Below, in pieces: positions 1 through 64,000 of a stretch of 64,000 nt of DNA (within the stretch, counting starts at the first letter, position 1; every line of letters begins with the position of its first letter). The translations under genes and the position numbers were made by a program. The notes below the pieces were generated by a model. That model was not told where the DNA came from, did not search any database, and saw nothing but the letters and a program-made list of their open reading frames with translations. Source of the DNA: Dehalococcoidia bacterium (GTDB lineage Bacteria; Chloroflexota; Dehalococcoidia; Lucifugimonadales; GCA-002694895); the NCBI GenBank assembly GCA_029936815.1, contig JAPYRX010000007.1, positions 3,129-67,128 on the forward strand. The letters run 5' to 3'.

Positions 1-803
1 ATGCATTAAATTTGTTATCCAAAAAAAAAATACACATACTTTTAGAATTTTATGATGAACCAAGCAAATTTTATATCCCATTATATAAAAAATCTATAAA
101 AGAAAATAATAAAATAATATTAACAGCAATCACTTCTAGCCTGGCTGACAGAATTTCAGAACTCTTCGAAATAAATCGAAAAAGTATTTCAGTGAGTCCT
201 AGCGGGGTTGATAAATCTAAATTTGCTCATCACAAATTAAAATTAAATACTAATAAAAAAAACATTCTTTATGTTGGCAGTTTAAATCCTAATCGAGGAA
301 TTGATAATTTAATATTAGCATCAAAAAATATCAAAGAGCACAACTTTATTATTGTTGGAGGGACTACAAACGAAGCAACTAATTTGAAAAATAAATTTGA
401 TATAAATGAAGGATCTAATTTGATATTTGTTCCACATCAAAAACAATCTAAATTATTAGAATATTACAACAATTCACATATTTTAATTCTTCCAATGACC
501 GGTGATCAAAAGCACACTAGACTTTTCGCGTCTCCCAACAAGTTATTTGAATACATGGCGTCCGGTAAACCGATAATCGCATCTAATTTACCCTCTATTT
601 GCGAAATCTTAAAAGACTACAACAGTGCATTATTATTTCAACCAGATGATCCAATTGATTTAACAAAAAAAATTAATGAACTAATTAATAATAATGAGTT
701 ATCTAAAGAATTATCATCAAATGCTATGAATCTAGCAGAAAAGTATACTTGGCAAGCCAAAGCATCTAATTTAATAAAATTAATTCAAACCAATATCAAT
801 TAA
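1..803 (+). CDS. Glycosyltransferase family 1 (GT4-like), C-terminal part; the gene probably starts upstream of the window
   Basis: ORF 12..803 stays open back to base 3. GT-B C-terminal domain motifs are present (FEYMASGKPIIASNLPSICEIL). Confidence 0.7.
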   Translation, partial: ALNLLSKKKIHILLEFYDEPSKFYIPLYKKSIKENNKIILTAITSSLADRISELFEINRKSISVSPSGVDKSKFAHHKLKLNTNKKNILYVGSLNPNRGIDNLILASKNIKEHNFIIVGGTTNEATNLKNKFDINEGSNLIFVPHQKQSKLLEYYNNSHILILPMTGDQKHTRLFASPNKLFEYMASGKPIIASNLPSICEILKDYNSALLFQPDDPIDLTKKINELINNNELSKELSSNAMNLAEKYTWQAKASNLIKLIQTNIN

Positions 804-845
804 ATATTTCCAAATCCATAGTCATCTATAAAAAAATCTAAAGAA

Positions 846-1781
846 TTAAGTTTGTGAAACCCATCCATCATTTGATTTGTCAAACAATTCATACAAATGA
901 GTTAATATTTTTTCTTCTAATAATTTATTTTGTTGCAATTGTTGAATATTTGATTTTAAATGCGACAAATTTGTAGTGCCGACAATATGAACATTTATAG
1001 TTTTATGAGATAAAGCAAAAGCTAATGAAAGCTCTATTGAATTTAATTCAGTTTCAATTTTCATACCTTTAGATTGGATGAGTTTAAATCTTCTATGATA
1101 TTCATTTGCATAATCTGATGGAGAATTTTCTACTCCCCAAGCACCATTAGCTATTGGTCTTTTAGCTATTAATCCTTTATTAGTTTTTTCAACTCCTGGG
1201 AAAACCATATTTTTCGCACCTTGATCCAATATATTAAAACTTGTTTGAATCGAGTCAAATCTACCATCAAGGGAAGCCCATTGAGCAGCTTCATTATCTC
1301 CGCTATATCCAATAAATCTAACTTTTCCTGATTTTTTCATTTTTTCAATCGTTTCAATTACATCTCCTTGTTTTAATATTTCAAGATCACAAGAATGTAA
1401 TTGAATTAAATCAATATAATCCGTTTTCATTCTTTTCAAGCTTCTATCTACACTTTCAACTAAAGTTTTAATTGCCCAAGCTTGATCTTGGTCATTATCA
1501 GATATTAAGCCAGTGTTATTTGAATCTATAAAATGTCCACATTTAGTAGCAAGAAAAAATTCATCTCTTCTATTTGAAATTGCTCTGCCCAGAAAATCTT
1601 CACTATTTCCATAACAGGCAGATGTGTCAAAAAAATTGATTCCTAAATCTATTGCAGAATTTAATAAATTATCAATATTTTGTGATTCATCAACACTAAT
1701 CTTTCCTATTTCAGAAAGCCCTATTCCTAATTTACTTATATATTCCCCGGTATCTCCAAAATTATTTTTTTCTATACTCAT
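846..1781 (-). CDS. Aldo/keto reductase family oxidoreductase
   Basis: 311-aa ORF with an AKR-like layout (GINFFDTSACYGNSE, LATKCGH, IDLIQLHS, IGYSGDN). Confidence 0.8.
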   Translation of the reverse strand: MSIEKNNFGDTGEYISKLGIGLSEIGKISVDESQNIDNLLNSAIDLGINFFDTSACYGNSEDFLGRAISNRRDEFFLATKCGHFIDSNNTGLISDNDQDQAWAIKTLVESVDRSLKRMKTDYIDLIQLHSCDLEILKQGDVIETIEKMKKSGKVRFIGYSGDNEAAQWASLDGRFDSIQTSFNILDQGAKNMVFPGVEKTNKGLIAKRPIANGAWGVENSPSDYANEYHRRFKLIQSKGMKIETELNSIELSLAFALSHKTINVHIVGTTNLSHLKSNIQQLQQNKLLEEKILTHLYELFDKSNDGWVSQT

Positions 1782-1874
1782 CTAGGCTCCTTCAAGAATG
1801 ATTAAAATATAATTTTATAGATTAAAGAATAGTTTACAAGCAGATACTAAGAAATTACACTAGTTCATCAATAG

Positions 1875-2879
1875 TTAGCTATTATCAATATTTACAATAA
1901 TTCGACCAATTGTCTTACCTGACATCATCTTTAGAGCTGATGCTTTTAATTCATTTAGAGTAATTTCAGTACTTATTTTATTCAGCTCATTATCTGTAAT
2001 TAATGTTGACAATCTTTCCCACGCTTCTATTCTTTGTTCTAAAGAAGCATAAACTGAATCAATACCAATCAATTTTATTTTTCTTAAAATAAAAGGTAAA
2101 ACTGTAGTTGGTAAATGATTTCCAGCAGCATTACCGCATGAAGCTATAATTCCTCCGTAGTCTGTAGCAGACATTAGATTAGCTAAAATATCACCTCCTA
2201 CTGTATCAATAGCTCCAATCCATTTTGGGGAGTTAAGTGGGTTCTTCATATTTAAAATTTCATCTCTATGTATAATTTCCTTTGCTCCTAATTCTTTTAA
2301 CATATGTACTGCATCTTTTTTCCCTGTGAGAGCAATTACGTCATACCCCATTTTGGAAAGTAACATTAAAGACAAACTCCCTACTCCCCCCGTTGCACCA
2401 GTAATTAAAATTTTACCTAAAGAATTATTAATCCCCAATGATTCCAATTCAATAATTGCAAGCATAGCAGTTAATCCTGCAGTTCCTAAACGCATAGAAT
2501 TTTTCAAAGATAGATTGTCTGGTTTTCGTACTATGTAATCACTTTTTACTCTTGCATATTGTGAAAATCCTCCAGAGAATTTTTCACCCATACCCCATCC
2601 TGTAACTATAACTTCATCTCCTTTTGTGAAGATATTAGAGTTTGTGTGTTCAATTATTCCTGACAAATCTATCCCAGGAGACATTGGGAAATTTCTCAAT
2701 ATTTTCCCTTTATTTGAATCGATTGCCATAGCATCTTTATAATTAAGCGAGGAATAACATACTTTAATCAAAGTATCATTTTCAGGTAAGTCCTCAAATC
2801 CTATTTCATTTATATCTAAACTGAATTTTTCTAATTCAAATTTTGCTTGTAAAGCTTTAAATTTTGTACTCAATTTCAA
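1875..2879 (-). CDS. MDR-family NADPH:quinone oxidoreductase, YhdH/AcuI-like
   Basis: 334 aa with a TTG start. The N-terminal GroES-like domain (VCYSSLNYKDAMA) and Rossmann motif (ITGATGGVGS) are typical of the YhdH/AcuI subgroup. Confidence 0.75.
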   Translation of the reverse strand: MKLSTKFKALQAKFELEKFSLDINEIGFEDLPENDTLIKVCYSSLNYKDAMAIDSNKGKILRNFPMSPGIDLSGIIEHTNSNIFTKGDEVIVTGWGMGEKFSGGFSQYARVKSDYIVRKPDNLSLKNSMRLGTAGLTAMLAIIELESLGINNSLGKILITGATGGVGSLSLMLLSKMGYDVIALTGKKDAVHMLKELGAKEIIHRDEILNMKNPLNSPKWIGAIDTVGGDILANLMSATDYGGIIASCGNAAGNHLPTTVLPFILRKIKLIGIDSVYASLEQRIEAWERLSTLITDNELNKISTEITLNELKASALKMMSGKTIGRIIVNIDNS

Positions 2880-2936
2880 CCCACTTTAAATTTAGGTAAT
2901 ATATAATATCTCCTTGTACAATTTATTATATAACTT

Positions 2937-4324
2937 ATGAAAAATATATTATTTCTTGCAATATTTACATTGATCATATCAGCAGCATGTTCTAGCTCTT
3001 CTGATGTAATGGATACTGCTATAGATAAACAAAAAGAATTAGATGCAGCATATGAAATAGCAAATGATGCCAAAGCCAAGGAAGAAAGACTGGCTCAGGA
3101 AGAAGAAGAGAAAAAAATCACGAAGCTAATACACCTAAAACGTTAGAGCCTGGAATATCAACAGGTGATCCACGAAAAGATGAAATAGATATGTTTAAAC
3201 GGATAATAAGTGAAAATACAGGTCCTGCATGTAATATATATGGAATTGCTCCATGTCCATAATGGCCAAATTTTATAAAAACCAAACCTGCTAAAGGGAA
3301 TCTTCCTGTCTATAAAGAAACTATATGTGAAGGTAAATTTAATACTACAGAATATCTGCTTAAAACACCAAAAGATGATTATGTTACATGTTTAATCAAT
3401 GCCAGTAAATCTGATGAAAAACCATACATGGTTGCAGGAGCTCAACTTGATCAAAGAGTATTAGAAGATGTTCTTGAAGCCCGGTTATATGGGGCAAAAT
3501 TACTTGGCAACTGGGAGCCTTTGCTTAATATATTTGTAAGATATGGAGAACCTTATTTGGAATACGTTGCTGCACAAGAATGTTTATACAGGATGAAATA
3601 TGGATTTGACGGCTATTTACCGGATTACAATAGTTGCTATGAATACACATATTGGTACTACAGAACATTTGATGATTGTTGTGGGGCATTCCCTGGTGTT
3701 TTAACACCTGTCAGATTTCAATCAATGACATACAGTGCCCCGGACAGACAATATGAAGAGAAACAAATATATAAAACCACATTGCATGAATATTTTCATG
3801 TCTGGCAAAGTGCATTTAAAGTCCATCCCCATGAAACACGGTGTTCAGATGAGGCAAATACACTCTGTGAATTAGGGAATGGGCCTTTATGGTTGGAAGA
3901 AGGATCAGCTTCATACTTTGCAGCTTACTTCGCAGAGAAAAAAGCATGGGCTAATCTTGAATCTGAACTAACTGAAAAATAAAATTCAGCACATGATGTT
4001 TATGATAAATGGGGATTTACTTTGAAAAATTCACATAACCGTGGCGGAAAAGATAAACTTGATCAACACGAATGTAATTGTGGTGGAGCAATAATGTATG
4101 ACATGGGCATATGGGGAGTTGCGTGGTTGATTCACAAATCAAAAAGTAATGATGGGTTTTTGAAAGAATTTTATCCAAAAGTTGCTTATACAGGCTACCA
4201 ACAAACGTTTAAAAATGCCTTCGGATTATCTTTGGATGAATTTTACGATCAATTTGCTATATGGTTTGATAAAACATCCAAAGTTGAAAAACTTGAAATT
4301 ATAAACGAAATATCTAAATATTAA
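2937..4324 (+). pseudogene. Disrupted secreted or lipoprotein gluzincin (peptidase MA-like) gene
   Basis: The signal peptide ORF (2937..3146) must shift frame between 3068 and 3146, most simply at the A7 run 3111..3117. That frame then runs to 4324 but is interrupted by in-frame TAA codons at 3260..3262 and 3980..3982. The HEYFH ... WLEEGSASY motifs lie in the 3428..3982 piece. Confidence 0.6.
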
Positions 4325-5225
4325 GTAATTTTTTTATTATGCGATAAGTAAATAAATATTTATTATTTGATGTGGTCAATCTATCTAAGTAATTAATTTC
4401 AGAATTTTTCAACTTACTTAGTGAGTGATCATTTATTAAATTATTATTTAATAATACTCGATCAATCCCAAGTTCATTGAGTATTGATATGGATTCATCA
4501 TTGTAATCTGTATACATTCCAAAGGGAAATGCGAATACTTTTGTGGTGTTTAGTTTTAAGGAATTTAAATAGATTTGATTTTTATGAATTTCTTCATATT
4601 GTTTTTGGTAAGATAAAGTCGATAAAACATAATGATTGAAGGTATGATTTCCATAATATATATAATCACTATCTATTAATTTATTTGAGTCAGATAATAA
4701 ATTAGTTTCAATTTCTATGTTTTCATTAATAAAAAATTCATCTAAATATTTATCTAGTTTAAAAGAATTAAATTTATATGATTTAGAATCTTTGAAAAAA
4801 TTTAAATAATTCATTTCATAATTAAAATAGTTATTGTATTGAGATTTGAATTTCATAAATAATTTACAATCTTGTAATAAATATGTAATTTTTTCTCTCC
4901 AGAAAGTTTTGTTATTAAAAGAGTTACCTATCAAAAAAACTGTACTTGGAATTTTTTTATTGTCTAATTCAGGCAATATTAAATCGAATAAATTCTCGTA
5001 TCCATCATCAAAAGTAATCGATAATTTATTTTCTTTAGATTCATCGTCAAAGATATTATCGATTGGAACAATATTGTAAAAATTAGATAGGAAAGAAATT
5101 TGAGTTAAAATATTTTTTGGAGTTATATTATGAATAAAAGAATTTGTTTTATTTTTTATATTAAAAGAGGAGTGGTAAATAAGTACTAAATGGCCATTAT
5201 TTTTATTTTTTAAAAATTCAAACAT
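4314..5225 (-). CDS. Polysaccharide deacetylase (NodB-homology domain)
   Basis: 303 aa. LSITFDDGYENLFDLILP...PSTVFLIG is the classic NodB motif arrangement. Confidence 0.75.
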   Translation of the reverse strand: MFEFLKNKNNGHLVLIYHSSFNIKNKTNSFIHNITPKNILTQISFLSNFYNIVPIDNIFDDESKENKLSITFDDGYENLFDLILPELDNKKIPSTVFLIGNSFNNKTFWREKITYLLQDCKLFMKFKSQYNNYFNYEMNYLNFFKDSKSYKFNSFKLDKYLDEFFINENIEIETNLLSDSNKLIDSDYIYYGNHTFNHYVLSTLSYQKQYEEIHKNQIYLNSLKLNTTKVFAFPFGMYTDYNDESISILNELGIDRVLLNNNLINDHSLSKLKNSEINYLDRLTTSNNKYLFTYRIIKKLLNI

Positions 5226-5487
5226 TATTTACTTTAAATTTAATTATTAAGAACTCATAAATATTTGTAAAGTTTTTATATATTTTCTATGCACTGTAAT
5301 ATATTCAATCAAAACAACTAAGACAGTACTAGATTGAATATGATTATTTCTCAATAATAGTATTAAATATCAATATAAAACTTTCATTATTGAAAACACA
5401 ATTATTTTCAATATTAATTAAATAAATCTTTATAAACATAATATATAGTAAAATTGTAAAGAAATTATTAAATATATGTAAATACAA

Positions 5488-6651
5488 ATGAAAATTGGAA
5501 TGGTTTTTCCAGCTGTAGAGTATGGAGGACAAGAAAAAAATTTAATTAAACTGAGTAATGAATTACACAAGAAAAAATACGAAATCGAAATTTTAACTTA
5601 TGGGAATAAAAAATTTTCAACCGCAATAATTTGTCCTGACATAAAAAGAGTAAATCTTAAATCTTCAAAGATAAAATATAATCTTTTAAACTTATTAATT
5701 TCTTTAATCTTCAAAGGAATGTTAGGTATTTATTTAAAGAGTTTAATTGAAATATCTAAATTGTTAATCAGCAATGAATACGCAATCTTGATATGTTTTC
5801 AATCTGGGGGCCTTGTATCTCTGCTAAAAAAAATCACAAAAAGTAAAACTAAAATAATCATAAGAGAATCTACTTCTCCAATACATATGGCAAAAATACA
5901 AAAATCTTCTTTTATTTATTCAATTAATATACAAATTAAAAAGCTTTTTTATCAAATAACTGATGTGATTGTAACTAACTCAACAGGAACTAAAAATGAA
6001 ATCAATGAATTAATTAATGAAGACAAGGCTATTTTAATTGAAAATATTTGTGATTTCTCAGACACAAATATAATCAAATCAAAAAACTTTCATTCTATAT
6101 TCAAAACAAAATCTATCAAGTTAATATCAGTTGGGAGATTAAATAAAACTAAAAGAATAGATATATTACTAAAAGCAGTGAAAGAAGTATTAAATATACA
6201 TACCGTAGATTTAATACTGATTGGCGATGGTCCGGAACGATCAAATCTATCAAAATTAAGTAAAGAATTAAATATTTCAAACAACATACATTTCATTGGT
6301 TTTTCAAATCAAGCATACAATTGGATAAACAATTCAGATATATATCTCTCATCCAGCATTATAGAGGGCTCACCAAATTCTATAATAGAATCAGTTTGTT
6401 TAGGAACGCCAGTAATAGCCGCTGATTGTTTTCATGGCCCAAAAGAAATATTAGATAATGGTAAAATTGGATTATTAGTCCCAATCAATAACATCAAAGA
6501 AATGACATCTAATATCATTTTATTAATTGAAAACAAAATATTGAGAGAAAAGTATTCAAAATTATCAATTGAAAAAAAATCATTATATTCAAAAGAAAGA
6601 ATTTCTCAAATTTATATACGTGAAATAAATAAACTTAATGAAACTATTTAA
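5488..6651 (+). CDS. Glycosyltransferase family 1
   Basis: 387 aa. N-terminal GG(Q)EK motif and C-terminal GT-B domain (LIGDGPER..., SSSIIEGSPNSIIESVCLGTPVIA). Confidence 0.8.
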   Translation: MKIGMVFPAVEYGGQEKNLIKLSNELHKKKYEIEILTYGNKKFSTAIICPDIKRVNLKSSKIKYNLLNLLISLIFKGMLGIYLKSLIEISKLLISNEYAILICFQSGGLVSLLKKITKSKTKIIIRESTSPIHMAKIQKSSFIYSINIQIKKLFYQITDVIVTNSTGTKNEINELINEDKAILIENICDFSDTNIIKSKNFHSIFKTKSIKLISVGRLNKTKRIDILLKAVKEVLNIHTVDLILIGDGPERSNLSKLSKELNISNNIHFIGFSNQAYNWINNSDIYLSSSIIEGSPNSIIESVCLGTPVIAADCFHGPKEILDNGKIGLLVPINNIKEMTSNIILLIENKILREKYSKLSIEKKSLYSKERISQIYIREINKLNETI

Positions 6652-7375
6652 AACATTATACATATCTTTATCTTTAGTAATCATTCTTAGTTGTAATGGG
6701 AACATATACAATCCAGAAATAAAAAATACTGAACAAGATTCTATAAAGTTGATAAAATTCAATATGGTAATGAATGACTTTTTACCTAATGTATGGTCAT
6801 CTATTAAAATTTTTGAAATTAGTCAAACAAATTCTCCGTATGATAAAGAATCACTGGAGATTAAAACATGTATATCTAAATTATCTTCTCATAACATCCG
6901 GAATATTAGAGATAATGAGTTGGAAGCAATCAAAAAAGAATTCAATATTTCTTATTCCTCCATAAATCCAGCATTGGAAAACAAGATTTACAATTATATT
7001 GACAATCTATCTATCTTCCTCGATTTTACTATTGATAAAATGAATAATTCCATATATACAACTGCTACACCTGTTGCTACATGGGAGAAGGATATAAGAT
7101 TAATAGATAAAAATTCCAAGCTTGCTCCAAATAAAAACCTTTACGTCGCAATAACGGAATATAAATCTAAAAGAAATAGTGCTATTGGACCTGTTTCTCA
7201 AGTTTTTGAAAAATTTGAGAGTGAAATTTTTGAGTCTAGTGTATTGTTTTATATGCGAGATTTCATTTCGCATATAATTGGTAGCACAGATATAAATAAT
7301 AATCAGAATATAGATTACTACTTTTGGCAGTCAAACAAGCAAAAATTTATTAATAGTTCGATATGTGCTAAATAA
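6638..7375 (+). CDS. Hypothetical lipoprotein
   Basis: Signal peptide ending in the lipobox-like IILSC. No recognisable domain. Overlaps the upstream GT gene by 14 nt. Confidence 0.45.
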   Translation: MKLFKTLYISLSLVIILSCNGNIYNPEIKNTEQDSIKLIKFNMVMNDFLPNVWSSIKIFEISQTNSPYDKESLEIKTCISKLSSHNIRNIRDNELEAIKKEFNISYSSINPALENKIYNYIDNLSIFLDFTIDKMNNSIYTTATPVATWEKDIRLIDKNSKLAPNKNLYVAITEYKSKRNSAIGPVSQVFEKFESEIFESSVLFYMRDFISHIIGSTDINNNQNIDYYFWQSNKQKFINSSICAK

Positions 7376-7448
7376 TATAACATAGTTTAAATTGAATAAT
7401 TTCAAGTTAGAAACTATAATATGTTTTCGTAATAATTATTGGTGAAAC

Positions 7449-7574
7449 ATGAAAATATTTAATTCGTTGAAATCTGTTAAAGGTAGAGATAGAAATAATA
7501 GATTGGTTCGAAGAAAAGGAAGAGTCTATATTATAAATAAAAAAAATCCAAGGATGAAAGTTAGACAAGGGTGA
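7449..7574 (+). CDS. rpmJ: 50S ribosomal protein L36, Cys-less (zinc-independent, YkgO-like) form
   Basis: My own translation gives [41 protein letters not shown] (41 aa), below the ORF-track cut-off. GGTGA lies upstream of the ATG. The stop overlaps the next gene start (GTGA). Confidence 0.85.
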
Positions 7575-8410
7575 CCAAAAATAACATAATTGGTTTAATA
7601 GGTATGGGCGACATGGGACATAATGTTGCTAAATACTTAATTAAATCCAATTTTAAAATTGTTACCAATCTGGATCATAGAAGTAAAAAAAGCATTGATA
7701 CTGCTAAATCTCTAAAAATTGAAATTCTTGAATTAAATGAATTTATTAACAAATCTCATTTAATTATTTCTATAATCCCTCCATCGGCGGCATACGACAC
7801 AGCAAAGATACTTTCTGATTATTCGAAAAAATTAAGCAAACCAATAACTTATATTGACGCAAATGCGATTTCTCCAAAAACAACACTCTTGATTGAGAAT
7901 GAATTCTATATTTCATCTTATAAATCTAGTAAATATATAGATGGATCCATAATAGGAGGCCCTCCAAACAAATCATACAAGCCAAGATTATATGTATCGG
8001 GTAAATACGCTGAAGAAGTATCGTATTTGAATTCATTAGCATTTGATATCATAAATCTCGGAAATGAAACACAATTAGCATCAAGTATTAAAATGTGTTA
8101 TGCATCATTAACTAAAGGTACTAGCGCACTATTACTTTCGTTAATTCTTTTGGCAGACAAATTAGAAGTTTCCAATTACTTATTTGAAGAATTAGAGTAT
8201 AGCCAACAAGAAACATTAGATAAAATAATGAATTCATTCCCATCCATAGCAAACAAATCAAGTCGTTGGATTGCCGAGATGGAAGAGATTGCAAGTACCT
8301 ATGTTGACAACGAACAGAGTCCAGGGGTATTTGATAATGCTAGCTATATATACAGATTGCTGTCAAAAAATAAAAAACAATTTAGTAAATTAATAGCGGA
8401 AAATTTCTAA
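7571..8410 (+). CDS. NAD(P)-dependent oxidoreductase (6PGDH-type NAD-binding domain, DUF1932-like C-terminus)
   Basis: N-terminal Rossmann motif GLIGMGDMG. 279 aa with a GTG start. Confidence 0.6.
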
Positions 8411-9297
8411 ATAATTTTAGATTTTCTTTCATCCCAATAAACCAGGATCTGGGTAGCAATTGTTAGTGATGAATAAGTACCTGAAATCAATCCAATAATT
8501 AATACTAATATAAATGGTTTAAGAGTATCTCCACCAAATAAATACATTGCCAAAAGTGTGACTAGTAATGTAATACTCGTATTTAAAGATCTTCCAAAAG
8601 TTTGAGAAACGCTTAAGTTCACTACTTGACTTAATCTCATTCCACTATAATCAATTATATTGCTACGAAGCCTGTCTAGTACAACAATCGAATCATTTAC
8701 GCTGTAACCTACAACAGTTAAGAAAGCAATTATAAACATTGTATTTACCTCATAGTCCAAAAATATTCCAAGTATGGCAAATATTCCTAGTACTAGTACT
8801 GAATCATGAAGCAGAGCTATGATTGATGCAACGCTATATCTAATAGGATTAGGAACATTTCTAAAAGCCCACCAAATATAAATGAATATACCAAAAGTGG
8901 CTGCTAATACTGCCCAAAAAGAATTGATTACAGTTTCTTTAGCAATAAGTGGCGAAATCATATCAAAAGAAAGTACTTCTATATCATTTTTCGCAATAGT
9001 TAGTGAATCTAATTTATTTAGTAAATCAGCTTTTTGACTATCGTTAATATCAAAAGTCCTTACAAAAAAAGTATTATCTCCAAAATTTTGAATTATTGAT
9101 GATTCAAATTCTGTGCCTACGAGTATGTTTCTCATTTCTTCTGAAGAATTATGAGTGGGTAATTTTACTGTCAAAGTGCTTCCTCCAGTAAAATCAATTC
9201 CCGGTTTTAATCCTCCCATTATAATAAATATAATTCCAACAATAATTATTATTGAAGAAAAGATAAAAAACAATTTTCTATTTTTAGAAAGATTCAT
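8407..9297 (-). CDS. secF: Protein translocase subunit SecF
   Basis: 296 aa. SecD/SecF family six-TM C-terminal domain (GIDFTGGS, SVNDSIVVLDRLR). Confidence 0.9.
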   Translation of the reverse strand: MNLSKNRKLFFIFSSIIIIVGIIFIIMGGLKPGIDFTGGSTLTVKLPTHNSSEEMRNILVGTEFESSIIQNFGDNTFFVRTFDINDSQKADLLNKLDSLTIAKNDIEVLSFDMISPLIAKETVINSFWAVLAATFGIFIYIWWAFRNVPNPIRYSVASIIALLHDSVLVLGIFAILGIFLDYEVNTMFIIAFLTVVGYSVNDSIVVLDRLRSNIIDYSGMRLSQVVNLSVSQTFGRSLNTSITLLVTLLAMYLFGGDTLKPFILVLIIGLISGTYSSLTIATQILVYWDERKSKII

Positions 9298-9306
9298 AAC
9301 AATCCC

Positions 9307-11088
9307 TTACATCAAATCTTTACGGCCAGCAGGCACGTATAGTGTTATCAATTTAGATAAAATACTATTAGCAGCTAATTTTAATATTGTTTGAGTTATA
9401 AGTAATGCAGAAATCATACTTATAATTACTCCTACTGATAAGGTAACTGCAAATCCTTTTACAATTGAAGCTCCTAATTGATCAGCAAACCAAAATAAAA
9501 TCAAACAAGTAATTAGGGTAGAAACATTACTATCCCTAATAGCAGGCCAAGCTCTAGAAAATCCCGTGTTTACAGCCATTGTTAATGTTTTCCCTGATCT
9601 TAATTCTTCTTTCAATCTTTCAAATATAAGAATATTTGCATCAACTGCCATTCCAACAGATAATATAGCTGCAGCAATACCACTTAACGTAAGTGTAACT
9701 GATAATAATTTAAATGTTGCTATAACAATCAGGCAATAAAAGAATAAGGCCATAGATGCAAAAAATCCGGGGATTCTATAATAGAGAATCATATATAAGA
9801 CTACCAATAATAATCCCACTCCAGCAGCATAATAGCTTTTTGACAGGCTATCGGCACCTAATACAGCATCTACATCTCTTTCTTGAATCAATTTGATTGG
9901 CACTGGTAATCTTCCTGATTCAAGCATCAAAGAAAGATCATTTACTCTATCAATAGTAAAATTTGGGCTATCAATAAAAGCAAAACCGCCCAAAATAGGC
10001 TTGCTAGCGCCAGGGCTAATTAATTCTTGATCGTCTAAGAAAATAGCTATCAAATCATTAGTTGTAGAAATCTCAGTTGTTAATTCAGCAAATTTCTTTG
10101 TCCCTTTATCATTAAATTCAATATTGATAATTGGTTTTTTAGTTTGCTGATGTTGGCCTGCATAAGCTCTCTCTAGGTCTTCTCCAGTTAGTCCAATTAT
10201 TTCATCTCTTTGCCCAACCATAATGCTTATAAGTTCAAAATTTATTGAATTACCTAATTTTGTTGACGCTTCCTCTAGTGATTTAAAATAGTCTGACGGA
10301 ATCATGAATGAAAATTGATTTTCTGATTCGGTTTCAGTTATAAAAGTTCCTAGTAATGGGAATCTCTTATTTTCATCTAATCCGCTAATCTCAACTTGTA
10401 ATCTATCATACCCAGGTGAGTCTAAGCTTTTAACCAATTGTTCATGTAGGTTTTTTACTTTAATATATGATTCTTCTTCAAAATCAACAAATATTCCAAT
10501 TGGTTTTGCTACAGGTTCAGGCTCTCCTGGTTTTGGTTGTGCAGTATTATTATCATTTTTTGAATCGGAAGAAATAGTATTAGATTCAGTTGATTTATCT
10601 CCCGTTGTATATGGATCGGGATAGTAATCTAGACTTACCAATTTGATACCTTGATTAATATCATCATCAATAGGATCAGTGGCATCAGTGTATCTATGTT
10701 TAAATTCTAATCTGGCAGTCTCACCTATCAAACTTTTAGCTCTGTCAGAGTCAGTTACTCCAGGTAACTGTATTAACAACCTGTCTTCTCCTAATAGTTG
10801 AATATTTGGTTCGCCTAAGCCAGAAGAATTTACTCTTCTTTCAATAGTTTTTACTAAAGCTTGCATTTGCGTGCCGGTTGGGGGGATCGATAATCCTTCT
10901 TGGTCTTTCAAATCAGACTGATAAACCAAATGACTTCCACCTTGAAGATCCAGGCCTAATTTAAGTCCTAATACAGCATCAGAACCTATTTCAGTTCCAC
11001 CAATAGAAAATTTCTGATTAAAAACAACGAACGCTGAAATTAAAATTATCAATAAAGAAAATGATGCAGATTTCCAATAACGCCTCAA
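9307..11088 (-). CDS. secD: Protein translocase subunit SecD
   Basis: 593 aa. LGLDLQGGSHLVYQ and DANILIFERLKEE motifs. Immediately upstream of secF. Confidence 0.9.
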   Translation of the reverse strand: MRRYWKSASFSLLIILISAFVVFNQKFSIGGTEIGSDAVLGLKLGLDLQGGSHLVYQSDLKDQEGLSIPPTGTQMQALVKTIERRVNSSGLGEPNIQLLGEDRLLIQLPGVTDSDRAKSLIGETARLEFKHRYTDATDPIDDDINQGIKLVSLDYYPDPYTTGDKSTESNTISSDSKNDNNTAQPKPGEPEPVAKPIGIFVDFEEESYIKVKNLHEQLVKSLDSPGYDRLQVEISGLDENKRFPLLGTFITETESENQFSFMIPSDYFKSLEEASTKLGNSINFELISIMVGQRDEIIGLTGEDLERAYAGQHQQTKKPIINIEFNDKGTKKFAELTTEISTTNDLIAIFLDDQELISPGASKPILGGFAFIDSPNFTIDRVNDLSLMLESGRLPVPIKLIQERDVDAVLGADSLSKSYYAAGVGLLLVVLYMILYYRIPGFFASMALFFYCLIVIATFKLLSVTLTLSGIAAAILSVGMAVDANILIFERLKEELRSGKTLTMAVNTGFSRAWPAIRDSNVSTLITCLILFWFADQLGASIVKGFAVTLSVGVIISMISALLITQTILKLAANSILSKLITLYVPAGRKDLM

Positions 11089-11105
11089 AAAAAATCCTTT
11101 TGAAA

Positions 11106-12554
11106 TTATTTGTTTAATATAGTTTTAGCTAATTTTATAGCATTTTCTTTTGTGATTTCACCATTATTTATTACTTCTTGTTCAATAGCATGTAAAACCC
11201 TACCAACTTCCGGGCCTTCGTTCAATCCAAAAATTTCCATGATTTGGCGCCCATTTATAATATCTTGGGTTTTTTTTGTGAACTCAGTAGATATATTTAG
11301 TATTCGATAATATATTTTGCCTAATTTATTGTAATGGTCACTGTAATTATCGAAATTAAACTTGCTAGTAGCTAAATAATCGGCAAAATCCAAATAAGTT
11401 AATTCCAATATAATTTCTCCGCAATCTCTATTTAATTTTCTTAAAGATTTATCGGAAGGTTCCATATCTAAAGAAATCAAGTGGCCTAATCGCAGATGGT
11501 GTTTTATTAAGTTTTTTATATAATCTATAGTTTTCAAACTAAATTTCAACCTAGTGAGTATATCAAAAACAATTGTAGAACCTAATTCATCATGTGATAT
11601 GAAAGTGATTTTCTCATTTTTGAATTCTTTAGTACCTGGTTTCCCTATATCATGCAAAAATGTTGCGATTTTAATGTAAGGAATAATTGATTTATCATGA
11701 GCAAAAATATCAGTATTAATTTTTTCAAATAATTCATCGTCAATTAATTTTTCAACAAAATATAAAGATGAAATAAGATGGTCATATACATCCTTGTCAT
11801 GTAATCCCAATTGTTCAACATTAATAGTTTGTCCTACTTCTGGAAATATCACATTTAACAACCTTAATTCATCTAGCATAAAAATCGATTTGTATGAATT
11901 TTTTAAACTGAATATTTCGATGATTTCATCTCTTATTCTTTCTTTGCTAACGTTATTCAATAAAACTGCATTATCTTTAAAGTAATTTAATGTTCCATGT
12001 TCAACACTAAAACCTAATTTACTACATAAACGAACAAGCCTAATCATCCTTAAAGGATCATCTAAAACTGTATCTTTATTAGTATATCTAATGATTTTTT
12101 TTTCAATATCAACAACACCATCAAATGGATCAATAATATTACTTATATAATCTAATTCGTCATTGATTATTATTGCCATTGAATTAATAGTAAAATCCCT
12201 TCTACGTAAATCAAGAAAAAGTCCATTATTTGTATTTTCAAATTCAGTAACATCTATAGTCATCTTGTTATATGGATTAATAATTCTTAAAGTTTGCATT
12301 CCATGATTGTTAAATCTAATAACCTTGCCTTGAAATAAAGATGCTAAGAATTGAGAAAATTCATCTAGGTTTTTTTCGACAACTAAATCTATATCTTTTG
12401 GAATCTTCTCAAGAATCAAATCTCGAACTGTTCCTCCAACTAAATAGGCAGTGAATTTAGACTTTGCTATTGATTCAAATATACTTTTTAATTCCTTACC
12501 TAATAAATCTGTATTTATATTTATTTCTTTAATCATTATTTGATTCATTATCAT
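11106..12554 (-). CDS. cca: CCA-adding tRNA nucleotidyltransferase with HD domain
   Basis: GGTVRDLIL...DIDLVV polymerase-beta motif, RRDFTINS, and a C-terminal HD motif (FLHDIGKP). The start may be one of the later ATGs. Confidence 0.8.
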   Translation of the reverse strand: MIMNQIMIKEININTDLLGKELKSIFESIAKSKFTAYLVGGTVRDLILEKIPKDIDLVVEKNLDEFSQFLASLFQGKVIRFNNHGMQTLRIINPYNKMTIDVTEFENTNNGLFLDLRRRDFTINSMAIIINDELDYISNIIDPFDGVVDIEKKIIRYTNKDTVLDDPLRMIRLVRLCSKLGFSVEHGTLNYFKDNAVLLNNVSKERIRDEIIEIFSLKNSYKSIFMLDELRLLNVIFPEVGQTINVEQLGLHDKDVYDHLISSLYFVEKLIDDELFEKINTDIFAHDKSIIPYIKIATFLHDIGKPGTKEFKNEKITFISHDELGSTIVFDILTRLKFSLKTIDYIKNLIKHHLRLGHLISLDMEPSDKSLRKLNRDCGEIILELTYLDFADYLATSKFNFDNYSDHYNKLGKIYYRILNISTEFTKKTQDIINGRQIMEIFGLNEGPEVGRVLHAIEQEVINNGEITKENAIKLAKTILNK

Positions 12555-13038
12555 TTAATTTTGTAAGACCTTCATGCCATTCTCCTTCAGAATGACTGAC
12601 CAAATGGTCAAAATACATTATCCCATTTAAGTGATCAATTTCATGCTCTAAAACTTGAGATAATAATCCGTCAGTTTTTATCTTCCATTTCTGCCATTTC
12701 ATATCTAATCCTTTCGCTTTCACCCATAGCGATCTATTAACCAATCCTGTATAACCAGGGACACTTAAGCATCCTTCATCTATTTCTCTATTGCCATAGG
12801 TTTCAGTGATTTCAGGATTAATTAAAACTCTAAATTCAGTCTCTTCGGGAAGTTTTATAACAATAATTCTTTTCAAATATCCGACTTGATTACCTGATAA
12901 TCCAACTCCTTTATAATAATCAAGAGTTTCGCACATACTGTCTGCTAATCTGCGTATATCCTTATTTATCTCAGTAATTTTCGAACACTTTTGTCTTAAA
13001 ACAGGGTTAGGAAAGTGTAAAACTTCTAATAAAGCCAT
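12529..13038 (-). CDS. def: Peptide deformylase
   Basis: GLSGNQVG, EGCLSVPG and HEIDHLNG motifs. Start moved to the ATG at 13038 (MALLEVLHFPNP), which is preceded by AAGGA. The ORF-track N-terminal extension is a hydrophobic artefact. Confidence 0.9.
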   Translation of the reverse strand: MALLEVLHFPNPVLRQKCSKITEINKDIRRLADSMCETLDYYKGVGLSGNQVGYLKRIIVIKLPEETEFRVLINPEITETYGNREIDEGCLSVPGYTGLVNRSLWVKAKGLDMKWQKWKIKTDGLLSQVLEHEIDHLNGIMYFDHLVSHSEGEWHEGLTKLNDNESNND

Positions 13039-13207
13039 TAATAATCCTTGAAAGTATATATAGTCAAGATAACTAATATTATTATATATAATCAAAATAA
13101 CTAAGTTTAATATATATAATAATATTGTTATAAAAACTAACAAAGTATAGAATATACTATCATTTCATTTCAAGAATGATATTTCCATTAAAAATAAGGA
13201 TTTAATT

Positions 13208-14146
13208 TTGATCGAATTAAAAAATATAACTAAATACTACGGTAACTTCCCAGCTGTTACTGATATTTCTTTTAAAATTAACAGAGGGGAAATTGTAGGA
13301 CTTCTTGGCCCTAACGGCGCTGGAAAATCAACTACTATGAAAATGATTACTGGATTTATGCCTCCTACATCTGGAGAACTAACCATAGATGGTTACGATA
13401 TCGTACACGAATCTATTGAAGCTAGAAAAAAAATTGGCTATTTACCTGAAACTGTCCCCCTATATACTGATATGACTGTCTATTCATATATTGAGTATAT
13501 GGGTAAATTAAGAGGATTAAATAATAAAAATATAAAATCTAAAGCTGACAATGTCATAGAAATATGCAAATTAGGTGATTATAAAAACAGTTTAATTTCA
13601 AAACTGTCGAAAGGATTTAGGCAAAGAGTAGGTATTGCACAAGCAATAATACATGAGCCCGAAGTTTTAATATTAGACGAACCTACAATTGGTATAGACC
13701 CAAATCAGGTAGTGGAAACAAGACAATTAATCAGAAATTTATCAGGAGAACATACTCTTGTATTGAGTAGTCACATACTTCCTGAAGTGAGCAGTATTTG
13801 TGAAAGAGTGCTAATCATTAATGAAGGAGAAATCGCAGCTTCTGACACCATTAAAAATTTAAGCTCTTTAGTTTCTGGAAAATCTAAAATGGAAGTAGAT
13901 ATAATCGGATCTCCTCAATCAATAAAAACAAAACTTGAAAAAATCGAAGGTGTTAGATCTATAGATTTATGGGTTAAAAAATCATCGAACGAATATACGA
14001 CTTTTTCAATAGAATCAGATATTTCAGTAGATATAAGAGCTGAAGTTTCAAAAACTATTATAGAAAACAAATGGGGACTTTTGAGACTTGAATCAATGGG
14101 AATGTCACTGGAAGATATTTTCTTGAAAATCACTACATCAGAGTAA
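13208..14146 (+). CDS. ABC transporter ATP-binding protein (GldA-like)
   Basis: Walker A GPNGAGKST, signature LSKGFRQR, Walker B LILDEPT. Confidence 0.9.
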   Translation: MIELKNITKYYGNFPAVTDISFKINRGEIVGLLGPNGAGKSTTMKMITGFMPPTSGELTIDGYDIVHESIEARKKIGYLPETVPLYTDMTVYSYIEYMGKLRGLNNKNIKSKADNVIEICKLGDYKNSLISKLSKGFRQRVGIAQAIIHEPEVLILDEPTIGIDPNQVVETRQLIRNLSGEHTLVLSSHILPEVSSICERVLIINEGEIAASDTIKNLSSLVSGKSKMEVDIIGSPQSIKTKLEKIEGVRSIDLWVKKSSNEYTTFSIESDISVDIRAEVSKTIIENKWGLLRLESMGMSLEDIFLKITTSE

Positions 14147-14167
14147 AACACTACGCAAGGAAACAAC

Positions 14168-14893
14168 ATGAGAAACATATTTCTAATAACTTTTAAAGAA
14201 ACAAAAACATATTTCTTAAGCCCTATGGCTTATATAGTGGGAGGACTATTTTTAGGATTAACATGGTTTTTTTTCAACACTAGTATAGTACCAGGTGACC
14301 TTAATCCTATAACAGAGGCCAATGTAAGAGGATATCTTGATCCAACCACTCTACTATTTATTATCTTTTCTCCATTAATTACTATGCGATTGTTCTCAGA
14401 AGAAGAAAAACTAGGGACTCTCGAATTATTATTTACATCACCAGTTAAAGATATCGAAATAGTGATAGGTAAATATTTAGCTTCTGCAATAATTCTGATA
14501 TCAATAGTATTATGCACTCTTTTCTATGTAATATTAATATACTTATTTAGTTCTCCTGATTTAGGTCCTTTATTAAGTGCTTACTTCGGAATAACACTAT
14601 ACGGCCTAGCTACTTTGAGCGTAGGTCTTTTTGCATCATCTTTGAGTGGAAATCAAATAGTTTCAGCTGTTGTTGGAACTGTGTTACTACTTCTATTGTC
14701 ATTTATAGATTCTTTAGGAGCAATGCTAGAAGGACTTCCAAGTACTATTTTTAATCAGATGGCTCTTAATTATCATTTTGAAGATTTTACGAAAGGAGTC
14801 ATTGATATGGGGAATATTGTCTATTATCTTTCTATTGCTATTCTATTTTTATTCTTTACAACTCTAAATTTACAAATTAGAAGGTGGAAATAA
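14168..14893 (+). CDS. ABC-2 type permease (GldF-like)
   Basis: 241 aa, six predicted TM segments, FSEEEKLGTLELLFTSPV motif. Follows the ATPase. Confidence 0.8.
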   Translation: MRNIFLITFKETKTYFLSPMAYIVGGLFLGLTWFFFNTSIVPGDLNPITEANVRGYLDPTTLLFIIFSPLITMRLFSEEEKLGTLELLFTSPVKDIEIVIGKYLASAIILISIVLCTLFYVILIYLFSSPDLGPLLSAYFGITLYGLATLSVGLFASSLSGNQIVSAVVGTVLLLLLSFIDSLGAMLEGLPSTIFNQMALNYHFEDFTKGVIDMGNIVYYLSIAILFLFFTTLNLQIRRWK

Positions 14894-14896
14894 TTT

Positions 14897-16594
14897 ATGA
14901 ATAACAAAATACTTCAATATATAAAACAAGAAATCCTTCCATATATAACTAATGTTAATTATTGGATTATTCTTCTAGGGTTCTCAGGAATTCTATCTAT
15001 TATTGCTGGAAGTTTAAGTTATTTCATAATTACTGAAATCCAAGATTTTGCTATTTCAATCATTATCACAGGGTTGATTCTTAGCTTATTTGCTTTGATA
15101 TTATCACCTAGATCTACAGCTTCTTTTTTCAAAGGAAGAAGAGGAAAATACGGAACAAATTCTGTTATTTTATTTCTTGCATTTTCAACAATTATCGTTT
15201 TAGCAAATTCTTTCTTTGTAATTAACTCTTATAGATTTGATACAACTGCAACAAGAGTATTTTCTCTTTCTAAGCAAACAAAAAAAATCTTATCTAGCTT
15301 AGATACTCCAGTCAGAGCCAATGCGTTTTTTGTTCCTACAAACACTAATCAAGAAAACTTAAATACTAATGCACAAGATTTATTGTCCGAATTTGCAAAG
15401 AATTCAAACAAATTCAGTTTCAGATTCAATGATCCGCAATTAAATAAAACATTAGCAATTAAATATGGAGTGATGCAATACCCAGCCATTGTATTTGAAG
15501 ATTTATCTAGTGGGAAACAACAACCTGTTTATGAAAAAGCTTTCAATCCTTTTAGTGAACAAGATTTTGTAACAGCTATGTTAATAGCAATGGGAGACAA
15601 GCAAAAAGTTATATATTATTCAAATGGGCACAAAGAAAAGAGTCTTTCCAGAGATGTTACGACTAATAATGTGACAGATGAAGGGATTGATTATTTCATA
15701 GAAGGCCTTAAAAGAGATAATTATAATGTGAAGTCAATAAATTTTGAGCAAGTTGAAAAAATACCTTCCAATGCAGCAGCTTTGATTATTATTGGCCCTA
15801 AATCATCATTACCTCCTAATCATGCTAAAATGATTGCAGATTACATAGCCCGAGGTGGAAGAATAGCGTTTCTTCTTGATCCCAATCCTCATGTAACTTG
15901 GAATGAGCTATTAATTAATTGGGGCGTAATTATTTCACAACAACCAATTGCTGACCCTTTAAGTTCTCTTGCAGGAAGCAAATTTTTAACTCCTTTGCTA
16001 CAAAAATCTAACAATCAATATGTACCTGAGCAAAAACTTCTTCAATACACAAGAAACAATACCGCCGAAACAAAAAGAATTTTATCAATAACTGATCAAA
16101 TTAATGCAGCTTTTTTCCCTGGAGCAGGAGCAATTATAGAAACTGTCGAAGAAGGATCAAGACCGTTTCATGTACAAAACATACAATTAGGAGTATCTAC
16201 AGCTATAAGCTGGTTAGAACCAAACATAGAAGATCCTAAATTTGATGAAAACACGGATATTCAAGGTCCTTTTTCTTTGGTTTCCATTATAGAATCTACA
16301 GGCCCTGTAACTTCAAACGGGCCAGTATTTGATTTAAGTAAAATCATGATATTCGGTGATTCTGATTTTGTAACTAATAAATGGTTTTATAGTAATCAAA
16401 ATAGCGACTTGATTTTAAATTCGATGGCTTGGTTAGCTGAAGATTATGAAGTTATTTCAATAAGACCCAAAATAGTACCCTTCAGATCTATTGTCGTAAA
16501 CAGAAGAGATAGAGAATTTCTTAAATGGAGTAGTGGGCTTCCATTTATTCTAATGCTATCAACAAGTACTATTGTATGGTGGAGAAGAAGATAA
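14897..16594 (+). CDS. GldG-like ABC transporter auxiliary protein (ABC_transp_aux-like)
   Basis: 565 aa with N- and C-terminal TM anchors and a large exported domain. Position and architecture match GldG family proteins. Confidence 0.65.
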   Translation: MNNKILQYIKQEILPYITNVNYWIILLGFSGILSIIAGSLSYFIITEIQDFAISIIITGLILSLFALILSPRSTASFFKGRRGKYGTNSVILFLAFSTIIVLANSFFVINSYRFDTTATRVFSLSKQTKKILSSLDTPVRANAFFVPTNTNQENLNTNAQDLLSEFAKNSNKFSFRFNDPQLNKTLAIKYGVMQYPAIVFEDLSSGKQQPVYEKAFNPFSEQDFVTAMLIAMGDKQKVIYYSNGHKEKSLSRDVTTNNVTDEGIDYFIEGLKRDNYNVKSINFEQVEKIPSNAAALIIIGPKSSLPPNHAKMIADYIARGGRIAFLLDPNPHVTWNELLINWGVIISQQPIADPLSSLAGSKFLTPLLQKSNNQYVPEQKLLQYTRNNTAETKRILSITDQINAAFFPGAGAIIETVEEGSRPFHVQNIQLGVSTAISWLEPNIEDPKFDENTDIQGPFSLVSIIESTGPVTSNGPVFDLSKIMIFGDSDFVTNKWFYSNQNSDLILNSMAWLAEDYEVISIRPKIVPFRSIVVNRRDREFLKWSSGLPFILMLSTSTIVWWRRR

Positions 16595-16627
16595 TCGTTC
16601 TTAATATATTTCTAACAGGACATAACT

Positions 16628-17710
16628 ATGAATTTTAAAATAACAATATTATTTATAATTCTAGCATTCTTAACAGGTGGAATTTTTTACTATTTCACTA
16701 CTAATGAAAGTGAAGATGTATCTATAGATCCTCCTTGGTTTTACCAAGTATCTATGGATGATATTAATTTCATAGAAGTTACTCGACAAGAAAAAACAGT
16801 AGGTTTCTACAAAAACGAAGATACAACGTGGTCTTTTGTTAACCCAAAAGGAATTCCTCCAAGTTATGAACGATGGGGTGGTGTAACTTTATTGCTAAGC
16901 GGCCCTCAGACTAAAAGATTATTAGTTGCTGACAAAATTGAAGACCCTGCAGAATATGGATTAGACAACCCAAATTTAATTATAAATTTTGATTTGATTG
17001 GGGGTAGGAATTTAACTCTCAAACTAGGTGGTGCAACATCTGATTTCAAACATTATTATTGCCAAATAAATGATTTCCCTGAACTATTTATCATTTCATC
17101 TATGTGGAATGATGTATTGGGTAATCTTGTAGATGAATTACCTTATCCAAAATGGTATATAAAAAGAGATCCAAAAGAAATGGTAGGAATAGCAATATAT
17201 AAAGGAGATATTCAATCTCAAGCAACTCCTGCCAGAAAATTTGAAACAAAAAATAACAAAGACTGGTACTTCATGGACTTATCTGATTTAGATGATAACG
17301 CTACTAACAATATGTTGAATCAAGCTCCAGGCACAGGTTATGCTGCATTTCTCAAAACGAGCGATAAAATAGAACTAGATACATCCGAGTGGAATAAAAA
17401 ACAATATTTAGTTGGAGGCCCTCAAAATATAACTGTTGTTAAATCATATGCAAGCGAACCTGAAGATTACAAAAAATATGGCATTGGAGATGCGAGTGAT
17501 GCTATTGAATTAAGATTTAATTCGTTTTCTCAAAAAGGTACTGAATTTATAGATGGTATTCTTCTTAAAATCGGAGATAAAACAGAAGATAACAAATCAT
17601 ATTATGCATATTCTGAAAATAATGAATTTATAAAACCTGTACTAGCATTAGATGCAAATTGGGTAGAAAGCGTAATGGATTTATATAGCAACCCTCCAAT
17701 AAAAAAATAA
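16628..17710 (+). CDS. DUF4340-like membrane-anchored protein
   Basis: 360 aa with a single N-terminal TM. Sits in the usual last position of GldAFG-like operons. Confidence 0.5.
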   Translation: MNFKITILFIILAFLTGGIFYYFTTNESEDVSIDPPWFYQVSMDDINFIEVTRQEKTVGFYKNEDTTWSFVNPKGIPPSYERWGGVTLLLSGPQTKRLLVADKIEDPAEYGLDNPNLIINFDLIGGRNLTLKLGGATSDFKHYYCQINDFPELFIISSMWNDVLGNLVDELPYPKWYIKRDPKEMVGIAIYKGDIQSQATPARKFETKNNKDWYFMDLSDLDDNATNNMLNQAPGTGYAAFLKTSDKIELDTSEWNKKQYLVGGPQNITVVKSYASEPEDYKKYGIGDASDAIELRFNSFSQKGTEFIDGILLKIGDKTEDNKSYYAYSENNEFIKPVLALDANWVESVMDLYSNPPIKK

Positions 17711-17711
17711 A

Positions 17712-20700
17712 TTACATAGTAAAATTTCTATACAAATCCAATAATCTTTCAGGCAAATCTCTTACATCATCTAATACTTCATAACCCATATCTTGAGTCA
17801 TGGCTTTTAAGTAATCATGTCCATTCTTGTCTACTGTAAGGCAAAATGCATTAATATCTTTATTCTTTGCTTCTGTTAAAGCCATTTTAGTATCATGTAC
17901 AGCATATTCTTTTTCTACCCCTTCTCTACTATATCCACGATCCTGAGGTCGGCCATCACTAATTAGAAACAATAATTTTGTTCTAGCCTGAACTTTATCT
18001 AATTTTGAGATAGCATGCCTTATCGCAGGCCCCATTCTGGTAGCATGTAGTGGTGAAATTTTATCTATTCTTGATTTTATGTTATCAGTCAAACTTTCCT
18101 CTAAATCTTTGACAGTATAAAATTCAACGTTTTCTCTTCCATATCCTGAGAAACAATATATACCATATTTATCTCCCAAGTTTTCTAAAGCATCCATAAT
18201 TAAAACTGAAGCTTCTTTTTCTACATCAATGATTCGTTTGTATGTTCTAACTATTCCAGATTTTCTCCTAGATTTCACCCATTTCATATAATCAACCGGG
18301 TCATCAGGTACATCCCAATCATTGTTTGAAGTTGAATCTTCAATAGATTCTGCTGTTGAAGCACTAACATCTAACAAAAAGACACAAGCAACATCTCTTT
18401 GTATTTTATTCCTTCTCCAATATAATTTTTCGCTTGGGCTCACTCCAGTTTTAATATCAACAAATGCTTCGATAACATCATCTATATCAAAGTCTTCTCC
18501 ATCCTCAAGACGGCGCTCTTTCTTTAACATTTCAGGAGATATCATTTCAAATTGTCTTCTTAAATGAGAAACAAGAGTACTATAATCAAGCAAAGTATCG
18601 TCATAATATTGCCTATCACCTTCTCCCATTGTTCTTTCTTTAACAATACACCATCTAGGTTTATAATCATTAGATCTGAAATCCCATTCATCATATACAT
18701 ATGATTGCGGATCATCAGTTTGCAATTCTTCAAATTCCTCAGAATCATTGTCTGTTTCACCAGGATTATGGTTTGAATTTTCACTTAATTCTGAACTTAT
18801 TTCTTTAAGAATATTTTCGGCTATCATATCAGTTGAAGAGTCTATTGGACGTTCGGTAGCATCTACATCTAAATTTTCCATTTGGTCTAAAAGTTCTTTT
18901 AACATTTCAGGACTGATATTTTCCTGCGAAAACTCATTGTTGTCACTATCCATTGATCTCATATTCTCTAAAAGTTGAACTAATTCAGGTTTGAAATCTC
19001 CTCTATAATCAACCTGTGCTGGGGATTGGTATTCTTCAGAATCACTATGCAAGTCCATAGAATCTTGATTCATCATAAATTGTAATATTTCTTGCATGAC
19101 ATTATCATCTTCGTAATAATCTTGTTCTTGTTCTTGTTCTAGGTTTAACTCTTCTGTATCTTCATTTGCCATGTTCTCATTTTGCATAGAGAATATCATT
19201 TTATATATTCTAATACTAATTTCAGCAGAATCATGAACTGTAGAATCTGGTTTATCAAAAATCATTTTCATTAAAGCGTATATATTTTTAAATTGATCAA
19301 TATATTTTTTAGGAACACGAGTTGAATCATTTTTCCCCAAACTAATTTGAACTAAAAATTCAACTAAAGCATCATGTGAATTTAGTGTATTTATATTTGG
19401 TCTTTTTTCTAAAGCTTGTGCTTTCACTCTGTCAAAATCCTTACTAAGTCCCATATATTTACTCTTTATACAATGTTCTACTCTTGTATCTTCTATAATT
19501 GCGAATATATCAGTAATTAATGTTCTGTTTTCAAACAAATCAAAAAATTTGTTGAAATCAGTTTTTGTAGATGTGTTTGATTCTTCTTTGTCTTTTAATG
19601 GGAAATGGATTTGGTCAGCATTTTTATGCTTTATCAAATAGTCTTCATACAATTTTGATCTCATGTCATCAAATAATATACTTGGTTCATTAAATATAAA
19701 TTTAAAGCTACCAAATTCTAGTCTGCCAACCTGGTGACTAGATATAACTTTAAACCATTTATAATTAGTATTCTTTTCATCAAATCTATTAATTATTTCA
19801 GGAACAAAAATAGATTTTCCTTCAGTTGTCGGATTCATAGTAGACGACCATCCTATGTTTTTATCCACCAAATCAGATGAAGGTAATATTTCGATATCAG
19901 TTCCGGCAAGTGCTGAACAATAAAGTTGTAACAATTCTTTAATAGATTCATATTCAACTGAAGAACTTATTTTATTCAAAGTATTCTCGCTCGTTAGTGA
20001 TTCCATTTTGAAATAAGCTATTGCAGCGTCAGGATTAATTTCTAATAACTCAATACCTTGGTCATACCATTCATCAATTTTTTTAATATCGATTTTATTT
20101 AAAATTTCGGGGATTTTTGATAAAAATCCAGAAATCACGCTAGGTTGTTTTCTAGATAAATCTTTGCACAATTCAAGTATTTTATCGTAATTTCTATTGT
20201 TAATTGTATTAAAAGGTAAGGACAGTTCATCCATGATAGATGTTGAGGAATGTCCGCCATGTTTAATTATAGATAAAACAAGATTCATCAACTCTAATCT
20301 TTGGTTTTCATTAAATTTAATTAAATGTTTAGGAGAATTTTCCAATATATTTTTAAGATCCCGGCTAGAATTATTTTTCAAACTAGTTAAAAGCTCTATC
20401 CCAGTAATTTTAGAATTAAATTTAGTTAGAAAATTATAACTATTATCTAAGCATTCAACAGCCATATCATACGATTGTTTTGTAATGTCATTCAATAAAT
20501 ATATAATTTGTTCAAATTCTGAAAATGTTAAAACTTTTAAAAATTTAGGCGAATGATCAAAGATTTTAGAAGCAAAGTTTCCTGATTTCCAACTTCCGTC
20601 ATAAATTTTTTCGGCTAATATAGCCATTGAATCAATGTGACGTCCTCTAGTAATTTCAAGAAAATCAGATGAATTTTTTATATAAGACGCAGCTAAAACA

Positions 20701-20963
20701 GGAGATAAAACTATTAGTCTGTTTATCATTTTTGACCATTGAATTAACTCAATCCCCTTCAAAAGTTCTGATAAAGATACTGAAACTTTTAACATATCAG
20801 TAGTTACTTCCCAAGATCTTACTCCAGAATCTGTTATAATTTTAATCTCATCATTCCATTCATTAATTTCTTCTTCATTAAAAAGATTTTTCAGTATCAA
20901 AATTGATGCGTTATATTCTGATTGTAAATTTTCAGGATATTTTTCAAAGATATTTTTATTCAT
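17712..20963 (-). CDS. CbbO/NorD-like protein with C-terminal von Willebrand factor A domain
   Basis: 1083 aa. The C-terminal VWA has a DxSxS MIDAS (VFLLDVSAST) followed by LISDGRPQD. Acidic low-complexity inserts are present. Encoded downstream of a CbbQ-type ATPase. Confidence 0.7.
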   Translation of the reverse strand: MNKNIFEKYPENLQSEYNASILILKNLFNEEEINEWNDEIKIITDSGVRSWEVTTDMLKVSVSLSELLKGIELIQWSKMINRLIVLSPVLAASYIKNSSDFLEITRGRHIDSMAILAEKIYDGSWKSGNFASKIFDHSPKFLKVLTFSEFEQIIYLLNDITKQSYDMAVECLDNSYNFLTKFNSKITGIELLTSLKNNSSRDLKNILENSPKHLIKFNENQRLELMNLVLSIIKHGGHSSTSIMDELSLPFNTINNRNYDKILELCKDLSRKQPSVISGFLSKIPEILNKIDIKKIDEWYDQGIELLEINPDAAIAYFKMESLTSENTLNKISSSVEYESIKELLQLYCSALAGTDIEILPSSDLVDKNIGWSSTMNPTTEGKSIFVPEIINRFDEKNTNYKWFKVISSHQVGRLEFGSFKFIFNEPSILFDDMRSKLYEDYLIKHKNADQIHFPLKDKEESNTSTKTDFNKFFDLFENRTLITDIFAIIEDTRVEHCIKSKYMGLSKDFDRVKAQALEKRPNINTLNSHDALVEFLVQISLGKNDSTRVPKKYIDQFKNIYALMKMIFDKPDSTVHDSAEISIRIYKMIFSMQNENMANEDTEELNLEQEQEQDYYEDDNVMQEILQFMMNQDSMDLHSDSEEYQSPAQVDYRGDFKPELVQLLENMRSMDSDNNEFSQENISPEMLKELLDQMENLDVDATERPIDSSTDMIAENILKEISSELSENSNHNPGETDNDSEEFEELQTDDPQSYVYDEWDFRSNDYKPRWCIVKERTMGEGDRQYYDDTLLDYSTLVSHLRRQFEMISPEMLKKERRLEDGEDFDIDDVIEAFVDIKTGVSPSEKLYWRRNKIQRDVACVFLLDVSASTAESIEDSTSNNDWDVPDDPVDYMKWVKSRRKSGIVRTYKRIIDVEKEASVLIMDALENLGDKYGIYCFSGYGRENVEFYTVKDLEESLTDNIKSRIDKISPLHATRMGPAIRHAISKLDKVQARTKLLFLISDGRPQDRGYSREGVEKEYAVHDTKMALTEAKNKDINAFCLTVDKNGHDYLKAMTQDMGYEVLDDVRDLPERLLDLYRNFTM

Positions 20964-20965
20964 AA

Positions 20966-21523
20966 TTATTTATTTAATATATTTAGCAAATTATTTATTA
21001 TTTTTGCAGTTGCACCAAAAATAATATTACCATCATAGTAAAAGGTTCTAAACTTTTTAAGACTTTTTTTAGTAATAATATAGTCATAGCGCCAATTAAT
21101 ATGATTATTTAATTCAGTCAAAGGTACATTTACAATTTTTGCAACTTCAGATGACAAATAGAATTCGGCATTCTTATCAATTATCCCAACATAAGGTTTT
21201 ATCAAAAATAAAGTTGAAGTTAAAACAGAATCCAAGTCTCCAATCAATTCAATATCTTTTCTTAGTACACCTATCTCTTCTTCAGTTTCTCTATAGGCAG
21301 TATCCAATAAATTATCGTCAATTTTTTCTTTGGTTCCACCTGTGAAGCCAATTTCTCCAGGGTGGTATTTCAAATGTTTACTTCTTATTTGTAATAATAG
21401 TGATATTTCATTTTTACTGATTAAGAATAAAACTATTACTGCAGCTATTTTGTGACTAATTTCAGCATTGACAGATTTGCTATTATAACTAGCAATCTTA
21501 GTCTTTATAGGATAAAAATCCAT
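20966..21523 (-). CDS. Nudix hydrolase, CoA pyrophosphatase-like
   Basis: LLLQIRSKHLKYHPGEIGFTGG matches the NUDT7/PCD1-type CoA motif with two substitutions. It is followed by the Nudix box AYRETEEEIGV. Confidence 0.7.
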   Translation of the reverse strand: MDFYPIKTKIASYNSKSVNAEISHKIAAVIVLFLISKNEISLLLQIRSKHLKYHPGEIGFTGGTKEKIDDNLLDTAYRETEEEIGVLRKDIELIGDLDSVLTSTLFLIKPYVGIIDKNAEFYLSSEVAKIVNVPLTELNNHINWRYDYIITKKSLKKFRTFYYDGNIIFGATAKIINNLLNILNK

Positions 21524-21528
21524 TTAGA

Positions 21529-22416
21529 TTATTCTGCGAAAATAGAAGATATTACTTCTTGTATTCCTTGATGTAATATTGGATCATCAGTTATTGCCCA
21601 ATTAACAGAAATCTGGCATGCTCTAATCGGTTTCACTCCCTGTGTGATCATTTTCGCAGCATATATCAATAACCTGGTAGATGCTCCTTCTGGTAACCCA
21701 TGGTCTTTCAAGTTTCTAATTTTCTCACCCAAAGTAGCTAATCTAAATGCCATATCTAAATCCAATTCCGATTCATGAGCAATAATTTCAGCTTCCTTTT
21801 CTACCGAAGGATAATCAAATTCAATCGCAACAAATCTTTGTCTGGTACTATGCTTTAAATCTTTCAATGCACTTTGGTAACCAGGATTATATGAAAGTAC
21901 TAGCAGAAATCCTTCTGCAGCTTCTATTAATTCACCTTTTTTTTCTACAGGTAATATCCTTCTGTGATCGGTTAATGGATGAATTATTACAGTAGTATCT
22001 TTCCTTGCTTCCACCACTTCATCTAAATAACAAATACCTCCTGCTTTAACAGCACGAGTTAAAGGTCCGTCCATCCATACAGTAGAATCGCCTTCTAATA
22101 AATATCGCCCTACGAGATCGCTAGCTGTAAGGTCTTCATGACACGCAATTGTTACCAATGGGATGTTTGGTTTTGATTCATCTGGATTCTTTTCACCTGT
22201 TAATTCCATTTCCTGACCCAATTTGTAAGCCATGTATTCAACAAATCTAGTTTTACCACAGCCAGTAGGCCCCTTGAATAAAATTGGAATTTTCTGCTTG
22301 TAAGCTGCTTCAAATAATTCTATTTCATCTCCAACAGGAACATAATAAGGTTTTTCTTTGGCGAAATATTCTTCGATAATATAACTTTTATATAAAGACT
22401 TGGTTGTATCAGACAT
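21529..22416 (-). CDS. CbbQ/NirQ/NorQ-type MoxR AAA+ ATPase
   Basis: [19 protein letters not shown], Walker A GPTGCGKT and Walker B ICYLDEV. Start placed at the ATG at 22416 (MSDTTK), preceded by AGGAAG. The ORF track starts 8 codons earlier. Confidence 0.85.
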
Positions 22417-22581
22417 TTTACTTCCTAATGAAATGATCATTTTAACTATTGATATGTCATTATAAATATCTAATCTGTAAATATCTACTAGTGAATTAAT
22501 TATTTAATATACTTAAATAAATTATAGGATTATATTATTTCTGTTAGAATATATTTCTAGCTTTTTTAAACCTACAATATT

Positions 22582-23562
22582 ATGGATAATCTAAAACAAG
22601 AACAAAATAATAATAATAAACCAAAAATATTAGTAGATAATGTAACGAAAGTTTTTGGTTCAAGGATTGCAGTCAATAAAATAAGTTTTTCTATTAACAA
22701 AGGAGAAGTCATAGGTTTTCTTGGTCCCAATGGAGCTGGGAAAAGCACAACTATGAGATTATTAACTTCGTATTATACTCAAAATTCTGGCGATATATTT
22801 ATAGATTCCATTAATACCAAAGACTCCGATATAGAAACTAGAAAAAAAATAGGCTATCTTCCTGAAAGTAATCCTCTTTATGGAGAAATGCTTGTTAAAG
22901 ATTATTTGAAACTAATTGGTGATTTGAGAGATTTAAGTAAATCTGATTACAATAACAATCTTTCTAATGCTATAGATGAAACAGGGATACATGAATATTA
23001 TTATAGCCCTATCAACCAACTTTCCAAGGGTTATAGGCAAAGAGTAGGATTAGCGCAAGCTATTCTACATCAACCTGAAATTCTAATACTAGATGAACCA
23101 ACTGAAGGATTAGATCCAAATCAAAGAGTATCAATGAGGAATTTGATAAAATCATTAGGGGAGCAGCGAACAATAATGCTTTCAACTCATGTATTGCAAG
23201 AAGTAGAAACAACTTGTTCTAGAATTATACTCATTAACAAAGGTAAATTAATTGCAGAAGGAACAATTAATGATATTCTGCACACTCAAAATAAAAACCA
23301 AAATATAGAACTTGAAATCATAGGCGATAATATTCAATCAAAATTAAATTCTATAGATGGAATTAAAGACATTAAAATTATAGAAAATAATGAATCTAAA
23401 AAACTGAATATATTTCTAGAAGATGGATTTGACCCTAGAAGAGATATATTTGAAAAAGCAGTAAAAGAAAATTGGATCATATTAAATATGAATAAAACAT
23501 CTCCAAAACTTGAAGATGTATTTAAATTTTTGACAATTGGAGAAGGCAACTCAGAATTATGA
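22582..23562 (+). CDS. ABC transporter ATP-binding protein (GldA-like), paralogue of 13208..14146
   Basis: Walker A GPNGAGKST, signature LSKGYRQR, Walker B LILDEPT. Confidence 0.9.
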   Translation: MDNLKQEQNNNNKPKILVDNVTKVFGSRIAVNKISFSINKGEVIGFLGPNGAGKSTTMRLLTSYYTQNSGDIFIDSINTKDSDIETRKKIGYLPESNPLYGEMLVKDYLKLIGDLRDLSKSDYNNNLSNAIDETGIHEYYYSPINQLSKGYRQRVGLAQAILHQPEILILDEPTEGLDPNQRVSMRNLIKSLGEQRTIMLSTHVLQEVETTCSRIILINKGKLIAEGTINDILHTQNKNQNIELEIIGDNIQSKLNSIDGIKDIKIIENNESKKLNIFLEDGFDPRRDIFEKAVKENWIILNMNKTSPKLEDVFKFLTIGEGNSEL

Positions 23563-25799
23563 AACAACTGTTAACAATATTAAAAAAAGATCTAAGGTCA
23601 TATTTTGATCAACCTACTGGTTATATATTAAATATAATTTTTGTAGTAGCTATCGCATTTCTTTATTTCAGAACAATAGATACTACTAACGAAGCCTCAC
23701 TAAGACCAATGTTTTCTCTCTTGCCTTGGATTTTATCTATTTATATACCTGCAGTTTCTATGCGTCTTTTTTCTGAAGAACAAAGAGATGGAACTCTTGA
23801 AATTTTATTCACACAACCTGTTAGAGGAACAACAGTAATATTAGCAAAATTTTTTGCAGGACTTTTATTCATAACAATTGGCATATTAGGAACTTTGCTA
23901 ATCCCAATATCCCTTAGTTTTGCAGGCAATTTAGATTACGGAGCCCTCTTTGCTCAATATATTGGAGCTATCCTATTAGCATCTTCTTTGGTAAGCATTG
24001 GATTATTTTCTTCCAGCCTAACCAAAAACCAAATAGTTGCATTTATTATTTCTTTAACTATAAGTATGCTTCTTTTAGTCTTAGGTTTGGATTTTATAAA
24101 TATTACATTACCCTCATCTTTATCAATTTTACTTCAAGATTTAAGTCCTCTAACTCATTTTTCTTCTATTACAAGAGGATTGATTGACCTAAGAGATTTA
24201 CTTTATTTCATATCTATTGATATTGCTTTTTTGAGTTTGACATACCTTAATACAAAAGGTAAAAGCCTAAATAGTGACTCTCCTCAATACAGAAATCTAA
24301 GAGTTGGCGTTGGAAGCCTTGTTATTTTAAGCTTACTTTTTGCTTGGTTTGGAAGTTCAATCCAAGGAAGAATAGATCTCACAGAAGACAAAGTGTATTC
24401 TTTAGCTCCTTCAACTAAAAATATATTTGACAACCTCGATGATTACGTAACAATAACTTTATATGAATCAAAAGATCCCCCAATTAATACAGCATTAACA
24501 GCAAGGGATGTAAACGATTTTCTTTCCGATCTCGATGCCAGATCTGAATATATAAAAGTAAAACATAGATATCCGGATGTAGATGAAAAAGACAAAGAAG
24601 AATCTGAATTTGCTGGAATCCCCCCGGTTCAATTTAACATTCAGAGGCAAGGAGAATTTCAGGTTAAAACTGGTTATTTGGGCATGACAATCGCATATGC
24701 TAATAACAAAGAAGTTGTGCCATATATTGAATCTTTAGATGGACTGGAGTATAAGATATCTTCTTTAACTTTTAAGATGTTAAATAACACAAAAAAAACA
24801 ATAGCTTTTATTGATATTCCATCTTCTAAAACAAATGCAAGTATGGGGTCGTTCATTTCATTATTGTCACAACAATATGACATATCTGTTATTAATATTA
24901 ATGAAATGAATAATATTAAAGATACACCTGATGTTTTTATTATGGCAGGTGGAAATTATGAAAATGTAAACATGGATTCAATTTTTACGGAGAATAAAAT
25001 ACATGATTTAATCCTTCAGGGAGTAAGTTTTTTTGTTCTTGTAGATACTGTTAATATTGATAAAAATAGAATGAGTGCTTATCACAATGAATTTAGCGGG
25101 GCACGCATATGGGAAAAATTTGGCATCATAATAAAAAATAACATGTTATATGACCTTGTATCATATGAAACATTGCCATTTGGCACGCAATCTGGTGAAG
25201 TATTATTACCCTACCCTTATTGGATCAGGACTCCTCCTAATGATTCAAAAGTGACTGGTAAAGTGAATTCTACTCTGTTTCCTTGGGTAAGCTCAATAGA
25301 ACTAATAAAACCATTAATTAATAATATTAAAACTGATCCGATAATCATTACATCACCAACCACTTCTATACAATATGACTATCAAGATTTGAGCCCGAAT
25401 GCAAAATTTAATCCTAACAGTGATAATACAGGATCTCAGGTATTAGGAGTTAAAATTGAAAGCAATGAAATCAATCCTGAAGTAACTATAAGATCAATAA
25501 TTGTTTCTGATTCTGAATGGTTAACTGATAATATTGCTGGAAGAAATCAGTCTAATTACGCACTTGGTATGAATATGGTCGATTGGTTAGCTCAAGAAAA
25601 TCAATTAGCAGATATCAGATCAAAAGTAATAAGAGAAAGAACATTAGACTGGTCATCAAAAGGCTCGTTTTTCAGTCATCAATCTTTAACAAAAAATTTA
25701 AATTATGTAACTACTCCAATCATTTTGATAATATTTGGATTTGCAAGATATACAAATAGAAAATCTATTCAAAATAAAGTATTTAAAAATGAAAAATAA
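23559..25799 (+). CDS. Fused ABC-2 permease / GldG-like auxiliary protein
   Basis: 746 aa. The N-terminal ~235 aa align by eye with the permease 14168..14893 (FSEEQRDGTLEILFTQPV). The remainder is a GldG-like exported domain with a C-terminal TM. ATGA overlap with the ATPase gene. Confidence 0.7.
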   Translation: MKQLLTILKKDLRSYFDQPTGYILNIIFVVAIAFLYFRTIDTTNEASLRPMFSLLPWILSIYIPAVSMRLFSEEQRDGTLEILFTQPVRGTTVILAKFFAGLLFITIGILGTLLIPISLSFAGNLDYGALFAQYIGAILLASSLVSIGLFSSSLTKNQIVAFIISLTISMLLLVLGLDFINITLPSSLSILLQDLSPLTHFSSITRGLIDLRDLLYFISIDIAFLSLTYLNTKGKSLNSDSPQYRNLRVGVGSLVILSLLFAWFGSSIQGRIDLTEDKVYSLAPSTKNIFDNLDDYVTITLYESKDPPINTALTARDVNDFLSDLDARSEYIKVKHRYPDVDEKDKEESEFAGIPPVQFNIQRQGEFQVKTGYLGMTIAYANNKEVVPYIESLDGLEYKISSLTFKMLNNTKKTIAFIDIPSSKTNASMGSFISLLSQQYDISVININEMNNIKDTPDVFIMAGGNYENVNMDSIFTENKIHDLILQGVSFFVLVDTVNIDKNRMSAYHNEFSGARIWEKFGIIIKNNMLYDLVSYETLPFGTQSGEVLLPYPYWIRTPPNDSKVTGKVNSTLFPWVSSIELIKPLINNIKTDPIIITSPTTSIQYDYQDLSPNAKFNPNSDNTGSQVLGVKIESNEINPEVTIRSIIVSDSEWLTDNIAGRNQSNYALGMNMVDWLAQENQLADIRSKVIRERTLDWSSKGSFFSHQSLTKNLNYVTTPIILIIFGFARYTNRKSIQNKVFKNEK

Positions 25800-26712
25800 A
25801 CCAACATTAATATTATTTTCAATATTTATATTCATCAGTATATTTTTTGCTGGGATTAAAATTTTACTATCTAATACTAATCAAATATATGATGAAACTG
25901 GAATAATTTTTATAGACCCGACTATTATAAATAGCGTTCAGATTAGCAATGAACAAAACACATCAAGTTTATATAAAAGAAATGACTCTTGGAGAATTGG
26001 TAAACAAACTGTATTTGAACCTAAATTATCGCTTTTTTGGAAAGCTATAGCCAATATACAAAAATCAGAATTAATGTCTATAAATCCTAAAAATTTCGAA
26101 AGAATGGGATTTGATGATTCAAATAAAATTTTAGTAAGATTTTTTATCGAGTCAACTTTGCAAGAAGAATTTCTAGTTGGTAAATGGGATCAAGACACTA
26201 AAACATGTTTTGTTAAAAAAATTAATATTGATGAAATTTACGGGTTCACTTGTCCTTATGAAAATATATTTGCCACAGATCCTAATCTGTGGAGAAATCC
26301 AATAATATTAAATTTTCCACCTCAGAATATTCAATCAATAACATTTTCGTATCCGGACAAAGAATTTGAAATCAACCTTTCTGATCAAGGATGGATTCTA
26401 AATGAAAATCCTGATCTCATATTAGACTCTAACAAAGTAGGACAGTATGCTAATCAAACTCAATTGCTTCTTGCTGATGGATTTTTGACAGACGAAGAGT
26501 CAAAAGAAGTTGATTTCAATCAATCTGATGCTTTATTCACTTTTATTCCAAAACCTAAAACATCATCTACAATTACTAGAATCAGATTAAAACAAATAGA
26601 TTCAAATAGAGTAGCAATTAAAAACGGGAACTCTCCGATTATATATTATCTAAATATTGGTAATGCAATGGAGTTATTAGTAAATGAAGAAAAATTTTTA
26701 CCAAGTGATTAA
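25789..26712 (+). CDS. DUF4340-like membrane-anchored protein
   Basis: Start placed at the ATG at 25789 (MKNKPTLILFSIFIF, TM anchor), an 11-nt overlap with the upstream gene. Same operon position as 16628..17710. Confidence 0.5.
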   Translation: MKNKPTLILFSIFIFISIFFAGIKILLSNTNQIYDETGIIFIDPTIINSVQISNEQNTSSLYKRNDSWRIGKQTVFEPKLSLFWKAIANIQKSELMSINPKNFERMGFDDSNKILVRFFIESTLQEEFLVGKWDQDTKTCFVKKINIDEIYGFTCPYENIFATDPNLWRNPIILNFPPQNIQSITFSYPDKEFEINLSDQGWILNENPDLILDSNKVGQYANQTQLLLADGFLTDEESKEVDFNQSDALFTFIPKPKTSSTITRIRLKQIDSNRVAIKNGNSPIIYYLNIGNAMELLVNEEKFLPSD

Positions 26713-27623
26713 GATAAATATTTTAACTTCCGTAACCCTTTATATTTAATTTCTCCTAATCCAATATTTTTCATATTAGTTTTACTCACTTCACCCAAGT
26801 ATAAATTTTGATTATCATCTATTGCAATTGAATGGGGGGCATACAATTGATTTGATTGACCACCAAATCCTTCTCCCCATCTAAATAACAATTTTTTTTC
26901 CAAATTATAAATACTTATTCTAGGTCCTATATTAGGGACGTCTTGATTCACAGACATTCCGTATCCTAGCTCTCCTACATATAATTTATTATCAGAAATC
27001 CCTAAAGCACAAGGTCTATGCATATTAACTATTTGATCTATATATACCCCATTTCTATCGAAAATCTGAACTCTATGATTTTCTCTGTCCGCCACATATA
27101 ATAGCCCATTCGAATCCATTACAATATTATGAACAATATTAAATTGAGATTCATCTGTCCCAGGTGATCCCCAAGATTTAATCAATTTCCCCTTCATAGA
27201 ATATTTATGAATACTAGAATTACCATACCCATCAGATATATATACTGATTCTGATTCGTAATCTACTGCTATGTCTGTGCATCGGTTAAATGGCAAACCA
27301 GAATGCTGAATCGACGGAGAATTAGGAATGCCAATTGTCATTATTTTTTCTCCATCTGAATTATATTTTTTTACTGTGTGATCTCCATCATCCACAAACC
27401 AATAATAATTTTCAGAATCAATCCTAATTGAATGCGGCCTAAGAAACTCTCCCTTACCAAAGCTATTTATATATTCCCCGCTTGAGTTTAAAACTACAAC
27501 TGATGTTTTACCTCGAGCAAAAACAATTATATTATTATCTTTATCAACAGCAGTTCCTGCAACTTCGCCCCAATCTATACCTGGTGGAACGCTGTGCCAA
27601 TTCATGTTGGATTCATAATTCAA
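26709..27623 (-). CDS. NHL-repeat beta-propeller protein (peptidyl-alpha-hydroxyglycine lyase-like)
   Basis: 304 aa with repeated NHL-type blades (LYVADRENHRVQIFDRNG, VYISDGYGNSSIHKY). Confidence 0.65.
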   Translation of the reverse strand: MNYESNMNWHSVPPGIDWGEVAGTAVDKDNNIIVFARGKTSVVVLNSSGEYINSFGKGEFLRPHSIRIDSENYYWFVDDGDHTVKKYNSDGEKIMTIGIPNSPSIQHSGLPFNRCTDIAVDYESESVYISDGYGNSSIHKYSMKGKLIKSWGSPGTDESQFNIVHNIVMDSNGLLYVADRENHRVQIFDRNGVYIDQIVNMHRPCALGISDNKLYVGELGYGMSVNQDVPNIGPRISIYNLEKKLLFRWGEGFGGQSNQLYAPHSIAIDDNQNLYLGEVSKTNMKNIGLGEIKYKGLRKLKYLS

Positions 27624-27716
27624 AATTAAAACCTATAATTTATTTATATTTATAACATTTATCTAATAATAGTATTATAATAATATTACAAATTCCAACA
27701 TATCAAGGAGAATAAA

Positions 27717-28172
27717 ATGGGAAAAATAGATGACAAACTAGCTTCAATGGGAATAACTCTTCCAGTTGAACAAGCACCGATAGCTAATTATGTTCCTGGT
27801 GTACGAACCGGTAACTTATTATATTTATCAGGATTAGGGCCAAGTGATCCTAATATGAAAGGCAAAGTTGGCCAAGACTTAACAGCTGAAGAAGGATACG
27901 AAGCAGCTAAAAGTACAGGAATAGGTGTGATTGCTAGACTTAAAGGTCAAGTTGGCGATCTAGATAAAGTTAAAAGAATCGTCAAATTGCTTACAATGGT
28001 AAATTGCACTACTGACTTTGTAGACCAACCTGCAGTTGCTAACGGCTGTTCAGATTTAATGGTCGAAGTGTTTGGAGACAAAGGGAAACATGCAAGATCA
28101 GCAGTTGGAATGGGATCTCTACCAGGAAACATTCCTGTAGAAATTGAAATAATTGTAGAAATTGAAGACTGA
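27717..28172 (+). CDS. RidA/YjgF family protein
   Basis: 151 aa. YjgF/UK114-like sequence (GNLLYLSGLGP ... ARSAVGMGSLPGNIPVEIE). Confidence 0.8.
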   Translation: MGKIDDKLASMGITLPVEQAPIANYVPGVRTGNLLYLSGLGPSDPNMKGKVGQDLTAEEGYEAAKSTGIGVIARLKGQVGDLDKVKRIVKLLTMVNCTTDFVDQPAVANGCSDLMVEVFGDKGKHARSAVGMGSLPGNIPVEIEIIVEIED

Positions 28173-28192
28173 AAAATATTAATAAAATAAAA

Positions 28193-28244
28193 ATAGTACA
28201 ACATATTAATACAGAATAATTTTATTGTTAATATGTTGTACTAT
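28193..28244 (+). terminator. Hairpin terminator candidate downstream of the RidA gene
   Basis: Perfect 17-bp inverted repeat ATAGTACAACATATTAA / TTAATATGTTGTACTAT with an 18-nt loop, followed by a T-rich stretch. Confidence 0.55.
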
Positions 28245-28276
28245 ATTATTTGATGAAATCATAATAGGAGAAATCA

Positions 28277-28606
28277 ATGTTTTTAGTAAGAAGAGTATGT
28301 AAAGTGAGTAATAGAGCAAACGTTCCGAAAACTGCTGATTTGTTAACCAAAATATGCAAGGCATATGAAGAAGAACAAGGTAGAGATAAAGCTACAATAT
28401 ATATTGGAGGAAAAGCCACTCCTGGAAAAGAAATAGTGGTTTGTGCTGAATGGACACAAGAATCTCTAGGAGAATTAAAAGTACCAACGGGTGTACCAAG
28501 TTCAGTAATGGAAAATTCCCCTAAACTTGTAGCACTTATTGATTCATATGAAATTGAATTCTACGAAGTAGCTACGCAAGAAAAAATAGATTCTTGGATT
28601 TCTTAA
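28277..28606 (+). CDS. Hypothetical protein
   Basis: 109-aa ORF with AGGAG upstream. No recognised motif. Confidence 0.4.
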   Translation: MFLVRRVCKVSNRANVPKTADLLTKICKAYEEEQGRDKATIYIGGKATPGKEIVVCAEWTQESLGELKVPTGVPSSVMENSPKLVALIDSYEIEFYEVATQEKIDSWIS

Positions 28607-28634
28607 CCCTAACATAAGAATTACAAACCAAATA

Positions 28635-29552
28635 TTATTTTACAAGCAATAGCAAATTTTTTGGGTTTTCAGCAATTCTTCTTATATACCATGGGAACCA
28701 TTCTTCCCCATAGCTAATTAGGATTTTAATATTTTGACTTTCCTTAACCAATTTGTTTTGTAGATTTCTTCTGATTCCATACAGCATACTAATTTCATAT
28801 AAAGAACAATCTATATGTTGGTTACTTGCTTCAGTATTGATAAAGTTAATAATATCATCATCATGTGTTGCAAAAGAAGGTTTGAATCCGTTTCCCAAAT
28901 ATTCCTTTGATAACATTATTTTACTAAGCTTTAAATAGTTTTCATCAATATCGTTCTTGATTTTCATTGAAACATCACTAGATTCTATATACGCCCCTTT
29001 AACTAATCTTATATAAGTAGCCTGAGGTAATAAATCTATCAAATCTTTCTCTGTCCGAAATAGATAAGCTTGTAATGTGATTCCTATATTATTATTCATT
29101 TTTTTCAAATCATTATAAACTTGAAGTGTTTTATCTAAATAACAATACTCTTCCATATCAACCCAAATAAATGCATTGTTATCATTTGCAACTTTTAGTA
29201 ATTTTTGCATATTTTCAATACATAAATTAATATCTATATCTAAGCCTAGTTGAGTTAATTTTACAGATATTAAAGTTCCAAGAGATTTAGTCTTTATATC
29301 ATTTAATGCATTTATGTAATGGTGAACAATTTTATATGTTTGTTCCCGCTCAGTAGTGTTTTCACCAAGATAAGTGATAATAGTTCCATAGTTCAAATTC
29401 TCTAATTTTACACATTCATTTAATGCTTCTACTAAAGTTTCGCCAGGCATAAATCTTGACAATGAATTTTTAACAAATTTATATTTTGGTAATTTATTAG
29501 AAATCCAATCATTTTTAGATGTCCATAAGAGTATATTTTTAAGTAAGCCCAT
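28635..29552 (-). CDS. Proline dehydrogenase (monofunctional PutA-type PRODH domain)
   Basis: 305 aa. LVKGAY, FATHD, MLYGIRR and WFPWYIRRIAENP motifs. Confidence 0.85.
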   Translation of the reverse strand: MGLLKNILLWTSKNDWISNKLPKYKFVKNSLSRFMPGETLVEALNECVKLENLNYGTIITYLGENTTEREQTYKIVHHYINALNDIKTKSLGTLISVKLTQLGLDIDINLCIENMQKLLKVANDNNAFIWVDMEEYCYLDKTLQVYNDLKKMNNNIGITLQAYLFRTEKDLIDLLPQATYIRLVKGAYIESSDVSMKIKNDIDENYLKLSKIMLSKEYLGNGFKPSFATHDDDIINFINTEASNQHIDCSLYEISMLYGIRRNLQNKLVKESQNIKILISYGEEWFPWYIRRIAENPKNLLLLVK

Positions 29553-29626
29553 TTTAGTATTGCGAAAAATAAATTATACTAAAATAATATCATAGAAATT
29601 AATTAATTTTTTAAAATAAAACAATC

Positions 29627-30355
29627 ATGACCACAAAAAAACAATTAAGAAAATGGGAAAGTATAAAATGTCCTGTTCATAGAAAATTGTCCTCTAATAC
29701 AGAAAATTATTTGTATGCAATGTTTTTACTAGATGAAAAACATGAAAAAATCACTGCCAGTACTCTTCTTGAATATATAAAACTCCTACCATCTTCTGAA
29801 AATTTGGGTACGAGCTTACCAACTGTTACAGGAATGTTGAAGCGAATGATAAGAGATCATCTTATTACTAAAAACAAAAATAATGAAATATTTCTAACAG
29901 AATACGGTAAAATTTCTGCTAAAGAACAAACGAAAAGATTTCGACTCGCTGGGAAATTCATACATGAAACTTTGAAAATAGAATTAAAAGATGTCTTTCA
30001 GGAAGCCCATAGATTAGAACATGCAATGTCTCAAGAAGTAGAAAATGCTATAGATAAATTACTTGAATACCCTGTAAAAGATCCATTTGGTCAGGATATT
30101 CCAGGATCACAAAAATTTAAGACAGAAAAAATAATACCACTTTCAGAAACATCCATAAATAAAACATATATAATATCTAAAATACCTCCAGAAAATTCAG
30201 AATTTGTTGATTTTTTACATAAAAATAATATAATTCCTGGCTCAAAAATAACCATAGAAGAAATATCTGATACGAGGGGAATTATTAATATTAAAGTAAA
30301 TAAAAAAACTTTAGATTTAGCACTCAATGTTGCTAAAACAATATGGGTCAAATGA
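29627..30355 (+). CDS. DtxR/MntR-family metal-dependent transcriptional regulator with FeoA/SH3-like C-terminal domain
   Basis: wHTH (LPTVTGMLKRM), metal/dimerisation region (EAHRLEHAMS), DPFGQDIP, and a C-terminal FeoA-like domain. Confidence 0.75.
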   Translation: MTTKKQLRKWESIKCPVHRKLSSNTENYLYAMFLLDEKHEKITASTLLEYIKLLPSSENLGTSLPTVTGMLKRMIRDHLITKNKNNEIFLTEYGKISAKEQTKRFRLAGKFIHETLKIELKDVFQEAHRLEHAMSQEVENAIDKLLEYPVKDPFGQDIPGSQKFKTEKIIPLSETSINKTYIISKIPPENSEFVDFLHKNNIIPGSKITIEEISDTRGIINIKVNKKTLDLALNVAKTIWVK

Positions 30356-30369
30356 TTTGCTAAAATCAG

Positions 30370-31519
30370 CTACTCAAACATTTCCCAACTAAATTTTCTC
30401 TTCTTGCCATTGAGTAAAACCCCTAAATATGTAGATCTAACTAAGTATTTATAACTTATATATGAAATTAATGTGGTTAATAAAATTGATAGCATTAATT
30501 TTAATTCAATTGAAAAATTAAATTTGAACATAAAAAAAGTAATAAAAGTAACTATCGAAAAATGAATTAGGTATATCCAATATGCACTATCTGCAAAGAT
30601 TCTGAATATTTTAGTAAAACTAATTAATTTGCATTCAAATAGACCTATAAAAAATAAGGAAAAAAACACAGAACAAAAATTATATTAAAATATATGGAAT
30701 CCAATAAACAGGGTGACTTTCAAAATCAAGTTTAATAATTTCTAAATTAATTAAAGTGTATAGTACAAAGAAAAAAATACTTGTAAGAGAATAATATTTC
30801 CAAGTCCTGACTATATTTTGTAGATTACGATTATTAAATATCTGATAGCCAAACATAAAATACATTCCTGAAAGAACAGGGTCAATATTAAACCAGGTCC
30901 TGTTTCTCCTAAACTGAAAATTGAAATAACAAAAATGAAAGGAATAGGGATTTTAGAATAAAATACAAATTTCAAGAAATAATGATTTATTTTAGAAAGT
31001 AGATTTATTAATTTATTAAGTTTAAAAAATATTAATAATTTACTAATAATTAAAAAATACAATTTTAGGATAGCTGAAAAAACAAGAAATATTAGTAAAT
31101 GCCAAAGAAACCATAAGTGATAAGGTATCCTTCAAAAGAATAAAAGAATTCTAATTTTTGAGTATATCCAAATTTCACGATCCAAGGAACAGTTGTCATC
31201 ATTAGCAGGCTAAAAATAATCAAAGGTAATAATATTCTTAAAATTCTATTTTCCCACCAATAAGTCAAACCGTTACGCGATATTAATAAATGAGAAAAAA
31301 ACCCAGATAAAATGAAAAAACAGGTATTCTCCATAATTGAATAAATTGAACTATTATAGATGTAATTTCTGAATCTGATTTGTCAGAAGGTCAATCCGGA
31401 ATATCCATGTTAACATAAGGTAATGCTGCATGCAGAACTATACCTAGTAGCATAGCAATTGCTCTCAATGCATCTAATCCATAAAATCTTTTATCGTTGT
31501 TAGCCCCAAGTTTGTTTAT
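30370..31519 (-). pseudogene. Multiply disrupted acyltransferase family 3 membrane protein gene
   Basis: Five pieces in different frames (end coordinates mod 3 = 1, 2, 0, 1, 0). In-frame TGA at 31391..31393. A one-T deficit in a T6 run breaks LWRIPVFFILSGFF. No canonical start codon before the conserved N-terminus (RFYGLDALRAIAMLLG). The C-terminal piece has SAYWIYLIH. Confidence 0.6.
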
Positions 31520-31594
31520 TTAGCAATCACATGGGTCGCAAGCGCAATTAACACATTTGCAGTTAGGGTTATTACAAGGTTTGTTATCAACCAT
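31520..31594 (-). CDS. Cys-rich 24-aa micro-ORF (candidate metal-binding peptide)
   Basis: My own translation gives MVDNKPCNNPNCKCVNCACDPCDC, with 7 Cys in 24 residues. The ATG lies 2 nt after the actE TGA, and AAGGA sits 6 nt upstream of the ATG. Locally G+C-enriched. Confidence 0.4.
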   Translation of the reverse strand: MVDNKPCNNPNCKCVNCACDPCDC

Positions 31595-31596
31595 TG

Positions 31597-32274
31597 TCAT
31601 TCCTTTTGAACAGAACGTAAATATGAGACTAGTGCCCATCTTTCTTGTTCTGTTAATATCGAATCGTAAGGAAGCATCCCTGATTTAATTTCTAAACCTT
31701 GTTCGTATTGAGCAAGACCAGTTCTAGATCCTTTAGATATAAATGCAAAAAGCTCTCCATCCGAAGAGTTCGAAGTTTTTTCTGAAAGTAAATTGGCAGG
31801 ATACGCGCCTTTATTAATTACTTTACCTTCAACAGTTTTTATATTCACATAGTCTCGATATGCTCCATTCCCATCTAAATTAGAGCCATGACAAAATATA
31901 CAATTTTCGGCGTATAATTTATTACCAAGAGTTAATTGATTATCAACATCATAATTAACAGGTATTTGTAAAGCTTTATATTCCATTGTATTTCTAGTAA
32001 GCTCTTTACCGTTCATAGGAACAGCTTCAGAATGAGGCATTATTCGAGGAATTTCTTGGCTTTTATAGGATGGTTGGTAATGCATTTCAGTAAAAATCAA
32101 AATAGCATGGCTACCTGATCCGGGGATTGCAGGCAAATGAATTGTAGCTGTCTCACCTAAAATTTTAACTTCACCAGTTTTTATATTTGCTGTACATGAA
32201 ACTAACACTAATACTATAGCAAATGATAAAAATAAACTGATTTGTTTTATTAATATTTTGTTCAACATCATCAC
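31597..32274 (-). CDS. actE: Alternative complex III monohaem cytochrome c lipoprotein subunit ActE
   Basis: Lipobox LVSC and a single CIFCH haem motif. Last gene of the ACIII cluster. Confidence 0.75.
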   Translation of the reverse strand: MMMLNKILIKQISLFLSFAIVLVLVSCTANIKTGEVKILGETATIHLPAIPGSGSHAILIFTEMHYQPSYKSQEIPRIMPHSEAVPMNGKELTRNTMEYKALQIPVNYDVDNQLTLGNKLYAENCIFCHGSNLDGNGAYRDYVNIKTVEGKVINKGAYPANLLSEKTSNSSDGELFAFISKGSRTGLAQYEQGLEIKSGMLPYDSILTEQERWALVSYLRSVQKE

Positions 32275-32279
32275 TCTTT

Positions 32280-32843
32280 TTAACCCCTTTTAGTTGACTT
32301 TGCTCCAGATTTTTTAAGTATTCGTTCTTCTTCCCAACCCCTCTTGGTTGACTCTGCTCCAGATTTTTTAAGTATTTCTTCTGCTTTTGATATTCTGTCA
32401 ATGGGCACTGTAACAACAACTCCAATATATCCTTCTGTCATAATTCGTTCGTCATAAGCTCCCATAAAAATCTTTGGTAATCTAGATTCGAACAAAGCTC
32501 CAAATACTGTCACAATAACAGAAAATAAAAGCGTCATTTCATAAAATATAACTAACATAGGAGGAATTGATAAAACAGGTTTCCCTCCAGTGACCAGTGG
32601 GTAAGCTAATTGCGTTCCAACTGTAATTATCAAAGCTACAGTAAATCCTATAACTGCGCCAAAGATCGGAAATCTATGTAATCGAAGTTTTGGATGAGCT
32701 TCACCAAATGTTCCATGAGGATATGGTGTTCCAGTCATAACTTCAAACTCATTGTCTTGATACTTCGCTTTTCTCAAAGAAGACAAGGCATCTCCTGCTT
32801 CATTTTCGTCTATAAATAATCCTAAAACACTTTTATTAGCCAT
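32280..32843 (-). CDS. actD: Alternative complex III subunit ActD (DUF3341-like)
   Basis: 187 aa. N-terminal soluble domain (VLGLFIDENEAGDALSSLRKA) followed by TM helices. Positioned between an NrfD-like gene and actE. Confidence 0.7.
   Translation of the reverse strand: MANKSVLGLFIDENEAGDALSSLRKAKYQDNEFEVMTGTPYPHGTFGEAHPKLRLHRFPIFGAVIGFTVALIITVGTQLAYPLVTGGKPVLSIPPMLVIFYEMTLLFSVIVTVFGALFESRLPKIFMGAYDERIMTEGYIGVVVTVPIDRISKAEEILKKSGAESTKRGWEEERILKKSGAKSTKRG
32283..32376 (-). repeat. 54-bp-period tandem duplication at the 3' end of actD
   Basis: 32283..32322 and 32337..32376 are near-identical 40-mers. They encode ILKKSGA(E/K)STKRG twice. Confidence 0.8.
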
Positions 32844-32846
32844 TGT

Positions 32847-34241
32847 TTACTCCCTTACAACTGCTGAGATATTCTTTTTTCCAATTTTTATTACATGCCT
32901 AAATCTCATACCTTCTTTTATATCAAAAGGAGGTATCAAAGGAAAGATTCTAGCAAAAACAATAATTCCACATATAACAAACGCAAATGTAAATGCTACT
33001 AATCCAATTTCAACTAAACTAGGGGCATATGAACCCCAATTAAAGCTCAATTCAGTTCTTCTAGATAATCCCGGTACAATAATTAAAAATCTCTCTAACC
33101 ACATACCAATGTTAACTAGTATAGTTGTAAAGAACATCCACATTGGATTCCTTCTTACACTTTTAAATAGCCATGCACTTACTGGAATAAAAAATCCGGT
33201 AAGTAAAAATACAATAAACAAATAACTCCACGGAGGTTGAGACACTTGCATATTTCTTAATGCAATTTCTGGATCTTCTAATGGATATAACGCATATATC
33301 CATTCTAAAAATAAGGCGAAAAACCAAATTGTCGCTACAACAACCAATAATCTTCCTATAGCATCGAAATGATCAGGTTTGATATATTTGTCTAATTTAT
33401 ATAACCATAGTAATCCTGCCATCAAAGTCACAACTCCCGATACTCCAGAATGAATTGCCCCAATTATAAAATATGGAGCAAATATAGTTGAATGCCAACC
33501 TTCAACAGCAATTGAAACGGCAAAGTCCCATGAAACGATACTATGAACAGAAACAAATATAGGCAAAACTAATGCAGACAACAATATTGGAGCAGTAGCT
33601 TGAACTTTCCATTGCCTTGGGGTGCCTCTAAATCCTAAAGCAAGTATGCTATAAACAATTTTAGCAGGGCCAGATTTTACTTTATCTCTTACTAAAGCAA
33701 TGTCAGGAATTAGACATGTATATACAAATAGAATTGTACTCAATAAATAGGTTCCCACTGCAACAGGATCCCATACGAATGGTGATCGTACATTAGGCCA
33801 AATTCCTCTAGCAAAATCAAAGCCAATAAATATAGGAGGAAGAGGTGTTATCCAATATATTCTCCATGGTCTACCTACGTGAAACAAAATATTACTTAAT
33901 GCTGCTATAAGTGAGAACAATGTTAAAACTTCAGCTGCTCTAGTAATAGGTCGTTTCCATTCTGCTTGAGTTAATCGTAATATTGCTGAGACCATAATTC
34001 CAGCATGGCTTATTCCTATCCAAAATACGAAATTAGTAATATAAGCTCCCCAGTACACTGGTCGTTGCACTCCTGTCACACCAAGCCCACTATATAATTC
34101 ATATATATAACCAGATATGCCTACAAGCATTATAAATCCTAATGATCCAACGAAAGACCAAAACCATCTAGCAGAACGTATTACAGGCGCTGTTAAGTCC
34201 TCTGTTATTTCACTATCTGATAACTGTTGATGCTCTTGCAT
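32847..34241 (-). CDS. actC: Alternative complex III NrfD-like membrane subunit (ActC by position)
   Basis: 464 aa polytopic NrfD/PsrC-like protein directly upstream of actD. Confidence 0.75.
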   Translation of the reverse strand: MQEHQQLSDSEITEDLTAPVIRSARWFWSFVGSLGFIMLVGISGYIYELYSGLGVTGVQRPVYWGAYITNFVFWIGISHAGIMVSAILRLTQAEWKRPITRAAEVLTLFSLIAALSNILFHVGRPWRIYWITPLPPIFIGFDFARGIWPNVRSPFVWDPVAVGTYLLSTILFVYTCLIPDIALVRDKVKSGPAKIVYSILALGFRGTPRQWKVQATAPILLSALVLPIFVSVHSIVSWDFAVSIAVEGWHSTIFAPYFIIGAIHSGVSGVVTLMAGLLWLYKLDKYIKPDHFDAIGRLLVVVATIWFFALFLEWIYALYPLEDPEIALRNMQVSQPPWSYLFIVFLLTGFFIPVSAWLFKSVRRNPMWMFFTTILVNIGMWLERFLIIVPGLSRRTELSFNWGSYAPSLVEIGLVAFTFAFVICGIIVFARIFPLIPPFDIKEGMRFRHVIKIGKKNISAVVRE

Positions 34242-34256
34242 TTATATAAACTCCAT

Positions 34257-35666
34257 CTAATAAGGTTTCCCTTCTACAAGTACTTCTGTTTTATAATATT
34301 TTTCATGACTTCCATATAATAAATATTCTCTGTTTTCCCATAAGCTTATAACAGGAACATATTTTGATATTATTAAAATAAAAAATAATGGCATAGAAAC
34401 AGCTCCAAAAATCACCATCAAATCAACCATGTTTGGGATAGCTATATCAGGTAAAGAAGCAAATCGGTGAGTCGCATCATCTATTGTTCGATCTAAAGAA
34501 TAAGCAGATCCATAATGCCTGAATCTATCTAAAAAGTTTCCGATTAAAACACTTAAGGCTATTATCGGAGGGCCGTAATAAGATTTTCTTATGCTATCTA
34601 AAGTTAGTGCAAAAAATGGAATAATACACACAAAGAAAAAAGTAAATAAAAATATTGGTAAATATTTTCCAAACATTAATAATTGCAGTACATCTCTTTC
34701 GTTGGGTTTTTTCCCATACCAAAGAACCATTAAGCTAGAAATGAAAAACCAAAACCATAATAAAGAAATCCCGAAAAGTAATTTTCCCAATCCCCATAAT
34801 TGATCAAGCCCAATAAAATTTTGATATCCTCCCCATTTCCACATAATAAATACGGCAATAGTTAATATTGCTACACCACCTTGTATTGCATTGTGTGAAA
34901 GCGTCACTGGATACAGAGAGTCAACCCATCCAGGTATCAATGCCATTAAGAAATCTGATGCAAAAAAATAATTTACAGTTAATAGAAGCATAAAGTAAAA
35001 AATACCTAAAACACTCACCCTATCTCTTAGTGATCCCCATTGATGAGTAGATCCAACCCAACCATAGGCCAAGAAAGAATATATTTTACTTTTACCCTTG
35101 GATTTATCTCTTAATATTGCAAAATCAGGTCTGGCATTTAGCCATAATAAAGTTAAAGCAGTTAATACAAACCCAAGCAATGCTAAAGTTGACCATATGT
35201 GCGGAGAATAGGCAGGTACTTTACCTGGATCAAAAAACCATAATGTTTTTCTACCATCTTCCAAGCTAGGGAGTACCCAAAGTATTGGCGTGAAAAATAT
35301 TAATCCAGCTATACCAGATATACAAAATATTTCTGACATTCGAGATATGGGCCTTCTCCAATTACCTCTTGCTACTTTTGTAGCCATAGATACCATTGGG
35401 GCTCCCATAAAGGTTGTAAATATAAACATGCAAGCTGTTACATAATATGACCAGGCACTCATGTCATCAAAGCCATTCATAATTCTTAGAATTATTCCTA
35501 TGATTCCAAAAACAGATAAAAATGCAGTAATATAAAGAAATGAATTGAACGTATTACCTCGTTTCCTATTGTGAATATTGATTAATTCTTTATTAACAGG
35601 AACTTTTCCCAAAGATCTTTCAATGACTCTTTCTGTAAATATTAAATTGTTTTTTATTTTCTTCAT
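34257..35666 (-). CDS. actF: Second NrfD-like membrane subunit (ActF-like), placed between actB2 and actC
   Basis: 469 aa polytopic protein, paralogous in architecture to 32847..34241. Confidence 0.65.
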   Translation of the reverse strand: MKKIKNNLIFTERVIERSLGKVPVNKELINIHNRKRGNTFNSFLYITAFLSVFGIIGIILRIMNGFDDMSAWSYYVTACMFIFTTFMGAPMVSMATKVARGNWRRPISRMSEIFCISGIAGLIFFTPILWVLPSLEDGRKTLWFFDPGKVPAYSPHIWSTLALLGFVLTALTLLWLNARPDFAILRDKSKGKSKIYSFLAYGWVGSTHQWGSLRDRVSVLGIFYFMLLLTVNYFFASDFLMALIPGWVDSLYPVTLSHNAIQGGVAILTIAVFIMWKWGGYQNFIGLDQLWGLGKLLFGISLLWFWFFISSLMVLWYGKKPNERDVLQLLMFGKYLPIFLFTFFFVCIIPFFALTLDSIRKSYYGPPIIALSVLIGNFLDRFRHYGSAYSLDRTIDDATHRFASLPDIAIPNMVDLMVIFGAVSMPLFFILIISKYVPVISLWENREYLLYGSHEKYYKTEVLVEGKPY

Positions 35667-35672
35667 TTTTCT

Positions 35673-36407
35673 TTAATGTGAATGTGATTTTTTTGAATTA
35701 TCAACTTTTTTTAAGTAAAGAACGTTTGGAGAAGTACCATAATGTTCCATCAAATGGTATCCTCTTCCGTCTTTCTTTTCTTCTTTTGCCTTAATCCTCG
35801 AAATCTTACTTTCAGGATTATTCATATCACCAAATATTAAAGCTTCTGTATTACAAGAATTTACGCATGCAGGATTAATTTCTCTTGCTCCATCTTCGAT
35901 TTCAAAACCATTTACTTTAGCATCTCGTTTTGTTCTTCTAATCTTCTGAACACAAAAGGTACATTTTTCCATAATACCTCTAGATCTGACGGTTACATCG
36001 GGGTTTAATTGATTCTTTAAAGAATCAGGCCATTCAGCTTCCCAAAAATTAAAAAATCTAACTTGGTAAGGGCAGTTGTTCGCACAAAATCTTGTACCAA
36101 TACATCTATTGTATACTTGAACATTCAAACCTTCATTATTGTGATATGAAGCATATACTGGACATACTGGTTCGCAAGGAGCTTCATCACAGTGTTGACA
36201 CATTATAGGAATAAATTTTGCTTTAACGTCAGGGAAAGATCCTTCCCAATATCGCTCAACTCTAATCCATTGAATAACTCTATTTTCATCATAGTCTGAT
36301 TTTTTTTGTAGAGGAATATTATTCTCAGATTGACAAGCAACAACACAAGCTTGACACCCATTACATTTGTCTAAATCTACTACCATTCCCCATTTTGATT
36401 GTTTCAT
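35673..36407 (-). CDS. actB: Alternative complex III iron-sulfur subunit (ActB2, 4Fe-4S ferredoxin-type)
   Basis: Several Cys clusters (CNGCQACVVAC, CQHCDEAPCEPVCP, CIGTRFCANNCP, CTFC). Confidence 0.85.
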   Translation of the reverse strand: MKQSKWGMVVDLDKCNGCQACVVACQSENNIPLQKKSDYDENRVIQWIRVERYWEGSFPDVKAKFIPIMCQHCDEAPCEPVCPVYASYHNNEGLNVQVYNRCIGTRFCANNCPYQVRFFNFWEAEWPDSLKNQLNPDVTVRSRGIMEKCTFCVQKIRRTKRDAKVNGFEIEDGAREINPACVNSCNTEALIFGDMNNPESKISRIKAKEEKKDGRGYHLMEHYGTSPNVLYLKKVDNSKKSHSH

Positions 36408-36422
36408 TTTAATTATCTCCTA

Positions 36423-38675
36423 TTAATGATGATCGCTATCATCTGAATCTGATGTTGTGATTTTGATTACATGGTTATGAGGATCTCTTTTCAATTCCTC
36501 GAATCTTCCTTCGAATTTAGGGATAGCGATATTATTACCAGTGTTTCGTATTTTTACTTTTGTTGCGGCCCACGCATGTGTACCAATATTATCATCTAAT
36601 TGCACATCTAAAATAGAATATACATTAGATCCCACATTTTTAGTATATGATCCTGATTCTTGACCGCCTCCTACAGGGACAGTTACAACTTCTGGAGAAA
36701 CAGAAGGATTGGGATATGCTGCTGCTTTAATGGATTCATTATTTGAATTACTTATTTCAATGATGTCCCCCTCTTTTATTTTCATCTTTTTTGCCAAATC
36801 ATAATTGATTTCAACCCAAGTTTCCCACGCTATCGTAGTTAAAGGGTCAGTCAATCCTTGTAACCATGGCGACTTCGCAAAGCTGCCATCTCCTACTTTA
36901 GTACGGAATGGAACTAAATGGAAAGAATCCTTACCAGATACATTACTGAATTTTAGAGTTTGAACTTTAGGCCAATTAGTGATATTCGATTGAACATTGT
37001 TATTAACTTTAGAATTAATATCCCACCATCCTCCTCTTGAAAGCACTCCATTCCAAAAAGATTTGAAATCAGCAGCTGTAATTGATCCTCTATTTAATTT
37101 CCATAACACTTGAGCATCTTCCATTAAAATATCTTTAATCTTTTTACCAGAGTATTTATTTTTTACTCCTATTTCATCTGATAGTTCGATAATAATATCA
37201 CTCAAATCTTTTGTACCAGAATACTTACCTTTATGACTAAATTGGCTTTTAACTACTGGTTGTTGGAATCCAACAACTTGATATCCTGGACCAATAGATG
37301 GAACATCATTCCCCCATGATTCAAATTGAGTATTCAAAGGTAATATAATATCAGCATATTTAGATGTGTCATCTACAAATGAGTTAAAAGAAACAATTAA
37401 TTCTAATTTACTTAATGCTGATTTAAAGTCCAAACTTGTGGGTAAGTAATAGTTAAGATCAATATCATTAATAAATAGAGAATTAACAGATCCAGATTTA
37501 ATATTACTCACTAAATCTAATGTTTTTTTATAATTACCTTCAAATCTAGATCCTCTCAAGTCATCTAATGGAGAGTCTGGGTTAATAATTATTCCACCTT
37601 CTTTATTAATATTCCCCATCAATACATTAAGAGCATATATAGCTTCTACGCTAGATGTTCCATTAGAATTTGCAGATGCTTCATCACCTCCGATAATTAA
37701 TGGGTGTTTTGCTTCCGATAATTTTTGTGCCAAATATTCGATTTTCTCTTCGCTCATTCCAGTAATAGTAGATACATTTTTAGGGGAGTATTGTTTCAAA
37801 TCTTGTATGTTTAATTTCTTAGCAAAATCAGTTTTAATCATATTTTTTGAAATAAGAACATATGCGATTGAGGAAGCAATCAAGCCTTGTGAACCTGGTT
37901 TGCAATATATCCACTCATCAGCATTTGTTGCCGTCAAAGACAATCTTGATTCAATTTGATACATTGTACCTCTTGGAGCATCTCTAAATTGCCCATAAAG
38001 TCTCCCAAACATAGCTTCTGAATGATTAGAATTAAACATATCCATTCCAAAATTTAGCAATAAATCTGAATGAGCTATGTCAAATTTTGGCATATTAGAA
38101 CTGCCTGTGATTTTTTGAAGTGCTGACAAAACATTAGAATCATCAAATGCAGTAAAAATTATCTCCTTATTTCCCATTTCACTAGCAAAAGCGCTTAATA
38201 CAGATCCGGTTCTACCTCTTAGTGGTTTGGAAACAATACTAGCTTTAGAGTTACCCAATCTGTCCAACTGAGAAGCTATTCTTTTATACGCGTCGGTCCA
38301 GCTTATTTCTTCCCATTTTTCAGCACCTCTGTTAGTGCCTTCTTTCCTAACTAACGGAGCCTGAATTCTGTCTGGGTGATAAAGCATCTGTAATTCTGCC
38401 TCACTAGAAATGCTATGAGACCCAGTATTAACAGGATAATCAGTATTGCCTTCAACTTTTTTAGCACGGCCTTCCATAATTCTAATAGCCAAGCCTTCTC
38501 CATTAGAACCCAAAGTTGCATACCAGTTATCTATACCTGTGACTTGATCTTCAGGAAGTTTATTTGGAGATTGAAAATACAATTCTTCTTCTGGCACTCC
38601 ACAAGCACTAAATATTACAGCGCCTGCTCCACCGCCTCCAATTAATTTTAAAAATTCTCTTCTAGTTATATTCAT
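36423..38675 (-). CDS. actB: Alternative complex III molybdopterin-oxidoreductase-like subunit (ActB1), Tat-exported
   Basis: Tat motif TRREFLK. Mo-bisPGD-fold-like 750-aa protein. The N-terminal FeS Cys motif is replaced (NWYATLGSNGEGLAIRIMEGRAKKVEGN), as expected for cofactor-less ActB1. Confidence 0.8.
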   Translation of the reverse strand: MNITRREFLKLIGGGGAGAVIFSACGVPEEELYFQSPNKLPEDQVTGIDNWYATLGSNGEGLAIRIMEGRAKKVEGNTDYPVNTGSHSISSEAELQMLYHPDRIQAPLVRKEGTNRGAEKWEEISWTDAYKRIASQLDRLGNSKASIVSKPLRGRTGSVLSAFASEMGNKEIIFTAFDDSNVLSALQKITGSSNMPKFDIAHSDLLLNFGMDMFNSNHSEAMFGRLYGQFRDAPRGTMYQIESRLSLTATNADEWIYCKPGSQGLIASSIAYVLISKNMIKTDFAKKLNIQDLKQYSPKNVSTITGMSEEKIEYLAQKLSEAKHPLIIGGDEASANSNGTSSVEAIYALNVLMGNINKEGGIIINPDSPLDDLRGSRFEGNYKKTLDLVSNIKSGSVNSLFINDIDLNYYLPTSLDFKSALSKLELIVSFNSFVDDTSKYADIILPLNTQFESWGNDVPSIGPGYQVVGFQQPVVKSQFSHKGKYSGTKDLSDIIIELSDEIGVKNKYSGKKIKDILMEDAQVLWKLNRGSITAADFKSFWNGVLSRGGWWDINSKVNNNVQSNITNWPKVQTLKFSNVSGKDSFHLVPFRTKVGDGSFAKSPWLQGLTDPLTTIAWETWVEINYDLAKKMKIKEGDIIEISNSNNESIKAAAYPNPSVSPEVVTVPVGGGQESGSYTKNVGSNVYSILDVQLDDNIGTHAWAATKVKIRNTGNNIAIPKFEGRFEELKRDPHNHVIKITTSDSDDSDHH

Positions 38676-38687
38676 AATTTATTAATC

Positions 38688-39284
38688 CTAATAATGACAA
38701 GTCGTACAGTCTGTAGATGCACCATTCGCTTTATGACAATCCACACACCATCCCATTTTCATAGGAGACACTTGTTTAACTTTGGTCATAGAAGCAACAT
38801 CGCCATGACAAGTTGAACAAACCTCACTTGCTTCGATGTTATTTTTTTCAGATAATTTCTTTATATGAGGTGGATGATAAAATTTCGCATGATCAGGTAG
38901 TCTATGCACTCTGACCCAATCAATAGGTTTTCCACCTTCGTAAGTATCTCTGATTTTTGCAATTTCACCTTTGTCATCACCAACAATTCTATGGCATGAC
39001 ATACAAAATTCTACGGGCGGTATAGCAGCCGCTGCTGCTCCTTCAGTACCAAATCTATGGCAATATGTGCATTTCATCCCTAGTTGCTTAACGTGCGGCG
39101 CATGTTTAAATGCTATTGGTTGATCAGGACCTTCGTCAAATCCAAATAAAGGTTGCGTCCACCAAGCAGATCCAACAAAAATTCCCACAACTATAATAAG
39201 TACTGTAGTGATAAATCCACCAATACCAGAAATTATTAAAAATTTCTTACTTATTTTTGGTACTCTATAATCACCTGGAATCAA
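38688..39284 (-). CDS. actA: Alternative complex III pentahaem cytochrome c subunit ActA
   Basis: N-terminal TM anchor and five CxxCH motifs (CTYCH, CMSCH, CSTCH, CVDCH, CTTCH). TTG start preceded by GAGGAAAG. Confidence 0.85.
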   Translation of the reverse strand: MIPGDYRVPKISKKFLIISGIGGFITTVLIIVVGIFVGSAWWTQPLFGFDEGPDQPIAFKHAPHVKQLGMKCTYCHRFGTEGAAAAAIPPVEFCMSCHRIVGDDKGEIAKIRDTYEGGKPIDWVRVHRLPDHAKFYHPPHIKKLSEKNNIEASEVCSTCHGDVASMTKVKQVSPMKMGWCVDCHKANGASTDCTTCHY

Positions 39285-39302
39285 ATTCTTTCCTCTATCA
39301 TA

Positions 39303-39593
39303 TTAAATCCAATAATCGGACCAGAAATTACTAATAACATCGCCTAAAATAATTGAATAAACTGCTAAACCCACATAAGCAGTTGCCGATATAAATCCCA
39401 TAAAATAAAATGGAGCTCTAAATTTATTCCAACTTTTACTTACGGAGCCTGATTCCAAAAGAGAAGGAATAATTGCGTGAGCAAGTAGCATGTTTCCTGA
39501 AAAAGAAAATGCACAAACAAGCATAAGCCAAATATTATTTACTATTTTGTGTAGTTCAATGTAGTCTTGCTGAGTTATAGCAAATGGATCCAT
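39303..39593 (-). CDS. Small two-TM membrane protein, first gene of the ACIII cluster
   Basis: 96-aa ORF ending 18 nt before actA on the same strand. Two hydrophobic helices and no recognised family. Confidence 0.45.
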   Translation of the reverse strand: MDPFAITQQDYIELHKIVNNIWLMLVCAFSFSGNMLLAHAIIPSLLESGSVSKSWNKFRAPFYFMGFISATAYVGLAVYSIILGDVISNFWSDYWI

Positions 39594-39668
39594 TTTAACC
39601 TCACTTAATTTATCTAGTGAAAAGTATCACAGATTGTGATTGTTGTGTCAATAAAATACAGGTATTTT

Positions 39669-40856
39669 TTACATTAATTCAAAATATTTATACGCAGACC
39701 CTGTATTCATTAACAAAATTGTCTCGTCTTTATCTATTTTTTTTTCACTAACTAATTTGTTTAATCCAACGTATGTAGCCGCTCCTTCTGGGGCAGGCAA
39801 TATACCTTGAGTACTTGCAATTAATTTCATATTATCGATCATATCTTCATCTTCAATCGCAGCTACACCGCCACCACTTTCTCTCAAAGCTTGTAAAATC
39901 AAATAATCCCCAACTGCAACAGGTACTCTCATACCAGCGGCTTTTGTAGAAGCGTTTTCCCATAATTCTGCATGTTGCGTATTTTCTTCAAAAGCTTTTA
40001 CTATTGGAGCACATCCTGTTGCCTGAATTGTAAACATTTTTGGCCTTTTCGATCCAATCCATCCTAAAGATTCCATTTCGTCAAAAGCTTTCCACATCCC
40101 AACTATTCCTGTCCCGCCTCCAGTAGGATATATTATCGAATCAGGTAATTCCCAATCAAATTGTTCAGCAATTTCATAGCCCATGGTTTTCTTTCCTTCC
40201 TGCCTGTAGGGTTCTTTTAAAGTTGACACATCAAATAAATTTTCTTTGTCTGCAAATTCATTTGATAATCTACCGGCATCGTTTATCAAGCCATCTATCA
40301 AATTCAATGACGCTCCAGCAAGAATAGATTCTTTTTGGTTCATGATTGGTGCATCCTTAGGCATAAACACATGAGCATCAAGATTTCCTGCAGCAGCATA
40401 GGCTGCCATTGCACCTGCTGCATTCCCTGCAGAAGGCATCGTAACATTTTTTATGCCCAATTCTTTTGCCTTGGATAATGCGGCAGACATACCTCTTGCT
40501 TTAAAAGATGCTGTTGGATTTAATCCTTCATCTTTAATATGCAAATCAGTATATCCTTCGATTTTTCCTAAATTTTCAGCTCTGAAAATCGGGGTGAACC
40601 CTTCTCCTAAACAAATAACATTACTAGGGTCTTTTACTGGCATCATTTCAAAATATCTCCACATATTTGGATCTCGATTTACCAAATCTTCTTTTGACAT
40701 GCTTTTCTTCACAGATTCAATGTCATACCTAGCATACAAAACTCTTCCACATTTAATACATAATTTGTTAATCTCATCCACAGAATATTTTTCTCCACAT
40801 CCTGGGTATGTACATTCAAGTTCAACTACATAACTTCTCATAATATAAGCCTTCAT
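39669..40856 (-). CDS. thrC: Threonine synthase (short form with N-terminal zinc ribbon)
   Basis: CTYPGCG...CIKCG ribbon, PLP-lysine motif SFKARG, and the fold-type II glycine loop GGGTG. Confidence 0.8.
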   Translation of the reverse strand: MKAYIMRSYVVELECTYPGCGEKYSVDEINKLCIKCGRVLYARYDIESVKKSMSKEDLVNRDPNMWRYFEMMPVKDPSNVICLGEGFTPIFRAENLGKIEGYTDLHIKDEGLNPTASFKARGMSAALSKAKELGIKNVTMPSAGNAAGAMAAYAAAGNLDAHVFMPKDAPIMNQKESILAGASLNLIDGLINDAGRLSNEFADKENLFDVSTLKEPYRQEGKKTMGYEIAEQFDWELPDSIIYPTGGGTGIVGMWKAFDEMESLGWIGSKRPKMFTIQATGCAPIVKAFEENTQHAELWENASTKAAGMRVPVAVGDYLILQALRESGGGVAAIEDEDMIDNMKLIASTQGILPAPEGAATYVGLNKLVSEKKIDKDETILLMNTGSAYKYFELM

Positions 40857-40995
40857 TTAAGAATTATAATTATTAAATTATAATTTTATTTCACACAAAA
40901 ATATTCACAAATTTTGATTGTTAGTTACAAAAATATAAAAAGTCTTATATAATTTCATATAGAATTAATAAATATTGTTTTAATTGGGAGGAAAT

Positions 40996-42327
40996 ATGAC
41001 AACCCCTATAGAAAAAAAATACATTGCATCAAGATCAAAATCTGAAGAAAAATTTAAATCTGCTCAAAGCCTGTTCCCTAATGGAGTTACACATGATGCA
41101 AGAATGATGAGTCCTTTCCCGTATTACATATCCCATTCAGAAGGATCAAAAAAATGGGATATAGATGGTAATGAATATGTTGATTACAAATCTGGACATG
41201 GGTCAATGTTACTTGGGCATGCACATCCCGAAATAGTGAAAGTAGTAAGTGAAACTGTCGCCAAAGGTAGCCTGCCAGGAGCCTCTACTGAATTAGAAGT
41301 TGCTTGGGGAAAAGCTATTCAAGATTTAGTCTCCTCTGCAGAAAAAATTAGATTTACAAGTTCTGGTACAGAAGCTGACATGATGGGGATGAGAATCATG
41401 CGAGCTTATACAGGAAAAAATAAAATTGTTAAATTTGAGCATCATTTTCATGGATGGAGTGATTGTGCTTCAGCTACAGGCGGTTCCGATGACAATTGGG
41501 AATATGGAGTTCCTCAACAAATTCTAGATACAATGATTGTTATCCAACCTAATGATATTTCAATACTAGAAAATCTTTTAAATAAAGACGATGATATAGC
41601 AGGAGTTATGTTAGAGCCAACAGGTGCTCACATGGGACTTCATCCAATCAGACAATCTTTCCTTAAAGAATTAAGACAATTATGTACAGACAGAGGCTTA
41701 GTGTTAATGTTTGACGAAGTTGTAACTGGATTCAGAGTTGCCAAAGGTGGAGCAGAAGAATATATGGGTGTTACGCCCGACATAAGTTCTTGGGCGAAAA
41801 TTTTAGGAGGAGGAATGCCAGGAGGATGCGTAACAGGTAAGGCCGAATTTATGGACATAATTGAAAAAGCATCGGGTAGTAAAGGAATTTATCATCCAGG
41901 TACTTTTAACGCAAACCCCATATCGGCTGCAGCAGGTGCAACGGCATTAAGCATAGTTAAAAATTCTAATGTTAATGAAATCGCAGCAAAAAGAGGTCAG
42001 AAATTAGTAGACGGATTAAATGGAGTATTATCAAAACTAGAAATACCAGGATTAGCATACGGACAAGATTCCTTGGTTCATTTTAAACTAGGCGTCGACG
42101 CAGACTCTGTTGAAGATATCATAACTATGACAAAGGAAGAAGAAGCAAAAGCATATGATGGGTCAGTACATCATCAACTAGGGTTATCTTTACTCAACCA
42201 AGGAGTAGATACTTGGTCAGCTGCCAGATTTATAATGATGGCCTCACACACAGAAGATGATGTGAACAAAACTGTATCTGCAATGGAAAATGCATTCATT
42301 GAAGCTAGAGATCAAGGATCAATATAA
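40996..42327 (+). CDS. Class-III aminotransferase (glutamate-1-semialdehyde 2,1-aminomutase-like)
   Basis: GHGSMLLGHAHP, FDEVVTGFR and the PLP-lysine context WAKILGGGMPGG. Start placed at the ATG at 40996, preceded by GGGAGG. Confidence 0.8.
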   Translation: MTTPIEKKYIASRSKSEEKFKSAQSLFPNGVTHDARMMSPFPYYISHSEGSKKWDIDGNEYVDYKSGHGSMLLGHAHPEIVKVVSETVAKGSLPGASTELEVAWGKAIQDLVSSAEKIRFTSSGTEADMMGMRIMRAYTGKNKIVKFEHHFHGWSDCASATGGSDDNWEYGVPQQILDTMIVIQPNDISILENLLNKDDDIAGVMLEPTGAHMGLHPIRQSFLKELRQLCTDRGLVLMFDEVVTGFRVAKGGAEEYMGVTPDISSWAKILGGGMPGGCVTGKAEFMDIIEKASGSKGIYHPGTFNANPISAAAGATALSIVKNSNVNEIAAKRGQKLVDGLNGVLSKLEIPGLAYGQDSLVHFKLGVDADSVEDIITMTKEEEAKAYDGSVHHQLGLSLLNQGVDTWSAARFIMMASHTEDDVNKTVSAMENAFIEARDQGSI

Positions 42328-42334
42328 ATAAATA

Positions 42335-43003
42335 ATGGGGTTCACTAAAAATCTATACTCCGAAACAAAAGAAATTCAGTCATTAATTATTAATCACGAA
42401 TTTCCGATGAGAATAGCAGATGGATCATTAGATATTTCCTGTTTTAAACATTTCATAGAACAGGATTATTATTTCCTTATTGAATACAGCAAAATATTAG
42501 GACTAGCAACAATAAAATCTCCTGACTATGAAACTATGAGTAAATTCAGCGTCCTACTTGAAGAAACACTCAATAATGAAATGCAGTTACACATTTCATT
42601 CTGCAAAAAACTAGGCATAGAAGAATCGACATTAAAAAAATTAATACCAACAACAGCAACTAGTGCGTATACCAATTTCTTAGTAAAAACTGGTTATGAA
42701 TGTAATTTCCCTGAAATTACAGCAGCCTTACTTCCTTGTATGGCAACGTATGCAGAAATAGGAACAAAATTAAATGCAATAAAACTAACAAATATTAATG
42801 AGCCTTATAAAGAATGGATCAAAATGTATTCAAGTCAAGAATTTCAAGATTTGTCAGAATGGATGACTGAACTTGTAGACAAAACAGCGGAAAATTGTAC
42901 TGAATATGAAAAAAACAAAATGAAAGAAGTATATATACAAAGCTGTAAATTCGAATTGGATTTTTGGTCAAGTAGCTTAGATAAAACTAGATGGAATAAC
43001 TAA
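42335..43003 (+). CDS. tenA: TenA-family thiaminase II / aminopyrimidine aminohydrolase
   Basis: 222 aa. FIEQDYYFL and the active-site Cys context LLPCMATYAEIG. Confidence 0.75.
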   Translation: MGFTKNLYSETKEIQSLIINHEFPMRIADGSLDISCFKHFIEQDYYFLIEYSKILGLATIKSPDYETMSKFSVLLEETLNNEMQLHISFCKKLGIEESTLKKLIPTTATSAYTNFLVKTGYECNFPEITAALLPCMATYAEIGTKLNAIKLTNINEPYKEWIKMYSSQEFQDLSEWMTELVDKTAENCTEYEKNKMKEVYIQSCKFELDFWSSSLDKTRWNN

Positions 43004-43231
43004 TAACCTAGTTCTCCATGAGCCCATAATTCTATGAAATTGAAAGAATGTTTTAAATTTAAAAATATAAAAAATTGTGTGACTCTTTGGCTATTCCAAT
43101 GATTGGTGGAGCTATAATTGCATTGATTATCTGTTATATAAAATAAGAAAAGTTAAACGAAAATTAAATTGTCACAGGTATGTATAAGCCCCAACCACTA
43201 TTATCGTATTTTCCATATTATCTATATAATT

Positions 43232-43588
43232 TTAAATAGAATTAAGTTTAGATTTAAAAATTTCAACAAATTTTGAAACATTCCCTTCACAATTTTTCAA
43301 CTCTTCGCTATTTAAAAGCATAGTATATTCATTATTATTTTCAATCAACACACAAGGTGTTTTTGCATCAGTGAATTTTGCCATATGATTCGACTGCTCA
43401 TTTAAATGTAGTAACCTAAATGAAAAAGAAAAATCATTTATAAATTTTTTCCAAATTCTTTTTTTATATATTAAGGAATGAGTAATATCACATAGTTCAC
43501 AATGATTAGAATTAGATATTTTTCCTATAGCGTACTTTATTTCCCCTACAATACCACCATCTGAATTATAAATACCAAATATTTCCAT
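43232..43588 (-). CDS. Hypothetical CxxC protein
   Basis: 118-aa ORF with a HCELCDITH motif. GAGGAG lies upstream of the ATG. Function unknown. Confidence 0.45.
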   Translation of the reverse strand: MEIFGIYNSDGGIVGEIKYAIGKISNSNHCELCDITHSLIYKKRIWKKFINDFSFSFRLLHLNEQSNHMAKFTDAKTPCVLIENNNEYTMLLNSEELKNCEGNVSKFVEIFKSKLNSI

Positions 43589-43680
43589 AAAATCAAATCT
43601 CCTCTAGTACTTTCCTTATTACGTAAAGTTTTATACTCTCATTATAATATCTGCTTTTAAAAAACTTTGCCAAAGGTATG

Positions 43681-43886
43681 TACAACCTACAACAACAAAA
43701 CCTAAGCCATACCCCCTATCAACATCTAAAGCTAACAATCCACCACCAACAGAACTACCAACGCAACATGCCACCAAAGAATCATCCAACCATTAGAAAC
43801 AAACCTATTAAAGCAACGCCCAACCCATCAACTACACCACTTACTTACCAAACAAGCTATGAAACAAATGATGTACTATTTGTTTC
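43681..43886 (+). other. A+C-rich, G-depleted tract ending in a 9-bp hairpin (candidate ncRNA or protein-binding region)
   Basis: My count for 43681..43860 is A 79, C 64, T 27, G 10. Hairpin GAAACAAAT-N8-ATTTGTTTC at 43861..43886. TATAAT at 43643..43648 upstream. Confidence 0.25.
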
Positions 43887-44125
43887 ACACAAGAAGGGAA
43901 ATCTCTGTATCAACCTGAAATTTCTTACACTTTTTTACACTTTCTGAACCATCTTGGTGTCTATTGGTATCAAGATTAAAAGATTATATATCTCTCTCGA
44001 AGTACCATATACATATATATAATCTACCTGAAAGCCAATCGGCAAACTTCTATAGAATATAGCTTAAAAAAGTAGAAGTGGGCTACAAAGTGGGCTAGAG
44101 TGTATTTCAACAATAGACAATCTTT

Positions 44126-44134
44126 TGATATACT
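44126..44134 (+). promoter_or_regulatory. Extended -10 promoter element (TGATATACT) for tRNA-Gln
   Basis: A TGnTATACT match ends 11 nt before the tRNA 5' end. The -35 is weak (TTCAAC at 17-nt spacing). Confidence 0.3.
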
Positions 44135-44145
44135 GAGGGACACGA

Positions 44146-44216
44146 TGCCCGATGGTGTAATGGTAGCACGAAGGACTTTGAATCCTCAGATCCAGGTTCG
44201 AATCCTGGTCGGGCAG
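44146..44216 (+). tRNA. tRNA-Gln (anticodon UUG), no encoded CCA
   Basis: Hand-folded cloverleaf: acceptor TGCCCGA/TCGGGCA, D stem GTGT/GCAC, anticodon loop CTTTGAA, T arm CCAGG-TTCGAAT-CCTGG. The U1-A72 pair and G73 discriminator are typical of bacterial tRNA-Gln. One A-C mismatch in the anticodon stem. Confidence 0.85.
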
Positions 44217-44219
44217 ATT

Positions 44220-45020
44220 TTAATGCTCTATTACTGTCCCTCCATTAATATTTATTGATTGACCTGTAATCCAAGAAGTAACTTTAGTGCAAAGATGGGC
44301 TATTAAATCTCCAACCTCATCATCCGTTCCTACTCTTCCAATAGCAGTATTTTTAGCTGCAGCTTCCATATCCAATCCATCCATTCTAGAAGTCTCCGTA
44401 TAACCTGGACAAACACAATTAACATTAATATTATATTGACCTAATTCCCTAGCCATAGATTGAGTCATGCCAACAATGGCAAAATTAGCCGCATTATATG
44501 CAAGCGTATTTGCAGTACCGCTTTTTCCTGCAGTAGAAGAAAGATTTACAATTTTTCCTCCTTGTCCTTGGTCCATAAGAACCTTAGAAACTGCTTTTGC
44601 ACACAAATAACTACCCAATACCTTAATATCATTTACTTTTTTAAATACATCTTCTGGGAGGTCGACAATCGGAACTCTGTCTTCAGCTCTTGCATAAGCA
44701 GCATTATTAACCAGAATATCAATTCTTCCAAATTTATCTAAAGTAGCGTTTATCATCTCACTGACTGATTGTGATGAAGTTACATTTGATACTAGTGGTA
44801 ATGCTTTTGATCCCACTAGTTCGATTTGCTCTGCAGTACTATTTATATCTTTCCATCCAATTTCTTTTTCATCTTCTGGGTAATCAACAGGATTTTTTCC
44901 TGTTCCTGTTACAACCACATTGGCGCCTAATTTAGCTAAAGATACAGCGGCAGCTCTACCAATTCCTCGTAATCTACCTGCTCCAGTTACAATAGCAACT
45001 TTACCTTCTAATTCTAACAT
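44220..45020 (-). CDS. Short-chain dehydrogenase/reductase (FabG-like)
   Basis: TGAGRLRGIG cofactor motif, NNAA, and catalytic S...YNAANFA (YxxxN in place of the classical YxxxK). Confidence 0.85.
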   Translation of the reverse strand: MLELEGKVAIVTGAGRLRGIGRAAAVSLAKLGANVVVTGTGKNPVDYPEDEKEIGWKDINSTAEQIELVGSKALPLVSNVTSSQSVSEMINATLDKFGRIDILVNNAAYARAEDRVPIVDLPEDVFKKVNDIKVLGSYLCAKAVSKVLMDQGQGGKIVNLSSTAGKSGTANTLAYNAANFAIVGMTQSMARELGQYNINVNCVCPGYTETSRMDGLDMEAAAKNTAIGRVGTDDEVGDLIAHLCTKVTSWITGQSININGGTVIEH

Positions 45021-45045
45021 TTCATTTCCTTTAAAAAATTATTGG

Positions 45046-45213
45046 TTAAATTTGATCTCTTGATTTAAATACAGAATCATTTGGTAAAAGATCATTCATT
45101 TGCTTCTTTTTATCTTTTTTTGATTTCATACCAAAAATCGATAAAAAGAAACCCATTCCTCCTAAGAAAAAAGTCTTCATAAAAGATCTTCTAGTTAATT
45201 CGTTTTCATTCAT
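45046..45213 (-). CDS. 55-aa twin-arginine signal micro-protein
   Basis: My own translation gives MNENELTRRSFMKTFFLGGMGFFLSIFGMKSKKDKKKQMNDLLPNDSVFKSRDQI. AAGGAG lies 7 nt upstream of the ATG. The ORF sits between the ilvD stop and the SDR start. Confidence 0.5.
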   Translation of the reverse strand: MNENELTRRSFMKTFFLGGMGFFLSIFGMKSKKDKKKQMNDLLPNDSVFKSRDQI

Positions 45214-45227
45214 CAAAATACTCCTTT

Positions 45228-46904
45228 TTATTCACCTGATGTTACAGCACCTATACTCGCAGAGGAAACCAATTTAGCATACTTTCTTAAAAAAGCATTT
45301 TTTGTGCTAGTTGGTGGCGCTTGCCAACCAGATTTACGTTTATTAAATTCATCTTCAGTTATATGTAAGGTTAATTGTTTTGCGTCAGCATCCATACTAA
45401 CAGTATCCCCGTTTTTCACAAAAGCTATAGGACCGCCAACAGCTGCTTCTGGGGCTACATGACCAATACTTGGGCCTCTAGTTGCACCAGAAAATCTCCC
45501 ATCTGTTATCAACATAGTAGTATTACCAAGTCCAGCTCCCATAATAGCTCCTGTTACTGCCAACATTTCCTGCATTCCAGGACCACCCTTCGGTCCTTCA
45601 TATCTTATAATTACCACATCTCCATCGACCACCTCTCCCGATGTAATCGCATTAAATGCTTCTCTTTCACCATTGTAGACCTTTGCCGGGCCTTCGTGTT
45701 TAATATGCTTAGTTCCGGCAACTTTGAATACTGCCCCTTCAGGTGCCAGATTACCTTTTAATATAATCAATCCTCCAGTAGAACTTCTAGGGGATGTATG
45801 AGGATATATTACTTTTTTATCCGGTTTTATTTTCACATCAGATAAATTTTCAGACATAGTTTTTCCAGTGATGGTCAATTCATCTCCATGCAAAAGTCCT
45901 GCGTCTAATAATTCTTTCAATATAACTGGTACTCCACCTGATTTGTCAACATCACTCATCACATATTTTCCGCCAGGTCTTAGATCAGTTATATAAGGAG
46001 TTTTATCACTTAAAGTATTAAAAATTTCAATATCAAGATCAACTCCAGATTCATGAGCAATTGCCAATAAATGCAAGACAGCATTAGTTGATCCTCCCAT
46101 TGCAAGTACCGCAGTAATAGCATTCTCAAAAGCTTTTTTTGTCATTATATCTCTAGGTTTAATATCCTTTCTTAAAAGCTCAATTAAGTATTCTCCTGAT
46201 TTTATAGCAACATCCTCATTTCTAGGATCGATTGCTGGAATAGAAGATGCTCCAGGAATTGCCATTCCCATAGCCTCAATAGCAGCAGCCATCGTATTAG
46301 CTGTAAACATCCCTGAACAAGCTCCTTCCCCTGGACAAGCAACTTTTTCCATTTCAATTAACTCTTTTAAAGACAAATCTCCTCTTGAATACTTACCTAC
46401 GGCTTCAAACATATCTTGCACATTAATATCTTCTCCATTGTAATTACCTGGTAAAATTGCTCCTCCATAAACAAAAATAGAAGGTACATTTAACCTCCCC
46501 ATTGCCATCATAATACCGGGCATATTTTTATCACAAGCTCCCACAGCCAAAAGTCCATCTAAACTTTCTCCAAAAACCACTGCTTCAATTGAATCTGCGA
46601 TTATTTCACGAGTTACTAGGGATGCTTTCATACCTTCGGTTCCCATAGAAATACCATCACTAATTGTTATTGTTCCAAACATCATTGGCACCATCCCTGC
46701 ATTCCTTACTCCTGCTTTAGCTTTTTTCGCAATTCTATCCAAATGAACATTACAAGGTGTTACATCAGATGCCAAATTTGCTATCCCTATAAAAGGCTTA
46801 TTCATATCATCATCATTGAGCCCCATTGCTCTTAGCATAGAACGTGCTGCAGCACGTTCGGCACCTTGGGTCACTACTCTACTTTTCTTATTTAATATTT
46901 CCAT
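45228..46904 (-). CDS. ilvD: Dihydroxy-acid dehydratase
   Basis: 558 aa with ILVD/EDD signatures ([17 protein letters not shown]). Confidence 0.95.
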
Positions 46905-46960
46905 AACTCACCTTATACAAATTTATATTGTAATTATAATAATTTTATTTAATATTTCCA

Positions 46961-47689
46961 TTAAAAGAGTGGCTTTCTAAATGGTTTGTTATTCGATCTT
47001 GGATATTTAATATCAATATCATTAGATTTTTGTATTATAACTAAAACACGATTTCGTTTTACCAAACTAAATGGAATTTCAAAAACATCAATCAAAGAAG
47101 CACTAAATAAATCAACAGTTTTAATCATCGAATCATACTCGTTTTCTGACAAATTTGATTTGTGAAAAATACAGTAGCCTCCATCTTTAAGTAAAGGTAA
47201 TGAAACTTCAATTAAAGACGGTAATTTTGCAACTGCTCTAGAGATAATCAAATCCTGTGATTCTCTGTATTTTTCTTCATGTCCTAAGTTTTCAATCCTG
47301 TCATTAATCACTTCAACATTTTTGACATTTAAAACTGAAATAATTTTACTTAGAAAGTCTGTTTTTTTATTTACAGAATCAACGAGTGTTAAATTTATAT
47401 CTTGCTTGCATAATTTAAAAGGTAATCCCGGAAATCCAGCTCCAGTTCCTATATCCATAACATTACGAATATCAATTTTATATTGACGCATAGGAAGAAA
47501 AATAGATAAAGAATCTAAAATATGTAGATCCACATAGTCATCTAAATCAGTTATAGATGTTAAATTGTATTTTAAATTTTCTGATCTTAAATATTTATAA
47601 TAATCTTCAAATTGAGCTATAAGTTCAGAATTATTATCTATAGATAATAATTCTAACCCTTGTTTTATCTTAAAATTTTCAATTAACAC
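46961..47689 (-). CDS. rsmG: 16S rRNA (guanine527-N7)-methyltransferase RsmG/GidB
   Basis: SAM-binding motif DIGTGAGFPGLP. 242 aa. Confidence 0.8.
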   Translation of the reverse strand: MLIENFKIKQGLELLSIDNNSELIAQFEDYYKYLRSENLKYNLTSITDLDDYVDLHILDSLSIFLPMRQYKIDIRNVMDIGTGAGFPGLPFKLCKQDINLTLVDSVNKKTDFLSKIISVLNVKNVEVINDRIENLGHEEKYRESQDLIISRAVAKLPSLIEVSLPLLKDGGYCIFHKSNLSENEYDSMIKTVDLFSASLIDVFEIPFSLVKRNRVLVIIQKSNDIDIKYPRSNNKPFRKPLF

Positions 47690-47694
47690 AGAAA

Positions 47695-50600
47695 TCAGTT
47701 CTTTATAATGAATTTTTTTGTTTCTTTAATTTCCACGTCACAATATCCATTTAATATACTATAAATCTTGTCTTTAACTTCTAGAGAAACTTGTAGGTGT
47801 TCATAACCAATTATATTTTCATTATTCAATTGAATATAAACTGGTATCTCTCCTTTGTATTCCTCAAGAGTATTAATCAAATTCTTGTAATTAGCATCAT
47901 CATTTCCAATGCTTTTTATGTTTATAGATAAGCATTTGGTATTATCATTTGGTTTTACCACTCCATTTATTGGTTCATATTTTGTTGCATCATTAAAATA
48001 AATTGATAATTGATTATTTTTATTTCTTACAGATGCTTCTAAAACAACTAATTCATGATTATCCCAAATTGAAATATGATTGAAATTTTGATTAAAACAA
48101 ACTGTTTCTATTTCGCTATCTAAAAGGTCAATTCTAGATTTAAAATAAGTTTTAGGTTGATTTGTATTTTTATCTGTATAAGTCAATCTCTCAATAGAAA
48201 TCGGTTGCCCTAAAATTTTTAAATTTCTTCTTTGATCATAAGGTAATTTTTCAATCTGTTCACGAGAAGTAATATACTCATCAGTTGCATTATGAATTAA
48301 TCTCTCGTTTGCCAAATTAACACTTATTTTGAATCCAATTAATTCTTTTTCCCAAATCTGCTTATCTATTGGATTTGTAATAATATTTTTATCTAATTTA
48401 ATTTCAGCAGAAACTTTTTGATCTTCAGGTAAAAATGCAAACATAGAAACTTGGTTATGGCGTTTAGCATTATTTATACTTATGGAAACTGCTAACAAAT
48501 CTTCCAATTTATTTAATATAGCCGATCGATCTCCAAAATCATCGAAAGCTCCCACTTTAATCAAGGATTCAAATGTTTTTGTATTAGCAATTGACGAATC
48601 GATTTTCTCAAAAACTTCTTCTAGTGATTTGAATTTATCAACTGAATCTCGTACTGAAACTATACTTTTAGAAACATTGTTCCCTACATTTTTTATCGCA
48701 TTCAATCCAAAAATTATATGTTTGTTTCCATCCATCTCAGAAAAAGCAAATCTATCCATACTAGTATTTAAATTCGGTGGCTTAACTTCAATATCATTTG
48801 ATTTAGCTTCTTGAACAAATTTATTTATTGAATCCGAATCATTTATTCGTAAATTCATTGAGGTTATCAAAAATTCTTCTAAAAAGTGAGTTTTCAAATA
48901 AGCTGTAACATAAGAGATTACAGCATAACTCACACTATGAGCTTTATTAAATGCATATCCGGCAAATGGTACAATTAAGTTGAATACTTCAGAAGCTAAA
49001 TTTTCTTCGTAACCATTAGAAATACATCGAGAAATAAATTTATTTTTTTCAGCAATCATTATCTCTGGTATTTTTTTACCCATAGATTTTCTTACTATAT
49101 CTGCCTCTCCCAAAGAATAACCTGCCATTTCTCTAAATATGTACAATACTTGATCTTGATAAACAATAACTCCATAAGTTTCTTCTAAGTTTTTTTCGAG
49201 AACTTTATGTATATAAGTCGGTATTTTACCATGCTTCCCTTCAATGAATTTAGGAATTTGTTCCATAGGGCCTGGTCTGTACAAAGCAATCATCGCTGAA
49301 ACATCGTTAAGACTAGATGGTTTTAGTTGTTGAATATATTTAGTCATACCATCGCCTTCTAATTGAAAAACACCTAAGGTTTTTCCAGATGATAATAATT
49401 CAAAAGTTTTTTGATCTTCTAGATCAATAGAATCGATAGTTAGATCAATATTTTTAGTTTTTTTAATCAAATCAAAACATTCTGTAATCATTGTAAGATT
49501 GCTTAATCCAAGAAAATCCATTTTTAATAATCCCAATTTTGCAACAGGATCCATAGCATATTGAGTCATTAAAATATCTGATTTATTTGTTTTAGAAGAT
49601 ATTTGAAGAGGGATAAATTCATTTAACGGTAATTCTGAAATTACGACTGCTGCTGCATGCGTGCTACTGTGCCTAACTAACCCTTCAATAGATCTCGAAA
49701 TATCTAAAACATTTTTATATTTTGGTAAAAAAGATTTCATGCCTTTAGATTGGAGCGCTGTTTCCAAATTCATATTTGGCCCAAACGGCACAGCTTTAGC
49801 AATCGGATCTAATTCTGAATAATCAATTCCACTTACTCTGCCAACATCTCTTATTGATCCCCGGGCTCCATATGTTCCAAAAGTTATTATTTGTGCTACG
49901 TGCTCTATTCCATATTTTTCAACAATGTATTGTAAGACTTTTTCTCTTTTATTATCTTGAAAATCTAAATCAACGTCAGGCATTTCTTTTCTTTCTAAGT
50001 TTAAAAATCTTTCGAAAACCAAATTATATTCCAAAGGATCAATTAGTGTCACTCCAAGGCAATATAATACAAGGCTAGCAGCTGCGCTGCCTCTCACGTT
50101 AAATAATATATTATTATCACTCGCATATTTAGCAATATCCCATACAGCCAAAAAATAATCCGCATAATTTGTTTGTTTTATAACATCTAACTCGTAACGC
50201 ATTCTTTCTCTATATTTTACATCAGGATTAGGAAATAGTTTTAAAAACCCTTCAGCACATATTTTTTGCAAATAATCCCAAGGATCTGAGCCATCTTCAA
50301 TTTTAAACTCAGGAATCTTTGCGGTTTCTAAATCTAAAGAAATTTCGCACATATCGCTTATTAATTGTGAATTAGAAACTGCATCAGGTATATCTGAAAA
50401 TAATTCATACATTTCTTCAGATGATTTCACATAATAAGATGGATCTTCAAATTTCAATCTACTTGGATCATTGATTTGGCTATTGGTCTGAATACAAAGA
50501 CATACATCATGAGTGATATTATCTTCAGGGTTAGTATAATGAGAATCATTTGTAGCAACTAAAGGTATCCCTGTATCATTGGACATTTTAATTAAATTTT

Positions 50601-51156
50601 CATTAATAGAGTCTAAATTATCTACATTTTTATGTCGCATAATTTCCAAATAATAATCTGGAAAATTTTCAGAATACCAGGAAGCTATCTCTTTAGCTTT
50701 ATCGTATCCTTCATTTACTATTAATCTTGAAATTTCACCGCTTGGGCAACCAGAAAGTATTATCAAGCCTTCTTTATATTGCAGCAGCAAATCTTTATCT
50801 ATTCTTGGCCTATAGTAAATCCCTTTAGTATTTGCAATGGTTAACAATTTTACTAAATTTGAATATCCAATATCGTTTTTAGCAAGAATTGTCATATGGT
50901 GAGGACTGCGTTCACTCTGATCTTTTATTTTATAATCATTAATTGCCACATAAACTTCAGATCCTAGAATAGGCTTTATTCCCTGGGCAATACATTCAGT
51001 ATAAAGATCAATTGCTCCATACATATTTCCATGATCAGTGACGGCTATAGAATTCATGCCAAAATTTTTCGCAGTAGAAACCAAATCTTTGATTCTACTT
51101 ATTCCGTCAAAAATACTATATTCAGAATGTACATGTAAGTGTGTAAAATTACTCAT
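47695..51156 (-). CDS. dnaE: DNA polymerase III alpha subunit
   Basis: 1153 aa. N-terminal PHP domain (FTHLHVHSEYSIFDG), polymerase core and OB-fold region. Confidence 0.95.
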   Translation of the reverse strand: MSNFTHLHVHSEYSIFDGISRIKDLVSTAKNFGMNSIAVTDHGNMYGAIDLYTECIAQGIKPILGSEVYVAINDYKIKDQSERSPHHMTILAKNDIGYSNLVKLLTIANTKGIYYRPRIDKDLLLQYKEGLIILSGCPSGEISRLIVNEGYDKAKEIASWYSENFPDYYLEIMRHKNVDNLDSINENLIKMSNDTGIPLVATNDSHYTNPEDNITHDVCLCIQTNSQINDPSRLKFEDPSYYVKSSEEMYELFSDIPDAVSNSQLISDMCEISLDLETAKIPEFKIEDGSDPWDYLQKICAEGFLKLFPNPDVKYRERMRYELDVIKQTNYADYFLAVWDIAKYASDNNILFNVRGSAAASLVLYCLGVTLIDPLEYNLVFERFLNLERKEMPDVDLDFQDNKREKVLQYIVEKYGIEHVAQIITFGTYGARGSIRDVGRVSGIDYSELDPIAKAVPFGPNMNLETALQSKGMKSFLPKYKNVLDISRSIEGLVRHSSTHAAAVVISELPLNEFIPLQISSKTNKSDILMTQYAMDPVAKLGLLKMDFLGLSNLTMITECFDLIKKTKNIDLTIDSIDLEDQKTFELLSSGKTLGVFQLEGDGMTKYIQQLKPSSLNDVSAMIALYRPGPMEQIPKFIEGKHGKIPTYIHKVLEKNLEETYGVIVYQDQVLYIFREMAGYSLGEADIVRKSMGKKIPEIMIAEKNKFISRCISNGYEENLASEVFNLIVPFAGYAFNKAHSVSYAVISYVTAYLKTHFLEEFLITSMNLRINDSDSINKFVQEAKSNDIEVKPPNLNTSMDRFAFSEMDGNKHIIFGLNAIKNVGNNVSKSIVSVRDSVDKFKSLEEVFEKIDSSIANTKTFESLIKVGAFDDFGDRSAILNKLEDLLAVSISINNAKRHNQVSMFAFLPEDQKVSAEIKLDKNIITNPIDKQIWEKELIGFKISVNLANERLIHNATDEYITSREQIEKLPYDQRRNLKILGQPISIERLTYTDKNTNQPKTYFKSRIDLLDSEIETVCFNQNFNHISIWDNHELVVLEASVRNKNNQLSIYFNDATKYEPINGVVKPNDNTKCLSINIKSIGNDDANYKNLINTLEEYKGEIPVYIQLNNENIIGYEHLQVSLEVKDKIYSILNGYCDVEIKETKKFIIKN

Positions 51157-51230
51157 ATATAAGAACTTTATGATAATTATTAATAAAAATATTACACAAT
51201 ATTTAAATTAATTTATACAGAAAAACAATT

Positions 51231-51264
51231 AAAAAAAGAGGCTCTTTTAGGAGTCTCTTTTTTT
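51231..51264 (-). terminator. Rho-independent (bidirectional-looking) terminator after groEL
   Basis: 8-bp stem AGAGGCTC/GAGTCTCT (one G-U pair) with a 6-nt loop, flanked by an A7 run and a T7 run. Confidence 0.6.
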
Positions 51265-51285
51265 AATCCATTATTTTAAAAAAGA

Positions 51286-52923
<1,638 letters not shown>

Positions 52924-52936
52924 TTAAAAACAAATT

Positions 52937-53239
52937 TTATTTAACAAATAATATATCTTCATCTCGTACAATTAAATATTCAACAGTACCAACTTTATAT
53001 TCAGTACCAGCATATTTAGAATATACAACAACGTCGCCTACAGAAACTTCCATAGGAATTCTTTTACCATCATCGCCAACCTTGCCAGGTCCTACTGCAA
53101 CAATTTTTCCTTCTTGAGGTTTTTCTTTAGCTGTATCTGGAATGTAAATGCCGCCTGCTGACATTTGTTCGTTATCATCAATAGGCTCAATTACAACCCT
53201 GTTGCTTAAAGGTTTAAACTTAATCTCTTTACTAGCCAT
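52937..53239 (-). CDS. groES: Co-chaperonin GroES
   Basis: 100 aa. KPLSNRVVIEP and GGIYIPDTAKEKPQEG mobile loop. Immediately upstream of groEL. Confidence 0.95.
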   Translation of the reverse strand: MASKEIKFKPLSNRVVIEPIDDNEQMSAGGIYIPDTAKEKPQEGKIVAVGPGKVGDDGKRIPMEVSVGDVVVYSKYAGTEYKVGTVEYLIVRDEDILFVK

Positions 53240-53478
53240 TCATTACTCCTTTGTTACCAAAATCAAAAAATCTCTCTAAAATAAATATGAGAAAACAGTT
53301 CTAACAAAAAAACCGCTAGGATATTATAAACTAAAAATTAAGAATTATCAAATTAATAAACAAATAATAATTGTATTTAATATTTGTAATAATATAATCT
53401 TAATTTAATAAGTTTTAATATTTGAATGTTTATATAATAATTTCGGATAACTTACAAAACATATATCAAAATTTAAAA

Positions 53479-56085
53479 ATGGAAAAATCATATAGCCCAA
53501 CCAAAAATGAAAATGAAATCTATAAGTATTGGCTGTCTGAAAACCTGTTTTCTCCTTCTGTGAAAACAACCAATCTAGATCCGTTTACAATAATAATGCC
53601 TCCCCCAAATGTAACAGGCGAACTCCATATGGGACATGCACTAACAATTGCAATAGAAGATTTGATAATAAGATGGAAAAGGATGAAAGGGCATCCTACT
53701 CTATATTTGCCAGGTAGCGACCATGCTGGAATTGCAACCCAAGTAGTAGTTGAAAAGCAAATAATAAAGGAAGGTACAAATAGGCATGAACTAGGAAGGG
53801 AGAAATTCATTGAAAAAGTATGGGAATGGGTTAACGATTACGGTGACAGAATTTACGATCAAATGCAAAGAATGGGAGCCTCTTGTGATTGGTCAAGAAA
53901 GGCGTTCACATTAGATGAAACACCTCAATTAGCAGTAAAAACTACGTTCGTAAACCTCTATAAAAAAAATCTTATATACAGAGGAGAAAGAATAACTAAT
54001 TGGTGTAATAGATGCTCAACCGTCTTATCTGATTTAGAAGTGAAATACAAACTAGAAAAGTCAAAGCTTTATTATATAAAATATTATTTTAAAGATTCGA
54101 AAAAAAATTCTTACCTGACAATTGCAACAACAAGACCTGAAACATTATTAGGCGATACTGCTATTGCAGTAAATCCTAAAGACAAGAGATTTAAAGATTT
54201 TATTGGTAAAAAGATAATAATACCTATAATTAATAGAGAAGTAGATGTGATTGGTGACACATCAGTAGAAATGAACTTCGGGACAGGCGCTCTTAAAGTA
54301 ACACCTGCACATGATCATACTGATTTTGCAATTGGTCAAAAACACAATTTACAAGTTATTAAGGTTTTTACTCAAGAAGGGAAAGGCAATGAAAATGCGA
54401 ATAAATATGAAGGACTAATAATAGAAGAAATCAGAGATCATATTGTTAATGATCTTGAAGAAAAAGAATTCATGGAAAAAATTGAAGATTATGACAACAA
54501 TGTAAGTCATTGTGAAAGATGTGATAGTAAAGTTGAACCATATTTATCTATGCAATGGTTTGTGAAAATAAAACCCTTGGCTGAAAAAGCTATAAAAGCT
54601 GTAAAAGACGATAATATTAAAATCATTCCTGAAAGATTTAATAAAACATATTTTGAATGGATGGAAAATATTATTGATTGGTGTATCAGTAGGCAATTGT
54701 GGTGGGGACACAGAATTCCAGCATGGTTTTGTAATATATGTGAATACATTACGGTTAGTATAGATGTACCTGGCAATTGCAATGGATGCAAAAGTAAAGA
54801 TATATATCAAGATCCAGATGTTTTAGATACTTGGTTTAGTTCAGGACTATGGACTCACTCAGCTCTTGGATGGCCTAATAATACTGAAGATTTAAATAAA
54901 TTTTATCCCACAACAGTTATGGAAACAGGGTATGATATTTTATTTTTTTGGGTAGCAAGAATGATAATGCTTGGAATAGAAAATATGGGACAATCCCCAT
55001 TTTCTCATGTATATCTTCACGGTCTGATATTGGACCCACAAGGTTTGAAAATGAGTAAATCTAAAGGCAATGTAATGAATCCTGTCGAGTTAATCGATGA
55101 ATATGGAGCTGATGCATTGAGGTTTGCTATAACTACCGGGATTAGTCCGGGGAACAATCAAAAAATTGATGAAAGAAAAATTGAATCTGCTAGAAATTTC
55201 GCAAACAAAATATGGAATGCATCTAGATTTACTTTGTCAAAAATAAACAATGCTCACCCGCCTAATAAAAAGTTAAGTATCTACGACGAATGGATTATGG
55301 ACAAATTAAATAACACTATTAAAAATGTTAATGATAATTTAGAAGCCTTTAATTTCGGGGAGGCTCAAAAAGAATTATACGAATTCTTTTGGAATGAATT
55401 TTGCGATTGGTATATTGAGTTTTATAAAACTCATGAAAACAAACAAAATTCATACGCTAATTTAGTGTTTGTTCTTCAGACAAGTATTAAATTATTACAC
55501 CCATTTCTACCTTTTATGACAGAAAAAATATGGCAGATTATAAATAGTAATTTACCTGAAACATTAAATAAATTTAAAAATGAAAAATCGGTTATGAGCT
55601 CGTCCTATCCAACCAATTCTAAATCAACAAATAATACCGAAGAAATAGATTATTTAATCAAAATCATTAAATCTATAAGAAATATTAGATCAGAACTAAA
55701 AATTGCTCATAAGCATATGCTAAAGATCCATGTATCTGATAAATCTGTATACTCGGAATTATTAGAACATAGTGATGTTTTACTAAATTTATCTAAATCA
55801 GAAATTATCACTTCTAAACCTACAAACAATTTCCCAATTGCAGTTGAAAACACAATTTTAGATATCGAAATACCTGGAGAATTATCTATCCCTGATGAAA
55901 TTGATCGAATAAAATCAGAAATCATAGAAATACAACAGCGTATTCTACCACTTGAAAAAAGAATTAAATCTCCAAGTTTTTATAACAATGCTCCTAAAGA
56001 AATTGTTGTAAAAGAAAAAGAAAGGTTAACGGATCAGAAAAATAGAATTTTGCAATTAGAAGAAATATTAAAATCTATAAGTTGA
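53479..56085 (+). CDS. valS: Valine--tRNA ligase
   Basis: HIGH-type motif (ELHMGHAL), KMSKS, and a C-terminal coiled coil. Start placed at the ATG at 53479 (MEKSYSP). Confidence 0.95.
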   Translation: MEKSYSPTKNENEIYKYWLSENLFSPSVKTTNLDPFTIIMPPPNVTGELHMGHALTIAIEDLIIRWKRMKGHPTLYLPGSDHAGIATQVVVEKQIIKEGTNRHELGREKFIEKVWEWVNDYGDRIYDQMQRMGASCDWSRKAFTLDETPQLAVKTTFVNLYKKNLIYRGERITNWCNRCSTVLSDLEVKYKLEKSKLYYIKYYFKDSKKNSYLTIATTRPETLLGDTAIAVNPKDKRFKDFIGKKIIIPIINREVDVIGDTSVEMNFGTGALKVTPAHDHTDFAIGQKHNLQVIKVFTQEGKGNENANKYEGLIIEEIRDHIVNDLEEKEFMEKIEDYDNNVSHCERCDSKVEPYLSMQWFVKIKPLAEKAIKAVKDDNIKIIPERFNKTYFEWMENIIDWCISRQLWWGHRIPAWFCNICEYITVSIDVPGNCNGCKSKDIYQDPDVLDTWFSSGLWTHSALGWPNNTEDLNKFYPTTVMETGYDILFFWVARMIMLGIENMGQSPFSHVYLHGLILDPQGLKMSKSKGNVMNPVELIDEYGADALRFAITTGISPGNNQKIDERKIESARNFANKIWNASRFTLSKINNAHPPNKKLSIYDEWIMDKLNNTIKNVNDNLEAFNFGEAQKELYEFFWNEFCDWYIEFYKTHENKQNSYANLVFVLQTSIKLLHPFLPFMTEKIWQIINSNLPETLNKFKNEKSVMSSSYPTNSKSTNNTEEIDYLIKIIKSIRNIRSELKIAHKHMLKIHVSDKSVYSELLEHSDVLLNLSKSEIITSKPTNNFPIAVENTILDIEIPGELSIPDEIDRIKSEIIEIQQRILPLEKRIKSPSFYNNAPKEIVVKEKERLTDQKNRILQLEEILKSIS

Positions 56086-56770
56086 AAATATTAATATTTA
56101 AATATTTTAGAAATGACTTAGTAAACAACTGTCTGTCGCAGTTTGCTTTGGTCTCATTATGAATATTTGTTAAAGCTAAATCTTTAATCCCGCATGGAAT
56201 TATATAAGTAAAATAATCCAAATCACAATTTAGATTTATAGCCACTCCATGCATACTAACTGATTTAGAAATCCTTACACCAATTGAACTAATTTTTTTA
56301 CCATCAACCCATACTCCGACAGGTTTATTAATATGATCAGCTTGAACACCGAAATCACTTAAAGAATCAATAACAGATTTTTGTAAGATTCGTATATATT
56401 CAACAGGTTTAATTTTAAGTTTTTTGAGATTAATAATAGGGTAATAAATTAACTGACCAGGGCCATGATAAGTAATTTCTCCTCCCCTACTGGATTCGTA
56501 TACTTTTATCCCTTCCAAATCTAATTGAGCTTGAGAAATCAAAATATCTGACTTGTCACCAGATTTGCCTATAGTAAATAGATCAGGATACTCAAGCGAT
56601 AAAATCATACCAGGAATATCTGAATTCTTTACGTAGTTATGAATTTCTTCTTGAATGCTTAGACTTAATTCGTAATCAATGCCTCTTAAATCATATAAAT
56701 ACAAATTATCTTGAGATTGATTTTTAGTATCTTCGAGTATTTTATTAATTATATGTTTGCTATGTGTCAT
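56075..56770 (-). CDS. lipB: Octanoyltransferase (lipoyl(octanoyl) transferase)
   Basis: RGGEITYHGPGQLIYYPI motif and the KISSIGV lysine. 231 aa. Confidence 0.9.
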   Translation of the reverse strand: MTHSKHIINKILEDTKNQSQDNLYLYDLRGIDYELSLSIQEEIHNYVKNSDIPGMILSLEYPDLFTIGKSGDKSDILISQAQLDLEGIKVYESSRGGEITYHGPGQLIYYPIINLKKLKIKPVEYIRILQKSVIDSLSDFGVQADHINKPVGVWVDGKKISSIGVRISKSVSMHGVAINLNCDLDYFTYIIPCGIKDLALTNIHNETKANCDRQLFTKSFLKYLNINIFNL

Positions 56771-56841
56771 ATTCTAATTATTTACTATTTATATTTTTCA
56801 TAAAAGGCTTTAGAATAACTATTCCGTAATAAACCATCTAC

Positions 56842-56918
56842 GGGCCAGTAGCTCAGCCGGTTAGAGCGCAGTCCTGATAAGACTGAGGTCCCAAGTTCGA
56901 GTCTTGGCTGGCCCACCA
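56842..56918 (+). tRNA. tRNA-Ile (anticodon GAU) with encoded CCA
   Basis: Hand-folded: acceptor GGGCCAG/CTGGCCC, D arm GCTC-AGCCGGTTA-GAGC, anticodon loop CTGATAA, T arm CCAAG-TTCGAGT-CTTGG, then ACCA. Confidence 0.9.
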
Positions 56919-56922
56919 CTTA

Positions 56923-58158
56923 CTAAATATCAAAAATCACTTTGTATTTCTTAATTAACTCTATATTTTTATATTCGTCTGGCAATTCTTTAAATTGATT
57001 TTCAATATAAGATCTAGTCTGGGTCAAGGAATCGTTGTCTGATAAATATTCACCCTTATCATATATTTTTTTAAGCATTGGGGAATAGCCTTTTTTTTCT
57101 ACATCAATTTTAGTTACGAAATCATGATTCATATATTTACCCTCAATTTTACGATAGACCTGTTTTGAATAAGGATAATAAGTTTTATTCGGGCTAAATT
57201 TATTAACTGGATGTCCGTTAACTTCAACTAATTTAAATACACATTCTAAAACAGGAATATCTGATGACACTCCAAAATTAGACCCCACTCCAAAAACATC
57301 AATCGGGCAATTATATTCGTTAATTAATTTATCTATTTTATACTCATCCATTGATCCACTTACTATGATTTTTGCATTATTTAATCCAGCGTCATCCAAC
57401 ATTTCTCTTGCTTTAATGGACAATCTTTTAATATTTCCACTATCTAATCTGATTCCATTAATTTGTAAAGATTTCTTATGATATAAATCAATTACTTTTT
57501 TAATCCCTTTTTCTGTGTCATATGTATCTACCAAAAAAATGCTATTATTGTTAAATTCTTTGGAATAGTGTAAAAACGAATCAGATTCGTCGGGAAAACT
57601 TAAAACATAAGCGTGCCCCATTGTTCCAGAAAGCGGAATGCCATATAGCTTCCCTGCATCAACATTACTTGTAGCTTCAAAACCTGAAATATATGCGTTT
57701 TTGGAAGCTTTCATTGCAGCGTCATATCCATAAGTCCTACGTGCTGAAAAATCAACTACAGAACTCTTTCCTGCTATTTGAACAATTCTCGAAGATTTAG
57801 TAGCAAGTGAAGTGTTAGCATGGATCTCATTAATAATCAAAGTCTCAAGTAATTGTGATTCTAAAATATTTCCTGTAACTTCTAATACAGATTCGCCAGG
57901 GAAAAATAAAGACCCATTACGCATAGATCTGATAGAGCCATTAAATTTAAATGTTTTCAAATAAGACAAATATGCTTTGTCAAATAATTTCAATGAGTCA
58001 AGGTAAGTTAAATATTCGTCATCAAAACTAAAAGTTCTGATTTGTTCTAATACATCATTTATACCGGAAAACACAAAATAAGATCTCTTGTTGTTTGATC
58101 TGAAAAACAAACTAAAAGTTGCCTCCGGCAACCCTTCTTTCCAGTAAACTTGACCCAT
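56923..58158 (-). CDS. pncB: Nicotinate phosphoribosyltransferase
   Basis: 411 aa from the first ATG. NAPRT-family motifs (GTMGHAYV, RLDSG). The conserved N-terminal IDLYQLT is encoded in frame upstream of this ATG, so the true start may be at 58194 (ATT) or 58179 (ATA). Confidence 0.8.
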   Translation of the reverse strand: MGQVYWKEGLPEATFSLFFRSNNKRSYFVFSGINDVLEQIRTFSFDDEYLTYLDSLKLFDKAYLSYLKTFKFNGSIRSMRNGSLFFPGESVLEVTGNILESQLLETLIINEIHANTSLATKSSRIVQIAGKSSVVDFSARRTYGYDAAMKASKNAYISGFEATSNVDAGKLYGIPLSGTMGHAYVLSFPDESDSFLHYSKEFNNNSIFLVDTYDTEKGIKKVIDLYHKKSLQINGIRLDSGNIKRLSIKAREMLDDAGLNNAKIIVSGSMDEYKIDKLINEYNCPIDVFGVGSNFGVSSDIPVLECVFKLVEVNGHPVNKFSPNKTYYPYSKQVYRKIEGKYMNHDFVTKIDVEKKGYSPMLKKIYDKGEYLSDNDSLTQTRSYIENQFKELPDEYKNIELIKKYKVIFDI

Positions 58159-58287
58159 AGTTAATTGATATAAATCTATTAATTTATTATTAATTTTACA
58201 ATCTCAAAATCTGTTTGTTTTACTAAAATCTACCACAATGAGTATAAAATGACTATAAAATCATTAAGGTTTGTAAATTTTAAATTA

Positions 58288-59316
58288 TTATAGTATAGAA
58301 TCAAAATGATCCCATCCTTTTATCTTAGCTAATTCATCATTAACAAATAATTGTCCATTCCCCTTTTTGATTTTTCCTATCTCTGTAATATTTATTTTTA
58401 AATCTGAAGATATTTCAAATAATTTTAATTTTAAGTTTTCTGGAGCTGTAAATAATAATTCGTAATCTTCACCTCCAATCATTGCATACTCTTTGAATGA
58501 TTTAGGAAATTTAAATTTTAAATTTTCCGATACAGGTAATTTGTCATCATTTAAGAAAATATCCACATTGCTCGATTCAGCAAGTCGCTTACTATCAATA
58601 AGTAATCCGTCACTAACATCTATGCAAGTTTTCAAACCTAATTTTAAAAGTTCTATGCCTGTATTTATTCTTGGAGGTTTGTATAAATGATTAGCTATCA
58701 AACTTTTTTCTGAATCATGATACACTTTCTTATCCATGTTTAAGATTTCCAATCCAGCTTTAGAGTCTCCCAAATTTCCAGTTACAAATAACAAATCATC
58801 AATCTCCGCCTTTGATCTGTCCAAAAAATAATTATTATTATGATTAGAATTCAATTCTCTATATCCAAAACATGTAACTGAAATAAATATATTCTTTGAA
58901 AAAACCAAGTCTCCTCCCAATACAGAGCTGTTAAATGACTTAGCAATCTCTAAAACTCCTTTGTAAAAACCATCTATCCATTCTTCATCTTCATTCTCCC
59001 CTATTCCTAAAGATATTAGCATCCCTAAAGGAGTAGCTCCCATAGCAGCAATATCAGACAAATTTACTCCAATTGATTTCCTACCTATATCATATGAGCT
59101 GAAATAATCTGATTTGAAATGAACATTGTCAACAAGAGCGTCAGTAGTTGTGCAATACGCAAAATCATTGTCTTTCCAATACGCAGCATCATCACCGATT
59201 CCTTTTATAATTTTAAGATTGGGTGGAAAATTACTAGCACTTACCATACTAGATTGTCTAATAATTTTATTAATTATTTGTTGTTCGTTAAATCTTTTCA
59301 AACTTCTATGATCCAC
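58288..59316 (-). CDS. thiL: Thiamine-monophosphate kinase
   Basis: GIGDDAAYW, AIR-synthase-like N domain (LSDIAAMGATP), GGDL. Confidence 0.85.
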   Translation of the reverse strand: MDHRSLKRFNEQQIINKIIRQSSMVSASNFPPNLKIIKGIGDDAAYWKDNDFAYCTTTDALVDNVHFKSDYFSSYDIGRKSIGVNLSDIAAMGATPLGMLISLGIGENEDEEWIDGFYKGVLEIAKSFNSSVLGGDLVFSKNIFISVTCFGYRELNSNHNNNYFLDRSKAEIDDLLFVTGNLGDSKAGLEILNMDKKVYHDSEKSLIANHLYKPPRINTGIELLKLGLKTCIDVSDGLLIDSKRLAESSNVDIFLNDDKLPVSENLKFKFPKSFKEYAMIGGEDYELLFTAPENLKLKLFEISSDLKINITEIGKIKKGNGQLFVNDELAKIKGWDHFDSIL

Positions 59317-59323
59317 AAAGATT

Positions 59324-60106
59324 TTAATTAATGATTAAATCATTACCAACGTTTATTATGCCCTCTGAAATTAACGGTATTAATTTGATTGCAAACACAG
59401 GAGGTTTTTTATCTTGGATATCAAGCATAGATTTCAATATGTTTTTATCTCTAATGCCATTACTTGGGTTACAATTTATAGCCAAGCATCTATTGACTGG
59501 TTTCTCCACTTTGAAAACCAATCCATTAATTTCAATATTTTTACCAACCCAATTGAATTCTTCCCATGGATTAATTCCTTCGATAATTATATTAGATCTG
59601 AATCTAGTATTGTCTATTTCATAACCTAGTTGATTATTCAAATCATCTAAAGACTCCTGGCTATGTAGAGTCACGCCTCCATTTGGAGTGTCATGGAAAT
59701 GATGCGAATTTTCACCTCCAATGAAAATAAATGGAAACCTTTGAGGAAAGTTTTTTATCAAATCAGTATCAGAATTCATAACAAATTCTGTGAATCGTTC
59801 TTCAATTTCATTTCTTTGAGTATCAACATTGGCGTTGATAATTGTACTATCTTTATCTCTTATGATTAATTTTCTATTTTTTTCATCATATTCAACATTT
59901 AATCTCGCTATCTGGGGCATATGCATTAATGCTGCAAAATTTGTTTTTCTTTGCCATTCAAAATCATCTCTAGATCCAGCATCTTTAAATCTAAATCCAA
60001 ACAAGCGATCTCCTTCTATATAACCATTTTCATTTAAAGTTAATAATTCTGATTTCGAGGGGGTTAAGGACTTAATTGGGTACTTATATAATTTTGTAAT
60101 TCTCAT
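59324..60106 (-). CDS. MOSC domain-containing protein
   Basis: N-terminal beta-barrel (LYKYPIKS) plus a MOSC domain with the conserved Cys context (VNRCLAINCNP). Confidence 0.75.
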   Translation of the reverse strand: MRITKLYKYPIKSLTPSKSELLTLNENGYIEGDRLFGFRFKDAGSRDDFEWQRKTNFAALMHMPQIARLNVEYDEKNRKLIIRDKDSTIINANVDTQRNEIEERFTEFVMNSDTDLIKNFPQRFPFIFIGGENSHHFHDTPNGGVTLHSQESLDDLNNQLGYEIDNTRFRSNIIIEGINPWEEFNWVGKNIEINGLVFKVEKPVNRCLAINCNPSNGIRDKNILKSMLDIQDKKPPVFAIKLIPLISEGIINVGNDLIIN

Positions 60107-60187
60107 TTTTGTTAATAAATTAATTTTAATAATCAGTGTAAAATAATTTAGAATCTTTTATTTATAAACAATATTAACGGAATATAT

Positions 60188-61483
60188 ATGAATCATCAAA
60201 TTAAAGCAAATGGGATGTCCGAGTCTAAATTGAATAACATCAGTGAATTTATTAAAGACAATTATATTAACACTCAAAAATATATAGGAACTATTACAGC
60301 TGTTTATAGAAAAAACAGCCTAGCTTTGATGGACATACAAGGATTTCAGGATAGAGAAAGAAATATTTTATTAGAAAGAAATAGTATTTTTCGTATCTAT
60401 TCAATGACAAAACCAATCACAACAGTTGCAATGATGATGCTCTATGAAATGGGGAAATTTCAACTTGACGACCCTGTTCATAAATATATTCCTTCATGGA
60501 AAGATCTCAAGATTTATAAATCAGGTAATTACCCTAATTACAAAACTGAAGACTCCACTACCATTATGACAATTAAAGATCTTTTATCCCATCAATCAGG
60601 ATTAACATATGGTTTTCATATGAAATCTGAGGTTGATAAAGCTTATAGAGAAATTGGAATAGGTAGAATGGAAAGTTTAGCCACAAATCAAACTTTAGAG
60701 GATATGATTAATTCTCTAAAAGATATACCTCTTGAATTTAATCCGTCTACATCTTGGAATTATTCAGTTTCAACAGATGTTTTAGGATATTTGATTGAGT
60801 TGTTATCAGGAATAAGTTTTGATGTTTTTCTCAAAGAAAATATTTTTGACAAATTAAACATGCCCGACACAGGATTTTTTGTTGAAAAAAACAAATCAAA
60901 TAGGTTCACAGCAAATTATTTATTTAACACTGGGCACATCTTAGATCAAAATGCTCCATTGCCATCCAAAATGCTTGGCCGGCACAGCGTAGAAGCAGGG
61001 GCTCCAATATTAATCGACGACCCTCAGATGAGTATATTTGGCAAAAAACCTGATTTCTTATCAGGAGGTGGTGGACTCGTATCAACAGTAGATGATTATT
61101 TGAATTTCTCAATAATGTTACTTAATAAAGGGAAATTTAATAATGAACAAATTCTTTCAAGAAAAACCATTGATTTAATGACTAAAAATCATATTACAGG
61201 TAATAAAGATATATTATCATCTAGTCATGCAAATACAACTTCCGAAACCACTACCGCTGGAGTTGGATTCGGATTAGGATTTCAAACTTTATTAGATACA
61301 TCTAAGAACCAAATCAATAGCTCAATTGGAGAATATGGATGGGGAGGTGCTGCAAGTACAATTTTTTGGATAGACCCATCCGAAGATTTGATAACAATTT
61401 TTCTCACACAACTTATTCCTTCTACCACATATAATATAAGAAGAGAATTAAGAACGTTAGTTTATTCATCAATTACTGATTAA
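60188..61483 (+). CDS. Serine hydrolase of the beta-lactamase/transpeptidase-like family
   Basis: 431 aa with the SxxK nucleophile motif (YSMTKPIT) and class-C/EstB-like length. Confidence 0.8.
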   Translation: MNHQIKANGMSESKLNNISEFIKDNYINTQKYIGTITAVYRKNSLALMDIQGFQDRERNILLERNSIFRIYSMTKPITTVAMMMLYEMGKFQLDDPVHKYIPSWKDLKIYKSGNYPNYKTEDSTTIMTIKDLLSHQSGLTYGFHMKSEVDKAYREIGIGRMESLATNQTLEDMINSLKDIPLEFNPSTSWNYSVSTDVLGYLIELLSGISFDVFLKENIFDKLNMPDTGFFVEKNKSNRFTANYLFNTGHILDQNAPLPSKMLGRHSVEAGAPILIDDPQMSIFGKKPDFLSGGGGLVSTVDDYLNFSIMLLNKGKFNNEQILSRKTIDLMTKNHITGNKDILSSSHANTTSETTTAGVGFGLGFQTLLDTSKNQINSSIGEYGWGGAASTIFWIDPSEDLITIFLTQLIPSTTYNIRRELRTLVYSSITD

Positions 61484-63031
61484 ATGAAAAAAACAATTTT
61501 CACAATATTTTTATTCTTAACTTTAGCATGTTCAAATTCAACTGCGATTACATCAAGTGTTAACAATACAAATTCCGAAGATGATTTGTGTTTTACAGAA
61601 AACATAGAAATATTTAACAAAGATTTCATTCATGAAAACACTGGAATTTCATTCAAATATCCAAATTATTGGCAATTTTATTTTGATCATAATCTAGGCA
61701 ATCAGATGTTAACAGATACTTGTGTAGAAATAATAATATATAAATTTGAAGAAAATATCACATCTGAAAACATTGATGATTATATTTCAAAGAAGTATGA
61801 ATCTCAATTATCAAATATGAATAAGAAAACATTAAATTTATCTTCAATCCCCGAATATAAATCAAAGGGATATTTAATAGAAATAAATGATAGCACATAT
61901 AATTACTATTACAATGATATTCTTATAGCCCAAAATGGAATCGGATTATTTCAAATTCGAATACAGTTAGAAACTAAATACAAAGAATTATACAAATCAA
62001 TAATCAACAATATTAATGGAAGCATAAAAATGCCTACTGAAACATTTTCTTTTATAAAAGAGGAACCTGAAGCAAGGCAGATAATGCAAGATTACTCTAT
62101 AAACTCTATACAAGAATTATGCGATTCTCAAATTCTAGATGATCATTCTAATTTCAATAAAAAAATATTAAATATAAATAACAATATTTCAATTTACATT
62201 CCATATATTTGTAACTCGTACACAAATAAAATCAATGTTAATTATTCAAATCTAAAGGATCAAAAAAATAATCGCTCGATTTTTGATAGAATTGATGAAA
62301 ATGAAAATCATCAAATACACGTGATTTATTTAGTTCCTCTTGATGAAGTAGACAATGAATTTGATATTAATGAAAGTGGTCAAAAACTTATTCAAACCCT
62401 AAACATAGATAATAATTTACCATTTGATTTGTATAATGAAACCTACGATATTTCTTTTGTACGATTACCTTTGAAAATATCAAAATTAGAATCTAACAAG
62501 AATGAAACCCCTATGAAACCATTTGAAATAATTTCTACTTACATTAATAGAATTGGATTTAATCATCCGAAAAAAATATATATTATTTTGTTAGATTCAC
62601 CTATGTCATGCGGAAATTATAGTTGTGACACAAGTTATGATTGGGTAAAAAGTAGAAACAATGTAATAGCAGTATGGATTAATAGTGAAAAATCACAAAA
62701 TTCTTCATCAATAATTTTAAACACAGAAAGTATTGTTAATAATATTAATTCAGCATTAATTCAATCAAAAAGTTTGTTCTCAGGAGATAAGGAATACCAA
62801 AACTCTCTTCCTCCTCATTGGGATTATAATGAGCAATGTATTATGCTAGGTAAAACCGACGGAGAAAAAATATATAAAAAATATTTTAACAACTTCAAAT
62901 TAAAAGATACCATTGAAAAAATAAAAGATGGTAATTTCATGTATAAATTCAAAACATCTAATAGTTTAAAAATTATCTATTTTGGCAATCTGATTATCAA
63001 AGAAAATAAAACATGGTGTGTGAAAAATTAA
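61484..63031 (+). CDS. Hypothetical lipoprotein
   Basis: Signal peptide ending LTLAC. The ATG directly abuts the upstream stop (TAAATG). No recognised domain. Confidence 0.45.
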   Translation: MKKTIFTIFLFLTLACSNSTAITSSVNNTNSEDDLCFTENIEIFNKDFIHENTGISFKYPNYWQFYFDHNLGNQMLTDTCVEIIIYKFEENITSENIDDYISKKYESQLSNMNKKTLNLSSIPEYKSKGYLIEINDSTYNYYYNDILIAQNGIGLFQIRIQLETKYKELYKSIINNINGSIKMPTETFSFIKEEPEARQIMQDYSINSIQELCDSQILDDHSNFNKKILNINNNISIYIPYICNSYTNKINVNYSNLKDQKNNRSIFDRIDENENHQIHVIYLVPLDEVDNEFDINESGQKLIQTLNIDNNLPFDLYNETYDISFVRLPLKISKLESNKNETPMKPFEIISTYINRIGFNHPKKIYIILLDSPMSCGNYSCDTSYDWVKSRNNVIAVWINSEKSQNSSSIILNTESIVNNINSALIQSKSLFSGDKEYQNSLPPHWDYNEQCIMLGKTDGEKIYKKYFNNFKLKDTIEKIKDGNFMYKFKTSNSLKIIYFGNLIIKENKTWCVKN

Positions 63032-63032
63032 A

Positions 63033-64000
63033 CTACCAAGAATCTTTTCCTCTTCTTATAGCTTTTCCTGGTAAATTACCGGTATGTTTTTTGTTTCTTA
63101 TCACAAACTGCCCATTTACCATAACATGCTCAATTCCTTCGGCTAATTGTTTTGGATCAGCTTTAGTAGCAGGAGCATTTGTTTTTTCTAAATCAAGAAC
63201 AATTAAATCCGCATCATAACCATCAATCAACGAGCCTTTATATTTAAGTCCTAATCTCTGAGCAGGGAATGATGACATTTTTCTTATCGCTTCTTCAATA
63301 GTTAAAAATTTGTCATCTCTTGCAAATTCAGAAATCACCTTTGTAAAATTCCCATAAGTTCTTGGACTAGGAAAATCGCCAAACAAAATAGAGTCAGATG
63401 CAATCATTCCAGCCGGATGCTTAACAAATTCTGGTAAAGTGTGCGGGTTCGTCCCAAAACCGACATGTGATATACCTAGATTCTCATCAAGTAATAAATC
63501 AAAAACAGTATCTGATGGTTCTCTATTAGTCATTGCAGCAATTTCATTAACAGACAATCCTTCATATTTTTTATTGTGAGGTTTTTTAAAGTTTGTTAAC
63601 CAATGTGTTGGATATCCTGCAGGGTTCATTTCTTTAGCCATTCGATCCCTAGCATCTTTAGATGCTAAATTCTTCATCAATGCTTCTGGGCCTCCATCTT
63701 TGCTCCAAGTAGGTAAAATTATTGTTAAAGTAGTTCCAGAATATGGGTAAGTATAACAATCAAAAGTTACATCCATTCCATTTTCTCTAGATTTTTCAAC
63801 CAGTCCTAAATAATCTTGCAAAGTACCTTGCCCAGGGTTTTGTCTATAATGAGTTAAATGGATAGGAATGCCGGATTTTTCTCCAATTTCAATTGCTTCT
63901 TCCCATGGCGCAAGGTAATTAGCAGGAGAAATTAAACTTGCTCTTGTGTGTGTGTGATAAAACCCTCCTAGCTTCACAGCTTCTTCACTTAAACTAATCA
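63033..64000 (-). CDS. N-acyl-D-amino-acid deacylase (D-aminoacylase) family amidohydrolase, C-terminal part; the N-terminus lies beyond the window
   Basis: The reading frame stays open to the window edge. GGFYHTHTR and the C-terminal barrel (GYDADLIVLD) are typical of D-aminoacylases. Confidence 0.75.
   Translation of the reverse strand, partial: ISLSEEAVKLGGFYHTHTRASLISPANYLAPWEEAIEIGEKSGIPIHLTHYRQNPGQGTLQDYLGLVEKSRENGMDVTFDCYTYPYSGTTLTIILPTWSKDGGPEALMKNLASKDARDRMAKEMNPAGYPTHWLTNFKKPHNKKYEGLSVNEIAAMTNREPSDTVFDLLLDENLGISHVGFGTNPHTLPEFVKHPAGMIASDSILFGDFPSPRTYGNFTKVISEFARDDKFLTIEEAIRKMSSFPAQRLGLKYKGSLIDGYDADLIVLDLEKTNAPATKADPKQLAEGIEHVMVNGQFVIRNKKHTGNLPGKAIRRGKDSW

Follow-up and report, generated by a model that had tools for sequence, protein, structure and literature searches.

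The described pairs of a MoxR-type AAA+ ATPase (Q) and a VWA protein (O or D) serve in metal insertion or in the release of a sugar phosphate, and to our knowledge none of them acts on CoA. NorQ-NorD is the chaperone for FeB insertion into cNOR (PDB 9qh4-9qhg; PMC13036017, PMC9976466), and the GRxLL/IxxxxT motif of the helix-2 insert touches the finger of the adaptor (PMC13036017). CbbQ-CbbO is a Rubisco activase (PDB 5c3c, 6l1q; PMC5437159), and the precedent of an activase with an inhibitor phosphatase is cited in the same paper (PMC5437159). CoaE of M. tuberculosis relies on a fused UPF0157 domain to fold and is regulated via its oligomeric state (PMC2765170, PMC3123319).

We analyzed a 64,000-nt stretch of DNA (the window) of a marine Dehalococcoidia bacterium. 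ORF calling on the window confirmed three minus-strand ORFs, encoding a Q-type ATPase, a Nudix hydrolase and a VWA adaptor. The features of this triad were:

17712-18707, minus strand: adaptor residues 753-1083 and stop codon, with YDEWD segment, pore finger, VWA domain with MIDAS and C-terminal tail (NorD profile match)
18708-19136, minus strand: adaptor residues 610-752, predicted disordered acidic linker (composition, AF2)
19137-19961, minus strand: adaptor residues 335-609, family-specific alpha/beta "mid-domain" (alignments, AF2)
19962-20963, minus strand: adaptor residues 1-334, N-terminal helical-repeat (HEAT-like) extension (AF2 model)
20966-21523, minus strand: CoA-pyrophosphatase-like Nudix hydrolase, 185 aa (Pfam NUDIX 3.7e-9)
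21529-22416, minus strand: cbbQ/norQ-type MoxR AAA+ ATPase, 295 aa (Pfam AAA_5 and CbbQ_C)
22459-22487, minus strand: promoter-like site TAGATA-17-TATAAT just upstream of cbbQ (10/12, consensus match only)

The adaptor ORF as a whole spans 17712-20963 (1083 aa). The longest cbbQ ORF extends from 21529 to 22440, and the ATG at 22416, which yields the 295-aa product, is the probable start, supported by a Shine-Dalgarno sequence (AGGAAG) and by the family HMM beginning at this methionine. The tight packing described in an earlier note on this DNA was confirmed, with spacers of 5 nt between cbbQ and the Nudix gene (TAA-tctaa-ATG) and of 2 nt between the Nudix and VWA genes (TAA-tt-ATG). Every motif quoted there was recovered, including YRETEEEIGV, LLDVSAST and ELNLEQEQEQDYYEDD, and Pfam supported all three proposed domains (AAA_5/CbbQ_C, VWA and NUDIX). 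No internal terminator was found within the triad. Contigs from seawater metatranscriptomes covered each of the three genes, and the cbbQ-nudix junction was bridged by contigs of two runs. On the basis of the spacers, the absent internal terminator and these contigs the triad is one operon. The RNA contig depth falls off upstream of 22450; matches to the promoter consensus were not more common here than in shuffled sequence. A chance origin is not at issue, since the DNA of 30% GC holds an ORF of 1083 codons with full-length homologues at E = 0.

The ATPase matched AAA_5 (1.5e-28) and CbbQ_C (1.2e-26) and carried Walker A (GPTGCGKT), Walker B (CYLDEV), the helix-2-insert motif and the P-loop cysteine. 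Its sequence matches in the PDB (5c3c, 6l1q, 9qh4 and 9qhd) ranged from 3e-99 to 2e-91. CsoCbbQ was the best-scoring solved relative (3e-99) and NorQ followed at about 1e-92, so that the CbbQ/NorQ type proposed before was borne out. By homology the ATPase is probably hexameric.

The adaptor is NorD-like and overlong, as had been suspected: it has 1083 aa compared to 638-646 aa for NorD and 759 aa for CbbO, and the extra length sits in the family-specific N-terminus. Its family profile matched residues 353-643 of NorD (9qhd_G) at E = 6e-50, and NorD VWA domains were the top Foldseek matches of the C-terminal part (7e-14). The Pfam VWA match (2e-7) covered residues 919-1060 only. The MIDAS residues D865, S867, S869, T975 and D1003, the first three within LLDVSAST (residues 863-870), were invariant in the family alignment, and the finger segment and the C-terminal tail were conserved likewise. 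The acidic stretch (D+E 29%, K+R 4%), previously described as a low-complexity insert, carries a conserved motif (VDYRGDFKPELVQLL) and is instead the counterpart of the essential disordered linker of NorD (residues 242-393). For the mid-domain (AF2 pTM 0.77; invariant residues including H410, Q411, E416, E491, D492 and R494 in the alignments) no sequence match and no fold match at E < 1 was found in the PDB, and it had 1284 representatives among 1.84 billion proteins. The helical-repeat part was modelled by AF2 as paired helices with a pLDDT of about 85-90, and it is absent or shortened in relatives of 700-870 aa.

The Nudix protein gave its best NCBIfam match with the CoA pyrophosphatase PRK10707 (1.1e-28), at 100 bits and below the equivalog cut-off of 134 bits. 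This was the best or only curated match for the window protein and nine orthologues, with scores of 92-108 bits, all below the same cut-off. The best solved relatives were NUDT7, 1nqz of D. radiodurans and AtNUDT11. Both LLxxKRS...GEISFPGG and the Nudix box were kept across 78 orthologues/loci. The CoA-pyrophosphatase type given in the earlier note therefore holds as CoA-diphosphatase-like, by curated and solved matches; since the scores stay below the equivalog cut-off, another nucleotide could be the substrate.

Comparative analysis revealed that the Q-Nudix-VWA arrangement, usually preceded by coaE, recurs in about 100 related loci. The gene coaE encodes dephospho-CoA kinase and is the last one of CoA biosynthesis. 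The Nudix gene lay between the Q and VWA genes in 77 of 80 genome loci holding both, a set spanning 40-77% VWA identity and 30-71% GC; it is thus a conserved part of the cluster rather than an unrelated insertion. The complete order coaE-cbbQ-nudix-VWA was present in 71 of the 83 loci from genomes and in 20 of the 81 from metagenomes, and coaE lay immediately upstream in every Nudix-bearing locus with sufficient sequence, the only exception being the lineage of the window itself. There coaE was absent from the window and has been relocated away from the locus. Thirteen loci had coaE-Q-O without the Nudix gene, and in L099, L114 and L137 a Metallophos_2 phosphoesterase occupied the Nudix slot. 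A deeply divergent second clade of three loci had the order Q-O-coaE or O-coaE, with coaE directly downstream of the VWA gene; their VWA proteins shared 39-47% identity with each other and 29-35% with the Chloroflexota forms. The metagenome sample had been seeded with shorter non-Chloroflexota forms; in it, 30 of 56 Q-O pairs lacked the Nudix gene, and 17 loci had Q-O alone. Neither the Nudix gene, absent from these 30 pairs, nor coaE, absent from the window, is therefore obligatory at the locus. The divergence of the four genes was correlated, as expected of any vertically inherited genes, and synteny within one class can last without a functional link. The triad had been regarded as an orphan, which does not really hold: it has conserved partners in the Nudix gene and in coaE, the latter displaced in this lineage. 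The presence of coaE as a conserved partner strengthens the idea of a link to CoA. No description of this cluster was found in the searchable literature, in agreement with the earlier view that a Nudix gene between the ATPase and its VWA adaptor is undescribed.

The assignment of the triad to the NorQD/CbbQO type of machine, as a distinct uncharacterised subfamily, is well supported; the client and its chemistry we infer, and the cluster arrangement points to a client related to CoA. We tentatively favor a machine of the NorQD kind whose client is linked to CoA and whose Nudix partner destroys a CoA-type ligand, and consider this reading quite possible. One VWA adaptor should bind the ATPase ring as NorD binds NorQ. 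By homology, its finger would insert into the ring pore and meet the helix-2 inserts with their GRxLLxxxxT motif, the C-terminal tail would rest on the ring, and the MIDAS would remain available to bind an acidic residue of a client. The helical repeat and the mid-domain would form the client-binding region, replacing the N-terminal domains of NorD or CbbO. The client would be an enzyme or carrier holding a CoA-type ligand (3'-phospho-ADP plus pantetheine), which Q6-O1 would open by ATP-driven twisting. The Nudix enzyme may then cut this ligand, once released or exposed, into 3',5'-ADP and (acyl-)4'-phosphopantetheine, making the release irreversible, and CoA could be rebuilt by PPAT and CoaE.

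The neighbouring enzymes could be the clients themselves, with Q-O as a dedicated chaperone or regulator of CoaE, the CoA diphosphatase or both, acting on folding, oligomeric state or product release and hence on the CoA pool. The genes of described Q/O and Q/D pairs lie next to those of their clients, the only same-strand neighbours conserved here, in two gene orders, are coaE and the Nudix gene, and the M. tuberculosis enzyme is a precedent for a CoaE in need of folding help (PMC2765170, PMC3123319). However, the CoaE of the cluster loci is a canonical, single-domain small P-loop kinase of about 200 aa (Pfam E = 1e-49, P-loop intact), CoaE needs no helpers in most bacteria, neither gene adjoins many of the Q-O pairs in this family, and an adaptor of 1083 aa with a structured client-binding region of about 600 residues looks too large for clients of about 200 aa. 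We therefore regard this as unlikely. Equally doubtful is an ordinary metal- or cofactor-insertion chaperone, similar to NorQD and FeB, for a metalloenzyme encoded elsewhere, such as ACIII or another respiratory complex, with the Nudix gene and coaE as housekeeping passengers held by operon inertia. The ATPase and the C-terminal third of the adaptor are very close to NorQD and CbbQO, the 17 metagenome loci with Q-O alone would fit, L085 has cupredoxin and NosD-like genes downstream, and an ACIII cluster lies about 9 kb from the triad in the window. Against this, the Nudix gene keeps its place between Q and O, at spacings of a few nt, down to about 40% VWA identity and across 30-71% GC, the coaE linkage recurs in a distant clade with another gene order, and a different phosphoesterase fills the Nudix slot in some loci. 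No metalloenzyme gene was found to recur near the Q-O pair, and the genes separating the triad from ACIII are common only to the closest relatives, which speaks against ACIII, one of the clients proposed earlier.

The earlier statement that the 64 kb hold no known client was correct: none of the 52 ORFs of at least 120 aa in the window belonged to the RuBisCO, NOR or CODH families. The flanking ABC-2/GldG-like/DUF4340 envelope system, also named as a candidate, is a very unlikely client to be assembled or activated by Q-O. In the window the triad stands between two paralogous sets, and in about half of the Dehalococcoidia loci one set lies downstream of the VWA gene, no more than 8 kb away; yet its genes are always on the opposite strand, as convergent or divergent neighbours, frequently separated by cinA or several kb, and the set is absent beside coaE-Q-O and short-form loci. 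Its proximity, seen in one clade only, looks like clade-specific synteny. MoxR-VWA ternary conflict systems can carry nucleotide-targeting effectors including Nudix (PMC7159879), and the triad could be a conflict or defence system of this kind with a Nudix effector. This is extremely improbable, since PADLOC gave no match except a marginal AAA, across hundreds of genomes the cluster keeps a fixed chromosomal place amid housekeeping genes, co-diverging with them and with no variability, and the ATPase is of the CbbQ subtype, CbbQ and NorD going unmentioned in PMC7159879.

Compared with NorQ-NorD, the triad ATPase shares the GRxLLxxxxT motif and the P-loop cysteine with NorQ, and adaptor residues 753-1083 align with NorD 347-643 over the YxEWD segment, finger, MIDAS, VWA domain and C-terminal tail, with a long disordered linker ahead of the VWA domain in both. 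In contrast, the N-terminal approximately 750 residues have no sequence or fold similarity to NorD (about 640 aa), nor genes are absent here, and the operon partners are the Nudix gene and coaE. With CbbQ-CbbO the triad shares the C-terminal VWA/MIDAS domain and, by homology, the expected Q6O1 architecture, and CsoCbbQ is the best-scoring solved relative of its ATPase, whereas a RuBisCO gene is absent from the window. CbbO is shorter (759 aa), and no protein named CbbO was among the 40 returned by a mid-domain profile search; the comparison with the CbbO N-terminus covers length and protein names. The CoA diphosphatases (E. coli NudL/PRK10707, human NUDT7, D. radiodurans DR1184/1nqz and A. thaliana NUDT11) share the upstream motif LLxxxRS...G...F(P/T)GG and, for NUDT7, the Nudix-box spacing; the basic residue of their CoA motif is often replaced in the triad type, and unlike the triad Nudix none known so far is encoded within an AAA+/VWA operon. 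The helper of M. tuberculosis CoaE, in contrast to an AAA+/VWA pair, is a domain fused to the enzyme (PMC2765170). The release of a tightly bound ligand, proposed for the triad, is the functional theme of CbbQ-CbbO. As an analogy only, with other enzyme families and ligands, Rubisco activase with the CbbY/XuBP and CA1P phosphatases follows the same proposed logic, in which ATP-driven remodelling releases a dead-end ligand that a dedicated hydrolase then destroys.

The cluster occupies 17712-22416 on the minus strand of the window, which has a GC content of about 30% and carries the chromosomal housekeeping genes dnaE, groEL, valS, ilvD, secDF, def and cca. The earlier note had described three tightly packed genes, and all three ORFs as well as both spacers (5 nt and 2 nt) were found. 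The ORF calls were:

21529-22440, minus strand, cbbQ (ATPase, here referred to as Q), longest ORF
20966-21523, minus strand, nudix (Nudix hydrolase)
17712-20963, minus strand, VWA adaptor gene (here referred to as O)

The start of cbbQ is most likely the ATG at 22416, the coordinate already used in the earlier note, since a Shine-Dalgarno sequence (AGGAAG) lies ahead of it and this methionine is also the first position matched by the family HMM. The best promoter-like site on this strand, a match to the consensus only, was located at 22487-22459, and no terminator-like site was found on the coding strand inside the block. All three genes were covered by contigs of four seawater metatranscriptomes from relatives with 95-99% identity. 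Contigs from two runs bridged the cbbQ-nudix junction (21441-21840 and 21456-22390), and depth, which dropped upstream of 22450, was maximal over the 5' part of cbbQ. As these are assembler contigs and DNA carry-over is possible, transcription of the triad in seawater is supported but not proven. Near-identical DNA to 16600-23600 (98-100% of sampled words) was present in several hydrothermal-vent metagenomes (public runs).

By sequence, the ATPase of 295 aa belongs to the CbbQ/NorQ (CGN) subfamily of MoxR AAA+ ATPases, in line with the assignment made from the sequence alone. It matched Pfam AAA_5 (1.5e-28, 100 bits, gathering cut-off 22) and CbbQ_C (1.2e-26, 93 bits, gathering cut-off 20.6) and aligned over its full length to the structures of CsoCbbQ (5c3c, 3e-99), CbbQ (6l1q, 5e-95) and NorQ (9qh4, 3e-93; 9qhd, 2e-91). 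Walker A (GPTGCGKT) begins at residue 49 and Walker B (CYLDEV) at residue 129. The helix-2 insert at residue 103 fits the motif GRxLL/IxxxxT, by which NorQ grips the finger of NorD in cryo-EM structures of NorQD (PMC13036017). Two cysteines, one in the P-loop (residue 53, GPTGCGKT) and one at residue 92 (IACHED), are both kept; the equivalent pair of NorQ forms an inhibitory disulfide (PMC13036017). The pair may represent a redox or thiol-modification switch, which would be of interest in a CoA-thiol context.

The adaptor (1083 aa) matched only the VWA family in Pfam (residues 919-1060, 2e-7). A family profile built from 16 members matched NorD (9qhd_G) with E = 6e-50, limited to profile positions 754-1083. 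This match spans the YxEWD segment, the counterpart of the finger (403-448 in PdNorD; PMC13036017), the MIDAS-bearing VWA core and the extreme C-terminus; the profile aligns to NorD from 347/353 to 465/473 and then on to its last residues. The complete MIDAS (DxSxS...T...D) was invariant in 16/16 sequences (D865, S867, S869, T975, D1003). An AF2 model of the whole protein (mean pLDDT 70.8) was composed of four parts:

residues 10-320, confident helical repeat
residues about 340-610, alpha/beta domain (residues 335-609, here named mid-domain)
residues about 610-750, disordered stretch
C-terminal to the disordered stretch, finger and VWA

When this model was searched with Foldseek, VWA chains of NorD ranked first, followed by the MIDAS domain of MDN1, and most of the matches were to VWA domains. 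Together with the invariant MIDAS and the NorD profile match, this bears out the reading of the protein as a CbbO/NorD-like adaptor with a C-terminal VWA domain. The disordered stretch is acidic (D+E 29%, K+R 4%). Its position corresponds to that of the NorD linker, which is unresolved in structures but essential for function, so that we regard it as a linker and not, as initially described, as a set of acidic low-complexity inserts. Within it lies an invariant motif, VDYRGDFKPELVQLL (residues ~648-668, within 18708-19136), which is predicted to be helical and may be a docking element.

The N-terminal part differs from that of NorD. The first 750 residues had zero matches in Pfam and NCBIfam, and only a designed helical protein was matched among PDB sequence profiles. 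Modelled alone, the mid-domain of ~270 residues reached a pTM of 0.77; no PDB fold scored below E = 1 in Foldseek and no PDB sequence matched. When the mid-domain profile was run in a word-indexed search of proteins, the hits were all fragments without informative names, 0/40 being named CbbO. The N-terminal region of NorD gave neither a significant alignment to the full-length or mid-domain profile nor a fold match, and plasmid-encoded proteins annotated as NorD matched residues ~755-1082 only. The adaptor thus resembles NorD in VWA/MIDAS, YxEWD segment, finger and ring-docking tail but lacks the NorD-type N-terminal domain. We therefore describe it, from its sequence and model, as a putative NorD/CbbO-type protein in the VWA region with a family-specific N-terminus of solenoid and mid-domain. 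According to the literature the N-terminal domains of NorD and CbbO are mutually unrelated and determine specificity. If the N-terminus seen here, compared directly with NorD and by the names of database matches with CbbO, is of a third type, its client would accordingly be expected to be of a third kind as well.

The Nudix protein (185 aa) carried a NUDIX domain (Pfam, 3.7e-9), and its best NCBIfam model was the CoA pyrophosphatase PRK10707, which it matched over the full length (1.1e-28). The assignment as a CoA-type enzyme holds at the level of domain and top family match, whereas the score of 100 bits lies below the equivalog cut-off of 134. Nine orthologues from other loci reached 92-108 bits, with CoA pyrophosphatase as best or sole family match. 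The closest solved relatives are all CoA diphosphatases (NUDT7, 1nqz of D. radiodurans and NUDT11 of A. thaliana). The Nudix box GGTKEKIDDNLLDTAYRETEEEIGV contains the catalytic REx2EE with a spacing identical to that of NUDT7. The PROSITE motif upstream of the box in CoA-specific enzymes is LLTxR[SA]x3Rx3Gx3FPGG. The corresponding segment of the window protein, LLQIRSKHLKYHPGEIGFTGG, deviates from this pattern at two positions, where Q replaces T and T replaces P. The consensus of the orthologues is LLNKRSxxVEHHKGEISFPGG, the basic position often being E or D, and LLxxKRSxxVxxHKGEISFPGG is kept across them along with the REx2EExG box.

Loci and contigs carrying relatives of the triad were numbered L001-L168. 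Full-length adaptor homologues of 1060-1130 aa, labelled 'NorD' or 'VWA domain-containing' in their sources, were found in marine and groundwater MAGs of Chloroflexota/Dehalococcoidia. A scan with one genome per species yielded at least 526 related stretches, and the family is thus widespread in Dehalococcoidia, including SAR202-labelled marine genomes. The best 80 of these stretches, a sample tilted to close relatives, all belonged to Dehalococcoidia/Chloroflexota by record title, on which our taxon labels are based. Together with the window, L001 and L002 they form the 83 genome loci; a Methanolobus contig with a bare Q-VWA pair (L003) was counted apart. All ORFs were searched with family-built seeds and HMMs on crude longest-ORF calls with approximate gene starts. 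A second scan, of metagenomes, was seeded with shorter adaptor forms and gave 81 loci.

Gene orders at loci related to the triad (80 of the 83 genome loci are the best 80 of at least 526 stretches; coaE, dephospho-CoA kinase gene)
Genome loci, coaE-cbbQ-nudix-VWA: 71/83
Genome loci, cbbQ-nudix-VWA: 6/83 (3 ended by the contig edge; the other 3 are the window, L004 and L005)
Genome loci, coaE-cbbQ-VWA: 2/83
Metagenome loci, coaE-Q-Nudix-O: 20
Metagenome loci, coaE-Q-O: 11
Metagenome loci, Q-Nudix-O: 6 (five ended by the contig edge; one, L129, window-like)
Metagenome loci, Q-O: 17
Metagenome loci, Q-O-coaE: 2 (L089, L094)
Metagenome loci, O-coaE: 1 (L086, Nitrospinota MAG)
Metagenome loci, VWA only on short contigs: 23

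The placement of the Nudix gene between Q and O is recurrent among the homologues surveyed (71 plus 6 of the 83 genome loci, of which 80 are the top-ranking ones of at least 526 stretches). Canonical features are seen in the coaE products (Pfam CoaE 1e-49, P-loop IGLTGGIGtGKS). GC content of the genome loci ranged from 30 to 71%, and VWA identity to the window went down to about 40%. The pairwise identity matrices of the four proteins were correlated (r = 0.60-0.88), which fits a long co-inheritance. No coaE was detected in the 64 kb of the window by the seed and HMM search of all ORFs. A second, fused ABC-2/GldG-like system holds the upstream position in the window, L004, L005 and L129. The gene cinA (MoCF_biosynth and CinA; NMN deamidase/ADP-ribose pyrophosphatase family) was very often found downstream of the VWA gene in convergent orientation (L001-L083, L097-L165), in loci with and without a Nudix gene. 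A GNAT gene and a gene with an MJ0043_C domain often preceded coaE in loci titled as SAR202, Chloroflexota or Dehalococcoidia MAGs.

The family extends beyond these genomes. With the mid-domain profile 1284 representatives were found in a set of 1.84 billion proteins, and for 243 the E-value was <= 1e-30. Some are shorter forms (670-870 aa) without all or part of the helical repeat, and named examples came from Nitrospinota, Candidatus Abyssubacteria, Egibacteraceae and Dehalococcoidia. In the three loci with coaE downstream (L086, L089, L094) the VWA proteins shared 39-47% identity with each other and 29-35% with the Chloroflexota forms; from this low identity we conclude that a second, deep clade has retained the coaE linkage, with another gene order. 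A Metallophos_2 phosphoesterase was located between Q and O, in the slot of the Nudix gene, in L114 and L137, with a homologous clustering ORF in L099. A His_Phos_1 phosphatase follows O in L112, with homologous clustering ORFs in L103 and L114. These cases suggest that what the cluster needs is an activity, that of a phosphohydrolase, rather than the Nudix fold as such. A Nudix gene beside the Abyssubacteria pair was rejected as the same partner; it lies downstream of the pair, is MutT-like and is unrelated to the Nudix protein of the window.

In 54 loci lacking the Nudix gene, recurrent neighbours were sought without supervision, and no shared candidate client emerged. Besides the metallophosphoesterase and histidine-phosphatase cases, the neighbours reflected clade-level synteny (ETF, HdrD-like Fe-S protein, MBL-fold hydrolase, cyclophilin). 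In the cultured actinobacterium Miltoncostaea oceani SCSIO 61214, plasmid NZ_CP064358.1 (L168, 35210-38920) carries cbbQ, a hypothetical gene of 362 aa and a VWA gene of 548 aa. The latter two proteins jointly cover query residues 290-1082, so that the adaptor is present here in split form, unless a frameshift is responsible. The adjoining genes encode a thiolase, a DUF35 OB-fold protein, an AMP-binding (acyl-CoA-synthetase-like) protein, a KAS-like protein and an acetoacetate decarboxylase. This organism is a possible experimental handle.

In the window the triad is flanked by a paralogous pair of systems with ABC ATPase, ABC-2 permease, GldG-like protein (DUF7088 and ABC_transp_aux) and DUF4340 protein, both on the plus strand (13208-17710 and 22582-26712). 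In Dehalococcoidia, systems of the left-hand type often lie next to the VWA gene in convergent orientation. The copy on the right, in which permease and GldG-like protein are fused into one ORF of 746 aa, occupies the place of coaE in other genomes. Further away, at 31597-39284 on the minus strand, lies an alternative complex III (ACIII) cluster with genes for cytochrome c, ActD, NrfD-like ActC, a 469-aa ORF without a Pfam match, a 4Fe-4S protein, a molybdopterin-type subunit and a multihaem cytochrome; the Fe-S and molybdopterin-like parts of ActB appear as separate ORFs in this genome. Between this cluster and a DtxR-like regulator four consecutive short membrane-protein ORFs (99, 61, 83 and 80 aa; 30370-31334, minus strand) look like what we presume to be a broken gene, possibly of an acyltransferase-3-type membrane protein. 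At 4001-6000 the GC content falls to 22.6% over glycosyltransferase and polysaccharide-deacetylase genes, which may form a variable cell-surface island.

To our knowledge only few clients of MoxR-VWA pairs are established (RuBisCO, cNOR, CODH, methanol dehydrogenase and fumarate reductase/Complex I), and most pairs found in genomes are orphans. That RuBisCO and cNOR are missing near the triad was confirmed, as neither family was found in the 64-kb window; both were also absent from the annotated flanks of L001, L002 and L084-L087. Two candidates put forward earlier from the surroundings of the triad gained no support. As the 8-kb flanks of the compared loci are shorter than the distance from triad to ACIII in the window, the intervening NHL and ProDH genes were used instead, and these are common only to L004, L005 and L129; ACIII as client is thus not supported. 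The flanking ABC-2/GldG/DUF4340 systems, whose genes lie on the other strand and adjoin the triad in one clade only, are in our view quite improbable clients. A defence system, finally, is highly improbable and was rejected: PADLOC models gave a marginal AAA match (6e-4) and none for the Nudix or VWA protein, and the cluster sits in a fixed housekeeping context.

Two other explanations were considered. The Q-O pair could chaperone or regulate CoaE and/or the Nudix enzyme. Such a function would agree with the general finding that clients are encoded beside their Q-O pair, and the CoaE of M. tuberculosis, which depends on a helper, provides a precedent; however, the adaptor seems oversized for clients of about 200 aa, and we rate this as unlikely. 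Alternatively, the pair could be a generic metal-insertion chaperone, with Nudix and coaE as passenger genes, an explanation to which we likewise attach little weight. We rather favour the view that the cluster is functionally tied to the metabolism of CoA or nucleotide cofactors, which we consider fairly probable, although far from certain. The synteny shows a persistent link to two CoA-turnover enzymes, the Nudix gene being sometimes replaced by another phosphoesterase, and such defined and recurrent partner enzymes narrow the search for the client to CoA or nucleotide-cofactor chemistry.

Judged by its architecture, the triad very probably encodes a machine of the NorQD/CbbQO type. In the published model a Q hexamer binds one adaptor, whose VWA finger enters the pore and touches the H2 inserts while its C-terminus docks on the post-sensor-1 loop. 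MIDAS and N-terminal domain hold the client, which is opened as ATP-driven rotation stretches the linker. Every sequence-readable element of this model is present except the N-terminal client-binding part. Based on homology and synteny, the client would carry a CoA-type ligand that is exposed or released by the Q-O machine. The Nudix enzyme would then cleave this ligand, and PPAT and CoaE would rebuild CoA. We regard this scheme as a whole as plausible, though somewhat short of an even chance. A CoA link, if true, would mean that the finger-in-pore mechanism has a further, new use and that CoA maintenance has a layer not seen before; if false, a new type of N-terminal adaptor domain, without a PDB fold match, is still defined by the family.

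The kind of machine is already known; its new features are the N-terminus of the adaptor, the CoA-type hydrolase embedded in the operon and the linkage to coaE. Consistent with the view that a Nudix gene in a Q/O system had been undescribed, no such cluster, and no paper that connects Nudix, CoA pyrophosphatase or Dehalococcoidia to CbbQ, NorQ, NorD or MoxR-VWA, was found in the searched literature accessible without subscription. The proposed scheme follows the same pattern as Rubisco activases and their inhibitor phosphatases, in which the release of a ligand is followed by its hydrolysis. Taken further, and here we are speculating well beyond what we think likely, the cluster could be a 'CoA-enzyme activase' of Dehalococcoidia and some Nitrospinota-like lineages: an enzyme that depends on CoA or pantetheine would be freed of dead-end or damaged CoA-type ligands by the Q ring and the long NorD-like adaptor, the Nudix enzyme of the operon would degrade the ligand, and CoaE would replenish the pool. 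If true, this would be a third client class for Q/O-type machines and the cofactor-proofreading counterpart of Rubisco activase and CbbY.

Follow-up and report, generated by a model that had tools for sequence, protein, structure and literature searches.

Directly downstream of actE, at the 3' end of the alternative complex III (ACIII) operon of a low-GC marine SAR202/Dehalococcoidia bacterium, lies an open reading frame of 24 codons that comparison with relatives indicates is a genuine protein-coding gene under purifying selection. Its product belongs to a family of very short, cysteine-rich peptides that appears to have been undescribed until now, and the majority of its homologues are found in marine phage contigs. 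The reading favoured here, with a probability of roughly 0.6, is that the gene encodes a minimal metallothionein-like metal-thiolate peptide, which would be co-expressed with ACIII without being specific to it. The link to ACIII is positional and lineage-specific, and what is distinct in these results is the family itself, its prevalence in phages, and its coupling to a respiratory operon.

The micro-ORF was identified in a 64 kb stretch of DNA, referred to as the window, the relevant features of which are collected in Table 1. The minus strand across the junction reads ...CAAAAGGA ATG ACA ATG GTT GAT AAC AAA CCT TGT AAT AAC CCT AAC TGC, and continues to the 3' end of the micro-ORF as AAA TGT GTT AAT TGC GCT TGC GAC CCA TGT GAT TGC TAA. 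Hence the stop codon of actE (TGA, 31599-31597) is followed by two nucleotides, CA, and then by the ATG of the micro-ORF (31594-31592), which terminates at a TAA (31522-31520). An earlier note on this DNA had described this minus-strand frame, its peptide, the AAGGA motif 6 nt before the ATG and the 2-nt gap to the actE stop, all of which the sequence bears out exactly. A second in-frame ATG (31600-31598) overlaps the actE stop, as ATGA, and would generate a product of 26 aa; the alignment with relatives and the spacing of the Shine-Dalgarno sequence favour 31594, rather than 31600, as the homologous start. The peptide, MVDNKPCNNPNCKCVNCACDPCDC, contains seven cysteines in 24 residues (29%), arranged as three CxC and two CxxC motifs with the spacing C-x4-C-x-C-x2-C-x-C-x2-C-x-C, and lacks F, W, Y and H, as well as any hydrophobic segment for membrane association. 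A scan of the 64 kb window for the six-cysteine core pattern gave a single occurrence, compared with zero in 100 shuffles. The G+C richness also claimed for this segment is present as an enrichment (0.387, relative to 0.307 for the window), but it is a weak one, at +1.1 sd, with 16% of 75-nt windows being equally high.

Table 1. Coordinates of the micro-ORF and its neighbours within the window
Feature	Position	Strand	Basis
Micro-ORF, 24 codons and TAA, product MVDNKPCNNPNCKCVNCACDPCDC	31520..31594	minus	Sequence read and relatives' alleles
Shine-Dalgarno-like AAGGA within the 3' end of actE	31601..31605	minus	6 nt 5' of ATG 31594
actE, monohaem cytochrome c of alternative complex III	31597..32274	minus	Pfam Cytochrom_C, E = 2.7e-12
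Rest of ACIII operon: ActA, ActB1, ActB2 (split ActB), two NrfD-like subunits, ActD	32280..39284	minus	
Fragmented Acyl_transf_3 (PF01757) pseudogene	30370..31519	minus	Pfam matches on three fragments
DtxR/MntR-family Fe/Mn regulator, convergent to operon	29627..30355	plus	NCBIfam MntR/DtxR matches below cut-off

The ACIII operon, in which the gene for ActD (PF11821) is immediately 5' of actE, is likely to be transcribed together with the micro-ORF, which lies at its 3' end. On the other side, the remnant of an acyltransferase gene runs on in the frame of the micro-ORF after its TAA, as the earlier note had observed, and the frameshifts that fragment it are also present in two other assemblies, at 99.98-100% identity. 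No metal sensor adjoins the SAR202 copy, and nearby there is only the convergent DtxR/MntR-type gene, a conserved neighbour, the position of which is kept in relatives.

Evidence that the micro-ORF is a protein-coding gene came from actE loci taken from genomes and metagenomes, in each of which the DNA 3' of actE was read. Among SAR202 contigs whose ActE is 68-100% identical, eight distinct intact alleles immediately follow actE, each starting 1-5 nt past it with a GGAG or GGAGG 4-7 nt before the ATG. Their consensus is MSEKKCxNPNCKCVNCACxPCNC. All seven cysteines are invariant across the alleles, while every cysteine codon switches between TGT and TGC, and in the 18-codon core the variable sites at codon positions 1, 2 and 3 number 5, 3 and 17 respectively. 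Correspondingly, pN ranges from 0.04 to 0.16, with synonymous sites near saturation in most allele pairs, and pN/pS lies between 0.04 and 0.23 in all pairs except the two least-diverged. The conserved cysteine spacing that the earlier note had suggested looking for in relatives is thus present, and the variation, for which it had proposed the same check, is for the most part synonymous. The gene is nevertheless absent from annotation, having been left uncalled by the gene-calling pipelines in every SAR202 contig examined.

Elsewhere the gene has decayed. In one population, represented in three independent samples (L152-154), the start codon is ATA, two cysteine codons have become TAT, and the reading frame is disrupted; in L146, the ActE of which is 95% identical to that of the window, the micro-ORF has undergone Cys-to-Phe changes and a frameshift. 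Two contigs of metatranscriptome origin (X4 and X8) have a related allele in which the Shine-Dalgarno sequence is hit, the ATG is changed to GTG and the fourth cysteine to Phe. The gene has therefore decayed in at least two close lineages, that of L146 with the X4 and X8 strains and that of L152-154, and the act operon remains intact in both L146 and L152-154 despite this decay. In 25 more distant SAR202 loci (ActE 27-46% identity), the micro-ORF is absent after actE, with a different gene, or nothing comparable, found 3' of it. The co-conservation with the act genes that would characterise an ACIII subunit is thus not seen, given these 25 loci and the two decayed lineages.

The gene's ancestry also departs from that of the operon. 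Over the final 600 nt of actE, L148 and L167 are 98% identical, yet their identity falls to 76% over the 54-nt core of the micro-ORF, whereas the window and L148 share 73% identity in actE and 93% in the micro-ORF core. This discordance between the micro-ORF and actE trees places a recombination boundary at the junction of the two genes. The micro-ORF is a dispensable gene, which is accessory, recombining and repeatedly lost, and not a subunit of ACIII. The recombination boundary, where the ACIII operon ends, adjoins a variable region, in which the acyltransferase gene may be intact, eroded or deleted.

Four seawater metatranscriptomes yielded contigs, at 92-95% identity to the window, that span actD/actE, the actE stop and the micro-ORF region. 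They fit read-through of the operon into the micro-ORF region, with the contigs coming from strains with decayed copies and potentially containing DNA. The earlier note's suggestion of co-expression with ACIII is plausible, judging by the 1-5 nt gap and the Shine-Dalgarno sequence inside actE, and the micro-ORF would be co-translated with ActE. A functional tie to the complex is weak, as the gene is missing from the distant loci, has decayed twice, and has homologues mostly in phages and other contexts.

These homologues define a wider family with the core C-x-N-[PE]-x-C-K-C-x-N-C-x-C-D-P-C-x-C. A degenerate DNA pattern for C-K-C-x2-C-x-C-x2-C-x-C, scanned over metagenome contigs, recovered many small ORFs that have their own Shine-Dalgarno sequence and share this ordered core, with C-x-N-P-x often in front of it. 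A profile constructed from these ORFs and the SAR202 alleles (A1), headed by a 46-aa translation from the window, matched 193 proteins at E <= 10 among 5.8e9 sequences, and 86 clusters at E <= 1e-3 among 1.84e9 representatives. These matches are 29-69 aa long, are without a Pfam domain, and are either annotated as 'hypothetical protein' or unnamed; a typical member, MCNNEECKCENCTCDPCECTxxNPCGC..., has nine cysteines. The window peptide shares the features common to the family in alignments A1 and A2, namely the ordered 18-residue core with seven invariant cysteines, a length of 19-45 aa, and a Shine-Dalgarno sequence of its own.

As cysteine-rich sequences can resemble one another by composition, the relationship was quantified using an HMM of the SAR202 alleles alone. 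Family members scored 17-36 bits, relative to maxima of 3-17 for their shuffles, and none of the 2000 composition-matched sequences made for each member beat its real score; for instance, the bacterial P0090 and P0114 scored 36 and 26 bits, and the phage P0121 scored 24.5 bits, with maxima of 13-17 for their shuffles. Hence the members are related through an ordered motif, rather than through mere cysteine richness. Searches of Pfam, NCBIfam, PHROGs and the PDB with the sequences of the peptide and nine homologues returned no match except Metallothio_Euk, at E = 4.7 on one homologue only, and none of these ten sequences matched PF02069 (BmtA/SmtA) at E <= 10. A tblastn search of 50,697 deposited phage genomes with two peptides also found no match, a result that says little, as the low-complexity filter of BLAST may be its cause. 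No paper was found in the literature that contained the motif, or that described phage or SAR202 metallothioneins. For a phage member, AF2 predicts a structure without secondary-structure elements at moderate confidence (pLDDT 72), as might be expected of a metal-dependent fold, and Foldseek found no match to this model in the PDB.

The form of the motif containing D-P is present in 100 IMG/VR contigs, several of these loci also carrying genes for a terminase large subunit or portal. In an abundant phage group (P0121, 351 contigs), the peptide gene directly follows IscA-IscA-IscU. The contigs of this group, from uncultured marine phage (L168-L172, 3700-7300), encode IscA, IscA and IscU/NifU_N, then the nine-cysteine peptide, with ribosomal protein S21 further on, and also encode RNR and glutaredoxin; the Fe-S assembly cluster and the thiolate peptide may constitute one auxiliary module. 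In another group (P0161), the peptide is found among genes for radical SAM, QueF and GTP cyclohydrolase I proteins. More informative about function are three bacterial lineages with approximately 50% G+C (L277/L278; L135 with L091; and L279), which encode the peptide as a second cistron, the start of which overlaps the stop of an ArsR/SmtB (PF01022) gene. The paired regulators have a CELCACDIL thiolate metal site (ELCxCD) and a cysteine-rich C-terminal tail. These tails are themselves metallothionein-like, with the form C(H/Q)CG(P/A)(D/N)CSCxHC (L277 4678-5004; L279 4172-4507; L135 702-1028).

The metallothionein-like reading is based on the peptide's composition, on the ordered cysteine core, and on the operons in which bacterial members accompany thiolate-type sensors. 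The window peptide has the classical attributes of a metallothionein, being of low mass, with ~30% cysteine in CxC and CxxC motifs and no aromatic residues. Metallothioneins are a polyphyletic class recognised by composition, such that the assignment is made by analogy and from the context of homologues. An operon of an ArsR/SmtB gene and a cysteine-rich peptide is the classic layout of metal-inducible detoxification, and these two-gene operons lend independent support to the metallothionein-like reading, one of those that the earlier note had offered. Both metal binding and the identity of the metal are inferred here. The 24-residue cytoplasmic peptide would wrap its seven thiolates around a small cluster of thiophilic d10 ions, either Zn(II)/Cd(II) or Cu(I), and this cluster would buffer or sequester the metal. 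The SAR202 copy, as the final cistron in the ACIII operon, would do so without a sensor of its own, and would be translated from the Shine-Dalgarno sequence inside actE. Set against this reading are the lack of matches to known metallothionein families, the lack of an adjoining metal sensor in SAR202, the phage IscA-IscA-IscU context, which could mean Fe-S chemistry, and the decay of the gene in at least two close lineages.

The closest functional parallels are the cyanobacterial SmtB-SmtA and BxmR-BmtA systems, in which an ArsR/SmtB repressor controls a bacterial metallothionein. These resemble the bacterial members of the family (P0114, P0090, L135 and L091) in tying a cysteine-rich peptide to an ArsR/SmtB thiolate sensor, and in their presumed role in metal sequestration. 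However, the homologues are co-directional with their regulator, with overlapping stop and start codons, rather than divergent from it, and the SAR202 copy has no ArsR gene, being situated instead on a respiratory operon. Neither is there a relation in sequence, as SmtA scores 6.1 bits on the SAR202 HMM; the peptide is half the length of BmtA/SmtA or less, and lacks both the His ligands of their Cys9His2-type zinc-finger-like core and zinc-finger-like fold elements. Mycobacterial MymT, and other small Cu/Cd peptides, are similarly small, cysteine-rich, cytoplasmic and easily left unannotated. MymT-type peptides, of ~53 aa and Cu-induced, protect bacteria against thiophilic metals, but have no sequence similarity to the family, contain a different set of motifs, and are not known from phages.

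Eukaryotic metallothioneins offer parallels in size and cluster geometry. The family-8 Cu metallothionein of Neurospora crassa binds a Cu(I)6 cluster with 25-26 aa and seven cysteines, and therefore a peptide of such a size can form a stable metal-thiolate cluster. It has nearly the same length as the window peptide, the same number of cysteines, and likewise no aromatic residues. Yet its spacing is different (CxC-x5-CxC-x3-CxC-x2-C), it is Gly/Ser-rich where the window family is Asn/Asp/Lys/Pro-rich, and it scores -3.1 bits on the SAR202 HMM, with 505 of 2000 shuffles as good. The vertebrate metallothionein beta-domain, which forms M(II)3Cys9, has the run C-K-C-x-x-C-x-C-x-x-C in common with the family, and the nine-cysteine phage members match the cysteine count of this M3S9 cluster. 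The ordered similarity is weak, at 7.4 bits, a score reached by 2 of 2000 shuffles, and Pfam gives no significant match; the window peptide is a stand-alone product with seven, rather than nine, cysteines, and the resemblance is probably convergent.

Other explanations of the micro-ORF differ in how far they can accommodate its distribution. Were the peptide an accessory dedicated to ACIII, either as a small subunit or as an Fe-S, haem or Cu chaperone for the complex or a partner oxidase, then a need for matched stoichiometry or for assembly would explain how closely the gene is coupled to actE. The position of every intact allele, starting 1-5 nt after actE with its Shine-Dalgarno sequence within that gene, agrees with such a role, as do the richness of ACIII in Fe-S clusters and haem, and the homologue that directly follows IscA-IscA-IscU in one phage group. 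It is nonetheless improbable, as the 25 distant SAR202 loci have no such gene after actE, L146 and L152-154 retain ACIII having lost it, the phage and ArsR-operon homologues occur without ACIII, the micro-ORF phylogeny is discordant with that of actE, and the peptide offers no hydrophobic segment through which to associate with the membrane. Alternatively, the peptide might serve as a miniature ferredoxin or a rubredoxin-like carrier, binding or shuttling either iron or Fe-S clusters, instead of being a sink for Zn, Cu or Cd. This remains a minority possibility on account of the phage context, in which two IscA/HesB genes and an IscU/NifU_N gene adjoin the peptide gene recurrently in several contigs, and the SAR202 copy also neighbours both the Fe-S-rich ACIII and a DtxR-type Fe/Mn regulator. 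We regard it as unlikely: such a density of CxC and CxxC motifs is generally characteristic of d10 thiolate clusters, and not of known [4Fe-4S] or rubredoxin motifs, the bacterial homologues are under ArsR/SmtB sensors with ELCxCD sites, suited to ions of the As/Cd/Pb/Zn/Cu type rather than Fe, and the other phage groups place the gene in unrelated contexts.

Far less credible is the suggestion, raised by the earlier note, that the peptide is the precursor or core of a RiPP, with its cysteines cross-linked by a maturase encoded elsewhere. The peptide is suitably short and cysteine-rich, and a SCIFF-type radical SAM maturase (TIGR03974, 577 bits) is encoded within 0.5 kb of the homologue in L091, L277 and L278. 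However, this maturase gene runs convergently and is immediately preceded by a SCIFF substrate gene (PF13165) of its own; inspection of neighbouring genes and their Pfam matches found no radical SAM or other maturase, protease or exporter near the SAR202 or phage copies; and there is no leader and core architecture, the whole peptide being conserved. The remaining proposal is that the micro-ORF is a regulatory uORF or leader, exerting Cys-tRNA-sensitive control of the acyltransferase, or else the decayed 5' end of the acyltransferase gene, the latter being the scenario that the earlier note had regarded as refuting. In several relatives a distance of 12-110 nt separates the micro-ORF from the start of the acyltransferase downstream, and in the window the two share a frame. 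Yet L001, L147, L157-164 and L152-154 retain an intact acyltransferase with a separate ATG, which in relatives is either preceded by one to four stops or out of frame with the micro-ORF. Where the acyltransferase is deleted, as in L146 and L148-150, the micro-ORF survives intact in L148-150, as it does beside the pseudogene in the window. Hence the decayed 5' end was rejected as an explanation, on the basis of the relatives. With conservation also acting at the amino-acid level, and homologues occurring in entirely different contexts, both forms of this proposal are already contradicted, and the chance of either being correct is minimal.

The metallothionein-like reading can be extended to a broader one, which is speculative and which we hold to be somewhat improbable as a whole: that the family represents the unrecognised smallest prokaryotic metallothioneins, an auxiliary gene spread mainly by marine phages, in which it reroutes the Zn, Cu or Fe of the host during infection, and that the SAR202 copy was captured from this pool and hard-wired to ACIII. 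If so, then SAR202, an abundant deep-ocean group without cultures, would link metal buffering to respiration. Even on the narrower reading, SAR202 gains a putative metal-handling element co-expressed with its respiratory chain. To our knowledge, prokaryotic metallothioneins have been thought rare, consisting essentially of BmtA/SmtA, MymT and a few others, whereas this result points to a widespread peptide family that gene finders skip. If these peptides bind metal, then trace-metal handling is an auxiliary function of phages that has yet to be listed, in an ocean setting in which Zn, Cd, Cu and Fe either limit growth or poison it. A direct handle on the identity of the metal is provided by the bacterial copies linked to ArsR.

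Several further observations were made at these loci. The seven-cysteine peptides closest in form to the SAR202 type, such as MKKTCDNPNCKCENCDCKNCDC, are encoded on marine contigs with 32-33% GC (L079, L123 and L139), between the gene for a predicted outer-membrane beta-barrel and that for an MshEN-type c-di-GMP-binding domain. Two contigs with 33% GC (L058 6154-6856 and L083 4682-5377) encode larger cysteine-rich peptides, of 37-44 aa with 14-15 cysteines, directly upstream of SigZ-like ECF sigma factors ending in CC...CxxC, each of which may be a pairing of a metal- or redox-sensing sigma factor with a thiolate peptide. Four IMG/VR contigs labelled as giant viruses (GVMAG; L183, L249, L251 and L252) encode proteins of 77-95 aa that open with CKCDPC repeats, followed by a conserved, cysteine-containing, helical-looking domain, and these may be a fused relative of the mini-peptides. 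In a SAR202 relative (L167 2244-2597), a 117-aa gene after a truncated acyltransferase matches RING-finger families of eukaryote type, zf-C3HC4 and zf-RING_2 among them, which is unusual in a bacterium. Finally, at the 3' end of ActD (window 32274-32329), a metatranscriptome contig of a ~95% relative skips exactly 54 nt, and ActD is 187 aa in the window, relative to 171-172 aa in all relatives, from which it follows that actD contains a 54-bp tandem duplication specific to the window's population.
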